Part shown: positions 1-64,000 of the stretch, piece after piece
Numbering within the stretch: position 1 is the stretch's first letter
How the letters are laid out: every line of letters begins with the position of its first letter
Virus record (IMG/VR): IMGVR_UViG_3300028549_003076
Location: 1 to 64,000 of that record
DNA: 64,000 nucleotides
Direction: 5' to 3' (one strand)
From: a virus
Translations under genes and position numbers: made by a program
The notes under the pieces: generated by a model
Seen by the model: the letters and a program-made list of their open reading frames with translations, nothing else
Told to the model about the DNA's origin: nothing
Databases searched by the model: none

Positions 1-19
1 TATTCAAGATTGGTGTAAA

Positions 20-400
20 ATGTTAATTGAAAATTACATCAAACAAAACTTTAAAAATCCTGGAAATTTACTTCAAGATGTTTTAGATTGTAAACAACAA
101 ATTTGGATGACTAAAAAAGATTTGAAAAAAGCATCTAATCTTTCATGGAACCAATTTGAAGAACTTTATGGAACTTTACAACTTTTTGGAGTTGTTGAAT
201 TTAATGAAGATGAAAAAAATGAATTTACATTATTACTTGATTCAAATCAAATCATTGAAAACAAAGTAAATGAAGCAATGCAAATGTTAAAATTAACAAA
301 TGGTAAATTTGCTTCATTATTAGAAGACAATAATTTGAATGCTGAACAAAAGAAAAACATCAAATCATTGAAAATAAAAATTAGTAACATTTTAAAGTAA
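20..400 (+). CDS. hypothetical protein (possible small terminase subunit, by position only)
   Basis: 126-aa ORF ending 8 nt before the large-terminase start. No motif recognised. The frame stays open back to nt 2, so the true start may lie outside the window. Confidence 0.4.
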   Translation: MLIENYIKQNFKNPGNLLQDVLDCKQQIWMTKKDLKKASNLSWNQFEELYGTLQLFGVVEFNEDEKNEFTLLLDSNQIIENKVNEAMQMLKLTNGKFASLLEDNNLNAEQKKNIKSLKIKISNILK

Positions 401-408
401 GTTAAATT

Positions 409-2088
409 ATGAATTTAACAAACACAGAACTACAAGTGTTAAACAAATTTGGACAGCCTTTTCAAGTGGATCAGCTTGGAGAGGCATTCCGCATTTCAGA
501 GGAGATTATAAATAATTTAGATGATGTTGGAATAAAGGAGTTGTTAGGTGGCAGTACTGCTGATATTGATTCAGTTTATCAAATAATTCTTGAAGAAACT
601 TTAATGGTACTATATGGCCAAGAAAATAAAATACAACAAAAATTAAGTTATTTTGACAATTTAACTAATCAAATTGAAGAAACATTGTGTATTGAAAATT
701 TAACATATTTCATACTTTCAAAAATGCCTCAATTTGATTTGAATTGGCATCATCTTGAATGGGGTGATGTTGCTCAAAGATATAAGAAATTTAACATTAT
801 TGCAGCACGTGACCACGGAAAATCCTACTATTGGAGTAATGCCTATATAATTTGGAAGATGTATAGATACAAACCATATATAGGAAGAGGAAGTCGCAAG
901 GATTTATCTATATCAAAAAAGGGATATTTATTTTCATTTTCAAGAGAACAAGCAACTGACTTGCTTGAAATTCTGAAAGGAACTATTGAAGAAAATGATG
1001 ATTTGAAGGAAAGATTATATCCTGGAAAAGCAGATGGTTGGGCCAAGACTGAAATAAAATGTAAAAATGGAGCAAGTTTAAAAACAAAAGGTTTTGGTTC
1101 ATCAGTAAGGGGTGCGCATCCTGGATATATAATTGTAGATGACGGATTGAAAGATAATGTTATTTATTCATCAACTCAAAGAAAAAAGTCAATAGATTAT
1201 TTTCATGCTGTAATTATGAATATGATTGTTCCAACAGGACAAGTAGGTGTTGTAGGAACTCCTTTTCATGCTAATGATTTATATGGAGATTTGAAAAGTA
1301 AGGTAGGTTGGCATGTTCGTGAATATCCTGCAATATTTCCAAATGGTACAATACTTTGGCGTGAACGTTGGAATTTTCAAGACTTGATGGAGAAAAAAGA
1401 AACACAAGGAAATTTAATCTTTTCAAGGGAAAATCTTGTTAAACCAGTAACAAATGACTCAACCATATTTCCAGAAGATGTTATCAAAAGAAGTTATGTT
1501 GGAATGGATGATTACATTTTTGTTAGAAGTCGTGATGCTTATAAAATCAAATTTGATAGAGTAGTTATGGCATGTGATTTTAGTATATCATCTAATGTAG
1601 GTGCTGACTACACAGTTATAATGACTGCTGGAATAGATGATAAGGAAAATATATGGCTAATGAATATAACCAGATTTAAAGGAAAGAAATTTGGTGAACA
1701 AATGCAAGTTATTCAATCATTGAATCATAGTTTTAAGCCAGATTTGATTGTAATGGAAAATAACGTATTTCAACAAATTTTCGTACAAGAGGGTGATAAG
1801 TTAGGTATGCCTGTTGAAGGTCATACAACAGGCAGTAATAAGTATGATTTGAAAGCAGGACTTCCTGGTGTAGCAATTCTATATGAGCGTGGTAAAATAA
1901 GATGTCCAAGAGGGAATAATGAAAGTATTCAAACTGCTGATAGTTTAGCATTAGAATTACAATCAGTAACATGGACAGAAAATGGACTTGAAGGAGTAGG
2001 GGAACACGATGACCAAGCAATGTGTCTATGGTTATTAACAGTAGCAAGTAAAAAGGTTACAAGTGGTTTTTCATTCAAATTTTTATAA
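409..2088 (+). CDS. terL: terminase large subunit
   Basis: 559 aa. ATPase motifs IIAARDHGKSY (Walker A-like), GYIIVDD (Walker B) and VVGTPFH (coupling motif). C-terminal RNaseH-like nuclease motifs VMACDFS..GADYTV and EHDDQAMCLW. Confidence 0.9.
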   Translation: MNLTNTELQVLNKFGQPFQVDQLGEAFRISEEIINNLDDVGIKELLGGSTADIDSVYQIILEETLMVLYGQENKIQQKLSYFDNLTNQIEETLCIENLTYFILSKMPQFDLNWHHLEWGDVAQRYKKFNIIAARDHGKSYYWSNAYIIWKMYRYKPYIGRGSRKDLSISKKGYLFSFSREQATDLLEILKGTIEENDDLKERLYPGKADGWAKTEIKCKNGASLKTKGFGSSVRGAHPGYIIVDDGLKDNVIYSSTQRKKSIDYFHAVIMNMIVPTGQVGVVGTPFHANDLYGDLKSKVGWHVREYPAIFPNGTILWRERWNFQDLMEKKETQGNLIFSRENLVKPVTNDSTIFPEDVIKRSYVGMDDYIFVRSRDAYKIKFDRVVMACDFSISSNVGADYTVIMTAGIDDKENIWLMNITRFKGKKFGEQMQVIQSLNHSFKPDLIVMENNVFQQIFVQEGDKLGMPVEGHTTGSNKYDLKAGLPGVAILYERGKIRCPRGNNESIQTADSLALELQSVTWTENGLEGVGEHDDQAMCLWLLTVASKKVTSGFSFKFL

Positions 2089-2100
2089 TCAAACAAAACC

Positions 2101-2528
2101 ATGGACATCTTATTTTACAATTTAGAAGGAATTTATGCAAGAATAAAAACATTTTCTTTAACAAAAAAGACCAAAACAGTTTTGTTGTTGTTGATTTAAA
2201 ATTTGAACAAAATCATGATAATGATTTAGCAGTTTTCAACAAACTTGAAATCAATAAAAAACAAATTGAAACAATCTGTATCAGTAAAGAAATGTATTGT
2301 GAAATTATTAATGATAATTATGAGTCATTAATATTGTGTGATTTTTTAACTAAAACAAAAAATTACGCAAAAAGACAAAAAGCAATAAAAATTGATAATA
2401 TTTATACACTAAAATCCATTACTGCCGACAATTTTACAAATTCCAATACATATAATAAAGATAATCCTGGAATTTGTAAGTCAAAAACTTCCTTAATAAT
2501 TGGTAATAATTATTTTAGGATACTATAA
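2101..2528 (+). CDS. hypothetical protein, readable only with a -1 shift at A_AAA_AAG (2163-2169)
   Basis: ATG at 2101 opens a 32-codon ORF (MDILFYNLEGIYARIKTFSLTKK..., stop at 2197). The -1 frame is open from before 2101 to 2528 but has no ATG until 2292. The heptamer a63 aaa aag sits in-frame as X_XXY_YYZ, and a fusion would give ~142 aa. Confidence 0.35.
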
Positions 2529-2550
2529 AAAAGAATTGATCATGTAAATT

Positions 2551-2579
2551 AAGTCCACTAAAATAGTGGACTTTTTTTA
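2551..2579 (+). terminator. rho-independent terminator-like hairpin
   Basis: aagtccacta-aaa-tagtggactt (10-bp stem) followed by a T run. Confidence 0.6.
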
Positions 2580-2600
2580 TTTTTACAAAATAATTCAAAA

Positions 2601-2650
2601 AACTTTGTAAATTTTCATTGTTATGTAAATTATTTACAGTACCTTTACTC
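2601..2650 (+). promoter_or_regulatory. candidate host-type promoter (conserved box shared with 53838-53860)
   Basis: tgtaaattatttacagtacctttac (2624-2648) recurs almost identically at 53838-53860. TAccTTTA resembles the Bacteroidota -7 element TAnnTTTG, with a TTG 19 nt upstream. It lies ~40 nt before the ATG at 2688. Confidence 0.45.
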
Positions 2651-2687
2651 CGTAGAAAATATTTAATTAATCGTAAAAATTTATATC

Positions 2688-2945
2688 ATGGCAAAATTAA
2701 TGAATTACTCAACATTAACTTTTATGTTGAATTTTGAAGTATCAAAAGACAAAGTTTTGGAAGTTGCTAAATTACCAACCTACTTTAAAGAAAATGACCC
2801 AAGTTTACTATTTGTTGAAACAGATGAGGTTGAAAAAATAATAGGTAATGAAAAAATGAGAGATTTACAAGTTCAATTAACAACATACATTATATCAGAT
2901 AATGAGTTGGAATGTATTAATCTACAATTAGAAAAAAGATTTTAG
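2688..2945 (+). CDS. hypothetical protein
   Basis: 85-aa ORF, first gene after the conserved promoter-like box. No motif recognised. Confidence 0.55.
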   Translation: MAKLMNYSTLTFMLNFEVSKDKVLEVAKLPTYFKENDPSLLFVETDEVEKIIGNEKMRDLQVQLTTYIISDNELECINLQLEKRF

Positions 2946-2982
2946 TCAAAGTTAAATTTAATATATCATAAAATTAACAATC

Positions 2983-3693
2983 ATGGAGAATATCATAGAA
3001 AAAATCAAAAAATTAATCAAACATCAACAATCTGCTGAAAAGATAGGTTCATTGAATGAAGCAAATGCTTTTGCATCTAAAATTCAAAAAATGCTTAATG
3101 AATACAATCTATCTATGAAAGATATAACACTTGAAGAACTTGAAGAAAAAATAATACAAGATTTTATGTCTTGTAGAGTTCCGAGTGTTAGTAAAACATT
3201 AGGTTACTTTGTAATGTATCCTATTGCAAAATATAATTATTGTAGAATATATCTTGCTGGTGATAATATGTGTATTGTTGGAACAAAAGAAAACATAGAA
3301 GTTTGTAAATACATTTATGATTTTTGTTTAAATAATTTTGTTAGAATTGGAAAAGATGAATTCAAAAAAGAAAATTTACAAATTGGAGTAGATACTTATT
3401 TGAGAAATTTTCTTCAAGGTGCTGCGACTGGATTAGAATTAAAATTCAAAAATGAAAGAAAATTACAAGAAACAGAAAATCTAATTGAATCAGGAGTTTC
3501 AATGTCTCAAGTAGAAAATTCAACATCATGTCTATCATTAGTCATTCAGAAAAATGATAAAGCAGTTGCAAATTATGTTGAAAATAATATGTCAACTAAA
3601 AAAGGACGCTCAAAATCTATCAAAAAAGATGGTACATTTTTAAAAGGAGTTCAAGCAGGTCAAAACATTAAAATCAATAAAGCAATATCATGA
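2983..3693 (+). CDS. DUF2786-like protein
   Basis: The N-terminus IIEKIKKLIKHQQSAEKIGSLNEANAFASKIQKMLNEYNL matches the pattern I recall for DUF2786 (KI.KLL......NE.EA..A...Aq.L....n). Function unknown. Confidence 0.55.
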   Translation: MENIIEKIKKLIKHQQSAEKIGSLNEANAFASKIQKMLNEYNLSMKDITLEELEEKIIQDFMSCRVPSVSKTLGYFVMYPIAKYNYCRIYLAGDNMCIVGTKENIEVCKYIYDFCLNNFVRIGKDEFKKENLQIGVDTYLRNFLQGAATGLELKFKNERKLQETENLIESGVSMSQVENSTSCLSLVIQKNDKAVANYVENNMSTKKGRSKSIKKDGTFLKGVQAGQNIKINKAIS

Positions 3694-3929
3694 AACTTCA
3701 AAAAAGACAACTCTGGTTAGACACTTGTAAAATGATAGGTTTTGGAATACCATTAGATGGATTAATGAGTACTTTAAAAAATGATACTGAAATTGATGTA
3801 ATCAAATTTGATGAAATGCTACTCAGCAAATATGCAGATTATGATGAAGATAAGTATTCAATGGCTCAATTTATACTTTATAAATTTGGAAATAGAGTTT
3901 TTAAAAATGTAATGAAATTAATGAAATGA
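3690..3929 (+). CDS. hypothetical protein
   Basis: 79-aa ORF with ATGA overlap coupling to both neighbours. Confidence 0.55.
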   Translation: MKLQKRQLWLDTCKMIGFGIPLDGLMSTLKNDTEIDVIKFDEMLLSKYADYDEDKYSMAQFILYKFGNRVFKNVMKLMK

Positions 3930-4270
3930 AAGAGTCAGTTGATAAACTTTACATGAAATCACCTTGTTCAAATTGTCCATTTCTAAAATCTGATAATGCA
4001 GTTATTTTGAGTAAGGATAGAGCAAAAGAAATAGTTGAACAAAATAAGGTAGATGGATTTATTTGCCATAAAACAGTAGATTATAGTGGTGAAAAAGATG
4101 TAGATGGTAGAAGTAGAAAGCAGTGTGCTGGAGCACTCATATTAGCCAAGAAAACAAAATCAAATCAACCATTCTTAAATTTATATGAAAGTATGTTTGG
4201 AGAAATGGAATTAAAAAATCAAGATTTGGTTATAGATAATGAGAATCAATTTATTGAAAAACAAGTATAA
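3926..4270 (+). CDS. hypothetical Cys-containing protein
   Basis: 114 aa with SPCSNCPF...FICHKT...RKQCAG. No confident family assignment. Confidence 0.55.
   Translation: MKESVDKLYMKSPCSNCPFLKSDNAVILSKDRAKEIVEQNKVDGFICHKTVDYSGEKDVDGRSRKQCAGALILAKKTKSNQPFLNLYESMFGEMELKNQDLVIDNENQFIEKQV
4261..4270 (+). promoter_or_regulatory. ACAAGTAT(T/A)A box (candidate phage-specific promoter element)
   Basis: acaagtataa overlaps the stop of the upstream gene, 43 nt before the ATG at 4304. One of five copies of ACAAGTAT, all at gene boundaries. Confidence 0.35.
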
Positions 4271-4303
4271 AACATTCATAATAATTTTAATCTTTAATAA
4301 GGT

Positions 4304-5146
4304 ATGTATCAAGGTGAAGACATAAAAGAAAATATTGCAGCAAGAAAACTTAACATCATCAAAGGTTTTGTTGAAACAGATGATATTCTTGAAAAGGCAG
4401 CTCAATCTAAACAAGTAGGGCAAACAAAAGTTGGTTCAGATGGAGTTACCAGAGTTTGGACTCAACTACCAAATGGTAAGTATGATTGGAGGAGAAAAAA
4501 AGCATCATCTGATGATAAAAAAGATGTTAAAAAAGATGAATCAAAAAAATCTCAAAAGGATGATTCAGACTCACCAAAAAATTCTAAACAAATTGGAGTT
4601 ACAAAATCAGGCAAAAAGATTTATGAAGATGGTTCAGAACATGAACAAGATGAAGATTGGACATCAAAAGACCATGAGGAGGCAGCTGAAGCACATCAAG
4701 TTTGGAGTTTAAACAGAACTCAAACAGTAGGTCAAAAAGTTTCAAATGCAGATTTAAGTAAAACATATTCAAAACATGTTGAAAAACAAAAAACAAAATC
4801 AACTTCAAAAAAAGATGATGTAAAATCTGATAATGATTTCAAACCTCACAAAAGTTTTGAAGGTGCAATGAAAACAAAAAGTAGTGCAAAATTTGTAAGT
4901 GCAGATGGAGAACATTGTCAAATATCAAGAGGTTACATTGGAAATAAGATAAGTATAATGGTTACATTTATGCAACCAAATAAAGATGTTGCATCTAAAC
5001 ATGCAATACGCTCATCTTCAGCAAATAAAATATTAAAATTTTTGAATGATAATAAATTCAAAAACGAGGATGATGTAAAGGAAAAAATTCAAAAATCATC
5101 TGACTCTCAAATACAAAAAGCAAAATCAATCTTAAATTTAGAATAA
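4304..5146 (+). CDS. highly charged Lys/Asp/Ser-rich protein with shared N-terminal leader and VGxTKV..DWRK module (possible head-internal/ejected protein)
   Basis: 280 aa. N-terminal LNIIKGFVETDDILEKA is paralogous to the 8606 ORF. VGQTKVGSDGVTRVWTQLPNGKYDWRRK is paralogous to the 19035 and 20477 ORFs. The C-terminus QKAKSILNLE resembles the 19035 C-terminus. Confidence 0.6.
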   Translation: MYQGEDIKENIAARKLNIIKGFVETDDILEKAAQSKQVGQTKVGSDGVTRVWTQLPNGKYDWRRKKASSDDKKDVKKDESKKSQKDDSDSPKNSKQIGVTKSGKKIYEDGSEHEQDEDWTSKDHEEAAEAHQVWSLNRTQTVGQKVSNADLSKTYSKHVEKQKTKSTSKKDDVKSDNDFKPHKSFEGAMKTKSSAKFVSADGEHCQISRGYIGNKISIMVTFMQPNKDVASKHAIRSSSANKILKFLNDNKFKNEDDVKEKIQKSSDSQIQKAKSILNLE

Positions 5147-5147
5147 T

Positions 5148-6485
5148 ATGTCACAATTAGGTTTAACATCAGAACAGTTTGGTAAAAGATTAAATATGGA
5201 ATTTTTTACCAACATAAACAAAGGACTTTCAGAAAGTGAATTTCAAAAATCATATCCTTCAGAAAATTTTGAAGTTTTTGAAAAAGGAATTGTTGAAAGT
5301 TGGATTAAAGAAACGTATGAATCAACAGGTGGTGAAATCATCAAAGGAGGGTTTAATGATATTGAAGAAGTTCATCAAGTTTTATTTAAAATGAGAGAAC
5401 AAGTTTCATTATTAAAAGGAGTTCTTGTTGAAGATAAAAATGGAGATATTCATGAATTATTTGTTTTAGAAAAATCAAAACAAAATGACGATGATTATAT
5501 TGAAAAGGGTCTGAAGTATCAAATTGGAACAATACATAATGGTTATAAAAAAGTTTCTGAAGGTAAATGGAGGAAAGTTTCATTTGAAGGAAAAACAAAA
5601 GAAGAACATGAGGAATCATTAAATTTTTACAAAAAAAGATTGTCTGAAAATAATAAAGAATACAAAAAATATGATAGTGAATCCATAAAGTCAGAAAAAA
5701 ACATGATAGATAATCTTGATGATAAAGAATATTCTGATGAAGAAAAAGAAAATTCTGATAAGAATAATCAAAAATTAAAAGTTGATGCTGTTAATTCTAT
5801 AATAGAGGAATCAGATGATCCTAAAAATTTTGATTTATCTGATTATGGTGTTGTAGAAAATGTTGAAGATGCTAAAAAATTAGTAAGAAGGCTTAGAAGT
5901 GATGTTAAAACTTTTATTGAAAATGGTGATAAATTTTACGCAAAAGAAACAAAAAATCTTGCTAATAAGATAGATTCTATTTTACAAAAATCTTATAGTA
6001 ATGATTTTGAAAAATCTCATAATGAATCAAATGATAGTTTTGAAAAAGGTGAAGTTACAGATTCTTTATACTATGGAGACAAATCACTAATGTTTTCAAA
6101 AACAGGTGCTGATATCAAAGTACAACTTGTTAAAGTAAAAGAAAAAGAAACAATAAATTTAGCTGATTTAAAATCTAAAATGAATTCAATTCTTGAAAAA
6201 CTCCCTTTTGCACCTACTGAAAAAAATAGTGATTGTGAAATTCAATCATTCAAATGGGAATTGACTTATGCAAAAGATAATTCAAATGTGGTTTCATTTA
6301 ATGATATGGAACAAGGTACAGTAACATCAGAACAATCAGAACTTTGCAGACAGTATAATGATATGGTTTGGAGTTACAGAGAATGTAAAAAAGAACTTGA
6401 TTCAATAAATTTACTTGAACAAAATCTTGATGACAAAAAATCTTATGAATTGTCTGCCAGACAAATGTTAGCATTTGGTTTTTAA
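5148..6485 (+). CDS. hypothetical charged protein
   Basis: 445 aa and Glu/Lys/Asp-rich. Weak copies of the shared motifs (IIKGGFNDIEE; IGTIHNGYKKVSEGKWRKV). Confidence 0.6.
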   Translation: MSQLGLTSEQFGKRLNMEFFTNINKGLSESEFQKSYPSENFEVFEKGIVESWIKETYESTGGEIIKGGFNDIEEVHQVLFKMREQVSLLKGVLVEDKNGDIHELFVLEKSKQNDDDYIEKGLKYQIGTIHNGYKKVSEGKWRKVSFEGKTKEEHEESLNFYKKRLSENNKEYKKYDSESIKSEKNMIDNLDDKEYSDEEKENSDKNNQKLKVDAVNSIIEESDDPKNFDLSDYGVVENVEDAKKLVRRLRSDVKTFIENGDKFYAKETKNLANKIDSILQKSYSNDFEKSHNESNDSFEKGEVTDSLYYGDKSLMFSKTGADIKVQLVKVKEKETINLADLKSKMNSILEKLPFAPTEKNSDCEIQSFKWELTYAKDNSNVVSFNDMEQGTVTSEQSELCRQYNDMVWSYRECKKELDSINLLEQNLDDKKSYELSARQMLAFGF

Positions 6486-6515
6486 TATTTTCTAAATTTG
6501 GTTTGTTATGATTAA

Positions 6516-6545
6516 AGTGTCTTGAAAAAGACACTTTTTTCTTTT
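6516..6545 (+). terminator. rho-independent terminator-like hairpin
   Basis: agtgtctt-gaaa-aagacact followed by tttttt. Confidence 0.6.
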
Positions 6546-6575
6546 TATCAAAGTTACTATTTAAAATGTATTATT

Positions 6576-6902
6576 ATGTTAGCATCATTTTCATCAAAAG
6601 GAGAAATAACAAAAATTAGTAATGTTATTCAAATAACAAAAAGTGTAAAATATTTAGAAGTTTCAATAAAAATGTACTTATCAGGACAAGAATTGAATTT
6701 TTATTTAACAGACACTGAATCATCACCACAACCTTTTCAACTTATAAGAAAACATTTTGATACAGGTTATGAAAATCTTAATTTTAAAATTGGAGAGCAA
6801 ATTCAATTTGATTTTAACATTATACAAAAAGAAGGAAAATCAAAATTAAAAATATGGTCAATTTATAACAGAGGTTGCGACCATACTAAAATAACAAAAT
6901 AA
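6576..6902 (+). CDS. hypothetical protein
   Basis: The ORF-track start at 6522 is a TTG inside the terminator hairpin. The first ATG in frame is at 6576 (MLASFSSKGE...). Confidence 0.5.
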   Translation: MLASFSSKGEITKISNVIQITKSVKYLEVSIKMYLSGQELNFYLTDTESSPQPFQLIRKHFDTGYENLNFKIGEQIQFDFNIIQKEGKSKLKIWSIYNRGCDHTKITK

Positions 6903-7144
6903 TGAATTGGAAAACAAATATTGAAGAGCAAATAAAACAAGCGTCAAAAGAAAGGAAAATTCATTCTTCCTTAAAGAAGTTAGGAAAATTATTATTAAGT
7001 GGAGACAGTGAGTTTTATTTGGTTTATTCAGGCTCAAAAGAGCAATATAAGGCAATAAGATTTAAAAATGGAATATCTATATTAACAGGTAAAATATTGT
7101 TAAAGAATGGATATAAAAATTTTTATTTGAATAACAAAATTTAA
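6902..7144 (+). CDS. hypothetical protein
   Basis: 80-aa ORF with TAATG coupling to the upstream gene. Confidence 0.5.
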   Translation: MNWKTNIEEQIKQASKERKIHSSLKKLGKLLLSGDSEFYLVYSGSKEQYKAIRFKNGISILTGKILLKNGYKNFYLNNKI

Positions 7145-7148
7145 AATT

Positions 7149-7847
7149 ATGGGCAGAAAAAATTATGAACATTTATTACCACCTACAAGTGAAGATATAA
7201 ATGATGAAAATCTAAATTTATTTTTTTCATCAATGTTTGAAAGGCAAGAAATTTGGTACAAAAGATTTATTCTAAAACAACCAAGACCATGGACAAAAGA
7301 TAAAATATTTGAAGGAAAGTTTACAAATGTTTATCGTGAATTAGATAGACATAGTCAATGGCAAATTCAAAACATTTTTTTAGATAAAAGAAATGATAAA
7401 TTGAATTTAGTCTGGAAAATAATGTTATTCAGAATTTTCAATAAACCAGAGTTGTTTGAATTTATTAAAGGAATTTCAGGAGAATTTATACCAGATTATA
7501 AGGATTATGGTATTAATGTATTTGGAAGACTTGTTGAAAATTATAGAAATTCAGGTGAAAATCCATTCACTAATGCTTATTTGATAAACAGTCAAGCATG
7601 TCCAGGAGCAACAAGGGATTGGTGTTATATAAATAAAGTTGTTCCAACAATACATAAAGCAATACCAAGATTATTAGTATTATTTAAACAATCAAAAAAT
7701 CCTGAACAAATCATTGAAAAATTATTAGAACTTCCTTCAGTGGCAAATTTTATTGCTCATGAGTTTTATCAAGATTTTACATACATATCTATTTACACTG
7801 ATTTAGATATTTTCAAATTTGACCAAAATGATTTTACTAATGTTTGA
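7149..7847 (+). CDS. aGPT-Pplase-like DNA base hypermodification enzyme, N-terminal part (ends at in-frame TGA)
   Basis: ERQEIWYKRFILKQPRPWTKDKIFEGKFTNVYRELDRHSQW matches my recollection of the alpha-glutamyl/putrescinyl-thymine pyrophosphorylase family signature (PWT.D.I....F.NvYRE.DR.t.W). Confidence 0.6.
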   Translation: MGRKNYEHLLPPTSEDINDENLNLFFSSMFERQEIWYKRFILKQPRPWTKDKIFEGKFTNVYRELDRHSQWQIQNIFLDKRNDKLNLVWKIMLFRIFNKPELFEFIKGISGEFIPDYKDYGINVFGRLVENYRNSGENPFTNAYLINSQACPGATRDWCYINKVVPTIHKAIPRLLVLFKQSKNPEQIIEKLLELPSVANFIAHEFYQDFTYISIYTDLDIFKFDQNDFTNV

Positions 7848-7871
7848 CCAGGAGTAAAGGAAGGAATAAGA

Positions 7872-8135
7872 ATGATATTTCCAAATTTAGAAACAAATAA
7901 ACAACAAATTAAAGCAATACACTATTTACGTGATATTGCTGAGCAAAAACTATCTGATATTGGTGATTTTAAGTTTGTTAGTTGGTGTAAAAATAATAAT
8001 CAATATAAAGTTACTGATGAATGTAATATCACACTACATCAAATTGAAATGTGGCTTTGTGAATTTCAAAAATATTGGAAGATGAAACATAAAGTAGGTA
8101 AACAAAGAAGTGTGTTTGAACCCAAGACTATTTAA
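7872..8135 (+). CDS. aGPT-Pplase-like enzyme, C-terminal part (same frame as 7149-7847)
   Basis: Same reading frame as the upstream ORF. They are separated only by TGA (7845-7847) plus 8 sense codons. No independent promoter or RBS is evident. Confidence 0.5.
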   Translation: MIFPNLETNKQQIKAIHYLRDIAEQKLSDIGDFKFVSWCKNNNQYKVTDECNITLHQIEMWLCEFQKYWKMKHKVGKQRSVFEPKTI

Positions 8136-8190
8136 ACGGAATTATTAGTTTTCAGTTATTATTTATGAAAATAAAATAATTCATTTGATT

Positions 8191-8616
8191 ATGTCTATAA
8201 ATAAGCAAAAATATTATACTTTGATAAACCAAGATAATGATTCAATTTACATTATCTTGAAAACAATTCCTACAAATAGTTTTGAAGAAGTGATTAATAC
8301 AATAAACTTTTCAGATAATTTCAAAAAGTTTTCAATTGTAAATAATGATGATGAAGTTCAAATAGTTAAGTTAAAATTATTTGGAGCAGAAATTTTAGGA
8401 TATAGTGATGAAGAATTTGTTAAAGCACTAAAAAAAGATTTTGACAAAGCACTATTAAAATTCAACCAAATACTCAAAAAAAGAACAAAATCATTTGGAC
8501 TTGATAAATTCTCATTATCAGTAGGTCAAAATATTAATAATTTAGATGAAAAATTAGATGAATTTGCATCTGAATTTAATTACTCTGTTGGATTAATAGA
8601 TTTTAATGAACAATAA
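8191..8616 (+). CDS. hypothetical protein
   Basis: The ORF-track start at 8185 is TTG; the first ATG is at 8191. No motif recognised. Confidence 0.55.
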   Translation: MSINKQKYYTLINQDNDSIYIILKTIPTNSFEEVINTINFSDNFKKFSIVNNDDEVQIVKLKLFGAEILGYSDEEFVKALKKDFDKALLKFNQILKKRTKSFGLDKFSLSVGQNINNLDEKLDEFASEFNYSVGLIDFNEQ

Positions 8617-9490
8617 GATGGATAATATTATAAAAAGCATACAAGAAAAAAATGCTGAAAGGGCATTAAACATTTTAAAAGGATTTTCAGAAGTTGATGA
8701 TATTCTTGAAAAAGCAAAAAGTGGAGTTTATGCAGATAATGCAGAAAATCGCAAACTTCAACGTGTTGGTCAAAAGTTTGGTTCAGAAAAAAAGGAAGAT
8801 GAAACATCTGATAAAAAATCTTCAAAACAAGAGGATGATAAAAAATCAGTGAATAAAAAAGTTGATGATAATTCAGACTCAAATAAAAATAATACAAAAC
8901 AAAAACATCAAAAATTTATTGATGAAATTCCTGATGATGAGAAACATGAACAACTTCAAAACTTTATAGATAAAAATCCTAATCCAGAAGATGAAGAAAC
9001 AAAACAACTTGCAAATTCAGCAAAGAGTTGGTTGAAAGAAAATCCTGAATCAGATAATGTTGACCAATCTATGGAGGATAATAAAAAAGTTGAAAAGGAA
9101 GATAAAAAAACACATTCAAAGATTGATAAATTACAATCAACAATAGATGATTTAAAAAATCATACAAATCATCCAAATTCAAGTGATAATGAAAGTAAAA
9201 GTGAAGCTGAGGATAACTTGAACTATATATTAGAGCAGGATTACAAATTAAGTAGTGAGCAACTTTTAGATGCTTTTGAAACTTTTATGGATAATGATTT
9301 AGAATTAGAACATGCTGAATATATTATAAAAAGAGCAAAAGACTCAGGAATAAGTAGAAATAAATTTTTATCATTATTGGAAGACACTACTGAAAATGAC
9401 GAACATTTGGCTAATTTTGAAGCATTGTATGATGATGAAAATGATGACCCAAATGATGAATTTAATAGAGAGCGTGAAAAAGGTCAATAA
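8606..9490 (+). CDS. acidic/charged protein with shared N-terminal leader (possible head-internal protein)
   Basis: LNILKGFSEVDDILEKA is paralogous to the 4304 ORF, with 20 of 21 nt identical over gatgatattcttgaaaa(a/g)gca. An alternative ATG at 8618 gives the same leader length as the 4304 ORF. Confidence 0.6.
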   Translation: MNNKMDNIIKSIQEKNAERALNILKGFSEVDDILEKAKSGVYADNAENRKLQRVGQKFGSEKKEDETSDKKSSKQEDDKKSVNKKVDDNSDSNKNNTKQKHQKFIDEIPDDEKHEQLQNFIDKNPNPEDEETKQLANSAKSWLKENPESDNVDQSMEDNKKVEKEDKKTHSKIDKLQSTIDDLKNHTNHPNSSDNESKSEAEDNLNYILEQDYKLSSEQLLDAFETFMDNDLELEHAEYIIKRAKDSGISRNKFLSLLEDTTENDEHLANFEALYDDENDDPNDEFNREREKGQ

Positions 9491-9506
9491 AATTTAGATT
9501 GTAAAT

Positions 9507-11096
9507 ATGTCAAAAGTCGCACAAGATTTAGAAAAGATTGAATTGCTCCAACAAAAGTTAGGGGTCAAAAAAGGAATATTGTTACAAAAAGCATTATCAT
9601 CTACATCACCAAATGATATATTAAAAGCTCAAAAGGTTTTAGAGGGTGTTGAAAATAGAGAACAAAGTTCAAAAAAATCTTTCATTCTTGACCCATTAGA
9701 TTTTAATCAAGCATTTGGTTATAAAGATAAACCATTTATGATGAGTTATCAGACTTTGAAAAATATGTCAAAGTCACCAATTATAAATGCTATAATAAAG
9801 ACAAGAAAAAATCAAATTGCTGATTTTGCTGAACCACAAAGTGATAGATACTCAACAGGTTTTGTAATTAGAAAAAAACAAAAATTTGGACAAAAACAAA
9901 CTGAACAAGCAATTGAGGAATTAAATAAGATTGAAGAAATAACAGAATTTATTTTAAATTGTGGAGTTAATGAAAATTGGGAAAATGATGACTTTGAAAC
10001 TTTCATTAGAAAAATTGTTGAAGATAGTTTAGTTTATGACCAAATGACTTTTGAAGTTGTTCGTGATTTAAAAGGAAAACCATATGAATTTTTTGCTACT
10101 GATGCTTCAACTTATAGGGTTGCGGATAGTTATAATGATGATGAGTATGTAGGGCGTGAAAGACAACAAATAAAAGGATATTTTCCATCATACGTACAAG
10201 TTTATCAAGGTCAAATAAAAAATGAGTTTTATCCTTGGGAATTATGTTTTGGAATAAGAAACCCATCAACCAGTATTTACAATGTAGGTTATGGAGTATC
10301 AGAACTTGAAGAACTTGTAACAACAATAACATCTATGTTATGGGCTGAGGAGTATAATCGTAAATTTTTCAGTCAAGGTTCAGCACCAAAAGGTTTGTTA
10401 AAAATAAAATCAGGTCAAGTATCAGAAAAACAATTATCAGCATTTAGACAAGAATGGAATGCAATGATTCAAGGAGTTTCAAATTCTTGGAAGACACCTG
10501 TTGTTGAAGGAGATATAGATTGGATTGATTTACAAAAGAATAATCGTGATATGGAATATAATCAGTGGATGGAGTTTTTAATAAAAATTTCTTGTGCTGT
10601 TTATAATATTGACCCAAATGAAATAGGTTTCAACATAAATTCTGGAAATAGTAAAGAAATCTTTGAAAGTAATAATGAAGGAAAATTAAAACATTCAAAA
10701 GACAAAGGGTTGTATCCTTTATTGAAATTCATTCAAAGAAAAATAAATAAATACATTGTAAACCAACTTGACCCAAACTATGAGTTTTTGTTTGTAGGTT
10801 TAAATGGAATGACTTTACAAGAGGAACTTGAAATGGATATTAAAAAATCATCATCACTTTATACAGTTAATGAGATACGCAAGTCAAGAGGTGATGATAA
10901 AATAGATGGAGGAGACATTATACTCAACCCTACTTTTACCCAATCTAAAATGATGGCAGAACAAGCTGCTCAGCAAGGTGATATGGGTTCAGGAGAAGAT
11001 GATTTTGATATCAATCCATTCTTGATGGATGATGAAGATGTTGAAGAAGATGATAATCCATTCTTGAAATCATTTTTAAATAATATTAAAAAGTAA
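9507..11096 (+). CDS. portal protein
   Basis: 529 aa. The core GVSELEELVTTITSMLWAEEYNRKFFSQGSAPKGLLKIK...LSAFRQEW...GVSNSWKTPVVEG..DWIDLQ..NRDMEYNQW..FLIKISCAVYNIDPNEIGF fits the HK97/SPP1-type portal pattern. Acidic C-terminus. Confidence 0.85.
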   Translation: MSKVAQDLEKIELLQQKLGVKKGILLQKALSSTSPNDILKAQKVLEGVENREQSSKKSFILDPLDFNQAFGYKDKPFMMSYQTLKNMSKSPIINAIIKTRKNQIADFAEPQSDRYSTGFVIRKKQKFGQKQTEQAIEELNKIEEITEFILNCGVNENWENDDFETFIRKIVEDSLVYDQMTFEVVRDLKGKPYEFFATDASTYRVADSYNDDEYVGRERQQIKGYFPSYVQVYQGQIKNEFYPWELCFGIRNPSTSIYNVGYGVSELEELVTTITSMLWAEEYNRKFFSQGSAPKGLLKIKSGQVSEKQLSAFRQEWNAMIQGVSNSWKTPVVEGDIDWIDLQKNNRDMEYNQWMEFLIKISCAVYNIDPNEIGFNINSGNSKEIFESNNEGKLKHSKDKGLYPLLKFIQRKINKYIVNQLDPNYEFLFVGLNGMTLQEELEMDIKKSSSLYTVNEIRKSRGDDKIDGGDIILNPTFTQSKMMAEQAAQQGDMGSGEDDFDINPFLMDDEDVEEDDNPFLKSFLNNIKK

Positions 11097-11100
11097 AAAG

Positions 11101-12975
11101 ATGACTGAAGAACAAATTAGAGGAACAAAAAATTTAGGTTTAATTCAAGCAATTCATGCTGGAACAAGTCCACCATTGAATACAAAGATAATTTGGTATG
11201 ATGATAATTTAGGTCAAAAAATACACAAATATTATAAAGTAGAAATTTCACAATGGGTACCATTTGGAGGTAGTGGTTCAATAACTATTAATGGACATTA
11301 TGTTTATATTGCTTATTCAAGTAATTGTTCTGGTGCTGATTTTGATTTAGATTTTGATTCACAAATACATAAATATTGCTCAATTCATTCATCAGTAACA
11401 GCAATACCTGTACAAAATGTAAATAATGAACTTTTTGAAGGAAGATGGATACCATTATGTTCTTTATCAAAAGGTGGTAATTATACATACATTGCATTTG
11501 CTGATAATTCTAATGGAGATAATTTTTCATTAGAGCCAACATATGAAGTAGATTGTGCAAAATGTGATTATGTTGATTTGATGACAAGTCAATCTGAGAA
11601 TTTAAGTTTTGTTAAAAATCAAGATGGTTTTAATGTTACTATACAAAATTTAGTTACTCCAACAACTTTGGAAATTGATTTATCTATTTTAGGTGAATTA
11701 TTACAAATAAATGAAGAACATTGTATTGAATTACAAATACCTATTTTAAGATTCAATTTTAATCTATCTATGGATTCAAATGAGGCAATAGGGTATCAAG
11801 TTGTTCCAAATGGATTTTCTCAAATTTTAAATTTCAAATTAACAAATAAGGATTCAAAATTATACATAAATTTAACAGACAAAGCATTTGTTGATAGTTT
11901 TGAGTTTTTTATAAAAATAGGCACATCAGGTTGTTGTTCAAAAGAAACTACTGAAAAATGTTTTGAATGCAGAACATGTATTGGAATAATTACTTCAACA
12001 GCTCCTATTGTTGATTTAATAAAAGAACACTTTGAAGGAAAATGGTTTTGTGTTTGTTGTGACAAAGGAAGTGATAATTCAGCTGAATTAGATAGTATTA
12101 AAAATTTGATTAATAATATCTATGAAAATCAACAACTGATAAATACAAGCAATTCTGTATCAATTCAAAATTTAACAAATCAAATACAGAATTTGAATCA
12201 ACAAATTCAAGATTATTATTCAAACACAAATCAAAGTTTGAATAGTTTTTATAATCAAATACAACAAATAGTAAATAATCAAAATAATATTATTGATGAT
12301 TATTATAATGTTTTACAAGAACAAAATACTATTATTCAAAATTTCATTGATGAATATAATAATCAAAATCCTATTGTTCAACAAGGAGTTTGTAAAGTTT
12401 TTGGAAATTTAGATTTTAGTTGGGGTGGTGGTGATAAAAAAGATGAAAATGTTTTAAGAAGTGTTGTAATTGATGATGAAGATGGAGTACAAAGTCATAT
12501 TTTAAGAGTTTTTAATTTAATAATAAAAATACCTTATTGGAATGAAATATCAAAATATGAGCCAATATTACTCATTGACAGATATAAAAGAAAAGGAAGT
12601 CTTGGTTCAAATAGACGATTAAAATCAGGATTCAAACATGAAACAAACGACAGTGCTGATTTGAGCGGTAGAATTTCTGAACTTCAAATATCACAAAGTA
12701 TTAATTATTTGAATTTCATACAAGAAAAATATTTTGGATATGTTAATGGAAAATCATTTTCAAAAGGTATGGGCTCAAGAAATAAAGGAAATTCAAATAC
12801 TTGGTTTCAAGATGAAAATGATAAACGTGGAAAAAAATTATTTTCTGAAGCATATGTTTATTTGAGTTTCAGATTGAGATTGAAAATAAGTAATGAAGAA
12901 ACTATTGAAACAGGAAGTTTAGGAATATTAAAGATGTATATATTGAATGGTAAAATAACTTACAAAATTCAATAA
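11101..12975 (+). CDS. fibre-like virion protein with repeated Y-x-Y-I-A-[YF] modules and Asn/Gln-rich coiled coil
   Basis: 624 aa. Modules YVYIAYSSNCSGADFDL...LFEGRWIPLC, YTYIAFADNSNGDNFSL and ...HFEGKWFCVC. Central region NQIQNLNQQIQDYYSNTNQSLNSFYNQIQQIVNNQNN. Confidence 0.5.
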   Translation: MTEEQIRGTKNLGLIQAIHAGTSPPLNTKIIWYDDNLGQKIHKYYKVEISQWVPFGGSGSITINGHYVYIAYSSNCSGADFDLDFDSQIHKYCSIHSSVTAIPVQNVNNELFEGRWIPLCSLSKGGNYTYIAFADNSNGDNFSLEPTYEVDCAKCDYVDLMTSQSENLSFVKNQDGFNVTIQNLVTPTTLEIDLSILGELLQINEEHCIELQIPILRFNFNLSMDSNEAIGYQVVPNGFSQILNFKLTNKDSKLYINLTDKAFVDSFEFFIKIGTSGCCSKETTEKCFECRTCIGIITSTAPIVDLIKEHFEGKWFCVCCDKGSDNSAELDSIKNLINNIYENQQLINTSNSVSIQNLTNQIQNLNQQIQDYYSNTNQSLNSFYNQIQQIVNNQNNIIDDYYNVLQEQNTIIQNFIDEYNNQNPIVQQGVCKVFGNLDFSWGGGDKKDENVLRSVVIDDEDGVQSHILRVFNLIIKIPYWNEISKYEPILLIDRYKRKGSLGSNRRLKSGFKHETNDSADLSGRISELQISQSINYLNFIQEKYFGYVNGKSFSKGMGSRNKGNSNTWFQDENDKRGKKLFSEAYVYLSFRLRLKISNEETIETGSLGILKMYILNGKITYKIQ

Positions 12976-12982
12976 CAGTAAA

Positions 12983-13087
12983 TTGAGGGAAGAGTATAAC
13001 AGAATTTGTGAAAATGTTCATAAGATTTGTATAACAAAACTTTTAAAAATAAAGAGATTTGTATAACTCATCCTTCAATTTTTTATT
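12983..13087 (+). promoter_or_regulatory. structured intergenic element (long imperfect stem + T run, internal direct repeats)
   Basis: 12983-12995 ttgagggaagagt pairs with 13066-13078 actcatccttcaa (one mismatch, one G-U), followed by tttttt. The 13-nt repeat agatttgtataac occurs at 13023-13035 and 13055-13067. Confidence 0.35.
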
Positions 13088-13112
13088 AGAAATCTAAAAC
13101 TATAAATAAAAT

Positions 13113-13122
13113 GAAGTATTAA
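13113..13122 (+). promoter_or_regulatory. variant of the AAGTAT(T/A)A box
   Basis: gaagtattaa, 47 nt upstream of the ATG at 13160. Confidence 0.25.
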
Positions 13123-13159
13123 AAAATTAATTAACAAAAATTTTAAAAAATTATTCAAG

Positions 13160-13483
13160 ATGTGTAAAAAATGTAAAGATTGTAATTGTGGTAATTTTAC
13201 CTATATAGGTTTTGCTACTGATTCAACAGGGTCAAATTTTAATTTGAACAGAACAACAGGAGGTATTAAAAGATGTTTTCAAGCAACAATTACATCACCA
13301 ACTGAATTAGATGTAAATAATACTTTGTTTAAAAATTATTTTTTTCAAAGATGGATTAATATTTGTAAACCAAATTTTACATTAGATAGTATTGACCCAA
13401 AATGTATAACTACAAAAAATGTATGGAGTGTTTTGTCTGATGAACAAAGAATTCAACTTTTAGTTGATGAAATTTGTAAATAA
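13160..13483 (+). CDS. hypothetical protein carrying one copy of the fibre-protein repeat module
   Basis: FTYIGFATDSTGSNFNL......LFKNYFFQRWINIC parallels the modules in the 11101 ORF. Confidence 0.55.
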   Translation: MCKKCKDCNCGNFTYIGFATDSTGSNFNLNRTTGGIKRCFQATITSPTELDVNNTLFKNYFFQRWINICKPNFTLDSIDPKCITTKNVWSVLSDEQRIQLLVDEICK

Positions 13484-13588
13484 AATCTTGCATGAATTGT
13501 ACAGGCTCAAGTTCAACATCAGCAAGTGGTTCAGATGGAAATGGAATAGGTGGAAGTTTAATTGATGAAATGGTAAACAGATAAAATC

Positions 13589-14056
13589 ATGTTAACAACA
13601 AATCAAACAATAAAAAAGTATGGCCAACCACATTTGACTGGCCACCCTTATTTAGTAACAATTAATTTACCATATCCTATGCGACTTGCTTGGGATACAA
13701 AATCAACTGTTACAAGAATGTCTTGTCATAAATTAGTTGCTAAAAATTTTGAATTAGTTTTCAAAGATTTATTAGCACACTATGGATTAAAAAAAATACA
13801 AGAATTAGGAATTGACTTATTTGGAGGATGTTTTAATTTTCGTAAAATGCGTGGTGGAAGTGCTTGGAGTAAACATTCTTGGGGAATTGCTATTGACCTT
13901 GATCCTGCCAGAAATACATTAAAAGAAACTTCAAGAACAGCAAGATTTGCAAGACCAGAATATAAACCAATGATTGATATTTTTTATAAACACGGATTTA
14001 TATCATTAGGTGTTGAAAAAAATTATGATTGGATGCACTTTGAAATAAAAGAATAA
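13589..14056 (+). CDS. endolysin, peptidase M15 family (Zn D-Ala-D-Ala/L-Ala-D-Glu peptidase type)
   Basis: [13 protein letters not shown] and DWMHFE give the H..D...H zinc-ligand pattern of M15 peptidases. It heads a cluster of membrane-protein genes. Confidence 0.8.
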
Positions 14057-14376
14057 TGAAATATAAAAAATACATACAAACCATTCCATTTATAATATTA
14101 TTAGGAAATTTCATTTATTCAGTAATTATTTATAATTATTGTTCTGAAAATGTTTCTATGGTTTTAGGTCAAATTTTCTCATTCTCCTTATTGACAAATA
14201 TTGAAAGAACATATTATGTTTTTAAATTCAAATTTTGTTTGTATTCAAAGATTGCTAATGTAGGTTTACACCTATTAATACTATTAAATTTGATATACTG
14301 CTCAACTAATTTAATTGATGATTATTATTTTAATCTTTATGATAAAATAATTTGCTCAATTTTTTTTGTTTTTTAG
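14056..14376 (+). CDS. small multi-pass membrane protein
   Basis: 106 aa, mostly hydrophobic segments, inside the lysis cluster. Confidence 0.55.
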   Translation: MKYKKYIQTIPFIILLGNFIYSVIIYNYCSENVSMVLGQIFSFSLLTNIERTYYVFKFKFCLYSKIANVGLHLLILLNLIYCSTNLIDDYYFNLYDKIICSIFFVF

Positions 14377-14423
14377 TGTATTATTTATGAGTAGTAATTT
14401 GAATAAAAGATTTAACAAAAATT

Positions 14424-15047
14424 ATGATAACTAAAATTATGTTTTCGCTATTACAAAAATCATTAATTTACAAAAATGGTAGTTTGTTTACTTTAAGTTT
14501 TATGGGTGCAATATCTTTTGATTTCATCATAAAAGAAATGATAAAAGGAATTGAATTGAAAAGATTGTATCTTTCAGTAACAATTGGAGCAGTAGGTTTT
14601 TTAATTTATTTATTATTTTCAATAATTGACTTCATAACAGGTATGCAAGCAGCAAAACAAGAAACTCAAACATCTGGTAAAGTTTTTGTTCCAAAGTCAA
14701 AAATGATGTACAGAACACTTTGGAAAATTACAGGACTTACACTTTTGATAGTATTATTAACAATGTTATTATTAGTAGTTCAAATTGGACAAATGGATTG
14801 GCTATATAAACCTGTTATTTTATCATTATTAATATTGATATTTTTAGGTTGTGGATTTGAATTTCATAGTATAGGAGAAAATATTGAAAGACGTTCAGGC
14901 AAACGTCCTGAAATATTCAAATTCTGGGAAAGGTTGTTATCAACTATTGAAAAAAGAATAATGAAAAACATAAATGATGCAGTTTGTCCAACTGATGAAG
15001 ATTTAAAAGATAAAAACAATAAAGATGAACCAACTGAACAAAATTAA
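14424..15047 (+). CDS. holin-like membrane protein
   Basis: About four hydrophobic segments. IIDFITGMQAAKQE resembles the D.iTG..aA motif of the phage_holin_4-type family. Charged C-terminal tail. Confidence 0.5.
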   Translation: MITKIMFSLLQKSLIYKNGSLFTLSFMGAISFDFIIKEMIKGIELKRLYLSVTIGAVGFLIYLLFSIIDFITGMQAAKQETQTSGKVFVPKSKMMYRTLWKITGLTLLIVLLTMLLLVVQIGQMDWLYKPVILSLLILIFLGCGFEFHSIGENIERRSGKRPEIFKFWERLLSTIEKRIMKNINDAVCPTDEDLKDKNNKDEPTEQN

Positions 15048-15426
15048 AGATTTTATAAGTTTGAACAAAGTAGTTTTGATAATCATAGTTATATCCTTAA
15101 TAACTATGATTTTTCAACATTATAGTAATAACAATATTGAAAAACTTATAAAAAAAGAAGTCAAGAATTTGAAGGAAGAGAAAAAATCATTATTAAAAAA
15201 TGAAAAGCAAAATTTCTTAAAAATTGATTCAATAAATTCAAAAATTGATTCAATAAAAATTCAAAAATTAAAAATAATTGAAAATAATTATTTTACAAAA
15301 GAAATTATAAACAATAAATTAAAAAAAGATGAAGAAATTAGTAATTATTCTAATATTAATATTGACACCTTGCAAAAGTTTTTGTCAGAATATAGACATA
15401 AACCTTACAAAAGAACAAGCAATTGA
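15025..15426 (+). CDS. i-spanin-like protein (N-terminal TM + coiled coil)
   Basis: N-terminal hydrophobic segment VVLIIIVISLITMIF followed by a Lys/Glu-rich heptad-like region. Follows the holin-like gene. Confidence 0.45.
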   Translation: MNQLNKIKDFISLNKVVLIIIVISLITMIFQHYSNNNIEKLIKKEVKNLKEEKKSLLKNEKQNFLKIDSINSKIDSIKIQKLKIIENNYFTKEIINNKLKKDEEISNYSNINIDTLQKFLSEYRHKPYKRTSN

Positions 15427-15760
15427 GATTTACAAAGGTTTAAAACAAAATGAAAATTTAAAGGAACTTTGTAATTTACTTGAAAAAAAGATACAAGATT
15501 TTGAAAAATTAAATGATTTGAATAATCTTGAAATAAAATCTTTAAATGAAAAAGTAGAAACATACAAGGAAATCATTTCAGATAAAAATAAATTTATTGA
15601 GAATCAATCAAAATTGAATGAAATAGAAATTGCTCAAGTAAAAGATAAGGTTAATAAAAGATTTGGATTTGGCCCAAGTTTTTCATATGGTTTTGACTCA
15701 AATTTTAAACCAAATTTTTATTTAGGAATAAGTTTATCATATCAAATATTTAGATTTTGA
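15329..15760 (+). CDS. o-spanin-like secreted/lipoprotein candidate, start embedded in the i-spanin-like gene
   Basis: Signal-like MKKLVIILILILTPCKSFCQ. Overlaps 15025-15426 by 98 nt in another frame (Rz/Rz1-like overlapped layout). Unusually long at 143 aa. Confidence 0.4.
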   Translation: MKKLVIILILILTPCKSFCQNIDINLTKEQAIEIYKGLKQNENLKELCNLLEKKIQDFEKLNDLNNLEIKSLNEKVETYKEIISDKNKFIENQSKLNEIEIAQVKDKVNKRFGFGPSFSYGFDSNFKPNFYLGISLSYQIFRF

Positions 15761-15984
15761 AAAAAGGAGAACAAGATTTGAAACAAAAGGAAAATAATAA
15801 AATTCTAAAACAGAATGATGCAATTCTGAATACATTTATTTCTGAAAAGCAAAAAAGACATGTGAAGGAACCGCAAGAAAAAATATTCAAAAATTTAAAC
15901 AATAAATTTATTGAAAATTATGGTAAATTAGTTGTAGCAAAAACTACAAAAGAAATAATGAAATTTTCAAAAGATGGAATTTAA
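15757..15984 (+). CDS. hypothetical protein (non-ATG start)
   Basis: Only TTG starts are available (15757 or 15778, the latter 6 nt after aaggag). No motif recognised. Confidence 0.35.
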   Translation: MKKGEQDLKQKENNKILKQNDAILNTFISEKQKRHVKEPQEKIFKNLNNKFIENYGKLVVAKTTKEIMKFSKDGI

Positions 15985-16876
15985 TTTTTATCAAATATCT
16001 AAAATAATTGAGATTTTTTCAAAAAATCAAGCACTATTTATTGGTTCAACAATAGGTTTGGACTACTTAACAGATTATGATAAATTTATACTAAAATTGA
16101 ACGGAATTGATTTAGAAAATATACAACAATTGAATGATATTCAAAGAATGTTTTATTTTGGAATTTATTCAGGAATGTTGGGTGGTAATAATGCTTTCAA
16201 GAAAAAACAAGATGATTTTGAAGAATGGTTAAAAATTGAAATGAATAGACCATTATCATTTCAAAAAAAGAAAGCACTTGATTTCATTAAATTAAGAGCA
16301 TTTAATGATATATCAGGATTAGGCAATAAGATTGTTGGTAAATTGAATAATAAGATATTAACAGCAAATTTAGCCACTCAAAACAGGTTGAGAAATGATA
16401 TAAAGAAAAAAACTATTGAAGCATTTAATGAAAATAAAAATGCTCAACAATTAGCATCTATATTAAGAGAATTAACAGGAGATTGGGCAAGAGATTTTTC
16501 AAGAATTGCTGATTATGTTCTACAAGAAGCATATGCTCATGGAAGAATGGAGCAAATAAAAGAAATGTATGGTGATGATTGTAAAGTTTATAAACAAACA
16601 TTTCCAGGAGTTTGTAAACATTGTGAAAAAAATTATGGTAGTCCTGGTGAGGAACCAATAATATATACTGTTGATGAGTTATTAGCAAATGGTGATAATA
16701 TAGGAAGAAGTGAGCAATTACCAGTTGTTGGCCCAGCACATCCATGGGCACGCTCAATACTACACCCTATTCCAGAAGGATATATTTGGAGTGATGAAAT
16801 GAAAAGATTTGTTCCATCAAGACAAACTCATGGAGTAAAAAGAAATAGCAAAGTTAAGGTTACTATAACGGAATAA
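15974..16876 (+). CDS. MuF / SPP1 gp7-like minor head (head morphogenesis) protein
   Basis: 300 aa. DWARDFSRIADYVLQEAYAHGR, a Cys pair GVCKHCEKNYG, and PVVGPAHPWARSILHPIP where the H.NCRC-type motif of the family sits. Lies in the head-gene neighbourhood. Confidence 0.6.
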   Translation: MEFNFYQISKIIEIFSKNQALFIGSTIGLDYLTDYDKFILKLNGIDLENIQQLNDIQRMFYFGIYSGMLGGNNAFKKKQDDFEEWLKIEMNRPLSFQKKKALDFIKLRAFNDISGLGNKIVGKLNNKILTANLATQNRLRNDIKKKTIEAFNENKNAQQLASILRELTGDWARDFSRIADYVLQEAYAHGRMEQIKEMYGDDCKVYKQTFPGVCKHCEKNYGSPGEEPIIYTVDELLANGDNIGRSEQLPVVGPAHPWARSILHPIPEGYIWSDEMKRFVPSRQTHGVKRNSKVKVTITE

Positions 16877-16886
16877 ATTTTATATA

Positions 16887-17561
16887 ATGGACAAAAAGAA
16901 AAAAGTGTTGTTAATTCAACCACATTCGGATGATATTCTATTTTCAGCAAGTAAATTTTTATTTGAAAGTAGAAATTATAAAAAAGTAAAAATGCTGACT
17001 GTTGAAAATGTTAGTGAAAAAAGATTAGAGGAAGATGTTGAATTGTGTAAACATTTTAATATTGATTTATTATTATTAGATACTAAAATTTCATCTGAAG
17101 ATTTTCACAAAGAGTATTATTCACAATATAAAGAAATGGATGATGTTGATTGTTTAAATTTTTGTAAAAAGAAAATAGGTTCAAAAAATATAAATAAACT
17201 TGCAAAGGAATTAATAAAAACAATCAACAAACATAAAGAAAATGGTTATTTAATTGTTTCTTGTCTTGGAGTTGGACATCCATTTCATTGGTTAGTAAAT
17301 TTTTTAACAGCTGATTATTCAGATTTATTTTACAGAGATTTTCCTCATTCTTTTAAAAGAAGGAATCAAAACTATTTCAATTTTGTAACTGAGAATGAAT
17401 TTGATTTAGATTTTAATCATTTTGAGGATAAAGAACATTCTGAAAAATTTGAATTGATTTCAAAGTTTTATAAGTCACAAAAGTCATTATTATTTTTTGA
17501 AAAAAGATATATTGACAAGAAACTACCAGAACAATTTTTTAAAAAGAAAAAAGATGAGTAA
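16887..17561 (+). CDS. PIG-L/LmbE-family deacetylase
   Basis: VLLIQPHSDDILFSA matches the (A/P)HPDDE motif region. A second His motif, GVGHPFHW, is present. Confidence 0.7.
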   Translation: MDKKKKVLLIQPHSDDILFSASKFLFESRNYKKVKMLTVENVSEKRLEEDVELCKHFNIDLLLLDTKISSEDFHKEYYSQYKEMDDVDCLNFCKKKIGSKNINKLAKELIKTINKHKENGYLIVSCLGVGHPFHWLVNFLTADYSDLFYRDFPHSFKRRNQNYFNFVTENEFDLDFNHFEDKEHSEKFELISKFYKSQKSLLFFEKRYIDKKLPEQFFKKKKDE

Positions 17562-18984
17562 AAAATTAAAAATCAGAATTTGCACATTTGACATTGCTAA
17601 ATATGGAGGGATAATTCAAAATGTTGAAAGTAGAATAAAAGCATTTAAACAAATGGGTCATGATGTTGATATAATAATGTTAACATATCAAAAAACAATA
17701 TCAACAAGTTCATTTGAAAGAAAATTGAAAGACCTTGAATCAAATAAATTTCAAGATGATAAAGATTTGAAAAGTCAAAATGGTGGTTATTCAAAATCAC
17801 CAATTACAGGATATTGGAGAAATTCATACTATGGTTGGCATCTTCCACCAGTTACAAACAAAATACCAGTATTTCATGAAGATGCTTTAAAAATGTGGCA
17901 TGATGCAGTAGATGATTGTGATATTGTTTTTTGGTCATTTACTCCTACTAAAACAAGTGAGGCAAAAGGTTTTGATTTTTGGCCAAAATTTTTTGATTTA
18001 CCAAAAAGTGTAAAACAAGTAATGGCAGTTCATGATGGATATTTTGATGTAAGAAATAGTTGGGTAAGATATTTAGCACCAAAAATAAAATATCTTGATT
18101 GTGTTCATGTTAGTGCTTATAATGCTGTTGAGAATTTTGAAATTCCAAGATATTTGAATTTTGCTTCAAGATTTATTCCTGAAAAATTACCACTAAAAAG
18201 TTTTGAAAAGAAACCTATTGATTTTTTTGCTGCACATGTTTTTAAGTCAATGAAAAAAATTGAAGACATATTATTATCATTACCTTATTTAGATGGTGAA
18301 AACAATACTGTAATTGCTGGTTCAGGCATAGAATTATATTATATGATAATGGATGATGAAACCAAATTGAAACCAAATTATAAAATTTCTAAAAAGAATG
18401 ACCCAGATTGTAAAGAAAAGGAAATTGGAAAATCTATTTGGAAACGTGCAGAAAAAAATGGAATGGAGTTTGTTGGTTTTTTAAGTAATGAGCAAGTTTA
18501 TAAATATTTAAGAAATTCAAAATTTGCAATTGACCCATCATTCAGTAAACATTATGCTCAATACTCAAATACTCATTTGAATGGTTTTATTATTGAAGCA
18601 ATTATAAATGGCTCATATCCTGTATTGCGTGATACAGTAGGTATGGTAAAACATGATAGAGAAATCGATGATATAATTTTTAATGAATTGAGAGCAATCT
18701 ATATTCCTTGGGATGCAACTCCAAAACAATTTGCTGAAAAGTTGAATGAAGCAAAAAACATGTCTGAAAGTAAGTATAAAAAAGATTTGATTCATAACTT
18801 CAAATTAGCACAAAAACTTTTTGACCCAATAAAAAATATGAGTGATGTAATAACACTTTCAAAAGTAAAAAATATTGAGGATGTTTTAGAAGTAGGTTCA
18901 AATTCAGACAAAGTGATAAATGATTCAGAAAAAATAATGAAAGAATTTTTCAATTGTGAGTTGCCTATTAAATGGAGTCATTGA
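17554..18984 (+). CDS. GT-B fold glycosyltransferase (GT4-like)
   Basis: Start taken at the ATG at 17554 (MSKKLKIRICTFDIAKYGGIIQNVESRIKAFKQMGHDVDII, typical of a GT4 N-terminus). C-terminal NGFIIEAIINGSYPVL matches the E..G.P motif region. Overlaps the deacetylase gene by 8 nt. Confidence 0.7.
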   Translation: MSKKLKIRICTFDIAKYGGIIQNVESRIKAFKQMGHDVDIIMLTYQKTISTSSFERKLKDLESNKFQDDKDLKSQNGGYSKSPITGYWRNSYYGWHLPPVTNKIPVFHEDALKMWHDAVDDCDIVFWSFTPTKTSEAKGFDFWPKFFDLPKSVKQVMAVHDGYFDVRNSWVRYLAPKIKYLDCVHVSAYNAVENFEIPRYLNFASRFIPEKLPLKSFEKKPIDFFAAHVFKSMKKIEDILLSLPYLDGENNTVIAGSGIELYYMIMDDETKLKPNYKISKKNDPDCKEKEIGKSIWKRAEKNGMEFVGFLSNEQVYKYLRNSKFAIDPSFSKHYAQYSNTHLNGFIIEAIINGSYPVLRDTVGMVKHDREIDDIIFNELRAIYIPWDATPKQFAEKLNEAKNMSESKYKKDLIHNFKLAQKLFDPIKNMSDVITLSKVKNIEDVLEVGSNSDKVINDSEKIMKEFFNCELPIKWSH

Positions 18985-18989
18985 AAATA

Positions 18990-18999
18990 ACAAGTATTA
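18990..18999 (+). promoter_or_regulatory. ACAAGTAT(T/A)A box
   Basis: acaagtatta, 45 nt before the ATG at 19035. Confidence 0.35.
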
Positions 19000-19034
19000 T
19001 AAAGTAAATTTTACAAAAATAAATTCAAGATATT

Positions 19035-20471
19035 ATGAATAAAATTAGTGAAACATTAAAAGATGTTATTCAAAAAGCAAAACCAAATGTAGGTGATACA
19101 AAAGTTGGTAAAGATGGTATTACAAGAAAATATGTTGAGTACTCACCAGGAAAGTTTGACTGGAGAAAAATAAAAGATGATGATGAGAAAAAATCAGCAT
19201 CTAAAACAACAACATCTGTTGACCCAAGTAAATTTGCAGCAGTAATAAAAAAGACTGAAAGTAGCAAATTGTCTAATATGGCAAAAAATCCTAAAAATGC
19301 TCCAAAAGTAAGACAAGCTGCTTATGATGAGTTAGTTGAACGTGGAGAAGATGTATCAGAAATTGATTTAGATACAGGAAGATATGGTATGATGAAACAA
19401 GCATTTGGAGTTGATCAAGATGGTGATGACTTCAAATTATCAGATGGTGGTGTTAGTTTTGATTCAGAAGATGATGAAGATATTGATTGGGGTGATCCTG
19501 ATTTCATCAAAAAGGAATTTGGAGGTTTGAAAACAAAAAAACAAAGGGTTGAATATGATAAATTTGTAACTCAACAAAAACAAAAAGACCCAAGATATAA
19601 AACACCTATTCAAGAAGTTCATCAATTAAATAAATTATATGCTGAATTTATTGACACTGATGCTCCATTAATGATTGCTTCAGGTGGTGCTGGTGTTGGT
19701 AAAACTTTTAACTTTCATTTAGTTGCTGAGGCATTTGGAAAGAAACCATTTAATCCTGAATATGATACTCCTGGTGATAGTGATTATGATTATTATGAAG
19801 CACCAGAAGTTACTCCTGCTCAACTTATTCCATTATTGAAAGAACATAATGGAAAAATAATTCTTTTTGATGATAGTGATGCTATATTGAAAGACCCAGG
19901 AGCATTAGGTATTTTGAAAAAAGCAACTGCTACATCAGGTAAAAGAATGGTTGGAAGACAAACATCATCAGATGCAACAACAATCCTACCATTTGAGTTT
20001 ACAGGAAAAATTATTTTCTTGACAAATATGAGTCAATCTGCTTTAACAAAAAATGATGATATGAAAGCAATATCATCAAGAGCATTAAAAAAAGATATTT
20101 ATTTTACAAAAGAAGAGCAATTATTTTTCATTGAAAAATTAAAACATAAATTTGAATTTACAGGTGTTCCGAGATTAGAAAACAAAGCTGAAGACATTCA
20201 GGAGCGTGAAGAAGTTTTTCAAATTTTAAGTGATAATTTTGAAAACATAGACCCATTGAAATTTAATTCAAGAAGTATGAAAGAGGCAATTCAGATGAAA
20301 CGTGCTAATGACCGTGCTAATGAAAAAATAAAAAATGACCCTGTTATGGGTAAAATGCTTTTTGGAGACAATGCAGATTGGAAGGAAGAAGTTGTTGATT
20401 TTCTTGTGAAAGGATATACTGCAAAAGAACAAAAAATTGAAAAAGCAAAAGAAATTTTACATTTAAGTTAA
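19035..20471 (+). CDS. AAA+/P-loop ATPase with N-terminal VGxTKV..DWRK module
   Basis: Walker A ASGGAGVGKTF, Walker B KIILFDDSD, sensor-1-like IIFLTN, Arg at AISSRAL. N-terminal VGDTKVGKDGITRKYVEYSPGKFDWRK. Confidence 0.65.
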   Translation: MNKISETLKDVIQKAKPNVGDTKVGKDGITRKYVEYSPGKFDWRKIKDDDEKKSASKTTTSVDPSKFAAVIKKTESSKLSNMAKNPKNAPKVRQAAYDELVERGEDVSEIDLDTGRYGMMKQAFGVDQDGDDFKLSDGGVSFDSEDDEDIDWGDPDFIKKEFGGLKTKKQRVEYDKFVTQQKQKDPRYKTPIQEVHQLNKLYAEFIDTDAPLMIASGGAGVGKTFNFHLVAEAFGKKPFNPEYDTPGDSDYDYYEAPEVTPAQLIPLLKEHNGKIILFDDSDAILKDPGALGILKKATATSGKRMVGRQTSSDATTILPFEFTGKIIFLTNMSQSALTKNDDMKAISSRALKKDIYFTKEEQLFFIEKLKHKFEFTGVPRLENKAEDIQEREEVFQILSDNFENIDPLKFNSRSMKEAIQMKRANDRANEKIKNDPVMGKMLFGDNADWKEEVVDFLVKGYTAKEQKIEKAKEILHLS

Positions 20472-20476
20472 AATTT

Positions 20477-22738
20477 ATGTCAAAAGAAATCTTTTTAAAA
20501 TCACTACAAACTATTGCCTTTGCTAATATGAATAATCAAATTGATGATATTCATTTAGTGAAGGCATCTGATAGTTATAAAAGTAGAATAAATTTCAAAA
20601 GTGATTCAAAATACTTATTAATAAAATCTAAAACATTTAACAACTTCATAAATGGAAATGATAATCCTCAATCTTTAATGAAAGCATTGGTTGTAGGTGA
20701 AACAAAAATTCAAAACGGAGTTTTATATGTAGTAAAACAAATTAATGGTAAAGGTGGTGTTTATTTAGATTGGAGAAAATCAAATAAACAACCTAAAAAA
20801 ATTGTTGATGATGAACAAGGAAACGATTTATTTGATGTAGATGATTTTCCAAAACTTGGAGACATTACAGTAATAAAATCACTTGGTGGTTCAACAGGTG
20901 CTCAACTTGTTGAAGATAAACAAGGAAATAAATTTGTAATGAAAAAGGGTGCTTCAAAAGAACATGTTGAAGAGGAGTATCTTGTAAATTCAATATATAA
21001 ATTGATGGGTGTTAATGTTCCAACAATGAAGTTATACAAAACTCAAAGTGGTTCATTAATATTGTCAAAATTTATGGAGAATACAACTCCATTAAATAAT
21101 GTAATGGATGACCAATATTTGGAGGAAGTTACTGAACATTATGTTTTAGATTGTTTATTGGCAAATTGGGATATTTATAAAAATGATAACATTTTAGTTG
21201 ATGATGACTCAGGTGATATTGTTCGTGTTGATAATGGGGGTGGATTAAGATATTCAGCACAAGGTAGATTGAAAGGTCAAAATTTCGGAAACCAAGTTGA
21301 TGAAATTGAAACCATGTTGATAAATAATCCACATTTAGCATCAGAAGTTACAACAACAAAAATTAACAAACAAATTAAAGAAATATCTAAAAATCAAAAA
21401 AAGATATTAGATTTAATTGAAGATGATGATTTAAAATTAACAATGAAGATGCGTATTGCAGATTTAAAAATGATTTTAAAAAATGCAAATATTGTTAATG
21501 ATGACCCATACAGAGAGTTGGATGAAAAAGAACTTGAAAAAGCAATGAATAAAGCAAATAATGATTTGTTTAGTTCAAATGATTTAGAGGGTTGGACTTT
21601 TTTATCTGAAATATGTAAAATGAGAGGTTTCAATGGTAAACCTACTGTTGTTGATGAAAAGGAATTCAAAAAACAATTAAAAGATAAAAACACTACACAT
21701 ATACAGAGAGGATTATCTCCATATGGAAATAGAACAGCAAAATCTTTAATGAATGATTTTACTGATTCAGAACATTGTTTTTATGGAAAAGCTGGAATTT
21801 ATGGTGCTGGAATTTATGGTGCTGTTAATGCTGATAAAGATTTATCAAAACCAAACCATGTAGCTGTTGATTATGCTAATTATAAGAATGAGCATATTTT
21901 AGACATTATACTACCAGCTGATATGAAAATTGCTGATGGTAAGGAACTTGATGAAATGATGAATGAAGAGTTTTTTGGTGATGAATTTAAAGAAGCCAAG
22001 AAAGATTATGACAAAGCAGTAGATGAGTTAAATTCCAATAAAAAACGTAAAGAAGATATTGAAAAAGAAATTGAACAAGAAGTAAAAGATGAACTTGGAT
22101 GGAATGAAAAAAGTTATGAAATTTTAAGAAAATCAAAACCAGAGGAAGTTTATGCAGATACTGATAAATTTTCTTTTGATAAAGTTGCTAATTATTTCAA
22201 ACCAATACTAAAATCAATTAATGGTAAAGTTGAAAAAGTTGATTCACAAAATTATAAAATAACACTACCAAACTCACAAGATGAATTTTTACTTAATAGT
22301 AGTATTGCTTCATTAAGTTTAAAACAAAAAAATCAAAATCTAACACCATATAATTATCATTATGTTAGATTGAAGGAGTTTTTAATGAAAGAGCATTTTT
22401 CAAAAATTAAAAAAGTAGTTAATGAAAAAATAAAATATGAATCAAGAAATAATCAAAAAATTTTAGATGCAATTTCAGATATTGAAAAATCTGAAAATGT
22501 ATTGAAAGTTATGTCGGACAATATACAAAATCTAAAAACATCAGGCTCAAACGCTTTGAATAATGTTATGGCTCAAATTGCAAAAAGACCAGGAGGGGAA
22601 TTCAGAGGTTACTATGCTGCAATCAAAGGTTATGATGCAATTATTCAGAAAAATGGTTGGGGTGGTGATACTGATTTTTGTATAATACTAAACAGAAGTA
22701 AAGTAATTGTAAAAGAACATAATAATGATAAAAAATAG
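20477..22738 (+). CDS. fusion protein: shared N-terminal module + protein-kinase-like domain + ADP-ribosyltransferase-like C-terminal region (tentative)
   Basis: Kinase-like motifs: GGSTGAQLVEDKQGNKFVMKKG (Gly loop + Lys), LDCLLANWDIYKNDNILV (catalytic loop) and VRVDNGGG (DFG equivalent). C-terminal HIQRG...YGKAGIYGAGIYGAVN...GYDAIIQKNGWGGDTDFCIILNRSKVIV is reminiscent of Alt/polyvalent-type ART domains. Confidence 0.5.
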   Translation: MSKEIFLKSLQTIAFANMNNQIDDIHLVKASDSYKSRINFKSDSKYLLIKSKTFNNFINGNDNPQSLMKALVVGETKIQNGVLYVVKQINGKGGVYLDWRKSNKQPKKIVDDEQGNDLFDVDDFPKLGDITVIKSLGGSTGAQLVEDKQGNKFVMKKGASKEHVEEEYLVNSIYKLMGVNVPTMKLYKTQSGSLILSKFMENTTPLNNVMDDQYLEEVTEHYVLDCLLANWDIYKNDNILVDDDSGDIVRVDNGGGLRYSAQGRLKGQNFGNQVDEIETMLINNPHLASEVTTTKINKQIKEISKNQKKILDLIEDDDLKLTMKMRIADLKMILKNANIVNDDPYRELDEKELEKAMNKANNDLFSSNDLEGWTFLSEICKMRGFNGKPTVVDEKEFKKQLKDKNTTHIQRGLSPYGNRTAKSLMNDFTDSEHCFYGKAGIYGAGIYGAVNADKDLSKPNHVAVDYANYKNEHILDIILPADMKIADGKELDEMMNEEFFGDEFKEAKKDYDKAVDELNSNKKRKEDIEKEIEQEVKDELGWNEKSYEILRKSKPEEVYADTDKFSFDKVANYFKPILKSINGKVEKVDSQNYKITLPNSQDEFLLNSSIASLSLKQKNQNLTPYNYHYVRLKEFLMKEHFSKIKKVVNEKIKYESRNNQKILDAISDIEKSENVLKVMSDNIQNLKTSGSNALNNVMAQIAKRPGGEFRGYYAAIKGYDAIIQKNGWGGDTDFCIILNRSKVIVKEHNNDKK

Positions 22739-23138
22739 ATATATAGTGTATGATGAAAATCAACCTATTGAGTTACAAGATGATTTGAATAAAATAACTA
22801 CAATAAGGATTGGTAAAATTTCTGAAATATTAACATCAGATAAGCCAAGTTTAATACCTTTTGATTATAAATTTCCAATAATAAAATCAAACGATTATTC
22901 AGGTTTTTTAAATGAGACAATGAAACAACATTTATTTGAAAATTTACCAAATTTCATAAAAGATGATGTTTATAAAGCAGAGCAAATTAATTTTTATAAT
23001 TTAAGATTTTTAAAATATCTTAAAGCAAAAAAAATGAGTGAAAGTGAATTTGAAAATAAAAATCCAAAAATTAAACAAGATATTTTTTATGATTTTCTTT
23101 TTTCAAATAAATTAGATATTGGAATCATTACATTGTAA
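22725..23138 (+). CDS. hypothetical protein
   Basis: 137-aa ORF overlapping the upstream stop by 14 nt. Confidence 0.5.
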   Translation: MIKNRYIVYDENQPIELQDDLNKITTIRIGKISEILTSDKPSLIPFDYKFPIIKSNDYSGFLNETMKQHLFENLPNFIKDDVYKAEQINFYNLRFLKYLKAKKMSESEFENKNPKIKQDIFYDFLFSNKLDIGIITL

Positions 23139-23141
23139 TTT

Positions 23142-23151
23142 ACAAGTATTA
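23142..23151 (+). promoter_or_regulatory. ACAAGTAT(T/A)A box
   Basis: acaagtatta, 36 nt before the protease-scaffold ATG at 23178. Confidence 0.35.
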
Positions 23152-23177
23152 TTAATGAAAATAAACAATTAGACAAT

Positions 23178-24698
23178 ATGTCAAAATTCAAATTTTATAC
23201 TCCTTTTGAACTTATTAAAGCCAAAGATAATTCTGGTAACACAGTTATGAAACTTGGCGGAATTGCTTCAACTATTGATGAAGATGCTGATGGGGAATAT
23301 CTTGACCCAGATGGGTTTGATGTTAATGACTTTTTAAAAGTAGGTTTTGTTAATTGGCATCACCAAGCAAAAAATAAACCAAAAACTATTGTAGGTGAAC
23401 CATCAAAAGCAGAAATTCGCAAAGATGGTTTTTATGTAGAAACTACTTTATATCCTTCATCAGATACTGCTAATGAAATTTATGAACTTGCTCAAATTCT
23501 TGAAAAAGATAGTAAAACAAGGAGATTAGGTTACAGTATTGAAGGTGATGTTGTTGAAAGAGGAAGTGATGATAAAACTCATCCTGATTATAAAAAAATC
23601 AAAAAAGCTGTAATTACAGGATTAGCAATTACACATATGCCTAAAAATCCTAAAACTTTTGCTCAAATAATAAAAGGTCATGTTGAAGAAGATGAAGAAG
23701 ACAATGAAGATGATATTGAAAAAACTTTAACAACTGAAAATTCTGGTGGAATAGCAAAAGAGTCATTAAACAAAGAATTGAAAGTTCAAGTCAATAAAGG
23801 TTTTTCAATAGTTGAATTATCAGATGAAAAAATGTATGACAAGATATTTGATACATTTACAGATATAAATATTGAGAAAGCAGAGAAAGTTTTTAAATTA
23901 ATTTCAAAAGTACGTTCAGATATGAAACAAAATGTAAATGAGGATAAACTCAATAAAGCCATGGATGCTTTAGGATTAAGTGTCGATGAAAATAATCCTT
24001 TTTTAATTAAAGGAAAATCATCTGAAGATGATGATGAAAACGATGATAAAGGCAAAAAATATCAAAAAATTGCTGACAAAATTCAAAAAGAAAATTATGA
24101 TGATGAATCAGACAAAGATGATGATTCAGAGTCAGATGAAGATGATTCAAAAGAAGTTAAGAAATCAAAAGATGCTGATAAAATCTTAAAATCACTTGAA
24201 GGAAACAAAGGTTTGTATTTACTTATTGATAAAAAAATTGAAAAAGCAATTTCTCAATCTTCAAAAGAAAATTCAGCACTTGGAGTTTTAACATCTTCAT
24301 TACTTGAAGAAAACAGTTTATTAAAAGGTCATATTGAAAATCAATCTTCAATGCTTGAAAGACAATTTGAAGTAATTAATGAACAAAATGAATTAATTAA
24401 AGGCATTGTTGAAAAAATGGAGAGTTTTGGAAGTACTCCTGCTCCAAGAAAATCAATAGTGAAAGGTTTTTCAGAAAAAGAAAGTTTTTCAAAAGGTGTT
24501 GAAAATACAAATGGAAATGTTTTAAGCATTTCTCAAAACAAACATCAAATTCTTGAAATACTTGACCAAAAAACTTTTGCAAAAGGTTTTGATGAAGAAA
24601 TGTCAAAGGCAACAACAGGTTTTGAATCATCAAATACTTTGCCATCTAATGTAATTCAAAGATTAAGATTAGAAGACAATATAACGATAACTCAGTAA
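23178..24698 (+). CDS. prohead protease fused to scaffold-like acidic coiled-coil region
   Basis: The N-terminal ~170 aa fits HK97-type prohead protease (LGGIASTIDEDADGEYL..., VNWHH, LGYSIEG, ITGLAITHMPKNPKT). The remainder is Asp/Glu/Lys-rich and helical. Sits immediately upstream of the capsid gene. Confidence 0.75.
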   Translation: MSKFKFYTPFELIKAKDNSGNTVMKLGGIASTIDEDADGEYLDPDGFDVNDFLKVGFVNWHHQAKNKPKTIVGEPSKAEIRKDGFYVETTLYPSSDTANEIYELAQILEKDSKTRRLGYSIEGDVVERGSDDKTHPDYKKIKKAVITGLAITHMPKNPKTFAQIIKGHVEEDEEDNEDDIEKTLTTENSGGIAKESLNKELKVQVNKGFSIVELSDEKMYDKIFDTFTDINIEKAEKVFKLISKVRSDMKQNVNEDKLNKAMDALGLSVDENNPFLIKGKSSEDDDENDDKGKKYQKIADKIQKENYDDESDKDDDSESDEDDSKEVKKSKDADKILKSLEGNKGLYLLIDKKIEKAISQSSKENSALGVLTSSLLEENSLLKGHIENQSSMLERQFEVINEQNELIKGIVEKMESFGSTPAPRKSIVKGFSEKESFSKGVENTNGNVLSISQNKHQILEILDQKTFAKGFDEEMSKATTGFESSNTLPSNVIQRLRLEDNITITQ

Positions 24699-24720
24699 TA
24701 ACAATTAATTATTAAATATT

Positions 24721-26205
24721 ATGAATCCAGGATTAAATTTGCAAGATTATGCAAAAGCAGCTGCCAACGTGCCATCAGCTGTTTTTGGTGGTTCATCTAT
24801 GGATGAGCTTAATCAATTACAAAAAGCACTGGAGGCAGGTTCAATCACAGGTAGGGAGACCACTGGGATGGGCAATGCGTCTGGAGCACCTTTGAAAGTT
24901 GAAAGTTTAGATAAAAACTTAAAACATTTGACTTTCAATGAAGAAGACATCAAATTGTGGAAAATGATTCCTAAAAAAGCAGCATACAATACTGTTGAGG
25001 AATACAACCAATTAGTTGATTATGGTCAACAAAGAGGTGGTTTTTACAATGAAGGAGAACTTCCAAATGAAGAGGAAAGTCAATACATGAGAAAAGCACA
25101 ATTAGTGAAATTCATGGGGGTTGTGAAATCTGTTACTCACCCTATGACTTTGGTAAACACTAATGTTGGTAACATCATTGACCGTGAAATCAAGAATGGA
25201 ACACTTTGGATTTTGAGACAATTAAACAAATCATTGTATTTTGGTGATGAAAGTTTAGTTCCTCAAGAATTTAATGGATTCATTGCTCAACATCAAAAAA
25301 ATTCTGGTTTCACTGATTTAGATAGTTACTTCAATTCAGATGTTGTAATTGATTGTAGAGGTGAACAACTTCAAGAAAAATACATTGAAGATGCTGCTAA
25401 TGGTATTATTCAAAACTTTGGATTAGGAAACCAATTATTCGCTCCACCAAAAGTTTTATCAAACTTTGTTAAAAACTTTTATGGTAACAAATTTATTCAG
25501 CCAAATTCTAATCAAGTTGCTGCTGGTGTAATGGGTCAAAGAGTTAAGGAATTTGAATCTCAATTCGGTAACATTGGTTTAAATTGGGATATTTTCTTTA
25601 ACAAGAAACCATCAAGAAAAGTTGTAAATGGACCAACATCTCAACTTGCTCCAAATGCACCTACATTAGCTGCTGTAACATCAGTACCTACTGATGCTTC
25701 AAGTAGATTTGTAGCAGACGATGCTGGAGATTATTTATATGCAGTAGCAGCTGTAAATAGATATGGTGAAACTGTTATTGTTCCATTTGCTACTCCATTA
25801 ACAGTTGTTTCTGGCGGTGCAGTTGATGTACAAGTTACAGATGGTGGTGGAATTAATCCTGCTACATCTTATGTAGTTTACAGAACTAAAAAAGGTGTTA
25901 CTGATACTGCTGCTGAATTTTATCCTTTGTTTACTATTTCAAAACAAGAATTAATAAACGGATATGATGGTGCTGCTCAAGGTAGTTTGAGAGACAAAAA
26001 CAGATGGTTGCCGGATACAGATCAAGCGATTTTATTCCAAATGAATAATGAAGTGATTGAGTTTGCTCAACTTGCTCCACTTATGAAAATGGATTTAGCA
26101 TTACTTGCTCCGTCTTATAGATTTATGATTTTACTTTATGGTACTCCATTCTTATATGCTCCTAAAAAGATGGTAAGAATTGTTAACATAGGTGAAAAAC
26201 TGTAA
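24721..26205 (+). CDS. major capsid protein
   Basis: 494 aa, directly after the protease-scaffold gene. Less AT-skewed codon usage than its neighbours, and followed by a strong terminator. The fold cannot be verified by eye. Confidence 0.8.
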   Translation: MNPGLNLQDYAKAAANVPSAVFGGSSMDELNQLQKALEAGSITGRETTGMGNASGAPLKVESLDKNLKHLTFNEEDIKLWKMIPKKAAYNTVEEYNQLVDYGQQRGGFYNEGELPNEEESQYMRKAQLVKFMGVVKSVTHPMTLVNTNVGNIIDREIKNGTLWILRQLNKSLYFGDESLVPQEFNGFIAQHQKNSGFTDLDSYFNSDVVIDCRGEQLQEKYIEDAANGIIQNFGLGNQLFAPPKVLSNFVKNFYGNKFIQPNSNQVAAGVMGQRVKEFESQFGNIGLNWDIFFNKKPSRKVVNGPTSQLAPNAPTLAAVTSVPTDASSRFVADDAGDYLYAVAAVNRYGETVIVPFATPLTVVSGGAVDVQVTDGGGINPATSYVVYRTKKGVTDTAAEFYPLFTISKQELINGYDGAAQGSLRDKNRWLPDTDQAILFQMNNEVIEFAQLAPLMKMDLALLAPSYRFMILLYGTPFLYAPKKMVRIVNIGEKL

Positions 26206-26217
26206 TTAACTCATAAA

Positions 26218-26227
26218 ACAAGTATTA
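26218..26227 (+). promoter_or_regulatory. ACAAGTAT(T/A)A box
   Basis: acaagtatta, 13 nt after the capsid stop codon and immediately before the terminator hairpin. Confidence 0.3.
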
Positions 26228-26229
26228 AG

Positions 26230-26268
26230 AAACAGGTGGTGGTTGGAAAATCATTACCTGTTTTTTAT
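26230..26268 (+). terminator. rho-independent terminator after the capsid gene
   Basis: aaacaggt...acctgttt stem around a ~17-nt loop, followed by tttttt. Confidence 0.7.
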
Positions 26269-26294
26269 ATTATTAACAAATAAATTTTTTAAAA

Positions 26295-26714
26295 ATGGAA
26301 AAAATCTTAATTAAGTCAAAAAATGTAAAAGTTTATGGTAAAAAAATGATATTACCAATTGACGGTGAAGTTACTATTTCTGAAAATGGTGAATTAGAAG
26401 TTTCAAAAGAATGTGCTAATTTACTTTTACAATCAGAAAATTATGAATTAGTTGAATCAAAGAATTTAGGTGGTATCAAAGGTTCAAAGAAGGAAAAATT
26501 ATCTGACGCTAAAAATACTCAAAATACAAAAGATATTGAGGAGGAAGATGACCAAGAAGATGAAGATGAATCATATACAAAGGAGCAACTTGAGGAATTA
26601 GAAATTTCTGATTTATTAGATATTGTAAAATCATCAGGTGTTGCTAAAAACAAATATGCTAAAATAGCAAAAGACAAAGAAAAATTAATTGAATACATTT
26701 TAAGTAACATTTAA
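26295..26714 (+). CDS. acidic protein with C-terminal HeH/SAP-like motif
   Basis: EELEISDLLDIVKSSGVAKNKYAKIAKDKEKLIEYIL resembles Rho-N/HeH helix-extension-helix motifs common in phage head-region genes. Confidence 0.5.
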   Translation: MEKILIKSKNVKVYGKKMILPIDGEVTISENGELEVSKECANLLLQSENYELVESKNLGGIKGSKKEKLSDAKNTQNTKDIEEEDDQEDEDESYTKEQLEELEISDLLDIVKSSGVAKNKYAKIAKDKEKLIEYILSNI

Positions 26715-26718
26715 TAAA

Positions 26719-27516
26719 ATGCCTACACTAAAATTTAATATTGAATTCAGCAAAAATGAAGGACTTGTTATGAGTCCTTCAGATTTGTCTGATTTATATT
26801 TGTCAGGGATACCTTTGTGCTATCCTAATGGTGGAAAAATAAGTAGTGATACAATAAAACAAAAAATACAATCAGCACAAAAATTTATTGAAAATTATCT
26901 TTCAATAAAAATATTAAAACAACTTGTTGTTGAAGAACAAGATTTTAATAGAAATGAATTTTCATCTTGGGGATTTATAAAAACAGTTTTTCCAATAATG
27001 GATGCTATAAAACTTGAAGGGAGAATTAATAATGTTACTCAAATAACATATCCTAAAAGTTGGTTAAGTATAAAAGATGGAACAGATAAAACAAGATTTA
27101 GAAATTTACATGTAATTCCAAATACAAGTGATGCTGCTTCAATGAATCAGTATGGAGTTGTATTTTCAGGAATTACTCCACATATAGGTTTGTTTGGAAA
27201 TCATGGAATTCCAAACTATTGGAAAGTAACATATTGCTCAGGTTGGGAGTTTGATGAAATACCTTTTGAGATAATTGATATAATTGGAAAAATAACTGCA
27301 ATACAAATGTTAGCAATAACAGGAGATTTAATATATGGTGCAGGTATTGGAAATCAAAGTATATCACTTGATGGAATTTCTCAATCTTATTCAACTACAA
27401 AGGGTGGAGGGAAAGGTGCTTTTTCAGGTAGGATTGACCAATACAAAAATGAATTAGAAAATTCATTGAAAGATTTATATTCAGAATATGTAGGTATAAA
27501 ATTTAGAGTAATGTAA
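26719..27516 (+). CDS. virion structural protein (head-tail connector region)
   Basis: 265-aa ORF between the capsid and sheath genes, tightly packed. No motif recognised. Confidence 0.55.
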   Translation: MPTLKFNIEFSKNEGLVMSPSDLSDLYLSGIPLCYPNGGKISSDTIKQKIQSAQKFIENYLSIKILKQLVVEEQDFNRNEFSSWGFIKTVFPIMDAIKLEGRINNVTQITYPKSWLSIKDGTDKTRFRNLHVIPNTSDAASMNQYGVVFSGITPHIGLFGNHGIPNYWKVTYCSGWEFDEIPFEIIDIIGKITAIQMLAITGDLIYGAGIGNQSISLDGISQSYSTTKGGGKGAFSGRIDQYKNELENSLKDLYSEYVGIKFRVM

Positions 27517-27517
27517 C

Positions 27518-28303
27518 ATGAGTGGGGAAAATTTTCAAAGGAGAGCAACTGTAAGGAAAACTGCACCAGAGTCAATAGAACATCAGGTCAGATTTGAACC
27601 ACATAGATTTAATTCATTAGTTTTTGATAAAGGATATGATGTTTGGATTGATAAAGCATATAGATGTCCTTGTGCAGTAAAATCAACAGGTCAAGCATTA
27701 CCATCTTGTAATAATTGTTTAGGTATTGGTTGGGTTTTTACAAACAGAATAGAAACAAGAGTTGCAATTCAAGGTATAAAAGCAGATGTTAAATATGAAA
27801 ATTGGACAAAAACTACATCAGGAACAGCAAGAATAACAGCAAGAGCAATTGATAAACTTGCTTTCATGGATAGAGTTATTTTGAAAGATGTTGAAGGATA
27901 CTATAATGAAATTTTAAGAACTGTTAATCAAGGTAGCCATACAATAACATTAACAGAATATCCAATAATTGAAATTGAAGATTTATTTTTATTTGAAAAT
28001 GATAAAACTAAATTAACAAGATTGAAAGAAAATGAGGATTTTGTAATTGTTAATGATTCAAAAATACAATTTACTCAAAATTTCACTAATCAAAGAACAT
28101 TATCAATAAGATATAGACATTATATGACTTATCATATTATTGATATGAATAGGGATATTACAAAAGTTAGACAAAAGGGTTGTGTAATGAGTAATGAAGA
28201 ATTATCAGAAATGCCTATAAATGGTTTGATAAGAAAAGCACATTATTTGTTTGACAATATAAAATATGAACAAGAGGAAAGACTAATAAGAAATGACGAT
28301 TGA
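27518..28303 (+). CDS. virion structural protein with Cys4 zinc-ribbon-like motif
   Basis: CPCAVKSTGQALPSCNNCLGIG contains a CxxCxGxG string. Lies in the connector region. Confidence 0.55.
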   Translation: MSGENFQRRATVRKTAPESIEHQVRFEPHRFNSLVFDKGYDVWIDKAYRCPCAVKSTGQALPSCNNCLGIGWVFTNRIETRVAIQGIKADVKYENWTKTTSGTARITARAIDKLAFMDRVILKDVEGYYNEILRTVNQGSHTITLTEYPIIEIEDLFLFENDKTKLTRLKENEDFVIVNDSKIQFTQNFTNQRTLSIRYRHYMTYHIIDMNRDITKVRQKGCVMSNEELSEMPINGLIRKAHYLFDNIKYEQEERLIRNDD

Positions 28304-29087
28304 TTTAAACATAGATGAGTTAATACAAGAATTTAACTTGCCAACAAATACTGGCGATTATATTGTTGCGTCTTGTGTTGATTCAGTTACTCAGGAGATT
28401 TATAGGAATTGGCAATTAGAAGCAAGTAATGCCTTAAATTCAACCAGAAATGAGTATATAAACAATCTTCAAATCATAGATAATTCAAAATATAATAAAA
28501 CTATATTATTGACAGGAAAATTACCAAACATGCTTGAAAAAGGAATTTCTGCTTTTGATATGAAAGAAGGATTCAAAAAATCAAACAAAGTAAAATATTC
28601 AGTCAAAACAGATAAAAATGGAAAAACTACTTTTAGTTGGTATTTAACAATTCCATTCAGAATAGGTACTCCTGGAATTGTTGGTGAAAATGCTGCTTTT
28701 AGTGGAATTATGCCTCAAGAAGTTTATGATATTGTTAAGCAATTTTCAAAAAATCAATCTTTAAATAAAAGAGATATTCCATCACCATTCAATGTTCCAA
28801 GAAGTCGTGCTGCAATAGTTTTACCAACAAGAACAATTCCAGAATATAGACACAAGTCAAGTATTTATGATGGATTGACTAAAAAATCTTCAGCATATGG
28901 TAATTCAATACAAAATTATTATATGACTTTTAGGAGAGTTAGTGAAAATTCTGACCCAAATTCTTGGATTCATAAAGGAATTCAAGCACACAATCTAATG
29001 AAAAAAGCAGTATCTGCTACTGATGTTCAAATGATTGTTGATAATAATGTTGACAAAATACTTTCAAATTTAGGTTATGGTAAATAA
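28293..29087 (+). CDS. virion structural protein (connector/neck region)
   Basis: 264-aa ORF overlapping both neighbours. No motif recognised. Confidence 0.55.
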   Translation: MTIDLNIDELIQEFNLPTNTGDYIVASCVDSVTQEIYRNWQLEASNALNSTRNEYINNLQIIDNSKYNKTILLTGKLPNMLEKGISAFDMKEGFKKSNKVKYSVKTDKNGKTTFSWYLTIPFRIGTPGIVGENAAFSGIMPQEVYDIVKQFSKNQSLNKRDIPSPFNVPRSRAAIVLPTRTIPEYRHKSSIYDGLTKKSSAYGNSIQNYYMTFRRVSENSDPNSWIHKGIQAHNLMKKAVSATDVQMIVDNNVDKILSNLGYGK

Positions 29088-29769
29088 TGCAATTTTAATG
29101 CCAGATGTAATAATTTACAAAACATTGAAATCAATTTTCAATATTGTAAAAAAAGATTATGATGATGCACCAGATAAGGAAAAAACAATACTTTATGATA
29201 TATTTGGCAAAGATGAAAATGATAATGTTTTAGAATTTGAAACATTCAATTATTTCAACCAAGCAGTAGAAATTTTTGTATTAAAACAACCTCAAATAAA
29301 TATTGGATACAATATGGAAGTGTCTGCTATGGGTTGTGTACATATACTTTTACCAAGTGAAACTGGAAAAGATTTAAACATAGGAGCATCTGAAAATTAT
29401 CAAGATTATGATGAAGATGGAGAAGATGTTGATGGAAATCCTACAAGATATAAAGAAATTTACAATCAGATGTATGATACAACTTATAACTTAATGATAA
29501 CATCAGAAAACACTTTTGAAGTTATTTTAATTTACAATTTATTAAAAGCATCTTTTATAGCATTAAATGCACATATTGAACTTGCTGGTTTACGTTTGCC
29601 AAAAGTTAGTGGTCAAGATGTTAATATTCAATCTGATTTAGTACCTACTCACATATTCCATAGAAGTTTAATGTTGAATTTTCAATATGAGTGTAATGTA
29701 AGTGATTTTTTTTACAAAACTATGGTAAGGAATTTTAACATAACAGGTATTATAATTTCAAATCCTTAA
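29077..29769 (+). CDS. virion structural protein (connector/tail-terminator region)
   Basis: 230-aa ORF upstream of the sheath gene. No motif recognised. Confidence 0.55.
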   Translation: MVNNAILMPDVIIYKTLKSIFNIVKKDYDDAPDKEKTILYDIFGKDENDNVLEFETFNYFNQAVEIFVLKQPQINIGYNMEVSAMGCVHILLPSETGKDLNIGASENYQDYDEDGEDVDGNPTRYKEIYNQMYDTTYNLMITSENTFEVILIYNLLKASFIALNAHIELAGLRLPKVSGQDVNIQSDLVPTHIFHRSLMLNFQYECNVSDFFYKTMVRNFNITGIIISNP

Positions 29770-29780
29770 TTTTTTATAAT

Positions 29781-30008
29781 ATGAAAGTAATTGAATTTGC
29801 AATAAAAAATAAGTTTTCTAATTCAGACCAAGAAGTTGTAAAAAAAATGTATGGTAGTGAAGAAAAAACTGAACAAGAATGGTTTTCTATTTTAAAAGGA
29901 AAAATCAATTTCAATGTTGATAATTATCCTAAAAGTAAAAAATTAGAAATCATTGAAAAAATGAAAAACAAGAAAAAAGAAAACAAAGAACAAGAAACTA
30001 ATAAATAA
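29781..30008 (+). CDS. hypothetical protein
   Basis: 75-aa Lys/Glu-rich ORF. Confidence 0.45.
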   Translation: MKVIEFAIKNKFSNSDQEVVKKMYGSEEKTEQEWFSILKGKINFNVDNYPKSKKLEIIEKMKNKKKENKEQETNK

Positions 30009-30016
30009 TTTAAGAT

Positions 30017-31963
30017 ATGGCAACAGTAGTAAATTTTAACGGCAAAAGAATTATTGAGCCAGGAGTTTATGCTCAAATAAAAAGTGGAATTCCAGCCAGA
30101 CCAAATAATTTTTCATTTGGTAATTTACTTGTAATAGATACAGGGAAAGGTTCAAAGTTTGGAGGAGGTTCAGGTATTAATGGGCAATTTTCAAACGGAT
30201 TAAATTCAATATATTCATTTGATGATGTAGATGATTTCAAAGGTTTTGTTAAGGGTGGTTTATTCTATGATTTAGCTGACTATATATTTACTCCAGCAAA
30301 TAATGCGGCTGGACCACAGACAGTATATATAGCACGTGCTGCTCAAACTATTCCTGCTGAAATTATGTATGAATTTTTATCAAGTGCAAATGGAGGTACA
30401 TTATCATTTTTGTGTAAAAATGAAGGAAGTATTGGAAATGGAGTTACAGATGAAATTCCTGGAAAAACTGTAATTAGAGTAGATGCTACATCAGTATCAT
30501 CAGGTCAATTATTTGAATTAGAAGTTGAGAATGAATCAATAGGTTCAGTAACATTAACATCAAATTCAATAATTGAAGCAGTTGTTTCATTATCTAATGA
30601 AATCAATTCTGGAAATTCTGGATATACTTCAAAAGTTGAAGGAAATACTTTATTATTATTTTCAAAACCAAATGTAGGTAATCCTGAAGGATTTTCTGTA
30701 TTAGCAATAGGTGATGTTCAAATTTTACCTTTCACTACAAACACTTTTACAGGTTGGGTTGCTGGGACAAAATTATCAAAAGGTTATGGTGCTCAAATGA
30801 AAAAATCAGACAATGATTCAACAAAATATATAATTCAAATTTTTGAAGGAACTTTTGCTGGATTGACTGAAAATGGTAGGAGTATAAATGGTTTGACGCC
30901 AACTCAATCAAATCCTAAATTAATTACAACAAGTGTTGAATTTGATAATATAGATACATTAATTCAATGGTGTAGAAATGATTTTATTTTCAATAAACTT
31001 TTTGAATTAAAAGATGACTATCAAATAATTGGTGATGGTTCACTTATTGAAGCAGATTTTTTAGCAAATATTGAATTAAATTTAGCAAGTGGAGGTTCAG
31101 AAACTTATAATCCTGCTGATTTAGACAGATTGCTTGAAGACATTCGTGAATTAGATAATACTTTCATCTTATCAGATAGATGGGGTGATGAAGCAAGAGG
31201 TGTTGAAAATAATAAAATTTTACAATACATAAAAAATGTTTCTGAATTTAACAAATTTTTAGTTATTGGAGGAGGTTCAGATGAAACTAAATTTGATACA
31301 GGTGATAATTCAAGTATTGAAATTGCAAAATATTTTGATACAACAAGTGTAATTGTAGTTCATGATGGAGAAAAAAGATATAATCCTTTTGATGGTTCAA
31401 AAGAGAAACTTCCGTCAATATATCATGCGGCAAATGTAGCTGGTAGATTAGGTGGTTTAGAGCCACAAGAGTCAGGAACTTTTAAAACTTTAAGAATTAA
31501 AGAATTTAATCACCCTCTTGGTTTAAAACAACGTGAAAAAGCACTTCAATATGGTGTTATACATAGTAGAAATGTTCCAGGAATAGGTAATGTTATTAAT
31601 CAAGCTGTAAATACTTTACAAAACAATACAAGATTAATTAATCCAGATGGTACTTCATTTGAAATATCAATCATGAGAATTGGTGCACAATTAAACAAAG
31701 AATTAACATTAAACATGAGACCTTTGTTTATAGGTAGTAATTGGGGCAAATCAAGTCCTGCTGATGTTAAAGCATTTGTTGAGGGTTATTTGTTAAATAA
31801 GACATCTACAAGTGCAAGGGATAGTTTAATCATATCTTTCAAAAATGTAACTGTTCGATTGATTGAAGATTATTATGATATAAAATATGGATTTGTTCCA
31901 AATGGGCCAATCAATAAAATGTTTATTACAGGCTTCATGCTTGATGCTAATCTTAATGCTTAA
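30017..31963 (+). CDS. tail sheath protein
   Basis: 648 aa. The N-terminus KRIIEPGVYAQIKSG is typical of sheath proteins. Immediately followed by a tube-sized gene, a chaperone pair and the tape measure. Confidence 0.85.
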   Translation: MATVVNFNGKRIIEPGVYAQIKSGIPARPNNFSFGNLLVIDTGKGSKFGGGSGINGQFSNGLNSIYSFDDVDDFKGFVKGGLFYDLADYIFTPANNAAGPQTVYIARAAQTIPAEIMYEFLSSANGGTLSFLCKNEGSIGNGVTDEIPGKTVIRVDATSVSSGQLFELEVENESIGSVTLTSNSIIEAVVSLSNEINSGNSGYTSKVEGNTLLLFSKPNVGNPEGFSVLAIGDVQILPFTTNTFTGWVAGTKLSKGYGAQMKKSDNDSTKYIIQIFEGTFAGLTENGRSINGLTPTQSNPKLITTSVEFDNIDTLIQWCRNDFIFNKLFELKDDYQIIGDGSLIEADFLANIELNLASGGSETYNPADLDRLLEDIRELDNTFILSDRWGDEARGVENNKILQYIKNVSEFNKFLVIGGGSDETKFDTGDNSSIEIAKYFDTTSVIVVHDGEKRYNPFDGSKEKLPSIYHAANVAGRLGGLEPQESGTFKTLRIKEFNHPLGLKQREKALQYGVIHSRNVPGIGNVINQAVNTLQNNTRLINPDGTSFEISIMRIGAQLNKELTLNMRPLFIGSNWGKSSPADVKAFVEGYLLNKTSTSARDSLIISFKNVTVRLIEDYYDIKYGFVPNGPINKMFITGFMLDANLNA

Positions 31964-31985
31964 TAATTTTAAAAAATAATACAAA

Positions 31986-32474
31986 ATGGCAAATAATAAA
32001 GTAATGACTGCACCTTTGGCAATTATCAAAGTAAATGGTATTGCAATTGGTAAGATGAAATCAATCAGAGTCAGTGAAAGTATAAATAGAGGTTATGTTC
32101 AAGGTATTGGAGAATTGACTCCACAAGAACTTCCTGCCTTAAAATGGAATGGAACTTTGAATGCAGGTTTTTATTCTATAAAATTTAACAATCAAGATGA
32201 GCTTATTAAAAATGCTTTATTGAGAAATGTTAACAACTTGCAAGAATTTGTTGATACTGTTCTTTTACAAGAAGATGGGATACAAATTGACATAATGAGA
32301 AAAAAGAAAGATTATCAAGACCCAGCAACAGGAATTATATATCCTCAATTAGAAGTTTTTGCATCTGTTAGAGGTTGTTTTGCTTCAAAGGAAGGTTTTG
32401 ATATTTCAGAGGGTCAAATTTCAGGACGTGATGTAGATTTTGAATACATGACTCCTATAATTTTCTCATTGTAA
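31986..32474 (+). CDS. tail tube protein
   Basis: 162 aa, directly downstream of the sheath gene and followed by a terminator. Confidence 0.75.
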   Translation: MANNKVMTAPLAIIKVNGIAIGKMKSIRVSESINRGYVQGIGELTPQELPALKWNGTLNAGFYSIKFNNQDELIKNALLRNVNNLQEFVDTVLLQEDGIQIDIMRKKKDYQDPATGIIYPQLEVFASVRGCFASKEGFDISEGQISGRDVDFEYMTPIIFSL

Positions 32475-32494
32475 AAAATATTGAAAAAGGGTTG

Positions 32495-32527
32495 AATGGC
32501 AATTTGAAATATAATTGCCATTTTTTA
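32495..32527 (+). terminator. rho-independent terminator after the tube gene
   Basis: aatggcaatt-tgaaatat-aattgccatt followed by ttttt. Confidence 0.7.
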
Positions 32528-32555
32528 AAATTGTAAAATATTAAAATTAAATATC

Positions 32556-32942
32556 ATGAGTGGACAAATTTCAAAAAACATTACTTTATTTGGAAATGAC
32601 TATATAGTCAAATTTCCTAATGTTGGTCAATTAATGGATATAGAGTCAATGAAAATGGCTTTGACTAATAATAACTACTCAGAATGGGCTTTCAGTGGAT
32701 TAAAGATACACATATTCCAATTAGATATTGCTGATGCAATTTCGTACTTATCAGTGTTAATACCAGAATTGAAAAATGATTTAGGTTTAAAAAATTGGCG
32801 AGAACTTGATGCTTTGCGTTCAAAGAAACTTGTTGAAGAATTTAAAAAATCATTCATTCCTTGGTTCAAACCATTATTAGATGAATTAACACTTCCTGAA
32901 AATGAACAATCTGAACAAGAAAAACAAGACAATAATTCGTAA
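32556..32942 (+). CDS. tail assembly chaperone (G-like), by position
   Basis: 128-aa acidic-tailed ORF between the tube and tape-measure genes. Confidence 0.55.
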   Translation: MSGQISKNITLFGNDYIVKFPNVGQLMDIESMKMALTNNNYSEWAFSGLKIHIFQLDIADAISYLSVLIPELKNDLGLKNWRELDALRSKKLVEEFKKSFIPWFKPLLDELTLPENEQSEQEKQDNNS

Positions 32943-33204
32943 AAATATAATTGATTGGAACAATAAATATCCAATTGATTTTTTATGGAGAAAGAAATAT
33001 GGCGTTGCATTTGGAAGTCCAGAGCATCGCCAAATGTCTTTTTTAGATATGAAGTTTGATATTGAGGAAGAAATATTCATGAGAAATTTAGCAAACAATT
33101 CAGATAAAAAACAAGATGAGAAATCAAGTATGAATAAAATTGAAGAGGATAAATTGTTTGATGATTTAGATATTGATAATTTAGATAAATATATGGCAGA
33201 ATAG
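32902..33204 (+). CDS. second tail chaperone ORF (T-like), overlapping in the +1 frame
   Basis: Overlaps 32556-32942 by 41 nt. Its frame opens at 32890. It has its own ATG at 32902. Confidence 0.45.
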   Translation: MNNLNKKNKTIIRKNIIDWNNKYPIDFLWRKKYGVAFGSPEHRQMSFLDMKFDIEEEIFMRNLANNSDKKQDEKSSMNKIEEDKLFDDLDIDNLDKYMAE

Positions 33205-33206
33205 TT

Positions 33207-35096
33207 ATGGCAGATGTTAATGTAAATATACGTGGACGTGATGATGGATTGAGTGCAACACTTGATTCATTGCGTGATAAGGCAAATCAATTAGGAAGAG
33301 ATATTGGTAATTTGGACAATGTCGATGCTCTGACAAAAACTGAAAAAAGACTTGAAATTGAAAGAGTTACAAGGGAAGTTGCTGAAGAACAAAAAAGAAG
33401 GATTCAAGAGGAATTTGCATCAATACGTGAAGAAAATTTACGTGAATTTAATCAAACAACTATTGATTATGCTGCTGGTAGAATTTCTGAACGTGATTAT
33501 AATGAAAGTGCAAACAGGTTTGACCAAGCCAATACAGAACTTAATAATGATGAGGCGCATGAATTAGCAGCACTTGAAAAAGAAGCAAATCATCATTTGA
33601 AATTAATTTTAAGACAACTTTTAATTCAGGAAAGATTAGACCGTGAAAGAAGACAACGTGATGGTAGTGAATTTTCTGAAGGAAGTATTGGTCATTTACT
33701 ACAACAAAACTCACAATTAAGAAATCAACAAAGAGGAAGTACTGACCAATCAGAAATTGATTTATTACAAGAACAAATTGAATCAAACAACGCAAGAATA
33801 AATGCGATGAGAAACAACTCATCTGGTGATGACGATGGAGGTGGAAATGGTGGAAATTTTAATAGATTTACATCAGGAATGCAACAAGGTGCAATGAGTG
33901 CAGCAAGAGGGGATTTATCAGGCACTGTTATGGGTGGTTTACAGATGGCAGGAGGTGTTGGAAAACTTGCGACTGGATTAACTATTGCTGGTATAATTGC
34001 AATGGTTATAAAGGAATTTATTGGTCATGGAGAAAAAATACAAGAAGCAATAGGAGGAACTGCTGCAATGAGAGGTGGTAGTGGAGGAACTGCTGGTGTT
34101 TTTAATCAACAATTACAATCAAAAATAGCAACTACTAATATACTTGGGAATTTAGGTTTATCAGGAGATGAATTTGCAGGAATTGTTAATCAAAAAGCTG
34201 CTGCTTCAAGGATGGCTGGAAATAATGTTACAGGAAGAGCATTAGATGATTTTGCTTTTCAAAAAGGTTTTGGAGCTGATGTAGGTATGTTTTCAGAATT
34301 TGAAAGATTTACAAAAGGTCAAGAAACTGCTACTGACATTGGTTTGGATGTTTTGAATGTTTTAACAAGTATTGAAAAAAGTAGTTTAAAAGAAAATGAT
34401 TTATCAGTTTTAGCTGAAAAATTACAAGCTCAACAAAGCATTTTATCATTACAAAGAAGTAAACGTGATGTTGTAGATAATGATTCAGCATTGAGAGTTT
34501 TAGCAGCATTTGAGAATATTGGATTATCAGGCAAAGGAGAAAAAGCAGGTGATTTTCTTAATCAAACTATACAAGGACTTGGAGAGGGTGGTAGTGATAA
34601 TGCTATGTTATTCAAATATGAAGCAGCAAAAAGAGCAAGACCAGATTTAGCAAATGACCCAGCTGCTTTAAGGAGATTTGTAAAGTTTAATTCAGATGAC
34701 CCAAAATACATTGCTGAAAGTATGAAATTCTTTGGCTCAGCCGCAGGAGGTTCAGAAATGGCGATGGATGATATGATTTATACTTTATTCAATCCACAAT
34801 CAGAAATGGATATGGATATTTATAAAAGAGCAATGAAAGGTGATGCAGGTTTTTCAGGTGCTTTAAATGGAAATATTGATAAGTCAAGAAAAGGAACTTT
34901 AAATAAAGATGTTATGTATGCTGATGCTCAAACATCAGTTGGTGCAGTTACAACAGCAATGTCTGATTTTAGTAATTCAATGCAAGAGTTTTTTGTAAAT
35001 ATGGAAAATTTCTTTAAAAATCCTTTAAAAACAAGCATTATAAATTGGCCAAGTTGGTTAAGTAATAGTGATAATTCAACAAGAAAAGGAAAATAA
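33207..35096 (+). CDS. tail tape measure protein
   Basis: 629 aa. Coiled-coil N-terminal third, Gly-rich hydrophobic segment GGLQMAGGVGKLATGLTIAGIIAMVI. Canonical position after the chaperone pair. Confidence 0.85.
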   Translation: MADVNVNIRGRDDGLSATLDSLRDKANQLGRDIGNLDNVDALTKTEKRLEIERVTREVAEEQKRRIQEEFASIREENLREFNQTTIDYAAGRISERDYNESANRFDQANTELNNDEAHELAALEKEANHHLKLILRQLLIQERLDRERRQRDGSEFSEGSIGHLLQQNSQLRNQQRGSTDQSEIDLLQEQIESNNARINAMRNNSSGDDDGGGNGGNFNRFTSGMQQGAMSAARGDLSGTVMGGLQMAGGVGKLATGLTIAGIIAMVIKEFIGHGEKIQEAIGGTAAMRGGSGGTAGVFNQQLQSKIATTNILGNLGLSGDEFAGIVNQKAAASRMAGNNVTGRALDDFAFQKGFGADVGMFSEFERFTKGQETATDIGLDVLNVLTSIEKSSLKENDLSVLAEKLQAQQSILSLQRSKRDVVDNDSALRVLAAFENIGLSGKGEKAGDFLNQTIQGLGEGGSDNAMLFKYEAAKRARPDLANDPAALRRFVKFNSDDPKYIAESMKFFGSAAGGSEMAMDDMIYTLFNPQSEMDMDIYKRAMKGDAGFSGALNGNIDKSRKGTLNKDVMYADAQTSVGAVTTAMSDFSNSMQEFFVNMENFFKNPLKTSIINWPSWLSNSDNSTRKGK

Positions 35097-35097
35097 A

Positions 35098-36615
35098 ATG
35101 GCAAAAACAATAAGTTTAGAATATAATGGTGAGTTAGGATATTTAGCAACTATTGAAGAAGTTGTTTTGAATGTCTTCAAAATCTATGCAATAACGCCAG
35201 AGCAATTTTTAGACTATAAATACAAAGAAATAACAAACAGAGAAATTATATTTTTACATTATACTTTGCAACAAAAAATAGATTTACAATTTGCAGATGA
35301 TGATGGAAACGTTACAAAAACAAATATAGATGTTACATCAAAAATGATTTGTCCATTTGTAACATTCTTTATAGATGCAAAATATGTTACAAAAAATTTG
35401 ATATTAAATAATAGTACATTATTAACAGATGATTTTTCAGTAACACAACAAGAGGAAAATGAATATGGTAATTTTTTAGGAACTTTAAAAATAAACCAAT
35501 TTTTTGAAAATTATGTTTCAAAAGTAAAAACTGTTGATATAGAATTGCCAAATATTAATTTTCAAAATGAAAAAGAAAAATTTGTAAAAAATAAAAAACA
35601 ACATTTGAATCCAACAGTTTGGATTTGGTGTAAAAGTTTAAATGAAAATCAAAAGTTTAATAATTATTCAATATTTGATTTAACACCATTTATTGAATCA
35701 ATTGAAACAAGCATGAGTGAATCAGGTGGTAATTTCAATTTAAAATTATTATCAATTGAAGGTTTTATAAATGTTGATGAGACAGGTGAAGCATCAGGAG
35801 TTTGGAGTGTAAAAAAAGATAGATATTTATCATTCAATGAAGACAATAGACAAAATTTTCTTTTTAAAAACTATATAAATTCAAGATGGTTTCAATCAGA
35901 ACAAGAAATATATACAGGTGGTGCTTATGTTGAAAGGATAAGAAATTATGATAATCAAATAGGAGTTGAGACAGTAAATGTTTCAAGAAAAATACAAAAA
36001 AATTCAATATCAAGTGATTTTTTCTTTAAAAACTTAATATCAGAAAATGATATTGTATTTATATCTTTCAATGAAATTGATGTTTTACCTAAAAATGATG
36101 ACTTTTTTATAAGTAATGACAGGATTCCTTTGAATGATTATCATATGATTGGTTTGATAGACAGAAATTCAATATCTACAAATTATGATGGAGCTGAAAT
36201 TTCAACAAATGTTGGAGGAAGAGATTTGATGAAATTATTGATTGAAGATGGTAGTTACTTTTTTCCAAAATCATATTCAAATGAAACTGATAATAGTATT
36301 TTTGAAAATGTTGATTTACCCAATTCAGGAGATGATGTTAATACAACAAATAAAGTTATTGATAATGGACAAAAGGGTGCAAATAGATTAGTAATGTCAG
36401 GAATGATTGAAAATCTATTTTTAGCTGAAGCAAGAAATGTACATTTTGTTATGAATTTATTAATGTCAACATTATCAAATATTGAAATTTGTCCATCAAA
36501 ACTTTTTGAGTATTATGGAGACAGAGTAACACAATTTCAAATACCAATCTATGAAACTGTTAAGAAATCTGAACTTGTTGAAGAGGATGATAAAATTGAA
36601 GATGTAGATTTATAA
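35098..36615 (+). CDS. baseplate/tail-tip protein
   Basis: Start taken at the ATG at 35098, 2 nt after the tape-measure stop. 505 aa. No motif recognised. Confidence 0.55.
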   Translation: MAKTISLEYNGELGYLATIEEVVLNVFKIYAITPEQFLDYKYKEITNREIIFLHYTLQQKIDLQFADDDGNVTKTNIDVTSKMICPFVTFFIDAKYVTKNLILNNSTLLTDDFSVTQQEENEYGNFLGTLKINQFFENYVSKVKTVDIELPNINFQNEKEKFVKNKKQHLNPTVWIWCKSLNENQKFNNYSIFDLTPFIESIETSMSESGGNFNLKLLSIEGFINVDETGEASGVWSVKKDRYLSFNEDNRQNFLFKNYINSRWFQSEQEIYTGGAYVERIRNYDNQIGVETVNVSRKIQKNSISSDFFFKNLISENDIVFISFNEIDVLPKNDDFFISNDRIPLNDYHMIGLIDRNSISTNYDGAEISTNVGGRDLMKLLIEDGSYFFPKSYSNETDNSIFENVDLPNSGDDVNTTNKVIDNGQKGANRLVMSGMIENLFLAEARNVHFVMNLLMSTLSNIEICPSKLFEYYGDRVTQFQIPIYETVKKSELVEEDDKIEDVDL

Positions 36616-36626
36616 AAAATGTAAAT

Positions 36627-38609
36627 ATGAATCAAGGTATAAATAAACTTAATAATTTTCCATCGCCAAATAAAGAAATTTTTTTGAAATTCATAGCAGG
36701 AATAAATAATCTTGGTTGGTGGGTTACAACAACTTCAGGATACAGAAGTTATGATGAACAAAAAAGACTTTGGTTGGCAAATAAGAAAAATGCTAAACCA
36801 GGAAATTCACCACACAACCATTACAGAGCAATTGATATTAATCCTGTAAATAAGAAAACAAGAAAACAATTATACAAAAAATCTGCAAAGCAAGATTGGT
36901 TAGATAGTGGAATACCACAATTAGCAAATTCATTAGGTTTAAAATGGGGTGATTTTGCTAATTATGTTGACAGGGTTCATTTTGAAATTCCAAGAAATGG
37001 TAAAGTTGAAGAAATAAAATATAATGAAAATTCTGATGAAGTATCTTCAAAAAGTAAGATATACAAAGGATTAGATATTTGGAATATAAATATTGGTGAA
37101 AAAGCAATTCAAAATGTTGTTGATGAAAAGGAGTTGGAAAAAATAGATGAGTATGTTACAAAAGTATCAGAAATTCAAAAACATAAAGCAAACGGAATAT
37201 GGCAAATAATTAAATTAGTTGCTGACCAATATTCATTAAGTCAAAATATAAATGATGCAACCATTGCATTTAATCAAGGTAGTTTGTTAAATTTTTTACA
37301 AAAAGTAGTACAAAAGCCATGGCTTGAATTTTGGGGTGAAACTGTCGGAGACCAATATTATTTTATTGTTAGGAAAGAGCCATTTGATTCAATAGGTTGG
37401 AATAATTTACCAATAATAAAAAATATATATGAAGATGATATTTTATCAGATGAATTAAGTTGGTATCAAGGTGATATTTATTCTTGGTATCAAATAATAC
37501 CAAGAGGTTCATTTTTAGGTGAGCAGAACTTGATTTTTGCTTATGTAACAGCTGTTTATTTTGAAGAATATGCAGAAATTTTTGGAAGTAAACCAAATAT
37601 CCAAGTCAGTAATTATGTAAATTTTGTAAAAATAGATGAAGACAATAAAATGTTTTCAAAAGCATTAGATGATTTGAGATATATGGTTGAAAGTAATGCT
37701 TATTTACCATTTACAAGACAAGGAACAATAACAATAAAAATAGATACTACAATAAAAAGAGGATACAGAATTTTTTACCATCCGACAGGTGAATTTTTTT
37801 ATGTTGATGCAGTCAGTCATTCATACAACATATCAGATGGTGGGGTTGATGGAACAACTACTTTAAAGGTTTCAAGAGGTGTTGTTGCAAGATATATGCA
37901 AGATTATTTCAATATAATATCATTTGATAATCCACCACCAATAAAACAAGAATATGAAGAACAAATTTTTGATGATATTGCTGTTTTTTATTTTGATAAT
38001 GGACGTCCATATTTAATAGATATTGATGAAACATTTTCAAATAATAATCGTACTGATAAAAAAATGAATGAGCAAATAAAACAATTTCCAAATTTAAGAA
38101 ATGATTTAAACAATAGAAATAAAAAAAGTATTGAATCAGTTGCTGACTATCTTAATAGACATAAAGAACAAAAATTTATAGTTTTAGGTGCAATTGATGA
38201 AGATGGAGGAAAATCTTTTCAAAGATTAGCACAACAAAGAGCCAATACAGTTAAAAATTTAGTTATATCAAAATATCTTGAAAAATATAATGATTTAACA
38301 AGAAGTGAATTGATTGAAAAAATACAAGCTGAAGGATATACAGGTGCTGATTTTAAAATTGATGAATCAAAAATAAATAAAGATTTGGCAAGTGAACAAT
38401 TAGTTCAGTTAGGTGAAGAAGATGCTGTGAATGTAGTTAGTTCAGATTTACGTGAAAAAGCATATAAAAGAACAGCTGCTTTCAGAGTAATTGATTACAA
38501 ACAAAAAAAGGAGAGAGAGGTTCAACAAAAAGGTGTTAATTGGAAAGTTAATCGTAAAATATTCAATTTCTTTTTGAATAGAAAACAAAATATAAGTGAT
38601 TCAATATGA
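36627..38609 (+). CDS. baseplate-associated cell-wall hydrolase: N-terminal M15 peptidase + C-terminal OmpA-like peptidoglycan-binding domain
   Basis: GYRSYDEQKRLW...SPHNHYRAIDIN...VDRVHFE (VanY/M15-type H..D...H). C-terminal KFIVLGAIDEDGGKSFQRLAQQRANTVKNLV fits the OmpA_C pattern (GhtD..G...N..LS..RA..V). Confidence 0.7.
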   Translation: MNQGINKLNNFPSPNKEIFLKFIAGINNLGWWVTTTSGYRSYDEQKRLWLANKKNAKPGNSPHNHYRAIDINPVNKKTRKQLYKKSAKQDWLDSGIPQLANSLGLKWGDFANYVDRVHFEIPRNGKVEEIKYNENSDEVSSKSKIYKGLDIWNINIGEKAIQNVVDEKELEKIDEYVTKVSEIQKHKANGIWQIIKLVADQYSLSQNINDATIAFNQGSLLNFLQKVVQKPWLEFWGETVGDQYYFIVRKEPFDSIGWNNLPIIKNIYEDDILSDELSWYQGDIYSWYQIIPRGSFLGEQNLIFAYVTAVYFEEYAEIFGSKPNIQVSNYVNFVKIDEDNKMFSKALDDLRYMVESNAYLPFTRQGTITIKIDTTIKRGYRIFYHPTGEFFYVDAVSHSYNISDGGVDGTTTLKVSRGVVARYMQDYFNIISFDNPPPIKQEYEEQIFDDIAVFYFDNGRPYLIDIDETFSNNNRTDKKMNEQIKQFPNLRNDLNNRNKKSIESVADYLNRHKEQKFIVLGAIDEDGGKSFQRLAQQRANTVKNLVISKYLEKYNDLTRSELIEKIQAEGYTGADFKIDESKINKDLASEQLVQLGEEDAVNVVSSDLREKAYKRTAAFRVIDYKQKKEREVQQKGVNWKVNRKIFNFFLNRKQNISDSI

Positions 38610-39523
38610 GTGATGAAATATTAGGAATAAAAGGAATAGCAGCTGATAATCAAAATGCTGGAGTTGGTTTTGTAATAATACCAAAACATGTTGACATCAA
38701 AACTTATAAAGAAGATGTTTACAGGTCAGGACGCATATCTATTTATGGTGGTTATGGACATTCAAATTTCAATAATATTTTAGTTGATAGAGAAGTTTTA
38801 CAGAGAATTAAGTTTCCAAATAATTCAGATGAAAAAGGTAGTGCTGTTGTTTGGATTAATATACCTTATCACAATGAACCTATTGTTATTGCTTGTCTAA
38901 AATATGATGAAGATTTTCATTCATTATCAGAAAATAGAAAACGTGATACAAAATCTGATGGCAATGGAAATATGGTTGATTTTGACCAAGATGGTAATAA
39001 TGCTAAAGCAAAACTTCAAATAACTGCTAATGAGAAAAACAATGGTGAATATGAGATAAATATATCATCAGTTAATCATAATGGAAGATTTAAAGTAATA
39101 GTTGATGGAGAAATCCTTCAAAAAGCATCTGATAAAATAATTAGAATTTCTGAAAATAAAATTGTCGATGCTGTAACAAATAAAGCTGGTGTCGTTAGAG
39201 GAAAAATTGAATTGAATCCAAATAAGGATAGTGAGCACATTTTAGATTTTCAAGATGATTATGGTAATAAAATAACATCAAAAAAAGATGAATTAAATAT
39301 AAGGGCAGATAATTCAAAAAAAATAAATTTAGGTGATGGAAAGGAACCTGTTGTTTTAGCAAAAACTTTAAAATCAATTCTTGATAAATATGATGATGCT
39401 TTGTCAAAATTAACTGTACCAACAGCATTTGGACCAAGTGGAACAAGAATAAATGACAGTGAATTTAAGGCTGTTAGAAAGGAATTTGAAACATTTTTTA
39501 GTAAATTAACAAATTCAGATTAA
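38606..39523 (+). CDS. baseplate central spike-like protein (gpV/gp45 position), tentative
   Basis: GSAVVWINIPYHNEPIVIACL resembles the OB-fold spike motif (G..V.v.f..gd...P.V.g). Its position fits as well. Confidence 0.4.
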   Translation: MSDEILGIKGIAADNQNAGVGFVIIPKHVDIKTYKEDVYRSGRISIYGGYGHSNFNNILVDREVLQRIKFPNNSDEKGSAVVWINIPYHNEPIVIACLKYDEDFHSLSENRKRDTKSDGNGNMVDFDQDGNNAKAKLQITANEKNNGEYEINISSVNHNGRFKVIVDGEILQKASDKIIRISENKIVDAVTNKAGVVRGKIELNPNKDSEHILDFQDDYGNKITSKKDELNIRADNSKKINLGDGKEPVVLAKTLKSILDKYDDALSKLTVPTAFGPSGTRINDSEFKAVRKEFETFFSKLTNSD

Positions 39524-39524
39524 T

Positions 39525-39971
39525 ATGGAAAAGGATATTTTATTTGAGGAAATAAGAAAAATTAATGATGTTGGATTTGAAAAATTTGAAAAATTTCCAC
39601 AATCAATTGATGAAGCGGCAAAAAGATGGAGTAATGCTATATTCAAACATTGTGAAGATGTAATTCCACCATCAATAACATTAGAACAAGCAAAACAATC
39701 TTGTTATATTGAACTTTTAAAAGTTTCAAGTAATCCAAAACAATTTGAAATTGCTATAATGAAATTTGCAGAAGTTATGAAAGATGGTATGATTGGATTT
39801 AATGGTATAATGCCTCCTATTGATTTGAACCTATTTAGTGTGTTTACAAAAGGATTTGCAGGAGCATCATCAATAGATATTGCAGATGAGTTGTCTGAAA
39901 AAATAAATTCTTGGTTTAAAACAGGAACAGCTATAAATGTAAGTAGTGGAATAACAATAAATTGGAATTAA
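39525..39971 (+). CDS. baseplate-region protein
   Basis: 148-aa ORF. No motif recognised. Confidence 0.5.
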   Translation: MEKDILFEEIRKINDVGFEKFEKFPQSIDEAAKRWSNAIFKHCEDVIPPSITLEQAKQSCYIELLKVSSNPKQFEIAIMKFAEVMKDGMIGFNGIMPPIDLNLFSVFTKGFAGASSIDIADELSEKINSWFKTGTAINVSSGITINWN

Positions 39972-39972
39972 A

Positions 39973-40707
39973 ATGTCTGTTGATTTTGTAAAAAGAAAAG
40001 CACAAGAAACAATCTTTGAATTAGGTAGGGGAGCATTACATGCCATCGCTCCAGATGATTTTGAGTTTTATGCTTGTACTTTGGAATTGGTGAATTCAGC
40101 TGGTAATATTGAAGATATTTTTCATTTTCCAGTAATGCCTGCAGGAATTTCTGTTGGAAGACAATCACTATTGAGTATAAAAAAATCAGGCTCAAGTTAT
40201 TTGACACAATTTAATAATTCATTTGTTGGAAAATCAATATCAATAAATGGAACATTTGGAAGGAGATTTAGACTACTAATAAACAGAGGTGTTGGTAACA
40301 ATATTAATGATGATTTTGGAAAATTAAAAAGTTCAAAATTTGATTTGAAAGTAAAAACTGGTTATGGTGCTATGAAGTTGCTTGAAAATATAATAGAAAA
40401 AAGTCAAAAATTAGATGAATATGGTCAGCCAAAATATCTTGTCTTTTATAATTATACATTAAACCATAACCATATTGTAGAGGTTTTAAATTTCAGTTTG
40501 CAACAAAGTGTAGAAAATAATATGATGTGGAATTATTCAATGGAATTAAAAGCAGTAGCACCAGCAGATGCTTTACTTTTTTCAAGTGATAATAAAACAC
40601 ATCTTTATAATCTATTAGCAATGAATGCTTTGAATAAAGCAACATCAAAAATTTTAGGGAATATTACTTTAACAAGTTCAATCAAAAAAATAAAGAAAAT
40701 ATTGTGA
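39973..40707 (+). CDS. baseplate-region protein
   Basis: 244-aa ORF. No motif recognised. Confidence 0.5.
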   Translation: MSVDFVKRKAQETIFELGRGALHAIAPDDFEFYACTLELVNSAGNIEDIFHFPVMPAGISVGRQSLLSIKKSGSSYLTQFNNSFVGKSISINGTFGRRFRLLINRGVGNNINDDFGKLKSSKFDLKVKTGYGAMKLLENIIEKSQKLDEYGQPKYLVFYNYTLNHNHIVEVLNFSLQQSVENNMMWNYSMELKAVAPADALLFSSDNKTHLYNLLAMNALNKATSKILGNITLTSSIKKIKKIL

Positions 40708-41630
40708 TAACAAATGATTTAATAGATAAGTTCAATACAATATCAAATTACCCATTAGATGATTTTTTTAATGAGTCAAGGAGTTTTTTTGATAATGATT
40801 ATGTAAATATTTTTAATTTCTTCAGTGGGAATATTGAAACACTTGATAAAGCAAATATAAAAAAATTAAACAAACTTGTAGAACAATCTGTAATAATATC
40901 TAATATTTTTCAAGATAAAAAAAGAATGTTTAATACAGTTGATTTTTGGGAATTATTAGATACTTTTGAAGATATAAAAACAAAATTACAAACAACTATA
41001 AAAATTCCAAAATATGTTAGGTCATCAATAATTGCAAACAATAATAAGTCAGGATTTGTTTTTGATTATAATTTATCAAGTGAGCAAACACTTGAAAATA
41101 TAACTACAAATATTTTGAATGAAAAAAATCAAGAAAATTCTTGGACAAAAATTGCATTAGAAAATGATTTGAAGGAAGTTGATTATGATATAATTGGAGG
41201 CAAAAATTTAAAATTAAGAAAACGTATTTTTCAAAATAATATAGTTACATCAATGATTGATTATACTATTGGAGAGAAAATATATGGCAAAGATTTGAAA
41301 AGATTTTTAACTTTTAAAAATGATGATTTAGAAGTTTTAGAATACAAAGAAACTGCAATACAAAGTGTTGAAATATTATCAACACTAACAAAAGGGGATA
41401 TACCAGAATTTGAAAATTTAGGTATTGATTCAAATGTTTACAAGGGTTCAAACTATTCTCAATTAAATTATCCTTCAATAGTGCGTGAATTGAAAAGAAA
41501 TTTTCAAACTGATGATTTATTTGTTGATTTTCAAATAAAAAGTTTTAGATTAGAAGATGGTGATATTTTTATAGAATATAGTATTGGAACAAAATATGAT
41601 TTAGTTATAATAAAAAACATAACAATATGA
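40704..41630 (+). CDS. baseplate-region protein
   Basis: 308-aa ORF with ATGA-type overlaps on both sides. Confidence 0.5.
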   Translation: MITNDLIDKFNTISNYPLDDFFNESRSFFDNDYVNIFNFFSGNIETLDKANIKKLNKLVEQSVIISNIFQDKKRMFNTVDFWELLDTFEDIKTKLQTTIKIPKYVRSSIIANNNKSGFVFDYNLSSEQTLENITTNILNEKNQENSWTKIALENDLKEVDYDIIGGKNLKLRKRIFQNNIVTSMIDYTIGEKIYGKDLKRFLTFKNDDLEVLEYKETAIQSVEILSTLTKGDIPEFENLGIDSNVYKGSNYSQLNYPSIVRELKRNFQTDDLFVDFQIKSFRLEDGDIFIEYSIGTKYDLVIIKNITI

Positions 41631-42823
41631 TTACAAAGATAACAACAATTGAAGAATTGAAACAAATATTTACAGAGTCATTATTGAATAATACTGATAA
41701 AGTAACAAAAATATCTGATGGTTCAGTTTTAAATGGTATAGCATATGGTACAGCAAAATTAGCTCAAAAAACTTTAAAAGATATATCAATAATTGAATCA
41801 CACATATTTCCAGATAGTGCAGTTGGAGAGTATCTTGATAATATAGCAAGATTGAGAGGAGTATCTCAAAGATTTGGAAACTCATCATCATCTGTTTATG
41901 TTAGAATTGTTGGAATTCCTGGAACCACCTATTTACCAGCAACTCATATATTTTTAGGCAAAGGATATAATTTTAATTTATTACAACCTGTTACAATTCC
42001 TTCATTTGGTTATGTTTATGCTAAATTAAATTGCCAATCATCAGGTCAAGATAGTAATATTGGACCATTAACAATAACAAAAGTCAATCCAATTCCATCA
42101 GGACATAATTATTGTATAAATGAATTTGCAGCAGTAGGTGGACGTGATTTTGAAAATGATGATGATTTTCGTAAAAGAATAAAAGATGAAGTGAATTCAT
42201 TATCAAGAGGAACTCTGTCTTATTTAGAACAAATTTTCAAAAAATTTAATTCTAATGTTTTGAGAGTTTTTAATTTAGGATTAGATAATGAAGGAGATTT
42301 AAACTTATCAATAGCATCTGTAAATGGAATTGACTTTACAACATCTGAACTATCTGATTTTTTGAAAAAGGGTGAACAATATTTTTCAATGAATGAATAC
42401 AAACCAAATGGATTGAATAATTACGGAATAAAATTAAAAAATGTAACATATTTTCCAATTGATGTTAGTTTTAGAGTTGATATTGATGGAAGTTTTGATG
42501 TTGATGATGTTCGTAAAAATATACAAATTCAAATGAATAAAGTGTATGATTATAGATATTGGGAAGATGGTGATGGTATAGATTGGATTGATTTAATCAA
42601 TTCTGTAAAATCAATTAATGGTGTCAATAGAGTTTTAGATAATCATTTTTTTCCAAATAAATATACTGAAATACCAAGAGGTCAATTACCAAGGATACGT
42701 GGGTTTATGATGATGAATATGAAAGGTGAAATAATAAAAGATTTACAAGGGAATTTGAATCCTATATATTATCCTGCTAAAAATGATTTTGATTATCAAT
42801 CAACAGTTTTAAAATCTATTTAA
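41627..42823 (+). CDS. baseplate J-like (gp6/gpJ family) wedge protein
   Basis: DGSVLNGIAYGTAKLAQKTLKDISIIESHIFPDSAVGEYLDNIARLRGVSQR fits the Baseplate_J N-terminal pattern. Confidence 0.7.
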   Translation: MITKITTIEELKQIFTESLLNNTDKVTKISDGSVLNGIAYGTAKLAQKTLKDISIIESHIFPDSAVGEYLDNIARLRGVSQRFGNSSSSVYVRIVGIPGTTYLPATHIFLGKGYNFNLLQPVTIPSFGYVYAKLNCQSSGQDSNIGPLTITKVNPIPSGHNYCINEFAAVGGRDFENDDDFRKRIKDEVNSLSRGTLSYLEQIFKKFNSNVLRVFNLGLDNEGDLNLSIASVNGIDFTTSELSDFLKKGEQYFSMNEYKPNGLNNYGIKLKNVTYFPIDVSFRVDIDGSFDVDDVRKNIQIQMNKVYDYRYWEDGDGIDWIDLINSVKSINGVNRVLDNHFFPNKYTEIPRGQLPRIRGFMMMNMKGEIIKDLQGNLNPIYYPAKNDFDYQSTVLKSI

Positions 42824-42824
42824 T

Positions 42825-43169
42825 ATGGAAAAAATACTCAATACAGTCAGTAAAAATGAAATTGATAATCTTAATAATTTATCATCAACTAATGGTAAAT
42901 TAACCATAGAAACAAATTTTGAAAGAAATGAGGAGTTGAATGATTTTGGTGAAATTCTTGACTTAAATAAAGTATCAACAGACCAAGTTGAAATATTAGA
43001 CAAAAGAAAGGTTAAAAATGGAATTGAAGGAATTGAATGTGAACTGTTAGTGAATCATTCAAAAGATGTTAGATTTGAATTAGATGTTGATGGAAGTTTG
43101 AAAATAACTGATTATAATGTTGAAAAATATGAATTAAATGATTTAGGTGAATTAATAATGAAATTATGA
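42825..43169 (+). CDS. baseplate-region protein
   Basis: 114-aa ORF between the J-like gene and the next wedge/fibre gene. Confidence 0.45.
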   Translation: MEKILNTVSKNEIDNLNNLSSTNGKLTIETNFERNEELNDFGEILDLNKVSTDQVEILDKRKVKNGIEGIECELLVNHSKDVRFELDVDGSLKITDYNVEKYELNDLGELIMKL

Positions 43170-44860
43170 TAATAAATAACACATTAACAGAAATAGGAGA
43201 TGTATTGATAATCTATTCACAAGTAGTTATCAGTTCAAAAGTTAAATTTACAAATTATCAAGATGAAGTTGAAGGTGTTAATTCAAATAGATTTTTTATA
43301 AAGAAATTTAGATTTTCATTTGATGGTTTAAACTACTCTGAATGGATTGAATTAAATGATTCAAATTTACAAAATATTGAGGGAACAAGTTATGGACTAT
43401 TATTTTTTGAATTTAGATATGAAAGAAGTGGTGGTGATAATAGTGGAGTTTTGGTATTTAAAAATGTAAAATTATTTGGTGATGTTATTTTACAAATTGT
43501 AAATAATACATCAACATTAGATAGTATTTTTGAGGAGTTATCAAATAATGATTTTTATACACAAGCTGTTAGAAATAATCTTTTGAGAAAAATTTATCAT
43601 GCTGGAATTTTGCCTAAATTTATTGAGCGTGGTCAAGATGTAGTAGATAATGACTTCATATCACTTTGGTCAGCAGTTTGTATATTTATTTCATATTGTA
43701 ATGCTTTTGCTGATAATTTTGAGAATATATTATTTAAAAGAAAATATTTGGCAGAATATTTAAAACAAAATAACATTCAATTTGATGATAAAGAAATAAC
43801 ATATAATTTACTTTATTTTTTATCATCTAATTTTTATGATGAAATAAGGAAACGTGGAACATCATTGACTTATAAAAAACAAGGTACAAAACTAATTAAT
43901 GATTCAATAACGCAGATAGATGGTGAATGGTTAAGATTATTATGTAGAAATCATTATGATGAGTTTTTATTAGAAATTATACAAAAAGAACATTCTGGAT
44001 TTTGTATTGGAAAATCATCGCCAAATTACAATGGAACTTATTTTTCAAAACAATTAAACAAAACTGAAGAGAATGAATCAGATTTTATTGATTTGTCAAA
44101 ATACACAATAATTGGAAATCCTTCAATACAAAATGAAGATGGTAAAAATTGTCTATTGATAAATTCAGATAGTGGTTTAGGTTTTGATTTAGATAATCCT
44201 GATGAATATGTTTTGATTGAAAAATTAATAAATATTGATGAGGAAGTTGATTATGAAATGACTTTCAATTTTTTAAGAAAATCAGGAAATTCAAATTTAA
44301 AAGTAGGTATTATTTGCTATAATAGAAATGGAGTAATTTTACACAATTCTACAATAAAAACAATTGATGGTTTAATTTCAAATAAGATTTTAGATGAAGA
44401 TTTACAATCAATATCTAAAATAAGTGATTGCTGGTATTCATTCAGAGGGATATTGTTTTCAAAAGGTACTCCTGTAAATTATCTAAAAACAAATTTAAAC
44501 AAAGGTACAAATTTGATAATAAAAAATAAAACTCAAAAAGTTGAAAAAATAAAATTATCAATATACACTTCAAACTCATCTGCTTTACAATTATTTATAC
44601 ATGATTTTAAATTCAGACCATTAGTGAGAGGAAAAAATATTTCAAAAAAACAAATAAATAAAGCTGAATATTCAGACCCATATATAAAAAATCCTCAATT
44701 TTTACAATCAAACACTTTTTGTTTAAATTGGAGAAAAAATAATAATCAAGAAAAAAATGATTTAATGGTTGACAATTTTATTCAAAACTATCTTTTACCA
44801 TATCAACAAAAGTTAGTATCAATTCCATTAACTCCTTATATTGAAGATAAACAAGTATAG
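43166..44860 (+). CDS. baseplate wedge / fibre-attachment protein (gpI position)
   Basis: 564-aa ORF downstream of the J-like gene. Assigned by position only. Confidence 0.45.
   Translation: MIINNTLTEIGDVLIIYSQVVISSKVKFTNYQDEVEGVNSNRFFIKKFRFSFDGLNYSEWIELNDSNLQNIEGTSYGLLFFEFRYERSGGDNSGVLVFKNVKLFGDVILQIVNNTSTLDSIFEELSNNDFYTQAVRNNLLRKIYHAGILPKFIERGQDVVDNDFISLWSAVCIFISYCNAFADNFENILFKRKYLAEYLKQNNIQFDDKEITYNLLYFLSSNFYDEIRKRGTSLTYKKQGTKLINDSITQIDGEWLRLLCRNHYDEFLLEIIQKEHSGFCIGKSSPNYNGTYFSKQLNKTEENESDFIDLSKYTIIGNPSIQNEDGKNCLLINSDSGLGFDLDNPDEYVLIEKLINIDEEVDYEMTFNFLRKSGNSNLKVGIICYNRNGVILHNSTIKTIDGLISNKILDEDLQSISKISDCWYSFRGILFSKGTPVNYLKTNLNKGTNLIIKNKTQKVEKIKLSIYTSNSSALQLFIHDFKFRPLVRGKNISKKQINKAEYSDPYIKNPQFLQSNTFCLNWRKNNNQEKNDLMVDNFIQNYLLPYQQKLVSIPLTPYIEDKQV
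44851..44860 (+). promoter_or_regulatory. ACAAGTAT(T/A)A-type box
   Basis: acaagtatag overlaps the stop codon, 33 nt before the fibre ATG at 44884. Confidence 0.3.
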
Positions 44861-44883
44861 AACAAACATAAATATAGAAAATT

Positions 44884-47274
44884 ATGTCAAAATTAAAAAT
44901 TAGTGAAAATCTTTTTTTAGAAGTAGCAGAACTCAATAGATTAGTTAAATTTTTAGATGATGATGGCTTTAAAAGACATTTTCTAATAAATACTGATTCA
45001 TTCGGTTTGGTAAAACAATTCAACATATCTGATATTGGAAATGTAAATATTGAAGATTGTTTTTATGTTGAAAAATCAGGAACTCCATTTGATGAAGTTA
45101 CTATAAATAAAGGTATTGCTGTTGATTCATCTGCTAATTTGATAATCAACAATTCAACAAAAAATCTAAAAATTCCAAACGATGGTTTATGGTATTGGAT
45201 AAAAATTAAACACAAATTTTCAAATAATGAAATTGGTAAATTATCAATTGATAATTTAGGTAATGTCGTTGGAGTAAATACAGAATTTACAAAAATATTC
45301 AGAGGTCAGCCAAATTTTCCTACAAAAATAAAATTTCTAAATTCTGTAAATGGAAATAGTGATATTTATGAAGTTGTGAAAGTTATTGATGACAACAATA
45401 TGATTTTACAAGGAGATTTTATAAATGAAAATAATTTAGAATTTGCAGTTCATGGAACTTTTACACCAGGATTTGTTGTAGATAATGATAAAAAATTAAT
45501 TTATAATTATGATAATGTTGAAATTTCATTAGTTGGTGAAAATCTATTTAATGAGCAACCAAATTTCATTTTTAATAAAGAATTTTATATAGCACGTGTT
45601 AAAAATAATGGAGTCAATCTATCATTGGAAGATAAAAGAACAAATTGGTGGCAAACTGAAGCTGTTAATATGTTAAAAAATCTTGATAGGAATTTAGAAA
45701 ATCCATTAATAGGTGTTGAAAATTTAAAGTGGGATGTAAAAACTTCAACAAGAGCAAAAAACTGGGTTGAACTTGCATTTGGATTTAGATTTTCATCATT
45801 CACAATTGATACTTCATCTAAAAGGATTTCAATATTAATTGGACAAGGTGGTGTCTATAAAGATACATCATTTTTTCAAAATGGAGATTTTACTGGTTGG
45901 AGATTGTATTCAAAAAATGGAAAGCATCAAACAATAATTGATAGTATTAAAACAGGAACTCAAATTGTTGTAACATTAGATGTTTTAGATATTGATGATT
46001 ACACATCTGGAGATTTGTTATTCATAACTCCACCTTTTGAAGAAATAGAAATCAGAGTAAGACGTGACGGAGCAATTTTAGATGTAAATGATGCTAATCA
46101 AAACTCAATAACAAATGAAGCATTTCCATTTCCAAATATTGAGGAAATACATAATTTTTCAATAAATACTCCACTTGCACGTTTTCAAATTCCTGCTCCT
46201 GATGGTTGTTATTTATTCAACTTAACTTATAGATGCAAAATTTTTAATGATTATTCAGATTGGCAATCATTTCCTGATGATTATGTAGGTTTATATAAGG
46301 AACGTTCATTTGATGACTATGGTAATTTGAATCCTGAACCTATTGACCGTGAAAGGTTGCCATATAGTGGTCATCCTGAAAATGGTTTTATTAAAGTTTG
46401 TGAACATATTTACTCATTCAATAACTTTCAAACAGAAATTGATACAGGTGATAAGTTTGGAGTTTTTACAAGACCATTCTCAGCTGCTGAACCATTGATA
46501 AATTTAGTTGTAGGATTAGATAAAAAATATCAACATTTCAAAGGTAATGAATACACTATGGAAAATGATATTTATATCAATTTAAGTAGAAATAATGTAA
46601 AAGGAGTTCAATGTCGTGAAGGAAATATTTTTTATATACATATTGAACAATTCATTAATCAAACATCATTTAAAATTAGAATAGTTGAAGATTATGTTAA
46701 TCCTGTTTCAAATAATCTAATTGCAGAACTGACTGCAAATGATTTGATATATGTTAGAAATAATTTTGAAACTAATTCAAGAAGTGGTTTATTCATAACT
46801 TGTACTTTTAATGATTTAGGTCATTGGATTTGTCATTTTGATACTGATGTTAATCCAAAAGGAAGTATTAAAATGTTGAGAAATGTTCCTGCAAATTCTT
46901 TTAATTCATCAGGTGTTGGAATTAAAAAAGGATATTTTGGATGGAAGATTATGGAAGATATGTTAGATACATTTCCAATGGGTACTAATAATGTTACTCA
47001 AATAGACCAAGTTGGAGGTTCAAACTCAAAAGCAATAACTGTAGACATGTTACCAGAACATGACCACTTTATGTTTGTAAATAATGATAATGGGGGTGGA
47101 CCAAGTGCAGCAACTGGACATAGTACAGATGGTAATATGGGATATTCTATACATTCTGGAAATGGTGAAGCAAATTCATACAAAACAGGAAAGGCAGGAG
47201 GTTCATCAAATCCACAACCAATTGATTTGAGACCAAAATTTTACAAACTTTTATTCATAGAAAAAATAGTGTAA
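44884..47274 (+). CDS. tail fibre with C-terminal phage tail-collar domain
   Basis: 796 aa. The C-terminus FPMGTNN...GGSNSKAITVDMLPEHDHFMF...NPQPIDLRPKFYKLLFI fits the tail-collar fibre domain pattern (P.H.H ... qP..n..P.y..l.yiI). Confidence 0.75.
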   Translation: MSKLKISENLFLEVAELNRLVKFLDDDGFKRHFLINTDSFGLVKQFNISDIGNVNIEDCFYVEKSGTPFDEVTINKGIAVDSSANLIINNSTKNLKIPNDGLWYWIKIKHKFSNNEIGKLSIDNLGNVVGVNTEFTKIFRGQPNFPTKIKFLNSVNGNSDIYEVVKVIDDNNMILQGDFINENNLEFAVHGTFTPGFVVDNDKKLIYNYDNVEISLVGENLFNEQPNFIFNKEFYIARVKNNGVNLSLEDKRTNWWQTEAVNMLKNLDRNLENPLIGVENLKWDVKTSTRAKNWVELAFGFRFSSFTIDTSSKRISILIGQGGVYKDTSFFQNGDFTGWRLYSKNGKHQTIIDSIKTGTQIVVTLDVLDIDDYTSGDLLFITPPFEEIEIRVRRDGAILDVNDANQNSITNEAFPFPNIEEIHNFSINTPLARFQIPAPDGCYLFNLTYRCKIFNDYSDWQSFPDDYVGLYKERSFDDYGNLNPEPIDRERLPYSGHPENGFIKVCEHIYSFNNFQTEIDTGDKFGVFTRPFSAAEPLINLVVGLDKKYQHFKGNEYTMENDIYINLSRNNVKGVQCREGNIFYIHIEQFINQTSFKIRIVEDYVNPVSNNLIAELTANDLIYVRNNFETNSRSGLFITCTFNDLGHWICHFDTDVNPKGSIKMLRNVPANSFNSSGVGIKKGYFGWKIMEDMLDTFPMGTNNVTQIDQVGGSNSKAITVDMLPEHDHFMFVNNDNGGGPSAATGHSTDGNMGYSIHSGNGEANSYKTGKAGGSSNPQPIDLRPKFYKLLFIEKIV

Positions 47275-47275
47275 T

Positions 47276-48103
47276 ATGATACTTTACTTTTCAGGAGCAA
47301 AAAATTATTTAAGTGACCAACGTGATATTAATCAATCACTTGGAGGATATATGTCTTCAACTCCAATACCAAATGGAAGATTGAATGCAATATTTGATGA
47401 TTTATCAGAATATAAAAAAAATGTAGATTTTAAACAAGTTTTAGCAATATTCATACATAATGATTCAGAAAATGATATTACCAATTTAACAATTGAAAAT
47501 TTCTATCAAAGAATGTTTGCAGAAAAAACAAATTTGTGTGATTTTGAATTTTCAGTAATTGAACCTACTGATGATGGGCTTATAGAATTGATTGGGAATA
47601 AGAATGAGGAACCATATTATGTTGATTGGTTTTCTTGTGAAAGTGTTAAGGAGTTTTGTAAGTTTAAAATAACAACACCAGGAAATATAGGTGAACAAAT
47701 ATCTATTCTTGGAAATACTACAATATTACAACAAATTTCAACAGAGCATAGTACTGAAATGGTTTATCAAGCTGCTAAATTGAATACTGATTTTGTAATT
47801 GAAAGAAATGATTTGGAAATAATTATAACAAGAAAATCAAAAGAAATATTAAATAATGATATTCAATTTTCAACAAATGGATTAATGACTTTAACAAACC
47901 AAAATTTTTCAAACGGATTAAATGGAAAAGTTTTAATTGCCGATGTTCTTGAAAAACAAAAAAGTTTAGGTTTGTGGATAAAAAGAAAAATCAATAATGA
48001 AAATTTATTAAAATTGAAATCAAATTCTTGTGATATAGAAAATAAACTAAAATCTATAAAAAAAGAATTAATTGAGATTGAATTTGATTTTGTTGAGCCA
48101 TAA
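47276..48103 (+). CDS. hypothetical protein, last gene of the structural block
   Basis: 275-aa ORF followed by a terminator. No motif recognised. Confidence 0.5.
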   Translation: MILYFSGAKNYLSDQRDINQSLGGYMSSTPIPNGRLNAIFDDLSEYKKNVDFKQVLAIFIHNDSENDITNLTIENFYQRMFAEKTNLCDFEFSVIEPTDDGLIELIGNKNEEPYYVDWFSCESVKEFCKFKITTPGNIGEQISILGNTTILQQISTEHSTEMVYQAAKLNTDFVIERNDLEIIITRKSKEILNNDIQFSTNGLMTLTNQNFSNGLNGKVLIADVLEKQKSLGLWIKRKINNENLLKLKSNSCDIENKLKSIKKELIEIEFDFVEP

Positions 48104-48151
48104 AATCATTTTGTATTTTGGTTTAAATAGTAAAATCACATATTTATACGG

Positions 48152-48187
48152 AGTTGGAAGATATTATTTTGTCTTCCAACTTTTTTA
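48152..48187 (+). terminator. rho-independent terminator closing the structural module
   Basis: agttggaaga-tattattttg-tcttccaact followed by ttttt. Confidence 0.7.
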
Positions 48188-48406
48188 TTTAATTGAGTTA
48201 ATCAGCTATCAAAGTTTTTATATATGTGTTAAAATCACAGAGCACTTTTTGGGGAATTGTGTGCCTGTGATGCCTCAAATGATGTAATAATCATTTTTAT
48301 CCTTAATACTTTTCATACAGAACTTAATTTTACATTAAGGGGGAAAGGGGGATTTGTCTTTATGACCTTAATTTCTGCAATAATAATTTTAAAAAATCAT
48401 CAGAGC

Positions 48407-49900
48407 ATGATAACAATAACAAGAGTGAATTTACATAGGTGCAAGTTTGAATTCATAAAAAATAGTGAAAAAAGGATTATTGATGAAGTATTTAAAATTT
48501 TCATTGATGGAGCCATATTTTCAGATAAGTACAAGGAAGTTGATGAAAATGGCAAAAGAAAATGGGATGGTTTTCATACTTTTTATGATAAAAATCAGTT
48601 TTTTGACTTTGGACTTTTGAATGAATTAACAAATCACCTTAAAAAAAATAAAATAAGATTTGAATACAAAGATAGGTTCAAAGATAGATTTATAATTGAA
48701 GATTTACAAATTTCAAAAGAAATGCGTGAATATCAATCTGAATCAATTGTAGAATTTTTCAAATCAAATATAGGGATAATAATTGTTCCAACAAGAGGAG
48801 GAAAGACATTCATAGCATCTGAAATATCAAGATTGATGACTACAAGCATAAAAGATTTTAAAATTTTGTTTTATGTTGATTCAGTAGATTTATTCAATCA
48901 AGCTGTTGGAGACATATCAGACTATTTAAAAATTACAAAAGATGAAATTGGAATAATTAATTCAAGAAAAATGATTTTCAAAAATATTAATGTTGCAATG
49001 ATTCAAACTTGTGTTTCAATATTTTATGGAAAATCTAAAAATTTACAAAAAAGAAAGGATTTAACAAAATTTCTAAACAGTGTTGATTTTTTGATTGTTG
49101 ATGAAATTCATGACCAATCATCTTTAAAAAGAAAAAATTTATTTAAAAAATGTAAAAAATTGAAATTTCAATTAGGTTTATCAGCTACACCATACAAACA
49201 ATTAGATTTAATGTCAGCAATGAAGACAAAAGGTTTTTTTGGTGATGAATGTTATAGAGTTCAAAAAACAAGACTTCAAAAGGAGGGTCATTTATCTATT
49301 GATAAAGCAATCTTGATTGGAAATGAAGTTGATACTGATGAGGGTGAAACTTATCATGAGTTATTGACTAATCAAATTCATGAAAATGAAAAAAGAAATC
49401 AAATAATATATTCAATAATAAAAATTTGTAAAAAAAATAGGTGGAAAACACTTGTTCTATTTAATTCAAAAAAGCATGGTAGATTAATTTCAACAAGAAT
49501 TGATGAGAAATTTATTTGTGGTGATGACTCAACAGAAGTTAGGAATATTGAAAAAAATAGATTTTTGAAAGGTATTGGTAAGATTTTAATGGCTTCAAAT
49601 ATCTACAAAAAAGGAATAACATTACCAGAAGTTGAAGTTGTATTTTTAGCAGATGGAGGTTTTGAAGGAACTAATATTATACAAAAAATTGGACGTGTTT
49701 TAGGTTCAACAGAAAAAAAGAAAAAAAGTATTGTTATTGATATTTTAGATATTGGAAGCAAATATTTTAGTGAACATAGTTTAAATAGGTTACAAATATA
49801 TGATGAGGAGATTGGTAAAAAAAGGATTGAGATTTATGAAAAGTTAGATTTACCAGAAATTGAGTCATCAATAAAAGAATGGTTAAGTGCAAACAAGTAG
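48407..49900 (+). CDS. superfamily 2 DNA helicase (DEAH/ResIII-type)
   Basis: Motif I VPTRGGKTFIA, motif II LIVDEIHDQ, motif III LSATP, motif VI QKIGRVLGS. The ORF-track start at 48257 is a TTG in the intergenic region. ATGs at 48407 (preferred) or 48362. Confidence 0.8.
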   Translation: MITITRVNLHRCKFEFIKNSEKRIIDEVFKIFIDGAIFSDKYKEVDENGKRKWDGFHTFYDKNQFFDFGLLNELTNHLKKNKIRFEYKDRFKDRFIIEDLQISKEMREYQSESIVEFFKSNIGIIIVPTRGGKTFIASEISRLMTTSIKDFKILFYVDSVDLFNQAVGDISDYLKITKDEIGIINSRKMIFKNINVAMIQTCVSIFYGKSKNLQKRKDLTKFLNSVDFLIVDEIHDQSSLKRKNLFKKCKKLKFQLGLSATPYKQLDLMSAMKTKGFFGDECYRVQKTRLQKEGHLSIDKAILIGNEVDTDEGETYHELLTNQIHENEKRNQIIYSIIKICKKNRWKTLVLFNSKKHGRLISTRIDEKFICGDDSTEVRNIEKNRFLKGIGKILMASNIYKKGITLPEVEVVFLADGGFEGTNIIQKIGRVLGSTEKKKKSIVIDILDIGSKYFSEHSLNRLQIYDEEIGKKRIEIYEKLDLPEIESSIKEWLSANK

Positions 49901-49932
49901 AACAGAATTTAGGAAAATCGTAGATTATTTCA

Positions 49933-49943
49933 GAGAGTATTAT
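49933..49943 (+). promoter_or_regulatory. AGTATTAT box variant
   Basis: gagagtattat, ~44 nt upstream of the ATG at 49980. A related aaacaagtagaac overlaps the helicase stop. Confidence 0.25.
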
Positions 49944-49979
49944 CAAACTGTAACAAAAAATAAAGATTATAAAGTTACA

Positions 49980-50492
49980 ATGACTGATAATAAAGCAAAA
50001 CTTGTTGAAAATTTTATAATATCTTTTAAAAATCATTACAATACAAATTTACTTCAAGATGATATTTTAAAAAAGTATTTTGATTATCAATTCAATTATT
50101 GGTATAAAAAAGATGCTAAATATGGAAAAGGAACATCTATACAGCTTGAATGGATATTAGGAAAACAAGCAATAAAAAGATGGATTGATGTTGACAAAAA
50201 ACATTTAAGTTTTATTGTAAGAAAAAATTTGAAGAAACATAATGATTTTTCAAAAATAAAATTAAAAAAGAAATCTAAAAATTTAAAAATTTACACTGAA
50301 CTAAATGAATTTGAGGAAAATAAAAAGTCAAAGTTTTTAAATAAAGATATTGGATTGGAATATTGTTTACAAAATACTAATATGTATAATCATAAAAGTT
50401 TGAATTGTGTTTCTTGTAATTTTAGAAATGATTGTAAACAAAATTTAAAAGTTATTTATCCTATAATTTTTAAAATTAGAGGTTATGAGTGA
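49980..50492 (+). CDS. hypothetical protein
   Basis: First ATG in the ORF. The ORF-track start at 49887 is a GTG immediately after an in-frame TAA. No motif recognised. Confidence 0.5.
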   Translation: MTDNKAKLVENFIISFKNHYNTNLLQDDILKKYFDYQFNYWYKKDAKYGKGTSIQLEWILGKQAIKRWIDVDKKHLSFIVRKNLKKHNDFSKIKLKKKSKNLKIYTELNEFEENKKSKFLNKDIGLEYCLQNTNMYNHKSLNCVSCNFRNDCKQNLKVIYPIIFKIRGYE

Positions 50493-51021
50493 TTTAATTG
50501 GTAAAAGATTTAATAAAAGTATGACGTTTCATGAATCAGCAAAAATTCTTGGAACAAGTAATGTAAAGCTGTTAGAATTTTTAAGACAAAATGAAATTGT
50601 TTTTAAAGATAATGATAGGAATTTACCATATTCAAAATATCTTAATATGGGTTGGTTTGATGTTATTCAAGCCGATGTTGAGAATAAAACTTTTTCAGCA
50701 GTAATACCTATTGTTAGAATAACATCAAAAGGTTTTGAAAATATAAAAATATTGTTTTTAGACAAAGGTGATGAATATTTGAACTTTTATACAGAAAATA
50801 ATTTTATGTTTTATGTTGAAAAGTTTATAATTAATAAGATGTTAAAATTAGGTTTTAAAGTTGATTTAAAAAACAAGATTGATTTTATTAAAAAAAATAC
50901 TATCACTTATAATAAACACAACACAACCTCATATACCATATTTTTATTTGGAGATAATGGAGAAAAGATAAATTTAATAACGTATGATACAAAAAATAAA
51001 ACAATAAAGAAATATGAGTGA
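50485..51021 (+). CDS. ANT/KilAC-domain DNA-binding protein
   Basis: TFHESAKILGTSNVKLLEFLRQNEIVFKDNDRNLPYSKYLNMGWFDV fits the phage antirepressor KilAC/ANT pattern (AK.L....n.L..fLR...i......N.P.q.Y...G.F.v). Confidence 0.55.
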   Translation: MSDLIGKRFNKSMTFHESAKILGTSNVKLLEFLRQNEIVFKDNDRNLPYSKYLNMGWFDVIQADVENKTFSAVIPIVRITSKGFENIKILFLDKGDEYLNFYTENNFMFYVEKFIINKMLKLGFKVDLKNKIDFIKKNTITYNKHNTTSYTIFLFGDNGEKINLITYDTKNKTIKKYE

Positions 51022-52387
51022 CAATACCGCATTATCTGATACTTTTGTAGTTGAATTATTTAAAGCAGCTTTCAAAAATGAAAAACTTTTTGAAGTTTTA
51101 ATAAAACATTTAAAATACTCATATTTAACATTTGATTATGAAAAGAAATTTTGGAAGGAGTGTATAAACTCATTTTATGAAAAAAATCACCCTCCAACAC
51201 TTGGATTAGTACAAGCAAGATTGAGAAAACAAAATGATGTTGCTGACTTTATAACAGAAATAAGAACTGCTGATGATGTAAATTTAAAAGATTTATATGT
51301 AACATTTGAGGAATATATAAAGGAAAGTTTATATGTTGAAGCATTTGAAAAATCTGCTGAACTTTATAATAGAGGAGAACAAAATCAAGCACTTGAAACC
51401 TATAAAACAGGTGCTAAAAAAATTGAGTCATTTTCTATTCAAGACAAGATATATGAAAAACTTTTTGAAGATTTTGAAGAACGATTTTCAGACAGAACTA
51501 ATCCTGAAGAACATAATGAAAAATGTCCATTCTATATTGATGAACTTGATGAGCAAACTATGGGTGGAGCAGAGAGGGGTGAATCCGTACTTTTTTTGGC
51601 TGAATCAGGAATAGGAAAATCTCAATTATTAGTACATATTGCAGTAAGAACAGCTGCAGCTGGAGATAATGTAATGTTTTTTCAAATTGAAGGAACTAAA
51701 AAACAAGTCCTAACAAGAATGGATGCTGCTTGGTCAGGACTTCCATATCATGATGTGAAAATAGGTAGATATTCAGGAAATGATAGTGTTGCCATAAAAA
51801 GACGTGCTAAAATCAATACTGCTATTAAGAAAATGAAAGGAGAAGTTTATATTGAAGCATTTGAGAAGTTTGGTGGAATAACAACTATGGGGATAAAAAA
51901 TTCTATTCGTGAAGCAAAAAAACTTTATGGTGACATAAAAGTTGTTTGTATTGACTATTTAGAATTGTGTGATTTAGATGATGGAATTAAATGGACACCA
52001 AACATGGAACGTTTCAGACAACAAAAAATTGCACAACATTTTAAAGAAATTGCGATGGAGGAAAATGTAGCAATATTTACAGTAACACAAGCATCAAATT
52101 TATCATCTGATTTAAAAAATGACCCAAGTTTTTGTATGACCAGAGAATTTTTATCAGAAGACAAAGGGAAAATTCGTCCATTTGATTTTTTCTATACATT
52201 GAATCAAACTTGGGATGAAAAGAAAAACAGAAACGAAAAAAATGAACCTGCTTCAATTATTAGAATGTTTGCTGACAAAATTCGTGATTATGACTCTGGT
52301 CAAGTTACTCATATAGTTACAAATTTCAAAAGGTCAAGATTTTATGATAAAAACAGAACTGTTGAATATGTTTTAAATTTAGATTGA
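51014..52387 (+). CDS. DnaB-like replicative helicase
   Basis: RecA-like core with Walker A LFLAESGIGKSQLL and Walker B KVVCIDYLE. Followed directly by the primase gene. Confidence 0.8.
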   Translation: MSDNTALSDTFVVELFKAAFKNEKLFEVLIKHLKYSYLTFDYEKKFWKECINSFYEKNHPPTLGLVQARLRKQNDVADFITEIRTADDVNLKDLYVTFEEYIKESLYVEAFEKSAELYNRGEQNQALETYKTGAKKIESFSIQDKIYEKLFEDFEERFSDRTNPEEHNEKCPFYIDELDEQTMGGAERGESVLFLAESGIGKSQLLVHIAVRTAAAGDNVMFFQIEGTKKQVLTRMDAAWSGLPYHDVKIGRYSGNDSVAIKRRAKINTAIKKMKGEVYIEAFEKFGGITTMGIKNSIREAKKLYGDIKVVCIDYLELCDLDDGIKWTPNMERFRQQKIAQHFKEIAMEENVAIFTVTQASNLSSDLKNDPSFCMTREFLSEDKGKIRPFDFFYTLNQTWDEKKNRNEKNEPASIIRMFADKIRDYDSGQVTHIVTNFKRSRFYDKNRTVEYVLNLD

Positions 52388-52388
52388 T

Positions 52389-53333
52389 ATGACTATACCA
52401 CAAAGTGATTTAGAAAGTTTATTTGAAGCATATAGATTTGGAAATAATGGTGAGATGATAACAACTTGCCCTTATTGTTCAAAAGAAAAACATTTTTATA
52501 TAAATAGAAAAACACAACTTTTTGATTGTAAGAAATGTGGTGAAGATGGTAATATAATTAAATTGTTAAATTTTCTTGGTAAATTGTATTTACTTGGTGA
52601 CTTTAAAAGTATTGAAAGAAACAAAATAAAACTTTTAAGTGAATTCACACAAAATGAAATAATAACAGATTTAACAACTCCAATAAGAAAATTACCAATA
52701 GGATTCAAAAGGATTTTTGAAAATGATTATTTAAAAAGTAGAAAACTTGTAAAAAGAAATTTTGAAGACAATATAATAGGTATTACAAATTTGAAACCTA
52801 CATTAAAAAATTACATAATTTTCAGTATTGATGAACTTGATGGTTGCAAAGGTTTTGTATCAAGATTTACAAAACCAATACCAAGTGATATGAAAAACAT
52901 CATATTAAGATATAGAAATGACAAAGGTTGTAATTTTTCACATTTACTTTATGGATTTGAAAAAATAAATAAAAGTACAAAAACACTTATTTTAGTTGAA
53001 GGGTTGATTGATAAGATAACACTTGATAATTATTTAAGATTAGATTTACAAAATGAAATAAAGTCAGTTGCGACTTTTGGAAAAAAAATTTCACAATTTC
53101 AGATATTAAAGATGTTAGAGGCAGGTATTGAAAACATAATTTTAGTTTTTGATTATGATGCTATCAAAGAAATGAAAAAATACGGAATTGAGTTGAATAA
53201 TTACTTCAACGTTTTGATTGGATTTACATTTTCAAAAGATATAAATGATTCAACTGAAAAAGAAGTCAATTTAATTTTTGATAATTTAAAAACTGTTAAT
53301 GAATTTAACAGGAAAACTGTAAAGATGTTATAA
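52389..53333 (+). CDS. DNA primase (zinc ribbon + TOPRIM)
   Basis: CPYCSKEKHFYINRKTQLFDCKKCGEDG zinc ribbon. TOPRIM Glu in LILVEGLIDK and acidic pair in ILVFDYDA. Confidence 0.8.
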   Translation: MTIPQSDLESLFEAYRFGNNGEMITTCPYCSKEKHFYINRKTQLFDCKKCGEDGNIIKLLNFLGKLYLLGDFKSIERNKIKLLSEFTQNEIITDLTTPIRKLPIGFKRIFENDYLKSRKLVKRNFEDNIIGITNLKPTLKNYIIFSIDELDGCKGFVSRFTKPIPSDMKNIILRYRNDKGCNFSHLLYGFEKINKSTKTLILVEGLIDKITLDNYLRLDLQNEIKSVATFGKKISQFQILKMLEAGIENIILVFDYDAIKEMKKYGIELNNYFNVLIGFTFSKDINDSTEKEVNLIFDNLKTVNEFNRKTVKML

Positions 53334-53334
53334 T

Positions 53335-53760
53335 ATGAAAAAAAGTAGGGATATATCCATTTTAGATTTTTTAGAAAATTTACAACTTGAATATTTACTT
53401 TATGAATTGCGTTCAAAAATCTATCTTAAAAAAGATAATAAGCAAAAGTATAAAGAAATAATGCAATTCAAGGAGGATAAGATTTTTGATATATGTTCTA
53501 AAAACAATTTAAGAAACATTTTTAATGATGGTGAAATTCTACAAGAAATTGAATCCAAGTTTTATAATGAATTTGGAAATCCAAAGGAAATGACTAATCG
53601 TGATAAATATTTTTATTATTTAATAGGTAGTGATTTTTCATATAATGGTCAAGGTGTTAAATTGTTATCATATAATTTACAAAGTTATATTGCTACAATA
53701 GAGTTAAAAAATAAACAAAGTTTAAATGTTGATTTGAATTTCATAAAAAGAATTTTGTAA
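53335..53760 (+). CDS. hypothetical protein
   Basis: 141-aa ORF. No motif recognised. Confidence 0.5.
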   Translation: MKKSRDISILDFLENLQLEYLLYELRSKIYLKKDNKQKYKEIMQFKEDKIFDICSKNNLRNIFNDGEILQEIESKFYNEFGNPKEMTNRDKYFYYLIGSDFSYNGQGVKLLSYNLQSYIATIELKNKQSLNVDLNFIKRIL

Positions 53761-53779
53761 ATTTTCCAATAAAATAAAC

Positions 53780-53862
53780 ACTTTGTAAAAAAAGTTTGAA
53801 AATTTACAAAAAAAGTTTGAAAAAAATTTTGTTTGTATTGTAAATTATTAGTACCTTTACCC
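53780..53862 (+). promoter_or_regulatory. candidate host-type promoter with upstream direct repeats
   Basis: ttgtaaattattagtacctttac (53838-53860) matches 2624-2648. Two 16-nt repeats aaaaaaagtttgaaaa lie at 53787-53802 and 53808-53823. actttgtaaa is shared with 2602-2611. Confidence 0.45.
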
Positions 53863-53895
53863 AAGAATTAATTTTTAATTGTAAATATTTTTAAA

Positions 53896-54141
53896 ATGGA
53901 CAATAATAAGAACGAAATTAAACAAGTCAAAAAGACTATAATTTCACAGAGAAACACCCAAGTTGTAATTGAAAAGAAAATTACTGTTAAGGTAGGTGAT
54001 AAGATTGAATACATTTCAAACTTTGATGATTCAGGAAATATAAAAGATTATAGTTTATATCATAATGATGATATGATTTGTAAACTTAAAGAAGATGAGT
54101 TGATTGAGTTTATAGAATTATTCATGCAAAATCCTATCTAA
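53896..54141 (+). CDS. hypothetical protein
   Basis: 81-aa ORF, first gene after the promoter-like box. Confidence 0.5.
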   Translation: MDNNKNEIKQVKKTIISQRNTQVVIEKKITVKVGDKIEYISNFDDSGNIKDYSLYHNDDMICKLKEDELIEFIELFMQNPI

Positions 54142-54142
54142 T

Positions 54143-54763
54143 ATGAGAAAAGTTGATGAATTTTATAATAAATTTGCACATCTTGCTGATTATTATGCTT
54201 CAAAAATTTGGAAAGAGGGGAATATTGGAATGGAAAGAGAAGACATTAAACAAGAAATGCGTATCAAATTATTTTTAGCAATTAAAAGTTATGCTAAAAA
54301 ATGGCAAGAGTATAAAGAAACTGGAAAATGTAAACCTATTCCTATTGAGTTTTATTTAAAAACAACAATGATTAACAAGTCCAGAGACTTCATAAAAGAA
54401 ATTTCAAAAGCAGACTTTGTTTGTATTGATGATATGAAAATAAATAATTATACTCATTTAGATACTGTTGAAATTTCTAAAACTGAAATAAAAGTAGGGA
54501 ATCAAAATTTAACTGAACTTTTTGAAGATGTTGTTCAAAAAAGATGTATGAAAGCATACTTTATAAATAATTTTGATTTGAAAAAAGTTATTGATTTTTC
54601 AGATAAGTTAGTATCAAATAATGTAATACAAAATGCTTACAATCAAGGTAAAATATCATTCATCAAAGATACGGAAAATCAAATTTTAAAAGATAAAAAG
54701 AATTTTGTAAAGGAATTGGTTAATGATGGGCTTGAAAAAATAAAATCATTTCTACAAGAATAA
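54143..54763 (+). CDS. sigma-70 region-2-like transcription factor (gp55-like minimal sigma), tentative
   Basis: EREDIKQEMRIKLFLAIKSY...PIEFYLKTTMINKSRDFIKE parallels sigma region 2.1-2.4 (DL.QEg...L..a...f....F.tYa...I.n...d..R). No convincing region 4. Confidence 0.45.
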   Translation: MRKVDEFYNKFAHLADYYASKIWKEGNIGMEREDIKQEMRIKLFLAIKSYAKKWQEYKETGKCKPIPIEFYLKTTMINKSRDFIKEISKADFVCIDDMKINNYTHLDTVEISKTEIKVGNQNLTELFEDVVQKRCMKAYFINNFDLKKVIDFSDKLVSNNVIQNAYNQGKISFIKDTENQILKDKKNFVKELVNDGLEKIKSFLQE

Positions 54764-54831
54764 AATTTACAGAGTTTATAATTACAAACAATAAATATTA
54801 AAATAGTATTAACATAATTAAATTTAGAAAA

Positions 54832-55914
54832 ATGGCAACAAAGTCAAAAAAATCGGAAAGTGCAAGTTTATCAAAAGAACAAATTGCACAACTTAAACAA
54901 ATTGGAATTACAGGTTGTAAAACTGAAGCTGATTCAAGAGAAAAAATGGTTGAAAAACTTGCTGAGCAAGGTATTGAAGATGAAGGAGAAACTTGGGAGG
55001 AATTACTTGATATTAGTATGACATTATTTGCTGATGAAGTAGATAATGATGAACTTGCTGAAGAAATTGCTGAAGAGGAAACAAAACCTGCTAAAAAATC
55101 TTCAAAGAAACCTGCTCCTGTTGAAGAGGAAGAAGATGGCGATGAAGAAGAAGATGGCGATGAAGAAGAAGATGGCGATGAAGAAGATGGTGACGATGAT
55201 TCAGATGATGATGATGATTCAGATGATGACGATGATGAGGAAGAAGTTGTTGAAACTAAAAAATCTTCAAAGAAATCTTCAAAAGTTGAAGAAACTAAAA
55301 AATCAACATCTAAAAAAGAAGTTGCAAAAGTTGAACCAAAAAAGAAAAAAGAAAAAACTGCATCAGGCAAAAGATTGAATCCGAAGGATAATTCAGATGA
55401 TGCTGCAAAATATGATGTTTTCAAAAATGCAATATCTAAATTAGGAGATTTTGCTTTGAATTATCTTACAAATGGAGGTTTTTCAGTAATCCATAATGGT
55501 GAGAACAGTAAAAAAGTTTTATTATCTTTTGACTCTCCTAAATTAACTGATGATGGAATAATCGGAAGAGTTTATATTCCAACTTTGCGTGATGAAGACA
55601 AACTATCAGAATTGTTTGGTGATGATTTTGAAATCAAAACATCTTGGTCAGGAAATAAATTAGTTACAAATTATCCTTTGTCTAATTTAGTTGAAACTTT
55701 AAAATCAAATGCTGATGAGTTCAAATCAATTCTTGGAGGAATCAAGAAAAAAGATGAGAAGTTAGGAAAAAATCGTGCAAAGATGGAAGAGCAATTAAAA
55801 GAAACCAAAGACAAAAAAGTTGCTGATATAAAATCAAAATCTAAAACAACATCTAAAAAAGAAGTTGAAGAGGAAGTTGAAGTTGTAAAAACAAAATCCA
55901 AAAAGAAAAAATAA
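54832..55914 (+). CDS. highly acidic repeat protein of unknown function
   Basis: 360 aa. Central EEEEDGDEEEDGDEEEDGDEEDGDDDSDDDDDSDDDDDEEE flanked by Lys-rich stretches. Globular-looking C-terminal half. Confidence 0.6.
   Translation: MATKSKKSESASLSKEQIAQLKQIGITGCKTEADSREKMVEKLAEQGIEDEGETWEELLDISMTLFADEVDNDELAEEIAEEETKPAKKSSKKPAPVEEEEDGDEEEDGDEEEDGDEEDGDDDSDDDDDSDDDDDEEEVVETKKSSKKSSKVEETKKSTSKKEVAKVEPKKKKEKTASGKRLNPKDNSDDAAKYDVFKNAISKLGDFALNYLTNGGFSVIHNGENSKKVLLSFDSPKLTDDGIIGRVYIPTLRDEDKLSELFGDDFEIKTSWSGNKLVTNYPLSNLVETLKSNADEFKSILGGIKKKDEKLGKNRAKMEEQLKETKDKKVADIKSKSKTTSKKEVEEEVEVVKTKSKKKK
55126..55246 (+). repeat. coding tandem repeat (18-nt unit gaagaagaagatggcgat x3 plus degenerate copies)
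   Basis: Copies at 55126-55143 (one mismatch), 55144-55161 and 55162-55179, followed by gat-rich degenerate units. Confidence 0.85.
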
Positions 55915-55934
55915 TTTTTAACAACTAATTTAAA

Positions 55935-55965
55935 ATCTCCTTATGAAAATAAGGGGATTTTTTTA
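55935..55965 (+). terminator. rho-independent terminator
   Basis: atctccttat-gaaa-ataaggggat followed by ttttttt. Confidence 0.7.
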
Positions 55966-56009
55966 TTACCAAAGTTTATTATTTAAAGTATAATTAAAAT
56001 CATAATAAC

Positions 56010-57179
56010 ATGAAATATCAAATTGTTAACAATTCAGGTCAAGTTGAAAATTTTTCAAAATTTTATCCATATCTTAATAAATTTTTATTTGAGAATGGAG
56101 ATTTTGTTGAAAGTAGAAATGGTAATACAAAAGAAGTTTTAAATTTCAAAACAGAAGTTTTGAATCCATATAAAAGATGCGTTGGTAATAATGAAAGAAA
56201 TATTAATATTTTCTTTTTACTTGCTGAAGCAATGTGGATTTGGACAGGGAAAAAAGATGTAAAATTTTTAGAAATTTTTAATACTCAAATGAAGGAATAT
56301 TCAGATGATGGTAAAAATTTTCATGCTCCTTATGGTTTTAGAATGAGACATTATGGTGTATCATCATTTGATAACATTAGACCTACAAATGAAGAAAATA
56401 ATCATGCAGTGAGTCAATTAACCACTGGAATAGACCAAATTGAACTATCACTTGAAGAATTAAATAAAAATCCTGAGTCAAGGAGAGTTGTAATTTCAAT
56501 TTGGAATGCTGAATTAGATTTATGTAAAATATCAAAAGATTTACCATGTAATGATTTATTGATGTTGAAAATAAGAAATGGTAAATTACATTCAACAATA
56601 TCAAATAGGAGTAATGATTTACATTGGGGATTACCTACAAATATTTTCCAATTCAGTTTTGTTACAGAAATCATGACAAAAATTCTTGGTATTGAATTAG
56701 GTACTCAAACTCACAATTCACAATCACTACATTTTTATTTAGAAAATCCAATTGCTGATAATATGTATTCAAATATTCAAATTCAGCCAAACTTTACAGA
56801 TTTGTATGATATTTCTGAACCTTTGAAAATTGATATGAACTTTTTTGATTGCTTAACAATTCAACAAAAAATAAAAAAAGTAGATTATTTCATGAATTTA
56901 ATAATAAATTCAATATTGAATGATGAAAAGATTGAAACAATAAAAATAGGTGAATTAAAAAACTTTTCAAGTTATTTGCTTTTTGTTTATCATTTACTTT
57001 GGATTTATAAGGATTATAAGTTTTCTAAAAAAACTGATGTTTTGAGAGCAAAAAATATTCAAGCAATCAAAGAAATTTTTTCAAATGATTTTGGAGGTAC
57101 TGATATTTATACATTAGCACTTAATTTTTTTGCATCAAAGTTAGAAAATAATAATGATAACATAATTGGAAAATTGTAA
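56010..57179 (+). CDS. thymidylate synthase (ThyA) family enzyme, dUMP-type pocket, with ~140-aa C-terminal extension (candidate dUMP hydroxymethylase)
   Basis: NPESRRVVISIWN, catalytic Cys in DLPCNDLLMLK, NRSNDLHWGLPTNIFQF (Asn at the position that is Asp in dCMP hydroxymethylases), SQSLHFYLEN. Confidence 0.7.
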   Translation: MKYQIVNNSGQVENFSKFYPYLNKFLFENGDFVESRNGNTKEVLNFKTEVLNPYKRCVGNNERNINIFFLLAEAMWIWTGKKDVKFLEIFNTQMKEYSDDGKNFHAPYGFRMRHYGVSSFDNIRPTNEENNHAVSQLTTGIDQIELSLEELNKNPESRRVVISIWNAELDLCKISKDLPCNDLLMLKIRNGKLHSTISNRSNDLHWGLPTNIFQFSFVTEIMTKILGIELGTQTHNSQSLHFYLENPIADNMYSNIQIQPNFTDLYDISEPLKIDMNFFDCLTIQQKIKKVDYFMNLIINSILNDEKIETIKIGELKNFSSYLLFVYHLLWIYKDYKFSKKTDVLRAKNIQAIKEIFSNDFGGTDIYTLALNFFASKLENNNDNIIGKL

Positions 57180-58369
57180 TGGGTGATTTGCAAAAATGGA
57201 TTGATAAAAATAATATAATTTGCCAAAATGAAGATGGGTTAATAACTATTGAGAATTTTGGCAAATTCTTATTTATACAAGAAAAAAATGGTAAAATAAT
57301 CAGTGATGATTATTCAATAATTTTAACAGATGATGAGTTTGATTTTATTGAAGAAAATAAAATTGAATTTGTATTATTTAAGTGGGGAACAAGATTTTAT
57401 TATTGTGAAACTTCAAAAAGAAAAAAGAATGAATATAATGAAGAAGTAATAATACCAAAATTTAATAATTTTAGAAATATTGGAAATTATGAATCAAACT
57501 TTAAAGAAATTGATTTTGTAAACCTATCAATACATACAGGATATGAGCTACTTAATGGAAGTGGTGATGCTCAAGATTATGTAAATAAAGCATATTTTTT
57601 TAAACAAAAAAGTTTAGCAATTTCTGAAAAAAATACATTAGCAGGAACTTTATCATTTCAATTATCTTGTGATAAAAAAGGAATAAAATCAATACTTGGA
57701 CAAACAATAACTGTTGCTTATAATTATAATGAAAAAGATGAACATCATGATTTATATGAATTAAAATTATATGTAAAAGATAAAACAGGTTGGCAAAATT
57801 TATTGAGAATATCAAAACAAATAAATGTAGATTTTGCTTCATTCATACCTTTTGATAATTTAAAAAATCATACAAAAGGTTTAATTTGCGTTATTCCTTT
57901 TGATAGTTATTTTAACAAAAATATTGAAAACAAAAAATCAAAAATAGAATTAAAGAAACTTCAAGAACTTTATGATGAATGTTTCTATCAGATTGATTTT
58001 ACAGAATTTAATGATGACTCATTAGATATTGAAAGATTGAATAAAATAAAGTATTATTTTAACAATTATTATAAAAAAATACAACCTGTATATATTGAAG
58101 ATGTTTTTTATGTTGACTCAATAGATAGTGATGTAAAGTCATTATTAAATAAAGTTGATAGGAAAGCAATACCATCATCAAAAAATCAATATTTAAAATC
58201 TATTGATGAAATCATTGAAAAATACTATGATCTATTCAGTGATGAAAATAATAATATATCAAAATTTTTCAAATCAATAAATAATACAAAAAAATATCTG
58301 AACTTTGTAATTTTAGAATTGATACTGGAAATCATAAATTACCAAAATTTGAAGTTGAAGACACTTTGA
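57179..58369 (+). CDS. dnaE: DNA polymerase III alpha (DnaE-type), N-terminal part: novel ~110-aa extension + degenerate PHP domain
   Basis: FVNLSIHTGYELLNG aligns with the DnaE PHP start (FvHLHvHS.YSlLDG) but lacks the HxH histidines. The ORF loses homology after ...NNTKK at the A7 tract. Confidence 0.75.
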   Translation: MGDLQKWIDKNNIICQNEDGLITIENFGKFLFIQEKNGKIISDDYSIILTDDEFDFIEENKIEFVLFKWGTRFYYCETSKRKKNEYNEEVIIPKFNNFRNIGNYESNFKEIDFVNLSIHTGYELLNGSGDAQDYVNKAYFFKQKSLAISEKNTLAGTLSFQLSCDKKGIKSILGQTITVAYNYNEKDEHHDLYELKLYVKDKTGWQNLLRISKQINVDFASFIPFDNLKNHTKGLICVIPFDSYFNKNIENKKSKIELKKLQELYDECFYQIDFTEFNDDSLDIERLNKIKYYFNNYYKKIQPVYIEDVFYVDSIDSDVKSLLNKVDRKAIPSSKNQYLKSIDEIIEKYYDLFSDENNNISKFFKSINNTKKYLNFVILELILEIINYQNLKLKTL

Positions 58370-60747
58370 AACTTTATAGTGAATTAGTTGAGGATGGTTT
58401 CAATAGGAAAGTAAAAAATGAATTCAAAGGTGATAAAGAAAAAATAAAACTTTACAGAGCAAGACTTGATGAAGAGAATGATGTAATTGTAGGTGCAGGA
58501 TTTGTTGATTATTTCTTAATACTTTGGGATATTATCAAATGGGCAAAGGAAAGTGATATATTAGTTGGGCCAGGACGTGGTTCTGTGGGTGGTTGTTTGA
58601 TTGCTTATTTATTAGATATAATAGAGATTGACCCAATCCAATATAATCTTTTATTTGAGCGTTTTTTAAATAAAACAAGGGTGAGTGGTGAAAGAGCAAA
58701 AGCAGCTGATTCACTTCCAGATATTGATATTGACTTTGAAGGAAGTAGAAGACAAGATGTGAAAAGATATATTGAACAAAAATACGGTTTAAATTTTGTT
58801 TGTTCAATTGGGACGTATGCAAGACTGAAAACAAAATCAGCAATAAAAGATTTTGCACGTGTAAAAGGATTAGATTTTCAAAAAGTTAATTTTGCAACAC
58901 GTGAGATACCAGATGATGTAGATTATGATTGGTCAGATTTATTTACAAATGGTTTAAAGAAAAAAGTTTTAAAAGACTTTGTTCAGGAAAATGTTGATAT
59001 TTGTGAAATAATGAAAGCACCACTTGGACAACCACGTTCATCTTCAATACACCCATCAGCAGTAATCATAGTTCCAAAACAAGATGAAGATGGAAATGAA
59101 GTTGAGATTTACGATTGGATGCCAATAAAGAAAATTGATGGACAAATTGTTTCAGAGTGGGAAGGAAAATATATAGACAGAGCAGGTTTTTTGAAGGAAG
59201 ATATTCTTGGTATAGCACAACTTGATAAATTTAGATATATTTTAAATTTAATTCATGAAAATTATAATGAAAAAATAAACTTAAATAAAATTCCTATTTA
59301 TGATGAAAAGGTTTTTGAGTATTTTTCAAATGGTTGGAATGAAGATGTTTTTCAATTTGGAACTTATGGTTTGAAAAGTTATTCAATCAGAGTGAAGCCA
59401 GACAATATTGAAGATTTAATTTCAATGAATGCTTTGTTTCGTCCTGGCCCAATGGATTCAAAAGCACATGATACTTTTGTTGAAATAAGGAGAGGAAAAA
59501 AGAAACCAGAGTTTGATTATGGCTTAAAAGAAGTTACAAAAAACACTATGGGGTTGTATATCTATCAAGAGCAAGTAATGCAAGCAGTACATGTTCTTGG
59601 TAAATTAACATTATCTGAAGCAGATGAATTAAGAACTGCAATCAAAAAATTTGACAAAGTAAAAATGCAATCAGCAATGGAGAAATTTCTTCAAGGTGCT
59701 CAAGATAATGGTTGTTCATTAAAGGAGGCAAATAAAATATGGGACAAATTAAATGCTTTCAGTAGTTATGGTTTTAATAGGTCACACGCTGCTGCATATT
59801 CATTAATGGGTTATTGGAGTCAATGGTTAAAAGTACATTATCCTTTGGAATTTTTTACAGCAAGTTTAAATTTTGCTGATGAAAAAATTGAAATTCCAAA
59901 TAGAATTTCTGAAATAAAGAAAATAAGAAATGGAATAAAAGTTGCTGGTGCTGATATTAATAAGTCAGACATAAGATTTACATCAGACATAAATTTAAAG
60001 AAAATTTATTGGTCACTTACAAAAATAAAATTTGTTGGTGAGGTTGCTGTTAAAGTTATTCTTGAGGAAAGAAAAAATGGAAACTTTTTTTCAATTGAAG
60101 AATTTTACAAAAGGATAAATAAAACAAAAGTTAATAAAAAAACAATGTTGTGTTTAATACTTGCTGGAGCATTTGATGAGGTAGGTAGTGAAAATGTTTC
60201 TATGGAAAATCACAACAAACCAAGAAATAGATACAATTTATTGAAAGCATTTTTTGATTTAAGAAACGAAAAAATTCCTGATGATATTGAGAATGATAAG
60301 TATAAAAACATGAATTGGTTTTGGATAAAAAGACAAAAGGAATTAACAGGTCATGGCGATATTGACTATAAAATTTTAGTTAGAAAAAAATGGCCAAATG
60401 AAAAATTTGCATCAAAAATGTATATTGATGGAGATGATTTTACAAATAAAGTTTTAGAAAAAACTGAATCAAGAAAAGTGATATTAGCAGGAGTAATTTT
60501 TTCTTTAAAAAAGAAAATGTCTAAAAATGGAGAATATGCTTTGATTGAATTACAATGTAATAATTCAATAATAATTGTACATCTTTGGAATGATTATTGG
60601 GACAATAAAAAATTCAAATCAAAGTTATTAGAATTGGAAATAAATAAAAAAATGTTTGCAATATCTGGAGTTATGAAATTTGATAGTTGGAAAAACAAAA
60701 ATGTTTGTTTTGTAGATGATGAAACAAAAATAATAGATTTAATATGA
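58366..60747 (+). CDS. dnaE: DNA polymerase III alpha (DnaE-type), polymerase core and C-terminal domains
   Basis: GFVDYFLILWDIIKWAKESDILVGPGRGSVGGCLIAYLLDIIEIDPIQYNLLFERFLN...LPDIDIDF and FNRSHAAAYS are hallmark DnaE motifs. Homology in this frame already begins at 58294 (ISELCNFRIDTGNHKLPKF), upstream of any start codon. Confidence 0.9.
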   Translation: MKLYSELVEDGFNRKVKNEFKGDKEKIKLYRARLDEENDVIVGAGFVDYFLILWDIIKWAKESDILVGPGRGSVGGCLIAYLLDIIEIDPIQYNLLFERFLNKTRVSGERAKAADSLPDIDIDFEGSRRQDVKRYIEQKYGLNFVCSIGTYARLKTKSAIKDFARVKGLDFQKVNFATREIPDDVDYDWSDLFTNGLKKKVLKDFVQENVDICEIMKAPLGQPRSSSIHPSAVIIVPKQDEDGNEVEIYDWMPIKKIDGQIVSEWEGKYIDRAGFLKEDILGIAQLDKFRYILNLIHENYNEKINLNKIPIYDEKVFEYFSNGWNEDVFQFGTYGLKSYSIRVKPDNIEDLISMNALFRPGPMDSKAHDTFVEIRRGKKKPEFDYGLKEVTKNTMGLYIYQEQVMQAVHVLGKLTLSEADELRTAIKKFDKVKMQSAMEKFLQGAQDNGCSLKEANKIWDKLNAFSSYGFNRSHAAAYSLMGYWSQWLKVHYPLEFFTASLNFADEKIEIPNRISEIKKIRNGIKVAGADINKSDIRFTSDINLKKIYWSLTKIKFVGEVAVKVILEERKNGNFFSIEEFYKRINKTKVNKKTMLCLILAGAFDEVGSENVSMENHNKPRNRYNLLKAFFDLRNEKIPDDIENDKYKNMNWFWIKRQKELTGHGDIDYKILVRKKWPNEKFASKMYIDGDDFTNKVLEKTESRKVILAGVIFSLKKKMSKNGEYALIELQCNNSIIIVHLWNDYWDNKKFKSKLLELEINKKMFAISGVMKFDSWKNKNVCFVDDETKIIDLI

Positions 60748-61340
60748 AAAATTTTTTTAGTGAAATACTTTTTGACCAAGATTTTGACCAATTAAATAAT
60801 ATGGTTAGATGGAATGGTGTTAATAGGATAAAAGATGAAACTGTTGCTCATCATTCATTTATGGTTACTTGGTTTACAAGATTAATAGTTGAAGAAGTAT
60901 TTACAGATAATACTCCAAAACTTATAGCGACAACTTATTCAATATTTCATGATTTTGATGAAATATTTACAGGTGATATTTTACATACATTAAAGTATAA
61001 TGATATAAATGGAGAGCAAATAAAAAATGAATTAGATTTATATTTAAAAAGTAGAATTAACCACAAATTTCCAATCAATACAACCAAAACTAATGATTTA
61101 TTGAATAATACTTTACTAAAAAAAGATATACCAATATACATATCTAAAATAGTGAAAATTTCGGATTGGTTATCAATGCAATTTTATCTTCAAAAGGAAA
61201 TTGATTTAGGTAACAGAAGTGTTATTCCTTTAAGGGAATATTGTATTGAGCAATTAAAAAAATCAATACAAAGTTGTTTAGTTGAATTAGAAAATCAAAA
61301 TGAATATATTGTTAATTTAAAAATCTTTAAAAATGAGTGA
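60744..61340 (+). CDS. HD-domain 5'-deoxynucleotidase (YfbR-like)
   Basis: RWNGVNRIKDETVAHHSFMV ... IFHDFDEIFTGDILHTLKY parallels E. coli YfbR (RW......EnVsEHS..VA...mYHDasEvltGDlPtPvKY). Confidence 0.65.
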   Translation: MKNFFSEILFDQDFDQLNNMVRWNGVNRIKDETVAHHSFMVTWFTRLIVEEVFTDNTPKLIATTYSIFHDFDEIFTGDILHTLKYNDINGEQIKNELDLYLKSRINHKFPINTTKTNDLLNNTLLKKDIPIYISKIVKISDWLSMQFYLQKEIDLGNRSVIPLREYCIEQLKKSIQSCLVELENQNEYIVNLKIFKNE

Positions 61341-61620
61341 TTTAATAAAAAAACTTGAAGAGTCAAACAGGTCAAAATATGGTGAAAAGGAGTTTGACCA
61401 AATTTCTGAAAATTATAGAATAAATAAGGAAAGTGGCGACATCTGGTGTGCTGAAAATGTTAAAAGATACCTAAACAGATTCAAACGTCTTGGAAGTACC
61501 AAAGCAAATAATCTTACAGACTTATATAAAGCAAAGGATTATTTAGAACGTATGATTGAACACAATGAAAAACTTCAAAATAATTCTGAAGAAGTTATTG
61601 AAAATTTTAAACAACAATAA
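61333..61620 (+). CDS. hypothetical protein
   Basis: 95-aa ORF. No motif recognised. Confidence 0.5.
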   Translation: MSDLIKKLEESNRSKYGEKEFDQISENYRINKESGDIWCAENVKRYLNRFKRLGSTKANNLTDLYKAKDYLERMIEHNEKLQNNSEEVIENFKQQ

Positions 61621-61622
61621 TC

Positions 61623-62156
61623 ATGACAAAAAAATTAGTTTTCACAATAGGTGATAGAATGGTTAAATTTAAAATGGAAGAATTTCAAGACAATGTTGAT
61701 ATTGACAAACTTTTGAAAATTGACTATGGTAATTTAGTTGCTGAGTTAATAACATTTCCTGTTATACTTAATAAAATAGGGATACTTGACGCTGAAATGA
61801 GTAATGAATTAAGATTAGCAAAATTAAATTTTGAAATAAGAACAGCAAAACTTTCAAATGAGTTGCGTGAAAAATTAACTGATGAAGATGAAAAAGGGAA
61901 AGTTAAGAAACCAACTGTTGCTGAATTAGAAGATGCTTTGACTTCAAACAAAGTTTATATAAAATATCAAAAAGATTATTTTGAAAGTCAAAAACAAAAA
62001 GATTATATCAGCTCAATATATAATGCTGCAAAATCAAAATCTGACAAACTTGATAAACTATCTTTAACATTGAGAGCTGGTGATATTGATGAGCAATTAG
62101 TACAAAAACAATTCAATAATCTTTATTACAAAATAAAGAAAAATGAAGATGAATAA
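61623..62156 (+). CDS. hypothetical coiled-coil protein (position compatible with a UvsY-like mediator; not supported by motifs)
   Basis: 177-aa helical, charged ORF immediately upstream of the SSB-like and RecA-like genes. Confidence 0.4.
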   Translation: MTKKLVFTIGDRMVKFKMEEFQDNVDIDKLLKIDYGNLVAELITFPVILNKIGILDAEMSNELRLAKLNFEIRTAKLSNELREKLTDEDEKGKVKKPTVAELEDALTSNKVYIKYQKDYFESQKQKDYISSIYNAAKSKSDKLDKLSLTLRAGDIDEQLVQKQFNNLYYKIKKNEDE

Positions 62157-62181
62157 TAATCAATAATTAAATTTTATAACA

Positions 62182-63345
62182 ATGGCAAAAAAAGTAACGG
62201 ATACAAAATCCAAAAAATCTGATTCAGGAGGCAATTCAAAATTAGATGAATTGCGCAAAAAAATGAAAAAAAATGCACCATCTTTAAAAGCAATAAAAAA
62301 GCAAAATGATGAAGATGATGCAGTTGTAGGTACAAAAGGAAATAGTGAATTTCTTGAATTTGTAGATGGTAAAACTGTAAAATTTAGATTTTTACCACCT
62401 CACAATGATGATATGAAAAATTTCTTTTTATTAAGAAAAAGATATTGGCTACCATTTGAAAAACAAGATGGTTCAATGAGTAGAACAACAGTCCTTGATT
62501 CAATCAGACATGGTGGAACTGAAAAGGATATTTGTGATGAGTTTATCAAACTTGCAAAAAAATTAAACAAGGGTGATGAGAAAAAACTCAAAAAAGTAAC
62601 AGATGCCTATAATAATGGATTAGCAGCAGAACACATGTGGTTGGCTTATGCTATCTCAATTTTAGGTGAGAAACGTGAACTTGGAATTTTACCTTTCAAA
62701 AAAACTGTTCGTGATGAAATTAACAAAATAAATTTTGTTGAAGAAGATGATGAACCAGTTGAAGCAGTAGATACTTTTACAGGTGAGGGTTATCCTTTAT
62801 TGGTTAAATATAACTCAAAACCAAACAAGAAAAAAGGTGAAGAGTATTACACTTGCAATCTTGGTAAAAATGTTGTTGAATTAACAGATGATGAAATTTT
62901 AAAATGGGGTGATGCCAAACCACTTGATGAAATTTATCTTAACTGCTATACAATGTCAGATTTTGAAAGAGCACTTGAAGGATTGAGAATATTCGATGAA
63001 GAAAATGAACTTGGTGTTTTTGATGATGATAGATGGGAGGAAATTGTAGAGGAAGTGAAAGCTCAATATGAAGATAGTGAAGAAGATGATGATGAACCTA
63101 AAAAATCTTCAAAAAAGAAACCATCAAAACCTGCTGCAAAGAAAAAAGTTGAAGAGGAAGACGATGATGACGATGATGACGATGATGACGATGATGACGA
63201 TGATGACGATGATGAATCAGAAGATGACGATGATGACGATGATGAATCAGAAGATGACGATGATGACGATGATGACGATGATGACGATGATGATGCTTTG
63301 AAACGTATCAAAGATAAGTTAAAAAATTCAAAATCAAAAAAGTAA
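62182..63345 (+). CDS. gp32-like single-stranded DNA-binding protein with poly-Asp tail
   Basis: GKTVKFRFLPPHNDD parallels T4 gp32 GQAVIRFLPSKNDE. Basic N-terminus. Extreme acidic C-terminal tract followed by a short basic end. Confidence 0.55.
   Translation: MAKKVTDTKSKKSDSGGNSKLDELRKKMKKNAPSLKAIKKQNDEDDAVVGTKGNSEFLEFVDGKTVKFRFLPPHNDDMKNFFLLRKRYWLPFEKQDGSMSRTTVLDSIRHGGTEKDICDEFIKLAKKLNKGDEKKLKKVTDAYNNGLAAEHMWLAYAISILGEKRELGILPFKKTVRDEINKINFVEEDDEPVEAVDTFTGEGYPLLVKYNSKPNKKKGEEYYTCNLGKNVVELTDDEILKWGDAKPLDEIYLNCYTMSDFERALEGLRIFDEENELGVFDDDRWEEIVEEVKAQYEDSEEDDDEPKKSSKKKPSKPAAKKKVEEEDDDDDDDDDDDDDDDDDDESEDDDDDDDESEDDDDDDDDDDDDDDALKRIKDKLKNSKSKK
63160..63294 (+). repeat. coding microsatellite-like repeat ((gacgatgat)n with two gatgaatcagaagat interruptions)
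   Basis: Directly visible 9-nt periodicity encoding the poly-Asp tail of the SSB-like protein. Confidence 0.85.
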
Positions 63346-63362
63346 TCATTTTAACAAAACCC

Positions 63363-63399
63363 AAAGCCAGTTGTATAAATAATTACTGCTGGCTTTTTT
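63363..63399 (+). terminator. rho-independent terminator
   Basis: aaagccag...ctggcttt stem (18-nt loop) followed by a T run. Confidence 0.6.
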
Positions 63400-63413
63400 A
63401 ATATTAATAAATT

Positions 63414-64000
63414 ATGAAAGGTATTATTGAAAAATTAGTTAGTAAATTCAATTCAGATGATGCTGTAAAATTTTCTGAAAAGGATAATTTTAAAGAAAAT
63501 AAAAGTTGGGCATCGACTGGTTGTCCAGAACTTGAATACAATCTTGGCATACTTGGTTTACCAACAGGAATAATTGAAATCGCAGGAGTATCACGCTCTG
63601 GTAAAACAACACTTGGACTTGTTGCAATGTCAAATTTCTTAAAAAAGGAAAAGGATGGTATTGCAATTATACTATCATCTGAAAATCGTGATAATAAGGA
63701 TTATGCTGTCAGATTAGGAATTGACCCAGAACGTGTAATGATTTTGAAAATTAGATATGTTGAAGACATGTTTATGAAAGTTAAAAAAATAATTACAGAC
63801 ACAAAAGATATTTTTCAATCTGAAAAACTTGGAACTCCAAAATTCTTTTTTCTTTGGGACAGTTTAGGTGCAACACTATCAAAAGCAGAACTTGACACTA
63901 TGGAAGAAAATACAGACATGATGGAAAAGAAAATGGCAAAAGGTGAAGAATTAGAAAAAATGAAACATGAAAAATTAGGAGCATTTGCTAAACCAGCAAA
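63414..64000 (+). CDS. RecA/UvsX-like recombinase (5' partial, continues beyond the window)
   Basis: My own translation from the ATG at 63414: ...LGLPTGIIEIAGVSRSGKTTLGLVAM...FFFLWDSLGATLSKAELD. This parallels the RecA Walker A and B regions. No stop before nt 64000. Confidence 0.75.
   Translation, partial: MKGIIEKLVSKFNSDDAVKFSEKDNFKENKSWASTGCPELEYNLGILGLPTGIIEIAGVSRSGKTTLGLVAMSNFLKKEKDGIAIILSSENRDNKDYAVRLGIDPERVMILKIRYVEDMFMKVKKIITDTKDIFQSEKLGTPKFFFLWDSLGATLSKAELDTMEENTDMMEKKMAKGEELEKMKHEKLGAFAKPA

Follow-up and report, generated by a model that had tools for sequence, protein, structure and literature searches.

The window analyzed here, a 64,000-nucleotide stretch of a virus genome (IMG/VR record IMGVR_UViG_3300028549_003076, positions 1 to 64,000), carries a gene of aGPT-Pplase clade 1 whose reading frame is broken by a single TGA at codon 233. 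We consider it probable, at roughly 0.55, that this TGA is a strain-private, non-programmed G>T substitution that is real in the phage population and constitutes a null allele, very recent in origin, of a conserved gene that is otherwise intact.

A clade 1 gene interrupted at codon 233

A check of the ORFs and their translations placed 7149–7847 and 7872–8135 in one common frame with the TGA at 7845–7847 as the sole break, exactly as the sequence-only reading had described. The ATG-initiated ORF at 7149–7847 encodes 232 amino acids and stops at this TGA (context gtt TGA cca), which is followed by eight sense codons (PGVKEGIR), an ATG at 7872, and an open continuation of this frame as far as the TAA at 8133–8135. 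The conceptual fusion of both ORFs comprises 328 amino acids, and the gene is laid out as follows.

7149–7844, plus strand: codons 1–232 of the PF18723 gene, translated ahead of the stop (ORF and translation; identical to residues 1–232 of the sister protein P0124)
7845–7847, plus strand: in-frame TGA, codon 233 (GGA in both sister assemblies, GGT in the relative L001)
7848–8135, plus strand: codons 234–328 and the TAA (8133–8135), the predicted untranslated remainder of the domain (identical to P0124 residues 234–328)

The motif PRPWTKDKIF..KFTNVYRELDRHSQW was found in the NH2-terminal part and LHQIEMWLCEFQKYWK in the COOH-terminal part. The region 7848–8135 contains the 87-amino acid ORF called by the ORF finder (7872–8135) and holds the rest of the GPG(A/V) motif as well as the invariant Cys304-Glu305 within LHQIEMWLCEFQKYWK.

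The fusion matched the Pfam profile PF18723 (HMUDK_hel) with 165.4 bits (E 2.3e-48; curated gathering cut-off, 25 bits) over profile positions 4–277 of 281, across the TGA. Codons 1–232 alone matched positions 4–202 of 281 (E 7e-34), the COOH-terminal part alone matched positions 215–278, and an intact relative 91% identical to the fusion (P0001) scored 172 bits. Hundreds of homologues of 325–375 amino acids lack any interruption, and the relatives recovered in one metagenome scan were at most 60% identical. The continuous match to one profile and the uninterrupted homologues argue, far beyond chance, that both ORFs are parts of a single gene, and the COOH-terminal part is the remainder of the same domain, as the sequence-only reading had supposed. 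That reading had also named an arrangement that would speak against it, namely homologues that end naturally at this position; we found none, with a single uninterrupted ORF present in the sisters and in all of the at least 160 related loci and broken only in the window gene.

No Pfam profile bearing the name aGPT-Pplase matches the fusion. Clade 1 and clade 2 were reportedly first grouped together as aGPT-Pplases by Iyer et al. in 2013. GenBank proteins labeled aGPT-Pplase1 matched PF18723 only, and those labeled aGPT-Pplase2 matched PF18724 (ADDT) only: the PAC6 "aGPT-Pplase1 domain-containing protein," the Nachito "aGPT-pyrophosphorylase clade 1," and the COOH-terminal half of SP10 gp186 belong to the former set, and PAC6 "aGPT-Pplase2" to the latter. 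SP10 gp186C, whose domain is PF18723 like that of the window gene, is given as aG/PT-PPlase1 in Table 3 of Lee et al. 2018 (PMC5889632). On these profile matches, PF18723 "HMUDK_hel" and the aGPT-Pplase clade 1 of the literature and GenBank are the same family, so that the earlier assignment of the gene to the aGPT-Pplase lineage holds. The accompanying claim of an experimental link to thymidine hypermodification stands for the lineage but not for the gene, given that the chemistry has been shown for clade 2 (M6 gp51, ViI gp247, PhiW-14 gp109, and PaMx11 gp46; PMC8989533) and that the window gene, judged by the same matches, is clade 1 and not one of the proven clade 2 transferases (PF18724). 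PF18724 gave no match even at E ≤ 10 for the NH2-terminal part, the COOH-terminal part, or P0001, and an hhalign comparison of the window family profile with the PAC6 clade 2 protein was not significant (probability 0.1). In the published literature on aGPT-Pplases, we found no demonstration of activity for clade 1.

The AlphaFold model of the protein (pLDDT 92) was almost wholly helical and formed one compact domain. In this model, G233 caps helix 234–243, C304 and E305 lie in the last helix, and the part after the stop covers helices 234–243, 250–271, and 296–313 together with a beta hairpin. A sequence search against the PDB matched zero chains, and the closest folds in a Foldseek search of the PDB were HhH-GPD glycosylases, none of them significant (best E 0.26, TM 0.36/0.52). 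According to the model, truncation removes about the last third (~30%) of the single compact domain, including the Gly-Pro-Gly helix cap and Cys304-Glu305; with this loss, the truncated product would almost certainly be inactive.

Origin of the TGA

A sister genome was obtained from two independent assemblies, JGI 3300033564 (an 86,491-bp contig) and Logan SRR21758069, and it is 99.96% identical to the whole window. In both assemblies the sister protein P0124 has Gly at position 233, encoded by GGA, and is identical to the fusion at the other 327 residues, so the comparison with related genomes that the sequence-only reading proposed marks the TGA as private. The Pfam alignment, also proposed there, spans the TGA, and homologues carry Gly at that point: Gly occupied the TGA column in 164 of 164 homologous HSPs, Gly233 was invariant in both of the alignments inspected (A1 and A3), and G233, P234, G235, C304, and E305 were invariant across 52 diverse sequences. 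All family-invariant columns are kept in the fusion except G233, which is the stop codon, and P0124 keeps every one. A relative 91% identical to the window gene (L001) has GGT at codon 233. As reconstructed from these sequences, the ancestral codon is GGA, and the TGA arose by one G>T at 7845.

The window differs from the JGI sister at 26 sites across its whole length, comprising 25 substitutions and 1 indel, or, by effect, 11 synonymous, 13 nonsynonymous, 1 nonsense, and 1 frameshift change. We take the window to represent a genuinely distinct strain, with real SNPs far more numerous than plausible miscalls; with 13 nonsynonymous against 11 synonymous changes, purifying selection appears not to have purged mildly deleterious variants yet. 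One of the differences is S110L in the baseplate J protein. GC>AT changes account for 16 of the 25 substitutions and G:C>T:A for 4 of the 5 transversions, a spectrum that the G>T at 7845 fits. Downstream of the TGA there are zero further stops, indels, or private amino acid changes relative to P0124; with the rest of the gene free of decay, the lesion appears to be very young. A236V was considered as decay after inactivation and was rejected, given that the intact sister allele carries the same Val.

The other gene-breaking difference lies in the replicative polymerase gene.

58288–58294, plus strand: A7 run in dnaE (57179–60747); A8 in both sister assemblies, A7 here

The A8>A7 frameshift splits Pol III alpha into two frames and is the second gene-breaking lesion private to the window contig. 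An intron, an intein, and a conserved programmed frameshift were each rejected as the cause of the split, there being zero insertion, a single ORF in relatives and sisters, and A8 in the sisters. Such a change in an essential gene is hard to accept as the majority allele of a viable phage, and at least one consensus error in the assembly is therefore plausible. Besides these two lesions, no frame break or internal stop was found in ~44 kb of homology-covered sequence.

In the reading that we favor, a G>T at 7845 would have turned GGA (Gly) into TGA in the phage population itself, translation would end after residue 232, and the product would be inactive. The intact protein would act on 5-hmdU-containing phage DNA, and loss of the gene would be tolerated, DNA-modification genes of this type probably being accessory. 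That the change exists in the phage, and is no miscall, is our inference. By portal, the nearest cultured relative is Chryseobacterium phage MA9V-3, which lacks the gene entirely, an absence that fits a dispensable gene; the conservation of the gene in more than 160 related loci weakens the case for a real allele, since a gene so conserved is normally under selection. A base-call or consensus error, with the strain truly GGA, the gene intact, and the TGA present only in the assembled contig, is a serious possibility that we nonetheless hold to be somewhat short of probable. The two changes that break genes relative to the sisters are both private to the window contig, the truncated 232- and 87-amino acid products occur on that contig only, and the Gly that was hit is invariant in a gene otherwise perfectly conserved. 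The A8>A7 change is one of homopolymer length, a classic class of artifact, in a polymerase in which it is implausible as a fixed allele, and the G>T duplicates the preceding base (GTTG>GTTT), copying of the preceding base being typical also of sequencing phasing errors. On the other hand, the assembly is otherwise accurate, with only 1 of 109 A/T runs of at least 7 bases differing in length from the sister and the ~44 kb of homology-covered sequence intact elsewhere; the remaining 24 differences resemble real strain variation; and we estimate that a random miscall would create a stop only ~5% of the time, whereas the at least 24 real SNPs offer more opportunities. Of the three options raised by the sequence-only reading, recent nonsense mutation and base-call error thus both remain, and programmed readthrough falls away.

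Deliberate production of the full-length protein by reading through the UGA, whether by a leaky UGA-C, a Gly or Trp suppressor, or a code 25 or code 4 host, is very unlikely. In E. coli, no stop context terminates more weakly than UGA with C as the next base; the frame past the TGA stays open with full conservation, and the interrupted codon corresponds to Gly, as which UGA is read in genetic code 25. The likeness to programmed UGA recoding (UGA-C readthrough, selenocysteine, codes 4 and 25) ends with the in-frame UGA-C and the conserved open frame, however, in that the stop is not conserved in the sisters and no SECIS-like structure, opal-suppressor tRNA, or other in-frame TGA was found. The codon is GGA in the 99.96%-identical sisters, GGT in L001, and Gly in all 164 homologous HSPs, and near-cognate readthrough of UGA inserts Trp, Cys, or Arg rather than Gly, so it would place one of these at an invariant Gly; together these observations effectively refute programmed readthrough. 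Nor does a TGA at a Gly codon support code 25, given that 15–16% of TGA-creating SNPs were computed to land on GGA codons by chance. The TGA at 7845 is the only mid-gene in-frame TGA among ~20,000 codons, 16 genes end in TGA, six of these overlapping the ATG of the next gene as ATGA, and, on the coding strand, homology to relatives runs through no further internal stop. Global recoding (code 4 or 25) was rejected on these grounds, in agreement with the sequence-only reading, which had taken TGA as a genuine stop elsewhere. Apparent readthrough homology at 3691/3718 was dismissed as BLAST extension into a low-complexity Lys-rich tail. Selenocysteine was likewise rejected: homologues carry Gly at the site instead of Cys, and the TGA is not followed by a hairpin, the 90 nt that start with it having an MFE of –3.6 kcal/mol (z +0.74; 153 of 200 shuffles fold at least equally well). 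No tRNA was found in the window, and no opal-suppressor tRNA in ~81 kb of the sister genome, in which the only tRNA has a 6-nt GACUAA loop with CUA and not UCA.

We give even less credence to a two-piece enzyme, in which translation would stop at the TGA and reinitiate at ATG 7872, with the 232- and 87-amino acid fragments reassembling into an active protein. This ATG lies 24 nt downstream and is preceded by the SD-like, purine-rich AAGGAAGGA, and the public record calls both ORFs as separate genes; yet the purine tract and the ATG are conserved coding sequence (KEGIRM) that is present also in intact relatives, zero homologues are split at the site, the pieces would lack residues 233–241 including the invariant G-P-G, and the break would fall inside what is modeled as a compact single domain. 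There is only the slightest chance that the TGA is real but silent because the host, belonging to a code 25 lineage or carrying an opal suppressor that inserts Gly, translates UGA as glycine and so restores Gly233. In such a host, the TGA "stops" of the phage would run on for a few codons to the next TAA or TAG.

Genomic context and comparison with known systems

The window gene is situated among small genes upstream of the portal. Two other genes of possible relevance to its pathway were identified.

56010–57179, plus strand: thymidylate synthase (TS) homologue, 389 amino acids (Pfam Thymidylat_synt, E 4e-26; PHROG 5131, E 1e-70)
60744–61340, plus strand: HD-domain YfbR-like 5'-deoxynucleotidase (Pfam PF12917, E 2e-16)

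The TS homologue adjoins dnaE, shares 33% identity with the TS of PAC6, an M6-like phage, and is a candidate dUMP hydroxymethylase for the upstream step of the pathway; the deoxynucleotidase may be a nucleotide-pool partner. A scan of 50 window proteins, a tblastn search of the window, and a small kinase HMM run on ~81 of the 86.5 kb of the sister genome detected no 5-hmdU DNA kinase (PF18748), and no clade 2 transferase was detected in the window or in the same ~81 of 86.5 kb.

The clade 1 proteins SP10 gp186 (COOH-terminal domain), XAI94750 (the gene at the gp55 position of M6-like phages such as PAC6), and UXR28902 (Bacillus phage Nachito) are 24–31% identical to the window protein over ~90% of its length and share an all-alpha domain of the same size; ViI gp160 and PhiW-14 gp72 have also been listed in clade 1 (Lee et al. 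2018, PMC5889632). Like the clade 1 phages, the window genome has a TS homologue beside the DNA polymerase, but its clade 1 gene is interrupted by TGA and lies 48 kb from TS rather than adjoining it. In SP10, Nachito, and M6-like phages a kinase is fused to the domain or encoded nearby (adjoining in PAC6, separated by one small gene in Nachito), whereas none was found in the window.

AADT corresponds to aGPT-Pplase clade 2 and to PF18724 "ADDT," and includes M6 gp51, ViI gp247, PhiW-14 gp109, PaMx11 gp46/PUGT, and Pplase2 of YuA and 15599. Both clades are described as all-alpha, HhH-containing, and glycosylase-like (PMC11472151, PMC13458397). Activity on 5-PmdU DNA has been proven for clade 2, whose conserved Cys with an adjacent Glu is essential (PMC8989533). 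The invariant, adjacent C304-E305 of clade 1 may be analogous to this pair, although it did not align to the clade 2 dyad. M6 gp55 is dispensable for formation of N-alpha-GlyT in vitro (PMC8989533). The top 50 Foldseek matches listed for the PDB included no clade 2 structure. HhH-GPD glycosylases (MjOgg 3knt/3fhf, AGOG, OGG1, and Endonuclease III) were the best yet weak structural neighbors, with a TM of 0.52 normalized to MjOgg, E values all >0.1, ~10% identity, and a window protein ~100 residues larger. These weak neighbors agree with the assignment by Phyre2 and Aravind that is quoted in PMC5889632.

Pelagiphages of the HTVC023P type carry TS, aG/PT-PPlase1, and a 5'-deoxynucleotidase with no 5-HMUDK kinase reported (PMC9599517), and the same three gene families are present in the window genome. 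These pelagiphages are small podoviruses in which the three genes cluster near PolA, whereas the window, part of an 86,629-bp contig, belongs to an 86-kb phage with a SPO1-type portal, a DnaE polymerase, and dispersed genes. The clade 1 gene is strongly conserved in a large, widespread group of phages of roughly 85–100 kb with SPO1-type portals, in which a TS homologue, a dCMP deaminase, a dUTPase-family enzyme, and an HD nucleotidase accompany it and neither a 5-hmdU DNA kinase nor a clade 2 transferase was recognizable.

Implications

Being a private single-base lesion, the TGA should not be catalogued as programmed readthrough, and the gene should be annotated as a pseudogene or possible sequencing error, as should the split dnaE. 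The more useful by-products of the analysis are the equivalence of PF18723 with clade 1 and the recognition of a phage group that carries the clade 1 gene and in which, with ~81 of the 86.5 kb of the sister genome covered, a kinase was not recognized. Should the null allele be real, the TGA and GGA sister strains, 99.96% identical, would provide a ready-made isogenic comparison for the role of clade 1 on phage DNA.

Family identity of the interrupted gene

The sequence-only reading had described two same-frame ORFs split by a single TGA, and their coordinates and sequence were confirmed exactly:

7149–7847, + strand: N-part ORF (232 amino acids), ATG start, ending at TGA 7845–7847 (context gtt TGA cca)
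7872–8135, + strand: C-part, ATG at 7872, TAA at 8133–8135, in the frame of the N-part, with 8 sense codons (PGVKEGIR) between TGA and ATG

The conceptual 328-residue fusion of both parts matched one Pfam family, PF18723 "HMUDK_hel" (5-hmdU DNA kinase, helical domain; E = 2.3e-48), over profile positions 4–277 of 281 and continuously across the TGA. Searched singly, the halves covered positions 4–202 (N-part) and 215–278 (C-part), so that the C-part is the rest of the same domain, as had been proposed. No Pfam profile bearing the name aGPT-Pplase matched, even at E ≤ 10, which, judged from Pfam scans of named phage proteins, is a naming matter within the same family. The "aGPT-Pplase1 domain-containing protein" of the M6-like phage PAC6 matched PF18723 only, its "aGPT-Pplase2" gene matched PF18724 "ADDT" only, and the "aGPT-pyrophosphorylase clade 1" protein of Bacillus phage Nachito corresponded to PF18723. 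SP10 gp186, a validated 5-hmdU DNA kinase, consists of an N-terminal P-loop kinase (PF18748) fused to a C-terminal PF18723 domain, and "gp186C" is given as aG/PT-PPlase1 in Lee et al. 2018 (PMC5889632). Given that this naming equates aGPT-Pplase1 with PF18723, the earlier family assignment was essentially right and holds for clade 1, whereas the experimental work concerns clade 2.

Clade 2 proteins (M6 gp51, ViI gp247, PhiW-14 gp109 and PaMx11 gp46) have been renamed amino acid:DNA transferases (PMC8989533, PMC11472151, PMC13458397). M6 gp55, in the clade 1 position, was not needed for the reconstituted first steps (PMC8989533), and we found no activity assigned to clade 1. The clade numbers of M6 gp51 and gp55 are swapped between Table 3 of PMC5889632 and Table 1 of PMC8989533; Pfam scans of the PAC6 orthologues favour gp51-like proteins as clade 2 (PF18724) and gp55-like proteins as clade 1 (PF18723).

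The residue under the stop and the predicted protein

In homologue alignments of 17 and 52 sequences, the codon replaced by TGA encodes an invariant Gly, part of the motif FTNV-G-P-G-A. When every ORF of all fetched relatives was compared with the window by tblastn, all 164 HSPs spanning 7845 held Gly, and homology crossed no further internal coding-strand stop in the ~44 kb covered. The codon is GGT in the 91%-identical relative L001. AlphaFold2 modeling of the 91%-identical relative P0001 from 52 homologues gave a confident structure (pLDDT 92, pTM 0.89). The model is a single compact domain, helical almost throughout, in which G233 caps helix 234–243, followed by helices 250–271 and 296–313 and a beta hairpin. 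The adjacent residues C304 and E305, invariant in the homologue alignment, lie in the final helix. They resemble the Cys and Glu that are essential in clade 2 (PMC8989533), a likeness that we infer, as the clades could not be aligned. A stop after residue 232 deletes ~30% of the domain, C304-E305 included, and because of this loss the truncated product is predicted to be inactive. Foldseek returned no significant structural neighbours in the PDB; its top weak matches were HhH-GPD glycosylases (MjOgg, TM 0.52), in agreement with published fold assignments (PMC5889632).

At residues ~105–135 (window ~7460–7555), three homologues (P0002, P0122 and P0123), a sub-lineage nearly identical outside this stretch, hold a wholly different segment that is 12 residues longer (…EKMTFEADDVGYDFGFMGLMPNYNKYNKELFGELIEMYRE…), a pattern suggestive of mosaic recombination within a loop on the domain's surface.

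Sister genomes and the origin of the TGA

Exact-sequence cluster look-up identified a 328-residue protein equal to the fusion at all other residues, including the lineage-specific Val236, with Gly at residue 233. Its gene lies on an 86,491-bp JGI contig (sample 3300033564) and, in an independent assembly, on Logan contigs of SRR21758069; both assemblies read GGA at the TGA codon. Tiled with four loci from the JGI contig, the whole window showed 99.96% identity, with 25 substitutions and one indel over its 64,000 bases. The window and the JGI contig are thus two strains of one phage, and on this comparison the TGA is a private one-base change.

Differences between the window and the JGI sister contig
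Synonymous: 11
Nonsynonymous: 13
Nonsense, 7845 G>T: 1
One-base deletion, A8>A7 at 58288–58294: 1

Nearly half of these differences lie in two clusters. Six substitutions within 135 nt (24046–24180), a hot spot of strain variation, include five nonsynonymous changes (G>D, K>E, N>D, D>E and Q>K), four of which gain acidic or lose basic charge; six more at 29154–29544 (gene 29077–29769) comprise four synonymous changes, E31A and I64V. The first cluster lies in:

23178–24698: structural-region protein gene, directly preceding the gene for the SU10-type major capsid protein (24721–26205)

The window has 26.8% G+C, with nearly every gene on the + strand. When all frames were read with TAA and TAG as the only stops, 7845 was the sole mid-gene TGA in ~20,000 codons; the remaining TGAs of long ORFs either closed a gene or preceded a start, and in six cases (3690, 3926, 38606, 41627, 43166 and 60744) the TGA stop shared an ATGA with the start of the following gene. 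TGA is therefore an ordinary stop in this genome, and global recoding is excluded, as the sequence-only reading had held. No in-frame TAG was seen among the window's genes.

That reading had also offered programmed readthrough, by which UGA would be decoded and full-length protein made. This very improbable option is refuted by the absence of the stop from genomes only 0.04% diverged and from all other relatives, which leaves it no evolutionary history as a signal. The 90 nt that begin with the TGA are unstructured (MFE −3.6 kcal/mol, z +0.74) and thus hold no SECIS or readthrough stimulator. Near-cognate UGA readthrough inserts Trp, Cys or Arg, and would place one of these at the invariant Gly. 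Homologues carry neither Cys nor Trp there. The match of Gly to UGA in code 25 is weak evidence, given that GGA is the origin in 15–16% of single-base routes to TGA in this gene and genome. No tRNA genes were found in the window, and the sole tRNA in ~81 kb of the sister genome has an unusual 6-nt anticodon loop, GACUAA, that contains CUA and lacks UCA. This tRNA (4736–4807 of the sister locus L177; Rfam, 57 bits; two-base anticodon by ARAGORN) is directly followed by a permuted tmRNA (4823–5152; RF04321, 50 bits; tag GKVVNLFNNPVQAAA), the pair lying outside the window, ~4.9 kb upstream of its start. A tmRNA is also annotated in Chryseobacterium phage MA9V-3.

The interruption is, by these comparisons, an ordinary private lesion rather than a recoding signal, and both the nonsense mutation and the base-call error suggested earlier still have to be weighed. 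We favour a real null allele of the clade 1 gene (probability roughly 55%), in which G>T at 7845 would have turned GGA (Gly233) into TGA in this strain. The 24 genuine strain SNPs far exceed plausible miscalls, the assembly was right at 108 of 109 long A/T runs, and G>T fits the GC>AT-biased spectrum, with G:C>T:A accounting for four of five transversions. The nonsynonymous-to-synonymous count of 13:11 indicates that deleterious variants have not yet been purged by selection. The related cultured phage MA9V-3 is without the gene, which suggests that it is accessory. A consensus error, with the gene intact in the actual strain, is a substantial but less probable explanation: the G>T duplicates the preceding T's, truncated products are recorded on this contig alone, and the same contig carries a second private gene-breaking difference, in dnaE. 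That the two fragments work together as a functional split protein seems the least probable reading of all.

57179–60747, + strand: dnaE (Pol III alpha), in two frames here, with a one-base deletion in the A-run 58288–58294

The dnaE run reads ACA AAA AAA TAT in the window and A8 in both sister assemblies, where the essential Pol III alpha is one 1189-residue ORF; it is also a single ORF in more distant relatives, and the A7 lesion is not conserved. Slippage by −1 at the A_AAA_AAA heptamer would give back precisely the wild-type protein, so the lesion may reflect a base miscall, a genuine but leaky mutation or heterogeneity in the population.

Genomic context of the clade 1 gene

The portal is SPO1-type (top GenBank match MA9V-3, 46% identity), and the sister gene calls include an SU10-type major capsid protein. 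Genes relevant to nucleotide metabolism and the window's 3' end are:

56010–57179, + strand: thymidylate-synthase homologue (389 amino acids), adjoining dnaE
60744–61340, + strand: HD 5'-deoxynucleotidase
63426–64000, running off the 3' end: RecA/UvsX-like recombinase ORF (Walker A GVSRSGKTT)
L177 1073–1519 and 3588–4599: dCMP deaminase and dUTPase/DCD enzyme region of the sister genome

The dCMP deaminase and dUTPase/DCD-family enzyme lie just upstream of the window, together with a weak 2OG-Fe(II) oxygenase match. The sister counterpart of the recombinase is a 360-residue RecA_N protein; SbcCD-like genes and a UvrD helicase come after it. Directly 3' of the clade 1 gene, the 91%-identical relative (L001 1313–1513 versus window 8136–8330) has, in place of the window's 141-residue ORF, a different gene (start MKIAIIGLGYVGLPLAVEL) with a Rossmann-type nucleotide-sugar dehydrogenase-like N-terminus, a gene-content swap at the junction.

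The nucleotide-metabolism genes form a putative thymidine-replacement toolkit and point to SPO1-style replacement of thymidine by 5-hmdU, with the thymidylate-synthase homologue as candidate hydroxymethylase. SP10 DNA carries alpha-glutamylthymidine. Given that SP10 has clade 1 and no detected clade 2 (Lee 2018 Table 3, PMC5889632), clade 1 itself is plausibly a group transferase or base-flipping enzyme on 5-hmdU DNA. HTVC023P-type pelagiphages are reported to have the same trio of thymidylate synthase, PPlase1 and 5'-deoxynucleotidase as this phage (PMC9599517). Neither a 5-HMUDK kinase (PF18748) nor a clade 2 transferase (PF18724) could be detected, either in the window or in the ~81 kb covered of the 86.5-kb sister genome, and of at least 160 related loci only two had ORFs with weak kinase resemblance no more than 10 kb from the clade 1 gene. 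Over this span the setting, unlike those of M6, ViI and SP10, is kinase-less, and the conserved, kinase-less clade 1 context is the point of modest interest. If the allele is real, the window and its sister would form a natural near-isogenic strain pair with and without the gene.

Follow-up and report, generated by a model that had tools for sequence, protein, structure and literature searches.

The gene under study occupies positions 20477 to 22738 on the plus strand of the window, by which we mean the whole 64,000-nucleotide stretch of viral DNA that was analyzed. Open reading frame (ORF) calling and translation give a single ATG-to-stop ORF and bear out an earlier note that had placed here a protein of 753 amino acids (aa), and all motifs quoted in that note are present in the translation. 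These are GGSTGAQLVEDKQGNKFVMKKG (residues 137 to 158), DCLLANWDIYKNDNILV (residues 225 to 241), and the DFG equivalent VRVDNGGG (residues 249 to 256) in the kinase region and HIQRG (residues 408 to 412), YGKAGIYGAGIYGAV (residues 436 to 450), and the C-terminal GYDAIIQKNGWGGDTDFCIILNRSKVIV (residues 718 to 745) in the region that resembles ADP-ribosyltransferases (ARTs). The ORF is not a product of chance, since the genome has a G+C content of only 26.8%, the protein has 107 full-length homologues (26 to 63% identity), and the columns of the quoted motifs are invariant across the aligned homologues (n = 71). Among cultured phages, no full-length homologue was found.

A full-length AlphaFold model (mean pLDDT, 91.2) divides the protein into four modules. 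The gene, its parts, and the neighboring genes that bear on its interpretation are as follows.

20477 to 22738, plus strand: whole gene, 753 aa, encoding an N-terminal tag, a kinase-like domain, and a split ART-like domain
20477 to 20788, plus strand: N-terminal domain, residues 1 to 104, with three helices and a three-stranded hairpin unit (model)
20789 to 20836, plus strand: disordered acidic linker, residues 105 to 120, separating the tag from the enzyme domains
20837 to 21496, plus strand: atypical protein-kinase-like domain, residues ~121 to 340 (Foldseek and invariant motifs)
21626 to 21937, plus strand: N-terminal half of the ART-like core, residues 384 to 487 (secondary structure of the model, invariant columns)
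21938 to 22585, plus strand: 216-aa insert, residues 488 to 703, with long helices and a small beta subdomain at residues 584 to 607 (model)
22586 to 22735, plus strand: C-terminal half of the ART-like core, residues 704 to 753 (D720, N739, and R740 invariant)
4304 to 5146, plus strand: 280-aa Lys/Asp/Ser-rich protein with the tag (tag profile E value, 2e-25), between terminase and portal
15974 to 16876, plus strand: 300-aa candidate for a minor head protein of the Mu F type (tentative), first in the gene run to which the gene under study belongs
19035 to 20471, plus strand: 478-aa P-loop/AAA-like protein with the tag at residues ~13 to 53 (tag profile E value, 2e-17)
23178 to 24698, plus strand: prohead protease/scaffold fusion (phrog_1028; E value, 2.5e-30), just downstream of the gene under study
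24721 to 26205, plus strand: major head protein (phrog_752; E value, 5e-90)

Scans of the full protein against PHROGs, NCBIfam, and Pfam gave no match above threshold. In a search of PDB sequences with a full-length profile, the insert drew matches to influenza HA2, spike HR1, and designed helical bundles, which were rejected as coiled-coil composition noise. Residues 105 to 112 are the sole stretch of at least 3 residues with a pLDDT below 50, and that the linker around them serves as a processing site is speculation.

A kinase-like domain with the predicted active-site residues in place

At the level of the fold, which is bilobal, the kinase-like domain that had been proposed from the motifs is solid. 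The 50 best matches of the model in a Foldseek search of the PDB were all protein kinases (E values of 5e-4 to 4e-3; probability, 0.99 to 1.0), with the highest TM-scores normalized by target length going to HipT, CtkA, and 7vkb (0.41 to 0.47). The motif residues, namely, the Gly-rich loop G137-G138-S-T-G141, K156, E167, D225..N230, D237-N238, and D252-N-G-G, are invariant in the 71 family members as well as in 12 distant copies, among them the portal and Mu F fusions. Judged by these positions, the domain has a complete set of predicted nucleotide-binding and phosphotransfer residues, with K156 as the ATP-anchoring Lys, E167 as the helix C Glu, D252 as the Mg-binding Asp, and D225, D232, or D237 as the candidate catalytic base.

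Neither Pfam, NCBIfam, nor PHROGs covers the domain, and no curated kinase profile matched it above threshold. The only Pfam signal was a subthreshold match to PI3_PI4_kinase (E value, 0.005; 17.1 bits versus a cutoff of 27.1), and a kinase-only profile searched against PDB sequences retrieved just the N-lobe of PKA (E value, 0.36). Its C-lobe is small and helical in the model, without a recognizable activation segment, and conserved features of its own are the GGSTGA loop, ANWD, and RxDNGG. With atypical kinases such as HipA/HipT/CtkA, the PI3/PI4-kinase-like enzymes, Rio, and Bud32/PRPK, it shares a compact fold, a Gly-rich loop, a Lys-Glu pair, an Asn-x-Asp...Asn catalytic region, and a Mg-binding Asp; unlike them, it has Asp-Asn-Gly-Gly as the DFG equivalent, and its sequence matches lie below curated thresholds.

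A kinase family with a reduced C-terminal lobe has been described from polyvalent proteins and, as stand-alone proteins, from the Bacteroidetes and Verrucomicrobia-Chlamydia lineages, and its markers are a Gln that is conserved in the final strand of the N-lobe and an insertion that separates His from Asp (PMC5512222). The relatives of the module studied here, which comprise stand-alone copies of 220 to 400 aa, Parachlamydia/Protochlamydia MAG proteins, and polyvalent fusions, fit that pattern; the Gln and the His-Asp insert are not recognizable in this domain.

An ART-like core split by a 216-aa insert

In the model, the ART-like core spans residues 384 to 487 and 704 to 746. Strand 1 carries the invariant R411-G412 and strand 2 carries G445-I-Y447; strands 3 and 4 follow, G718-Y-D720 begins strand 5, and L738-N739-R740-S-K lies on the last strands, an order that agrees with the split beta-sheet ART fold. 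Arg411-Tyr447-Asp720 form a conserved triad, and Y447, D720, N739, and R740 are invariant in versions of the domain with and without the insert. A profile of the core from which the insert had been deleted retrieved uninterrupted homologues with E values of 1e-14 to 1e-12 over 95% of its length, and the uninterrupted homologue P0124 was linked to the core at an E value of 5e-13 over 96% of the length. Folded P0124 (pLDDT, 83.7; pTM, 0.83) had only ART-fold NAD+ toxins among its top 11 PDB matches, which were weak (best E value, 0.035; TM-score, 0.3 to 0.44); the best was a RES toxin, NatT and MbcT were within the top nine, and cholix toxin and exotoxin A scored equally. In a viral library, it matched ART-PolyVal-like proteins (E values from 9.7e-4, with a probability of 0.98, up to 0.1) and a protease/Mu F fusion protein (E value, 5e-5). 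In weak alignments with tankyrase and PARP15, R411 fell on the PARP His and GAGIY fell on the PARP donor loop. The two segments are predicted, with moderate confidence, to form an NAD+-utilizing fold of the ART superfamily.

The assignment to an ART thus stands, moderately, at the level of the fold and through the homologue P0124, but the domain matches no Pfam ART model and is not of the His-Tyr-Asp type. No ART signal was obtained with Pfam, NCBIfam, PHROGs, HMMER, or hhalign. Ten insert-deleted constructs searched against Pfam at E values of up to 10 matched neither PF18760 nor ADPrib_exo_Tox, the insert-deleted profile retrieved only PARP15 among PDB sequences (E value, 2.4), HMMER found no match between this profile and the ART-PolyVal domains of P0108, P0109, and P0111, and hhalign gave the relation to ART-PolyVal a probability of 0.1 to 0.3% with a thin, four-sequence template. 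The C-terminal motif resembles "GYDALIQ...PNQVK" in the second ART-PolyVal domain of P0109 and P0111, and because HMMER and hhalign found no relation, this likeness ("GYDA[IL]IQ...N..K") is unproven. As in ART-PolyVal/Tox-ART-HYD2 (PF18760), there is a strand-2 Tyr in a G-x-G-aromatic loop, an Asp rather than a Glu that starts strand 5 in a "GYDAxI" motif, a conserved Asn near the C terminus, and the same genomic habitat; unlike in that family, strand 1 has the invariant Arg411 instead of a His, no conserved His lies close to it, and the 216-aa insert is present.

The proposed likeness to the T4 Alt type of ART proved wrong in detail, since the Ser-Thr-Ser and Glu-x-Glu of Alt/VIP2 are absent. 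Both proteins have Arg followed by Gly on strand 1, but where Alt, an Arg-Ser-Glu enzyme, has Ser-Thr-Ser and Glu-x-Glu, the 753-aa protein has Gly-x-Gly-Ile-Tyr and Tyr-Asp, and no sequence homology between the two is detectable.

What had been called a coiled-coil insert of about 200 aa is a mostly helical segment of 216 aa in the model; its coiled-coil matches in the PDB are noise, and it matches no family. It enters past strand 4 and exits ahead of the helix and strand bearing D720, it measures 211 to 236 aa in all 71 aligned homologues, with KQKN and PYNY as conserved motifs, and uninterrupted homologues have ~45 aa in its place. The corresponding loop helps in target choice in C3-like toxins and PARPs, and by this analogy, the insert is most likely a target-recognition arm.

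A conserved place in the head gene block

The phage is a Bacteroidota-type myovirus from a group related to gut Bacteroides phages, and the gene lies between the portal gene and the genes for the protease and major head protein. Its start codon is 5 nt past the end of the ORF at 19035 to 20471, its 3' end overlaps the downstream gene, and the first terminator-like hairpin on the plus strand (26226 to 26267) comes after the head gene run, with none earlier. A scan for promoters of the sigma-70 type, which does not model those of Bacteroidota, found 89 sites where 92.6 were expected and was uninformative. The position immediately 5' of the protease and major head protein genes is kept in relatives down to 28% identity. 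In Chryseobacterium phage MA9V-3, the corresponding slot is occupied by a 1,459-aa ORF, which was rejected as a counterpart, having nothing in common with the 753-aa protein.

Between the window and the relative L002, the 753-aa protein shows 29% identity, while the major head protein reaches 58% and the protease reaches 51%, and this low value argues for a presumably fast evolution of the kind that is typical for host-facing proteins. The product of ORF 15974, with which the gene run begins, has no Phage_Mu_F match itself, and its orthologue in L002 (36% identity) has a subthreshold one over nearly the whole model (E value, 0.038). A PIG-L-like ORF (16887) and a GT1-like ORF (17497) belong to the same run and are conserved together with the gene in L002, and the head block also includes a lysis cassette. 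Gene position alone is weak evidence for packaging, because these PIG-L-like, glycosyltransferase-like, and lysis genes need no packaging.

An N-terminal tag on three proteins of the window

The core of the N-terminal hairpin unit, VGETKIQNG...YLDWRK, corresponds to residues 73 to 101, and the consensus of the tag is ..EKA..VG[DE]TKVG.DG.TRVW....GKFDWRR. This module had been said to be shared with three neighboring proteins; a hairpin profile found it in only two others, the adjacent ORF at 19035 to 20471 and the ORF at 4304 to 5146, 15 kb upstream, and profile searches in all six frames revealed no fourth copy in the window. All three genes lie between the terminase (TerL) and protease genes. 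The product of the adjacent ORF belongs to phrog_1250, of unknown function, and its L002 orthologue has a weak AAA match. The product of the ORF at 4304 to 5146 gave no match in family scans, and its family was the best match in an exhaustive tag search, which returned 52 representative protein clusters of varied length with the tag nearly always within the first ~100 residues. Since Pfam recognized only AAA domains, and those in just 3 of 41 tag-bearing proteins, the partner domains, almost all of them uncharacterized, provide no functional clue. We infer that this module serves as a tag for capsid targeting or docking.

The same modules in other proteins

In other proteins, Phage_portal, Portal_Mu, Phage_portal_3, and Phage_Mu_F domains occur as fusion partners of the kinase module. 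The ART-like module is also present among the head genes of an unrelated group of myoviruses, and in P0139, it sits downstream of a Mu F-type motif, which we take to be the Mu F "NCRC." That a kinase and an ART in one protein had not been described as a system was an overstatement, as this kinase-like module together with ART-PolyVal or ADPrib_exo_Tox, often with portal or Mu F domains as well, is already present in database proteins (P0108, P0109, P0111, P0114, and gp117 of the cultured Pseudomonas phage Dolphis). In the literature, kinases and ARTs have been described as components of virion-delivered polyvalent proteins (PMC5512222, PMC9503650), with ARTs as the most common protein-modifying domain and a kinase family as one of the four listed (PMC5512222). 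ARTs are also enriched in myoviruses and head gene contexts (PMC9503650).

Discussion

Our results lead us to propose that the 753-aa protein is a late-expressed, two-enzyme cargo of the phage head that is packaged and ejected with the DNA to act on the host, a reading to which we give a probability of roughly 0.5. Packaging is inferred from the conserved position among the head genes, from fusions elsewhere that join these modules to portal or Mu F proteins, and from the tag on three proteins encoded between the terminase and protease genes. According to this proposal, the protein would be coassembled into the prohead and ejected together with the DNA, and ahead of any phage gene expression, it would phosphorylate host proteins, while its ART-like domain would ADP-ribosylate host targets or consume NAD+, resulting in takeover of the cell or in blunted defenses. 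The precedents that we invoke are the packaged ART Alt of T4 and the T7 kinase gp0.7, which disarms defenses. Alt is a functional model in that it is made late, packaged in a myovirus head, and injected to modify host proteins, and it is targeted to the capsid by a cleaved capsid-targeting sequence. Phage T7 gp0.7 is a kinase that acts on many host proteins at the start of infection, and it is a functional precedent because it was shown to disarm bacterial defense systems (PMC13645617). Homology with gp0.7 was considered and rejected, as the kinase-like domain has no sequence or PHROG link to it, and gp0.7 belongs to a different kinase family, is expressed early, is unpackaged, and has no ART partner.

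A more far-reaching and tentative idea, which we consider possible but doubtful, is that a portable capsid-targeting tag loads separate enzyme cargoes in this clade of Bacteroidota myoviruses and that the Arg-Tyr-Asp domain with its 216-aa arm represents a clade of ARTs that has had no name so far and that acts on a target class of its own. The cargoes would be separate proteins, namely, the AAA-like ATPase, the kinase/ART protein, and the Lys-rich protein, and the tag would be a noncovalent substitute for the portal or Mu F domains to which other phages have the same enzyme modules fused.

The same enzymes might instead be made late and act, unpackaged, in the infected cell, either by phosphorylating or ADP-ribosylating virion or assembly proteins, as one virion-modifying set with the deacetylase-like and glycosyltransferase-like neighbors, or by holding off late-acting defenses. 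We consider this rather unlikely. The conserved PIG-L-like and GT1-like ORFs would fit with a block of modifying enzymes, but elsewhere portal and Mu F proteins carry the kinase module in covalent fusion and the ART-like module follows a Mu F-type motif in P0139 and structurally matches a protease/Mu F fusion, which would place both modules inside the capsids of those other phages, and a tag on three otherwise unrelated proteins is more easily explained as a sorting signal. It would also suit a structural or internal head protein or assembly factor, with both folds as catalytically dead relics, that the gene keeps a fixed and syntenic place in the head module throughout the clade, as structural genes do, that the ART-PolyVal His is missing, and that every curated enzyme model failed. 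However, K156, E167, D225/N230, D237/N238, and D252 as well as R411, Y447, and D720 are invariant down to 26 to 28% identity, and since such catalytic and nucleotide-binding positions stay invariant while their surroundings drift, which is the signature of retained chemistry, we regard dead relics as very improbable.

What the two domains act on is a separate matter. The C-terminal domain may degrade NAD+, as a NADase or an NAD+ phosphorylase like RES, MbcT, and NatT, or modify nucleic acids, either of which would be compatible with packaging. The rank of the RES toxin, NatT, and MbcT among the matches of P0124 and the invariant strand-1 Arg, as in RES toxins, point in this direction, and NADase or NAD+ phosphorylase activity has been noted as a possibility for some ART-fold proteins of phages (PMC9503650). 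We nevertheless think it distinctly unlikely, as all of these scores are weak and are equaled by those of the protein ARTs cholix toxin and exotoxin A, the viral matches are ART-PolyVal-like proteins, draining NAD+ at the start of infection would be of little gain to the phage, and so large an insert in the target-recognition loop hints at a macromolecule as the substrate. Similarly, the kinase-like domain could phosphorylate a small molecule, lipid, or nucleotide, as PI3/PI4-kinases and aminoglycoside kinases do, rather than proteins, and PI3_PI4_kinase as the sole Pfam signal and the small C-lobe without a recognizable activation segment are in line with this. Its structural neighbors are protein kinases, though, with the Ser/Thr kinases HipT and CtkA giving the best TM-scores, and the polyvalent kinase family, which has a similar phyletic pattern and is perhaps another family, was judged to be closest to protein kinases (PMC5512222), so that we hold a nonprotein substrate to be scarcely probable.

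The protein is closely paralleled by the polyvalent proteins of phages and conjugative elements (Iyer, Burroughs, Anand, de Souza, and Aravind 2017; PMC5512222), with which it shares several predicted host-directed enzyme domains per polypeptide, a phage gene in association with head genes, and a predicted delivery with the DNA. The kinase module itself is found in such proteins (P0109, P0111, P0114, a 2,253-aa protein of ECML-606-1, and Dolphis gp117). With two predicted enzyme domains and its head association, the 753-aa protein falls within their definition of at least two effector domains in one phage or plasmid polypeptide plus association with a carrier or the head. It differs from them in several respects: family scans found neither Mu F nor portal carrier domains in the protein, which has two enzyme domains only and a short N-terminal hairpin tag instead of a carrier, its ART-like domain is not of the ART-PolyVal family, and its gene holds a fixed, syntenic position within a single phage clade, unlike a shuffled giant. 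Since computational work in print has already predicted head-packaged ARTs and kinases in multieffector proteins, the protein adds a variant and a good handle for experiments but not a principle.

If packaged and active, the protein would provide a tractable case of two protein-modifying chemistries on one polypeptide that are delivered at DNA entry, in a phage group whose takeover and antidefense biology is almost unknown. Pfam, NCBIfam, and PHROGs cover not one of the four modules, so that names for them would give several hundred proteins in the databases an annotation. The tag offers a directly testable hypothesis for cargo sorting and, if this is true, could serve to bring foreign proteins into phage particles, and the Arg-Tyr-Asp triad with its large insert would add to the known ways in which members of the ART superfamily build their active sites and recognize substrates. 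With regard to the timing of action, one stand-alone copy of the kinase module sits among the early/replication genes of another phage, which counts in favor of early action of this kinase family.

Results

The window region 20477-22738 on the + strand translates as a single unbroken ORF of 753 residues, and because the window is only 26.8% G+C, an ORF of 2.26 kb is not due to chance. The 753-aa protein has 107 full-length homologues (26 to 63% identity) on phage-sized metagenomic contigs of 86 to 126 kb. An earlier note had read it as a kinase-like domain fused to an ADP-ribosyltransferase (ART)-like domain behind an N-terminal module shared with neighboring proteins (here called the tag), and the motifs quoted there were all found at their places in the translation. 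Every gene of the window lies on the + strand.

Genes from the terminase to the tail sheath
409-2088, +, large terminase
after the terminase, +, several unknown genes, tagged ORF 4304 among them
9507-11096, +, portal
after the portal, +, M15 peptidase and small membrane proteins
15974, +, 300-aa protein
16887-17561, +, PIG-L-like ORF (GlcNAc deacetylase family, Pfam E 0.002, below threshold)
17497-18984, +, glycosyltransferase group 1-like ORF (Pfam E 8e-4, below threshold)
19035-20471, +, P-loop/AAA-like protein bearing the tag, directly upstream of the 753-aa protein
20477-22738, +, 753-aa protein
between the 753-aa protein and the protease/scaffold, +, 137-aa ORF
23178, +, prohead protease/scaffold fusion
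24721, +, major head protein
30017, +, tail sheath, preceded by head-tail genes

Only 5 nt separate the upstream stop from the start of the gene, its 3' end overlaps the downstream start, and the first terminator-like + strand site after it is a hairpin at 26226-26267 (19 pairs and a T run), which lies directly after the major head protein gene and is the only strong one in 13-27 kb. Membership of the late head operon is therefore the simplest reading of this gene. The major head protein shares 46% identity with its counterpart in Bacteroides phages DAC19-23, 41% with the one in Chryseobacterium phage MA9V-3, and ~37% with those of SPO1-like phages; the phage is a myovirus of the Bacteroidota type.

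A distant relative (L002, 28% identity) has the same gene order, with a 310-aa protein, PIG-L-like, glycosyltransferase-like, and tagged AAA-like genes, and the homologue, followed a few genes downstream by protease/scaffold and major head protein. Between the two phages the 753-aa protein diverges faster than the head core (29% identity; the major head protein retains 58% and the protease 51%). The closest cultured relatives do not have it, and the equivalent slot of MA9V-3 (L004 5233-10332) holds an unrelated 1,459-aa ORF, itself with no family matches, with a NUDIX protein behind it. The content of the slot seems to vary within the wider phage group, and head position alone is weak evidence for packaging, since the head block also has genes that need none.

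Predicted architecture of the 753-aa protein (AlphaFold, 71-sequence alignment, mean pLDDT 91.2)
1-104, tag: three helices and a three-stranded hairpin unit
105-120, disordered acidic linker
~121-340, alpha/beta domain, its C-terminal part small and helical
between ~340 and 384, helical linker
384-487, strand-helix-strand-helix-strand-strand unit
488-703, insert: long helices and a small beta subdomain
704-746, helix and three strands, completing the sheet begun at residue 384

Foldseek matched the full model to protein kinases in all of the top 50 PDB hits (E 5e-4 to 4e-3), the best target-length-normalized TM-scores (0.41 to 0.47) being those of the bacterial kinases HipT, CtkA, and 7vkb. 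Unchanged in 71 family members and twelve distant copies are a Gly-rich loop (G137-G138-S-T-G141), K156, E167, D225..N230, D237-N238, and D252-N-G-G; these never-varying columns are those that a kinase needs, and more than one conserved position (D225 and D237 among them) is a candidate for the catalytic-base Asp. The kinase fold and this set of active-site residues are thus supported by the model and the alignment. Membership of a curated kinase family is not supported: Pfam PI3_PI4_kinase stayed below threshold (E 0.005, 17 bits against a cut-off of 27), and a kinase-only profile search gave as its sole match the PKA N-lobe (E 0.36).

Elsewhere, the kinase module is fused to Phage_portal, Portal_Mu, Phage_portal_3, and Phage_Mu_F domains, and a 2,253-aa protein of coliphage ECML-606-1 also contains it. 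It shares one polypeptide with ART-PolyVal or ADPrib_exo_Tox in database proteins P0108, P0109, P0111, and P0114 and forms one part of gp117, a 1,222-aa "ADP-ribosyltransferase" encoded by the cultured Pseudomonas phage Dolphis, so that a kinase-ART combination in a head-associated protein is already in the databases. A stand-alone copy among early/replication genes of another phage fits a kinase that is needed early in infection and supplied through either early expression or packaging. A second copy sits among conflict genes of a bacterial chromosome (L009, a 1.27-Mb contig, gene 8001-8741) and suggests that intracellular or symbiotic bacteria, or their prophages, use the same family; its neighbors encode ankyrin-repeat proteins, an LHH toxin, a MazG-like protein, and an anti-Pycsar Apyc1-like protein.

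For the C-terminal domain, a full-length profile search against PDB was swamped by coiled-coil noise from the insert. Insert-deleted single sequences had no match in Pfam, and the insert-deleted profile hit only PARP15 (E 2.4); in alignments with PARP15 and tankyrase, R411 is matched to the catalytic His of PARPs and G-A-G-I-Y to their donor-site loop. Among 5.8 billion proteins, the same profile found naturally uninterrupted versions (P0121, P0124, P0125, P0129, P0132, and P0139; E 1e-14 to about 1e-3, P0121 and P0124 being at 1e-14 to 5e-13), each over 94-97% of the core. Arg, Gly-x-Tyr, Asp, and Leu-Asn-Arg are invariant in both forms, the conserved triad being Arg411-Tyr447-Asp720. P0124, folded in place of the split domain (pLDDT 83.7, pTM 0.83), had as its top 11 PDB matches only ART-superfamily NAD+-utilizing toxins (Xre-RES, cholix toxin, NatT, exotoxin A, and MbcT), with PARP2 and cholera toxin further down, all at weak scores (best E 0.035, TM 0.3-0.44). 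Scores were better against viral predicted structures, where uncharacterized phage proteins reached E 2e-8 to 1e-4, a Microbacterium phage "capsid maturation protease and MuF-like fusion protein" among them, followed by an "ART-PolyVal-like" protein (E 9.7e-4, probability 0.98) and then by another five ART-PolyVal entries and a PARP-like protein of an iridovirus.

These matches give moderate support to an ART fold, as the earlier note had proposed; its assignment to an Alt or polyvalent-protein type did not stand. The ART-PolyVal family is defined by His-Tyr-Asp (PMC5512222), whereas an invariant Arg occupies the His position here, and PF18760, HMMER, and hhalign gave no link to that family. 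In contrast to Alt/VIP2 (Arg-Ser-Glu), it has neither Ser-Thr-Ser nor Glu-x-Glu. The domain belongs to neither of the two named families. The 216-aa insert enters past strand 4 and returns just ahead of the D720-bearing strand, where C3-like toxins have their ARTT loop and PARPs their acceptor loop; each of these loops takes part in target choice.

In P0139, the ART-like module follows a motif that we read as Mu F-type "NCRC," and in another myovirus group stand-alone copies occur in head modules, next to both Mu F and a prohead protease itself fused to ART-PolyVal. In two loci of this unrelated group (L007 683-2695 and L008 4169-6268), the fused protease is Peptidase_S78_2, with Peptidase_C1 and Gln_amidase proteins and a stand-alone Arg-Tyr-Asp ART-like protein as neighbors, a head module crowded with candidate enzyme cargo.

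An exhaustive search of 1.84 billion representatives found the tag (core VGETK...DWRK) in 52 clusters, almost always within the first ~100 residues of proteins that range from 87 to about 750 aa and are uncharacterized beyond the tag. Within the window it is shared, as had been noticed, with two other proteins (ORF 19035-20471, the immediate upstream neighbor, and ORF 4304-5146, 15 kb upstream) rather than three; six-frame profile searches, run in three different ways, gave no fourth copy. All three are encoded in the stretch from terminase to protease, and the four tagged genes of L002 all lie upstream of the protease and major-head-protein genes. A tag common to three head-block proteins is a testable candidate capsid-sorting signal.

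Discussion

From these folds, conserved residues, and contexts, we infer, with a probability of about 0.5 for the whole chain, that the 753-aa protein would be late-made cargo, docked into the prohead by its tag, ejected with the DNA, and then active against host proteins through both phosphorylation and NAD+-dependent modification; the insert would help to pick the target of the ART-like domain. The same enzymes might instead work late in the cytoplasm, perhaps on virion proteins together with the neighboring deacetylase-like and glycosyltransferase-like genes, which we regard as possible if somewhat unlikely. Less likely still, the ART-like domain may carry out NADase or RES-like chemistry in place of protein ADP-ribosylation, which would be compatible with packaging. 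Two further readings are very unlikely, and equally so: that the kinase substrate is not a protein, and that this is a structural protein with dead enzyme folds, the latter disfavored because it is the catalytic residues that never vary.

Experimentally, T4 Alt sets the precedent for a packaged ART. Polyvalent proteins, which combine ARTs and kinases among several effectors, are predicted to travel in virions (PMC5512222), phage ARTs are enriched in myoviruses, about 44% of them in contexts suggesting head packaging (PMC9503650), and T7 gp0.7, a precedent for a takeover kinase, was recently found to disarm many defense systems by promiscuous phosphorylation (PMC13645617). Given these precedents, a kinase and an ART in one head-associated protein are not new. 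What is new is a version that is conserved and compact, has no carrier, and is fixed in a single clade of Bacteroidota myoviruses; a probable ART-fold family, marked by an Arg-Tyr-Asp triad and outside every curated model; a large insert at the presumed target-recognition loop; and a short N-terminal module common to three head-block proteins.

The product of ORF 19035-20471 (478 aa, a Walker-A-like GGAGVGKT motif, a phrog_1250 match) bears the tag as in the 753-aa protein, and its 709-aa L002 orthologue, with a weak AAA match, is tagged too; it is a candidate second cargo protein. ORF 4304-5146, between terminase and portal, encodes 280 Lys/Asp/Ser-rich, largely low-complexity residues and holds the best-scoring tag copy, and its relatives top the exhaustive tag search. 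The PIG-L-like and glycosyltransferase-like ORFs within the head gene run, both kept in L002 at 40-44% identity, may form a pair that modifies virion glycans. An M15-family peptidase (Peptidase_M15_4, E 5.5e-10) and two small hydrophobic membrane-like ORFs at 13589-15047 look like a lysis cassette, unusually located between the portal and the remaining head genes. Two ORFs with no family matches lie nearby: a 624-aa ORF just past the portal (11101-12975) has repeated Cys-rich units with a motif like "Y.YIAF..N..G..FSL" (e.g., YVYIAYSSNCSGADFDL and YTYIAFADNSNGDNFSL), and a small ORF at 13160-13483 repeats this motif (FTYIGFATDSTGSNFNL).

Follow-up and report, generated by a model that had tools for sequence, protein, structure and literature searches.

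Whether the ThyA-like gene of an uncultured phage makes dTMP or the precursor of a modified base was the question raised by a 64,000-nt window (positions 1 to 64,000 of IMG/VR record IMGVR_UViG_3300028549_003076), taken from an 86.5-kb contig with a genome GC content of 27%. The gene is a 389-aa ORF running from an ATG start to a TAA stop (Table 1). The original prediction, made from the letters alone, had read it as a candidate dUMP hydroxymethylase. The checks proposed with it, namely phylogeny, active-site alignment and structure prediction of the C-terminal extension, were run and, together with gene context, supported this reading. On the sequence evidence, the gene very probably encodes a deoxyuridylate hydroxymethylase making 5-hmdUMP, rather than a thymidylate synthase (TS); the hydroxymethylase reading is well supported.

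Table 1. Coordinates of the ThyA-like gene, its parts and the other genes discussed, with the evidence for each.
Feature	Position	Strand	Evidence
Predicted dUMP hydroxymethylase (5-hmdUMP synthase) gene, ThyA superfamily	56010..57179	+	ORF, PF00303, PHROG 5131, bootstrap, failed ThyA equivalogs
Catalytic core, aa 1-246	56010..56747	+	Alignment, E. coli-numbered site table, codon coordinates
C-terminal helical domain, aa 247-375	56748..57134	+	AF2 model, Foldseek
C-terminal tail, aa 376-389, ends IGKL	57135..57176	+	Alignment
Pol III alpha-type replicative polymerase, PHP + DnaE core	57179..60747	+	Pfam PHP, DNA_pol3_alpha, finger, HHH_6
YfbR-like HD-domain 5'-deoxynucleotidase	60744..61340	+	PF12917, E=2e-16
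Stand-alone PF18723 HMUDK_hel (former 'aGPT-Pplase clade 1'), 328 aa	7149..8135	+	PF18723

The 389-aa protein matched Pfam PF00303 (E=3.8e-26, aa 63-246) and PHROG 5131 (E=1e-70, aa 12-359), both far above chance level. In JGI and PHROGs annotation it is called 'thymidylate synthase'; the same label is carried by SPO1 gp29 and M6 gp58, whose source phages have DNA made with 5-hmdU (PMC8989533). All NCBIfam ThyA equivalog cut-offs (TIGR03284, NF002495-9 and TIGR03283) were missed, the top score being 75.6 bits where the cut-off was 327, with 65.5 against 108.35 for TIGR03284. SPO1 gp29, a validated enzyme, likewise fell below all of them. The best phage matches were the SPO1/SP8/SP-10 gp29-type enzymes, with 37-40% identity over the core (E~1e-38), whereas canonical TS from the PDB reached only E~1e-17. 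Related loci were gathered with the family alignment as query; a single-protein query returned none. The ThyA-like gene occurs on at least 118 IMG/VR contigs, from AT-rich phages of about 85-125 kb whose capsids most resemble those of phages of Bacteroides and Chryseobacterium. The ORF was intact and identical on seven contigs from different samples, and a near-identity DNA search of isolated phages gave no match to this DNA.

The two motifs on which the original prediction had relied, the catalytic Cys motif DLPCND and the RS.D loop, were present at aa 177-182 and aa 199-215 (NRSNDLHWGLPTNIFQF), respectively. The core residues R36, E73, Y108, R158/R159, D177, C180, N181, N199-R200-S201-N202-D203, N211, H241 and Y243 were invariant in the family alignment (52 members, 47-67% identity), and include the ThyA-superfamily set C180, E73, Y108, R36, R158/159, R200, H241 and Y243. 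The codons of the key positions lie at 56538-56540 (D177), 56547-56549 (C180), 56604-56618 (N199-D203) and 56640-56642 (N211). With E. coli ThyA and T4 td, the protein shares the fold, a core identity of 21-25% and the equivalents of their R21, E58, Y94, R126/127, C146, R166, S167, D169, N177, H207 and Y209; not shared are the TS features L143, W80, W83, H147, Q165 and the closing segment at the C terminus.

At E. coli ThyA positions 177, 143 and 169, the protein has N, D and D. The first of these, N211, aligned with E. coli N177 where T4 gp42 has Asp, bearing out the earlier claim that the loop residue is that of dUMP-binding ThyA and not that of dCMP hydroxymethylases (dCH). Asp or Asn at position 177 sets the choice between cytosine and uracil (PMC8670742), and cytosine is therefore disfavoured. 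Position 143 is occupied by the family-invariant D177 in D177-L-P-C180. An acidic residue three before the Cys is the water-activating signature, and in dCH the corresponding Asp145 (= EcTS L143) activates water, D145N being without activity (PMC6400193). Position 169 is D203 in the site table; Asn at this position is diagnostic of 5-hydroxy synthases, and the N/D/D code denotes a dUMP substrate, a hydroxymethyl product and ordinary one-carbon transfer (PMC13326640). In TS, Leu143, Trp80 and Trp83 exclude solvent and thereby enforce hydride transfer (PMC6400193; PMC13326640). None of the three was found in the protein by the site table: W80 and D81 fall in an alignment gap and position 83 is Tyr, leaving no Trp80/Trp83 pair. 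Relative to E. coli ThyA, the substitutions H147N and Q165N were also seen.

This site pattern (N 177, D 143, D 169, W80/D81 deleted, H147N, Q165N) was identical in SPO1, SP-10, M6, Sonora, RSL1 and P26218, with 33-36% identity between the family and any validated hydroxymethylase on shared core columns. SPO1 gp29, SP8 and SP-10 gp188 further share with the protein a [YF]SDDG...APYG stretch replacing IWDEW, as well as D-x-P-C-N, NRSND and Asn177. The T4 gp42-type dCMP hydroxymethylase signature, Asp 177 plus a Ser before the Tyr, was absent, N211 and Ala106 standing in its place; Ala106 lies in A-P-Y108, two before the Tyr, and validated SPO1 gp29 also has Ala there. T4 gp42 itself has Asp179 (dCMP) and Ser94, is only 246 aa long and is without a helical domain, and differs from the query in each respect. 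The signature of 5-hydroxy-dCMP synthases of the RB69 gp48 type, D169N plus Asp 177, was likewise absent, with D203 and N211 found instead.

In a neighbour-joining tree of 232 shared columns and 500 bootstraps, a distance-based analysis of 13 family members with a small reference set, the family grouped with the SPO1, SP-10, M6, Sonora, RSL1, P26218 and bering (ViI-like) hydroxymethylases in 99.8% of bootstraps, with TS and dCH outside. TS were monophyletic in 100%. The family joined TS in 0.2% and dCH (T4 gp42) alone in 0%. The tree thus places the protein among enzymes of the SPO1 gp29 type, apart from TS and T4 gp42.

The C-terminal extension of about 140 aa described originally was found as 143 residues (aa 247-389) after the last core motif; however, these stand in for the TS C-terminal segment of ~50 residues and are not appended to it, so that the protein exceeds canonical ThyA by about 75-125 aa net. 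The PF00303 match ends at profile position 214 of 266, and the TS-type segment that closes over the folate was absent by Pfam, alignment and model, a helical domain being present instead. The comparison with an oversized SPO1 enzyme made in the original prediction was accurate: SPO1 gp29 has 383 aa and the SP-10 enzyme 382, and all three have a long helical C-terminal region.

The AF2 model of the full protein had a pLDDT of 93.1, with most of the C-terminal domain at 91-98 and helices at 247-258, 284-303, 310-337, 343-361 and 365-375. Its best PDB match in Foldseek was MilA (mildiomycin biosynthesis; PDB 5jnh, 5b6d), a CMP hydroxymethylase with an extra C-terminal helical domain and, like the query, with Asp at the L143 equivalent. 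About 370 columns were aligned to MilA at a TM of 0.79-0.85 (MilA-normalised), compared to only 250-300 for canonical TS. The homologue of Maribacter phage Colly_1 aligned over all 389 columns. The extension gave no significant hmmsearch match (E>=0.01) to the seven sequences from SPO1, SP-10, M6, RSL1, Sonora, P26218 and bering, an hhalign comparison with the C-terminal regions of those phage enzymes reached a probability of 0.1%, and the SPO1 and SP-10 regions did not align significantly with that of the query. A domain shared with the hydroxymethylase relatives is therefore suggested by structural similarity only, and the modelled domain appears to be a structural module common to other pyrimidine hydroxymethylases rather than a second catalytic domain. 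The tail ends in [ILM]GK[LYF] in most family members, and MAFFT aligned IGKL with 'VGKYA' of T4 dCH and with the C-terminal tails of TS. A conserved [IL]GK[LYF] tail marks the query family, unlike the SPO1 type.

From the conserved residues, Cys180 would attack dUMP at C6, and C5 would receive the methylene group carried by 5,10-methylene-THF, yielding an exocyclic methylene intermediate. Because the Trp80/Trp83 pair and Leu143 of TS are absent, the active site would be unsealed, in contrast to TS. Asp177 would then activate a water for addition to this methylene, so that the products would be 5-hydroxymethyl-dUMP and THF instead of dTMP and DHF; the step is modelled on the mechanism of T4 dCH and on the residue code. 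Uracil would be selected by Asn211, and Ser201 with Arg158 fit a 2'-deoxy substrate. The dUMP could be supplied by a dCMP deaminase and a dUTPase, and the HD nucleotidase plausibly clears thymidine nucleotides. The 5-hmdUMP would be phosphorylated by a kinase, and 5-hmdU placed for T by the phage Pol III alpha-type polymerase. As the enzyme most likely makes 5-hmdUMP, thymine in the phage DNA is probably replaced by 5-hydroxymethyluracil or a derivative.

The neighbouring genes were consistent with such a pathway. The Pol III alpha gene lies directly downstream of the ThyA-like gene, in the same order in 77 of 80 related loci; SPO1, which differs from this phage in host phylum and phage lineage, has a family-A polymerase. 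Loss of one nucleotide at ~58295 (A7 vs A8) breaks the Pol III alpha gene in the window; sister contigs have it intact (1,189 aa). The dNMP nucleotidase named in the original prediction proved to be a YfbR-like HD protein, present in 68 of the 80 related loci. It scored 39 bits against the NCBIfam 5'-deoxynucleotidase cut-off of 122, and its H...HD...D motif is common to M6 gp59 and P26218 gp17, which sit immediately after their ThyA homologues. A role in depleting dTMP or dTTP is proposed for it. Genes for the dCMP deaminase and the dUTPase (188.8 bits, cut-off 103) are likewise on the 86.5-kb contig, and the set formed by these two, the HD protein and HMUDK_hel recurs in M6, Sonora, P26218 and bering (ViI-like). 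With single-sequence phmmer queries, which are of limited sensitivity, no DHFR was found in the contig or related loci, and no phage dNMP kinase, dTTPase or NTP pyrophosphatase in 82 kb of it and related loci; PLP-enzyme, radical-SAM-enzyme and Nmad5 homologues were not found by the same method. A separate cluster at 15974-22738, with weak GT1, PIG-L and PI3/4-kinase matches and a P-loop protein, was considered as a hidden DNA-modification module; PHROGs, NCBIfam and PDB sequence searches gave no support for this, and the cluster looks more like head-associated or ejected proteins.

The aGPT-Pplase-like gene cited in the original prediction is real, its joined protein matching PF18723 (E=2.3e-48) over profile positions 4-277 of 281, but it belongs to clade 1 and not to the catalytic clade-2 transferases, and in the window it is broken by an in-frame TGA (7845-7847). 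The equivalence of clade 1 with PF18723 was shown by scanning M6 gp55 and Sonora gp42, which are of the same PF18723 family. The aGPT-Pplase nomenclature reportedly comes from Iyer et al. 2013. A sister contig has GGA in place of the TGA, and Gly233 is invariant in 68/68 homologues. Recoding (code 25, TGA = Gly) was ruled out: 16 of the 68 ORFs end in TGA, fragmentation was seen in no other gene, there was no tRNA, and the sister contig has GGA. The protein keeps an E300...L303-C304-E305 motif, parallel to the E-x-x-L-C of clade-2 amino-acid:DNA transferases (AADTs).

For the P-loop 5-hmdU DNA kinase (PF18748), no Pfam match was seen among the scanned ORFs or the precomputed contig annotations, and the M6, Sonora and bering kinases as phmmer queries gave no match in 82 kb of the contig or in any of 160 related loci. 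For the clade-2 transferase (PF18724), there was no Pfam match and none by phmmer with M6 gp51 and Sonora gp39. These phmmer searches covered 82 kb of the 86.5-kb contig. The 5-NedU system of M6 shows the likeness and the difference: its gp58 (ThyA homologue, 351 aa, with an identical active-site code), gp59 (HD), gp55 (HMUDK_hel) and gp65 (dCMP deaminase) match the contig set, whereas its additional PF18748 kinase gp54, PF18724 transferase gp51, PLP decarboxylase and radical-SAM isomerase were not detectable on the contig. The M6 genes are clustered, whereas the ThyA-like and PF18723 genes of the contig lie 49 kb apart. Of the earlier proposal that the gene is an entry point to a modified thymidine, the pathway context stands (dCMP deaminase, dUTPase, HD nucleotidase, no DHFR), whereas hypermodification goes beyond the evidence, with no PF18748 or PF18724 match. 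Since only the clade-1 protein was found, the final base could simply be 5-hmU, as in SPO1. Given that the Glu/Cys motif is kept and that a kinase and AADT were not found, the clade-1 protein might act on 5-hmU DNA unaided or together with some partner that escaped recognition. That this orphan protein and the dUMP hydroxymethylase thereby open an undescribed route, either to a modified thymidine or to a DNA transaction specific for 5-hmU, is a tentative and rather doubtful proposal.

Against the hydroxymethylase assignment, the most conventional reading would be a divergent, elongated but ordinary TS supplying dTMP for replication of an AT-rich phage. The PF00303 match, the JGI and PHROGs labels, the conservation of Cys, Arg, Tyr, His and Asn177, and the high T demand of a 27% GC genome all agree with it. 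However, enzymes from 5-hmdU phages, SPO1 gp29 and M6 gp58, bear the same label (PMC8989533), the equivalog cut-offs were missed by a wide margin, Leu143 has become Asp, and Trp80, Trp83, His147 and the closing segment are gone. With TS grouping in so few bootstraps and no DHFR found by phmmer in the contig or related loci, this reading is very unlikely. It is hardly more probable that the gene is active on another substrate or by another chemistry, as a dCMP or CMP hydroxymethylase, a dCMP methylase, a 5-hydroxypyrimidine synthase or an undescribed dUMP-modifying activity. The superfamily lately yielded unexpected 5-hydroxy-dCMP synthases (PMC13326640), the family is only distantly identical to validated hydroxymethylases on shared core columns, and the top solved-structure match, MilA, acts on CMP. 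MilA, however, has only ~19% identity to the query, comes from a bacterial antibiotic pathway and not from phage DNA modification, and combines Asp at position 177 (cytosine) with Ala176 and Lys133, which favour ribose; the corresponding residues of the query are Asn211 and the deoxy-type pair Ser201 and Arg158. Asn at 177 disfavours cytosine (PMC8670742), Asp at 169 is not the Asn of 5-hydroxy synthases (PMC13326640), and the deciding residues are all family-invariant.

Decay or loss of function of the gene might be suggested by the disruption of two other window genes, the TGA in HMUDK_hel and the frameshift in Pol III alpha. These disruptions are missing from sister contigs, though, and the ThyA-like ORF is whole and identical on the seven contigs, its catalytic residues are invariant in 52 relatives and its AF2 model is very confident, leaving decay the least credible of these explanations.

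Thymine replacement is already known in other phages and would here occur in an uncultured lineage; with the enzyme class and pathway logic well established, a dUMP hydroxymethylase would not surprise a specialist. As the lineage is annotated everywhere as plain 'thymidylate synthase', the case shows that the 177/143/169 code can correct labels at scale. Because the kinase and transferase appear absent, clade-1 aGPT-Pplase/HMUDK_hel could also be studied cleanly in this lineage, in a natural context. If the assignment is true, a widespread group of uncultured, AT-rich phages of ~85-125 kb would have 5-hydroxymethyluracil in place of thymine, and the behaviour of their DNA in restriction, CRISPR targeting, library preparation and nanopore base-calling would be altered.

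Translation of the window (26.8% GC; 68 ORFs, all on the + strand) confirmed the ThyA-like ORF and its two motifs, DLPCND (aa 177–182) and NRSNDLHWGLPTNIFQF (aa 199–215), as originally described. The protein was matched by PHROG 5131 over aa 12–359 (E = 1e-70) and by Pfam Thymidylat_synt (PF00303, E = 3.8e-26) over aa 63–246 only, corresponding to profile positions 48–214 of 266. The JGI metagenome contig Ga0371475_1017401 (86,491 bp) was 99.97% identical to the window, which begins ~14.1 kb into it. A DNA search returned no close relative among isolated phages; the major capsid protein was nearest to those of Bacteroides phages DAC16-23 and SJC03 (46%) and Chryseobacterium phage MA9V-3 (41%), followed by SPO1-like Herelleviridae (36–38%). 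In the protein collection, 617 relatives of the ThyA-like protein were found at E ≤ 1e-5, the best 120 of which were 375–418 aa long and located on contigs of up to 127 kb. At least 118 IMG/VR contigs encode such a relative.

Coordinates of the features discussed (in the window unless another sequence is named)
Feature	Position	Strand	Description
ThyA-like ORF	56010-57179	+	ATG start, TAA stop, 389 aa
PF18723 gene	7149-8135	+	328 aa
In-frame TGA	7845-7847		in PF18723 gene
E300...L303-C304-E305	8046-8063		in PF18723 gene
Pol III alpha PHP ORF	57179-58369		split from core by A7 run
Pol III alpha core ORF	58366-60747		split from PHP by A7 run
A7 run	58288-58295		in Pol III alpha gene
D/E-rich protein	54832-55914		360 aa
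SSB-like protein	62182-63345		phrog_1192
Motif protein 1	4304-5146		common N-terminal motif
Motif protein 2	19035-20471		common N-terminal motif; Walker A (GGAGVGKT)
Unannotated cluster	15974-22738		between lysis genes and head protease
208-aa protein	3973-4599, upstream contig sequence (L003)		~5 kb upstream of window start
ARAGORN calls	4736-5243, L003		intergenic gap
M6 gp54	21686-22249, sequence L012 from Pseudomonas phage M6		validated or predicted 5-hmdU DNA kinase
bering gp119	2045-2707, sequence L018 from ViI-like phage bering		validated or predicted 5-hmdU DNA kinase

The best NCBIfam ThyA equivalog score was 75.6 bits against a cut-off of 327, and the protein fell far below every ThyA cut-off (65.5 against 108.35 bits for TIGR03284); SPO1 gp29, which is biochemically characterised, gave the same score profile. 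The protein and its uncultured-phage relatives were aligned using MAFFT with five thymidylate synthases (TS; E. coli ThyA, T4 td and those of phages BF10P2, BM15 and JNwz02), the dCMP hydroxymethylase (dCH) T4 gp42 and a hydroxymethylase set of seven ThyA homologues from phages with 5-hmdU-built DNA or hypermodification clusters (SPO1 gp29, SP-10 gp188, M6 gp58, Sonora gp44, RSL1 ORF230, P26218 gp16 and ViI-like bering gp120). The family exhibited the hydroxymethylase pattern: in both groups, the TS motif ‘IWDEW’ (Trp80, Trp83) was replaced by ‘M-x-x-[YF]-SDDG’, ‘PCH’ by ‘PCN’, ‘QRSxD’ by ‘NRSND’ and Leu143 by Asp. Residues R21, E58, Y94, R126/127, C146, R166, S167, D169, N177, H207 and Y209 (E. 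coli TS numbering) were kept in the family. In a neighbour-joining tree (232 shared columns, 500 bootstraps), TS (100%) and the family (99.4%) were each monophyletic, and the family joined the known hydroxymethylases to the exclusion of TS and dCH with 99.8% support, compared to 0.2% for a grouping with TS and 0% for one with dCH alone. A thymidylate synthase was ruled out by the equivalog scores together with the residue pattern, and both phylogeny and active-site alignment placed the protein with the SPO1 gp29-type enzymes.

In the ternary complex of T4 dCH, Asp145 serves to activate the water molecule for its attack on the exocyclic methylene; the D145N variant is inactive, and TS has Leu at that position (PMC6400193). 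According to a 2026 study (PMC13326640; E. coli numbering), Asn at position 177 corresponds to dUMP and Asp to dCMP; a methyl product goes with Leu at position 143, a hydroxymethyl product with Asp or Glu there; and Asn at position 169 gives a 5-hydroxy-dCMP synthase. At positions 177, 143 and 169, the window protein carries N211, D177 and D203, respectively, and none of these varies in an alignment of 52 family members. The ribose determinants of the CMP hydroxymethylase MilA, Ala176 and Lys133, are replaced by Ser201 and Arg158, a deoxy-type pair. At the second dCH signature, a Ser two residues ahead of Tyr, both the window protein and SPO1 gp29 have Ala. By every available diagnostic, the protein is very probably a dUMP hydroxymethylase, the activity originally predicted for it; the three code residues, the tree grouping and the failure against the equivalogs all support this reading.

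The C-terminal extension, predicted at ~140 aa, comprises 143 residues (aa 247–389), but these replace the ~50-residue C-terminal segment of TS rather than being added to it. The SPO1 enzyme is similarly oversized, as originally stated: SPO1 gp29, SP-10 gp188 and M6 gp58 are 383, 382 and 351 aa, respectively, compared to 389 aa here, and these lengths indicate that the extra length is a trait of the clade. Sequence similarity to the SPO1 or M6 extensions was not significant; MAFFT placed the conserved [IL]GK[LYF] C-terminus against the tails of dCH and TS. AlphaFold2 with the family alignment (mean pLDDT 93.1, pTM 0.93) predicted a helical bundle for aa 247–375 and a tail for aa 376–389. In a Foldseek search of the PDB, MilA ranked first (E ~6e-19, ~370 columns, TM 0.79–0.85 normalised to MilA), with canonical TS structures aligning over 250–300 columns only (TMq ~0.5). 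In MilA, an additional C-terminal domain of five helices lies apart from the active site, and truncated versions are reported to be insoluble (PMC5175136). The best viral structural match was the 359-aa homologue of Maribacter phage Colly_1, with all 389 columns aligned.

The gene at 7149, originally described as aGPT-Pplase-like, was confirmed as a member of the clade-1 family (PF18723 HMUDK_hel, formerly ‘aGPT-Pplase’ clade 1) that includes M6 gp55 and Sonora gp42, but not of PF18724, the family of the catalytic transferase M6 gp51; the kinases are PF18748. Joined across a stop codon, its product matched PF18723 positions 4–277 of 281 (E = 2.3e-48). M6 gp55 is not needed for the in vitro reaction (PMC8989533). 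No kinase, transferase, PLP enzyme, radical-SAM enzyme or Nmad5 was detectable in the 82 kb of contig sequence covered or in 160 related loci (2.65 Mb). The in-frame TGA breaks the gene into a 232-aa and an 87-aa ORF. At this site the JGI contig, otherwise nearly identical, reads GGA, and Gly233 is conserved without exception in 68/68 homologues as well as M6 gp55 and Sonora gp42. The TGA represents either a null allele or an error in the sequence. Genetic code 25 (TGA = Gly) was rejected, as TGA is the stop of 16 of the 68 ORFs. The E...L-C-E motif resembles the ‘E-x-x-L-C’ of clade-2 amino-acid:DNA transferases, whose Cys and neighbouring Glu are essential, and is invariant in clade 1; the clade-1 proteins may therefore have an enzymatic function and not be mere inert helical domains. 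Among the loci listed (80 per listing), at least 21 of 26 IMG/VR contigs of ≥80 kb with the ThyA-like gene also carried PF18723, these contigs representing one lineage and not independent events. The validated or predicted kinases M6 gp54 and bering gp119 are labelled ‘terminase small subunit’ in RefSeq, a mislabel apparently carried over into phrog_800, to which the PF18723 protein of the window has a weak match.

Two otherwise unrelated window proteins have a common N-terminal motif, G-x-TKVG-x-DG-x-TR...GK[FY]DW, which may be a targeting or packaging signal of virion-internal proteins. The unannotated cluster encodes proteins of 300 aa (C-terminal sequence Mu-F/SPP1 gp7-like in appearance), 224 aa (weak PIG-L match), 476 aa (weak GT1 match) and 753 aa (weak PI3/PI4-kinase match and a GIYGAGIYGA motif); the weak matches were unsupported in PHROGs, NCBIfam and PDB sequence searches. 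No tRNAs were found within the window, and the upstream ARAGORN calls, an odd tRNA whose anticodon has only two bases and a permuted tmRNA that overlaps it, are probably false positives. Long acidic low-complexity tracts were observed in the D/E-rich protein encoded immediately before the ThyA-like gene and in the poly-Asp C-terminal region of the SSB-like protein.

The ThyA-like gene is followed directly by genes for a polymerase of the Pol III alpha type and an HD 5'-deoxynucleotidase resembling YfbR, present in 77 and 68 of 80 related loci, respectively. The A7 run, A8 in sister contigs, frameshifts the polymerase gene, and three other contigs encode a single intact 1,189-aa protein; an error in the homopolymer or a strain variant is the most likely cause, rather than programmed frameshifting. 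M6 gp59 and P26218 gp17 are likewise YfbR-like HD proteins, each directly following its own ThyA homologue, and share a metal-ligand motif with the window protein. Upstream of the window, the contig encodes dCMP deaminase and dUTPase (188.8 bits, cut-off 103); no DHFR was detected. The 208-aa protein, whose gene overlaps the end of the dUTPase gene, had conflicting labels (weak Pfam 2OG-FeII_Oxy_3; phrog_274 ‘DNA endonuclease V’, E = 2e-34). If a dioxygenase, its position adjoining nucleotide-metabolism genes could matter for base modification. The gene context agrees with the classical pre-replicative route to 5-hmdU outlined in PMC8989533, except that neither a phage dNMP kinase nor a dTTPase was recognised. 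Enzymes of this class, their oversized architecture and the logic of their pathway had been described before; to these, the window protein adds a member in an uncultured phage lineage.

Follow-up and report, generated by a model that had tools for sequence, protein, structure and literature searches.

An uncultured phage known from metagenomic assembly carries what appears to be a replicative DNA polymerase gene (dnaE) broken into two overlapping reading frames at a run of seven adenines, which raises the question of whether the polymerase is obtained through programmed recoding, is assembled from two polypeptides, or is encoded by an intact gene from which this one record has lost a base. The stretch of DNA analyzed here, referred to throughout as the window, comprises 64,000 nucleotides (positions 1 to 64,000 of IMG/VR record IMGVR_UViG_3300028549_003076). 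Its source is an uncultured, AT-rich, myovirus-like phage of roughly 86.5 kb, and a sibling contig described below carries genes for an SU10-type capsid, a portal, a tail-tube and baseplate J. The obvious precedent is dnaX of Escherichia coli, in which the tau and gamma products are associated with an A_AAA_AAG heptamer flanked by a Shine-Dalgarno-like element upstream and a stem-loop downstream; the zero frame gives the full-length product, and both the site and its stimulators are conserved. A replicative polymerase dependent on recoding would, if true, be a notable extension of the dnaX paradigm.

The broken gene lies on the + strand. Its first ORF (57179-58369), 396 aa long, contains a PHP domain (PF02811, residues 116-242, E 2e-15), while the second (58366-60747), which opens at a TTG and is shifted by -1 from the first, encodes 793 aa of polymerase core with Pfam matches to DNA_pol3_alpha (E 6.5e-66), the finger domain (E 5.5e-43) and HHH_6 (E 1.8e-20). 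The two ORFs are halves of one DnaE (Pol III alpha), offset by -1 and joinable only at the A7 run at 58288-58294, which reads ACA AAA AAA TAT in the upstream frame. Upstream, the -1 frame is blocked by a TAA at 58282-58284, which marks the 5' boundary of the joinable zone; from 58294 onward this frame encodes ISELCNFRIDTGNHKLPKFEVEDT. Re-reading base 58294 joins both frames into 1189 aa with zero internal stops, of which residues 1-372 come from 57179-58294 and residues 373-1189 from 58294-60747, and the peptide predicted at the junction is NNTKKISELCNFR. The joined chain matches PHP (E 3.4e-16), DNA_pol3_alpha (E 1.6e-65), the finger domain (E 7.6e-43) and HHH_6 (E 3.8e-20), with PHP, Pol III alpha palm, fingers and HHH in the colinear order of a DnaE-type (C-family) polymerase. 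Residues 514-522 (PDIDIDFEG) carry the catalytic aspartate motif PDIDxDF of the palm, with P514, D515, D517, D519 and F520 invariant in an alignment of 20 relatives. If the shift is omitted, the upstream frame runs out of register through 24 codons (YLNFVILELILEIINYQNLKLKTL; 58295-58369) to a TGA at 58367-58369, and the predicted C-terminus of the 396-aa product is ...NYQNLKLKTL. This tail has no counterpart in any of the aligned relatives.

The position of the join is tightly constrained by conservation on both sides of it. In the upstream frame, all of the same 20 relatives share N369 and nearly all share T370; in the -1 frame, K387, L388 and P389 never vary and C377, I381, G384, H386 and K390 hardly do, and there is zero gap between the two groups of conserved residues. 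Since conserved residues flank the A-run without a gap, the join is pinned to a few bases around it. The structures of E. coli alpha (2hnh, 4jom and 5fku) align in a single stretch that spans residue 372 (query 110-1011 against chain 3-900, E about 1e-103). No ATG, GTG or TTG start codon is present in the -1 frame from 58285 up to the TTG at 58366, and separate initiation of the downstream half would therefore cost 24 conserved residues (373-396). A sequence-only reading of this locus had described a PHP region in the first ORF, homology that is lost past the A-run, a -1 frame bounded by the TAA and running into the polymerase core, alignment with E. coli DnaE across the junction, and a perfect heptamer at the A7 as the only joining place; the coordinates, Pfam matches and alignments bear out each of these. 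Its estimate of about 1189 aa for the joined product is exact, and the unshifted reading indeed ends at 396 aa, after 24 sense codons and the TGA.

The decisive evidence comes from two independent, near-identical assemblies of the same phage. The 90%-identity protein cluster that holds the window's 793-aa and 396-aa pieces also includes two continuous 1189-aa proteins. One of them, P0123 (Logan assembly SRR21758069), matches the conceptual -1 join residue for residue over its 1189 aa, with residues 1-372 and 373-1189 of the join equal to the same residues of P0123. The other, P0126, is encoded on the 86,491-bp sibling contig Ga0371475_1017401 (JGI metagenome 3300033564) and shows one difference, F222S. 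Both DNA sequences have TAATAC-A8-TATCTG in place of the window's A7 site. Aligned with the window, they are 99.970% identical over 16,823 nt and 99.963% over 8,033 nt, with one gap each, at the A-run. Across about 61.8 kb, the window and the sibling contig are separated by 24 substitutions and one indel, the latter being the missing A, and only one in 109 A/T runs of at least seven nucleotides in the window differs from the sibling.

More distant relatives also keep the frame. A8 is also present in the Logan contig L003 (SRR9275567; about 98% identity, with 180 mismatches over 11.5 kb), and in L011 (Logan SRR12022141; about 87%) the lysine pair is encoded in ACA AAA AAG, with the N-terminal piece continuous in frame. 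Of the five assemblies with DNA here, three thus have A8 and one A6G, the window alone deviating, and A7 is absent at this site from all the others compared. An 862-residue gene call on ENA contig ERZ22067504 spans the junction at the protein level. Further relatives at 44-63% identity are single proteins in all 119 cases listed (1147-1466 aa), with PHP and polymerase domains. The residue pair at the A-run varies among the 20 aligned relatives (KK, NE, FE, KQ, IE, KI, VE and others). The frame is therefore kept in all relatives and the A-run is not; an uninterrupted gene in relatives of otherwise identical sequence is what the sequence-only reading had set down as incompatible with recoding. 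Among annotated phage records, blastn returned no close relative, only short matches at 67-75% identity, and the best tblastn match, at 36% identity, was to Chryseobacterium phage MA9V-3 and the Cellulophaga phiST group. The closest cultured DnaE homologues belong to phages of Flavobacteriia and Bacteroides (about 33-36% identity). Searches of the viral_contigs and metagenome_contigs collections, neither of which holds this phage, with junction DNA patterns (gapped A5-A10 and a plain 34-mer) gave no match.

The frame break is a single A missing from A8, and it is private to this contig. Putting that A back gives the exact protein of the other assemblies, which makes a recoding mechanism unnecessary. 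The true gene would be a continuous 1189-aa DnaE in which Lys371-Lys372-Ile373 is written ACA AAA AAA ATA, with A8, and the window contig would have dropped one A from this run in sequencing or assembly. The missing A is most likely a consensus error of this kind at a homopolymer; that it is an error rather than a mutation is a step we infer with moderate confidence. The change is private to one contig and the gene is essential. Homopolymer indel errors, together with 'savior' indels in assembled genomes, are reportedly covered in a 2016 review by Atkins et al., and the window resembles such errors in that a one-base change in a run splits an intact conserved gene that is unbroken in near-identical genomes. 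The gene itself is a regular DnaE family member, with a probable consensus error. Taken over all readings, an artefact is moderately favored, a real private mutation is distinctly less probable, and a programmed mechanism of any kind is highly improbable at best.

The same contig carries a second private ORF-breaker. At 7845-7847 it has TGA where the sibling has GGA, and this stop cuts a 328-aa homologue of 5-hmdU DNA kinase (PF18723 HMUDK_hel, E 6e-50 on the sibling protein) to 232 aa. The resulting 232-aa and 87-aa kinase pieces were seen on no contig but the window's own (86,629 bp); the four remaining members of the cluster are full length, 328-340 aa. Two disruptive changes among 25 differences point to consensus quality rather than biology, and some caution is due with the consensus of this contig. 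Two observations pull the other way, however. With a single one of the 109 long A/T runs differing from the sibling, the assembly is not generally prone to homopolymer errors, and the change at 7845 is a G-to-T substitution rather than a homopolymer error. We advise annotating DnaE as a single gene of 1189 aa that probably contains a one-base error. More generally, when a homopolymer frame break is seen in a lone metagenomic contig, near-identical assemblies should be compared before recoding is invoked.

It is possible, though we think it less probable than an error, that the A7 is real, as an unprogrammed replication-slippage mutant (A8 to A7) dominating the sampled population. Phage homopolymers of at least six nucleotides are hypermutable, with a mean indel frequency of about 3e-4 per read over 168 runs in T2 (PMC12633550). 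The agreement of 108 other long A/T runs with the sibling speaks for a real mutation, and the second private knockout at 7845 would fit a truly defective genome. However, reported phage slippage frequencies of about 1e-4 to 1e-3 are far below a majority, and replication genes are depleted in runs of at least six nucleotides, in keeping with selection against frameshifts in these genes (PMC12633550). A broken copy of DnaE, the replicative polymerase, is not a likely consensus for a population. The half of the gene past the break, moreover, is identical to P0123 and so shows no decay, and the A7 recurs in no other assembly.

If the A7 were real, some full-length DnaE could still arise when ribosomes spontaneously slip -1 on A_AAA_AAA or RNA polymerase inserts an extra A, and co-infecting wild-type genomes could complement the defect. 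The product of a -1 slip on A7 is the exact wild-type protein, and one report describes 25-60% -1 frameshifting from C-AAA-AAA alone in over-expressed E. coli constructs (PMC1851650). That the phage lives on a real A7 in this manner, with full-length DnaE supplied by -1 slippage that is efficient though unprogrammed, or by stuttering of RNA polymerase, is very unlikely in our judgment. By extension, the tract might serve as a reversible A8/A7 switch, or as a dnaX-like device from which a free PHP-domain protein is also obtained. The locus resembles a contingency locus in having a run of at least six nucleotides in a phage coding region and a one-base length difference between genomes. A contingency locus would vary reversibly in length within populations and have a selectable phenotype, and the phage loci described are mostly in genes that are non-essential or regulatory (Gomez, Barrick and Waters 2025 preprint, PMC12633550). 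Here, by contrast, the gene is a replicative polymerase, whose essentiality speaks against this reading, and the site shows one length variant among the five assemblies with DNA there.

Programmed recoding, whether by -1 ribosomal frameshifting or by transcriptional slippage, was the headline of the sequence-only reading, which envisaged two products, full-length DnaE and a PHP-only protein of 396 aa, in the manner of dnaX tau and gamma. We consider this extremely unlikely, although the sequence has some of the expected features. In the zero frame of ORF 57179-58369 the run at 58288-58294 reads acA AAA AAA, a perfect A_AAA_AAA heptamer of the X_XXY_YYZ form in the right frame, and the shifted product is a complete colinear DnaE. 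As in dnaX, a lysine-codon slippery heptamer lies in a replisome gene and a shift alters the length of the product. Unlike dnaX, however, the break is found in one contig only, it is unaccompanied by stimulators, and relatives that are 99.96-99.97% identical are in frame. Downstream RNA folds are not more stable than dinucleotide shuffles, with z-scores of +0.55 for 58295-58354 (60 nt) and +0.87 for 58295-58394 (100 nt), and neither is the fold of the surrounding 141 nt (58260-58400), at +1.39. GGA, AGG and GAG are all absent from the 40 nt ending with the A-run; this segment is without any G and hence has no Shine-Dalgarno-like stimulator. Neither the frame break nor the slippery site is conserved among the homologues. 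The same A7 and frame break were looked for in related phages and found in none (A8 in three, A6G in one, and all 119 listed relatives unbroken).

Transcriptional slippage fares no better. Known sites include the A9 of Thermus thermophilus dnaX, the T9 of Shigella mxiE and those of IS elements (Baranov et al., 2005; PMC1088944). Functional sites have runs of about nine or, within IS families, conserved A6G or A7 motifs, and their homologues share the frame break (PMC1088944). The window is like them in having an A-run at the frame junction, where one extra A in the mRNA would restore the full ORF, but its run is an A7, short of the nine or so nucleotides expected of a motif that is not family-conserved, and its break is private to one contig. 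Such runs are also commonplace in this DNA. The window is 26.8% G+C, and its + strand holds 79 A7 and 10 A8 runs, seven of these runs within the DnaE gene; in the coding regions of bacteria, slippage-prone A/T runs typically show signs of counter-selection only at about 9 nt (PMC1088944). With a density of 89 runs on the + strand, the chance of an A-run of at least seven nucleotides inside the 82-nt overlap zone is about 0.11 (P), which makes its presence there unremarkable. The co-location of A-run and frame break is better explained causally, as one-base indels arise at homopolymers. In the wild-type A8 sequence, a -1 slip is followed by AAT ATC TGA, a stop two codons on.

Two observations on the relatives belong beside this. 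In L011, the segment at 3090-3230 (corresponding to window 58286-58296) has acA AAA AAG in frame, the dnaX heptamer, inside a continuous ORF. A -1 slip on either the L011 or the A8 sequence meets a TGA two to three codons past the heptamer, which is expected by chance in DNA so AT-rich. What survives of the sequence-only reading as a whole is its anatomy, its 1189-aa product and the one-base undercall that it had listed as an alternative; recoding as the mechanism, with the Lys-Lys pair not conserved, the stimulators missing and a continuous A8 gene in assemblies 99.96-99.97% identical, does not.

Barely conceivable is an evolved two-subunit polymerase, in which a PHP piece and a core would be translated separately and assemble post-translationally. 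Naturally split DnaE does exist in relatives (Cellulophaga phage phiST gp044/gp045, Tenacibaculum phage Larrie and L011), but these splits lie at window residues about 505/510 and not at 372, and the pieces there open with ATGs of their own and bear tails or leaders foreign to DnaE. In the window, separate translation would lose residues 373-396, among them the invariant K387, L388 and P389, since these lie upstream of the TTG at 58366. Near-identical genomes, moreover, carry the fused gene.

The natural splits were found at L011:2039-6512, at L003:10001-11644 with L012:2-2601, in phiST (L013, 1393-4993) and in Larrie (L014, 1249-4829), and share one recurrent position, at window residues about 505/510 and just before the catalytic PDIDxDF. 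The Cbastvirus phages (phiST and Larrie), which are Flavobacteriia phages at about 35% identity, resemble the window in having a C-family polymerase as two ORFs; unlike the window, which is continuous at 485-530, they are divided at ~505/510, in the palm, with a proper start and stop for each piece. Their halves abut with no endonuclease between them, whereas the metagenomic relatives have a GIY-YIG/NUMOD3 ORF between the halves. In L011 this is a 243-aa ORF between a 548-aa N-piece and a 693-aa C-piece, Seg-like, with a NUMOD3 match above the Pfam cutoff and a GIY-YIG match below it. The N-pieces end in a non-DnaE tail of about 45-50 aa, with a Y-x-(L/V)-x-L-E-(D/N)-G motif common to three of the four sequences, and the C-pieces begin with a leader of about 16 aa that starts MK(V/I). 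Both lineages look related to each other, possibly a sign of a conserved association module. An intein or split intein was considered for the relatives' split and rejected because the pieces have no Hint or intein Pfam hit, their boundaries lack Cys, Ser and Thr, and the tails (~46 and ~16 aa) are not long enough.

The surroundings of the DnaE gene offer some further observations. Directly upstream lies a gene for a 389-aa divergent protein of the thymidylate synthase family (56010-57179; PF00303, E 4e-26), possibly a dUMP hydroxymethylase, and directly downstream is a YfbR-like HD 5'-deoxynucleotidase (60744-61340). Together with the 5-hmdU DNA kinase homologue (7149-8135), these two genes suggest thymidine hypermodification, to judge by family names alone. 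ORF 54832-55914 contains an acidic low-complexity tract with a EEEDGDEEEDGD run and DDDDDSDDDDD repeats, and ORF 62182-63345 ends in a poly-Asp tail of about 60 residues; the Ser-rich ORFs antisense to these two are artefacts of the acidic repeats. Substitutions between the window and its sibling cluster in the acidic stretch of another ORF (23178-24698), where six fall between 24046 and 24180.
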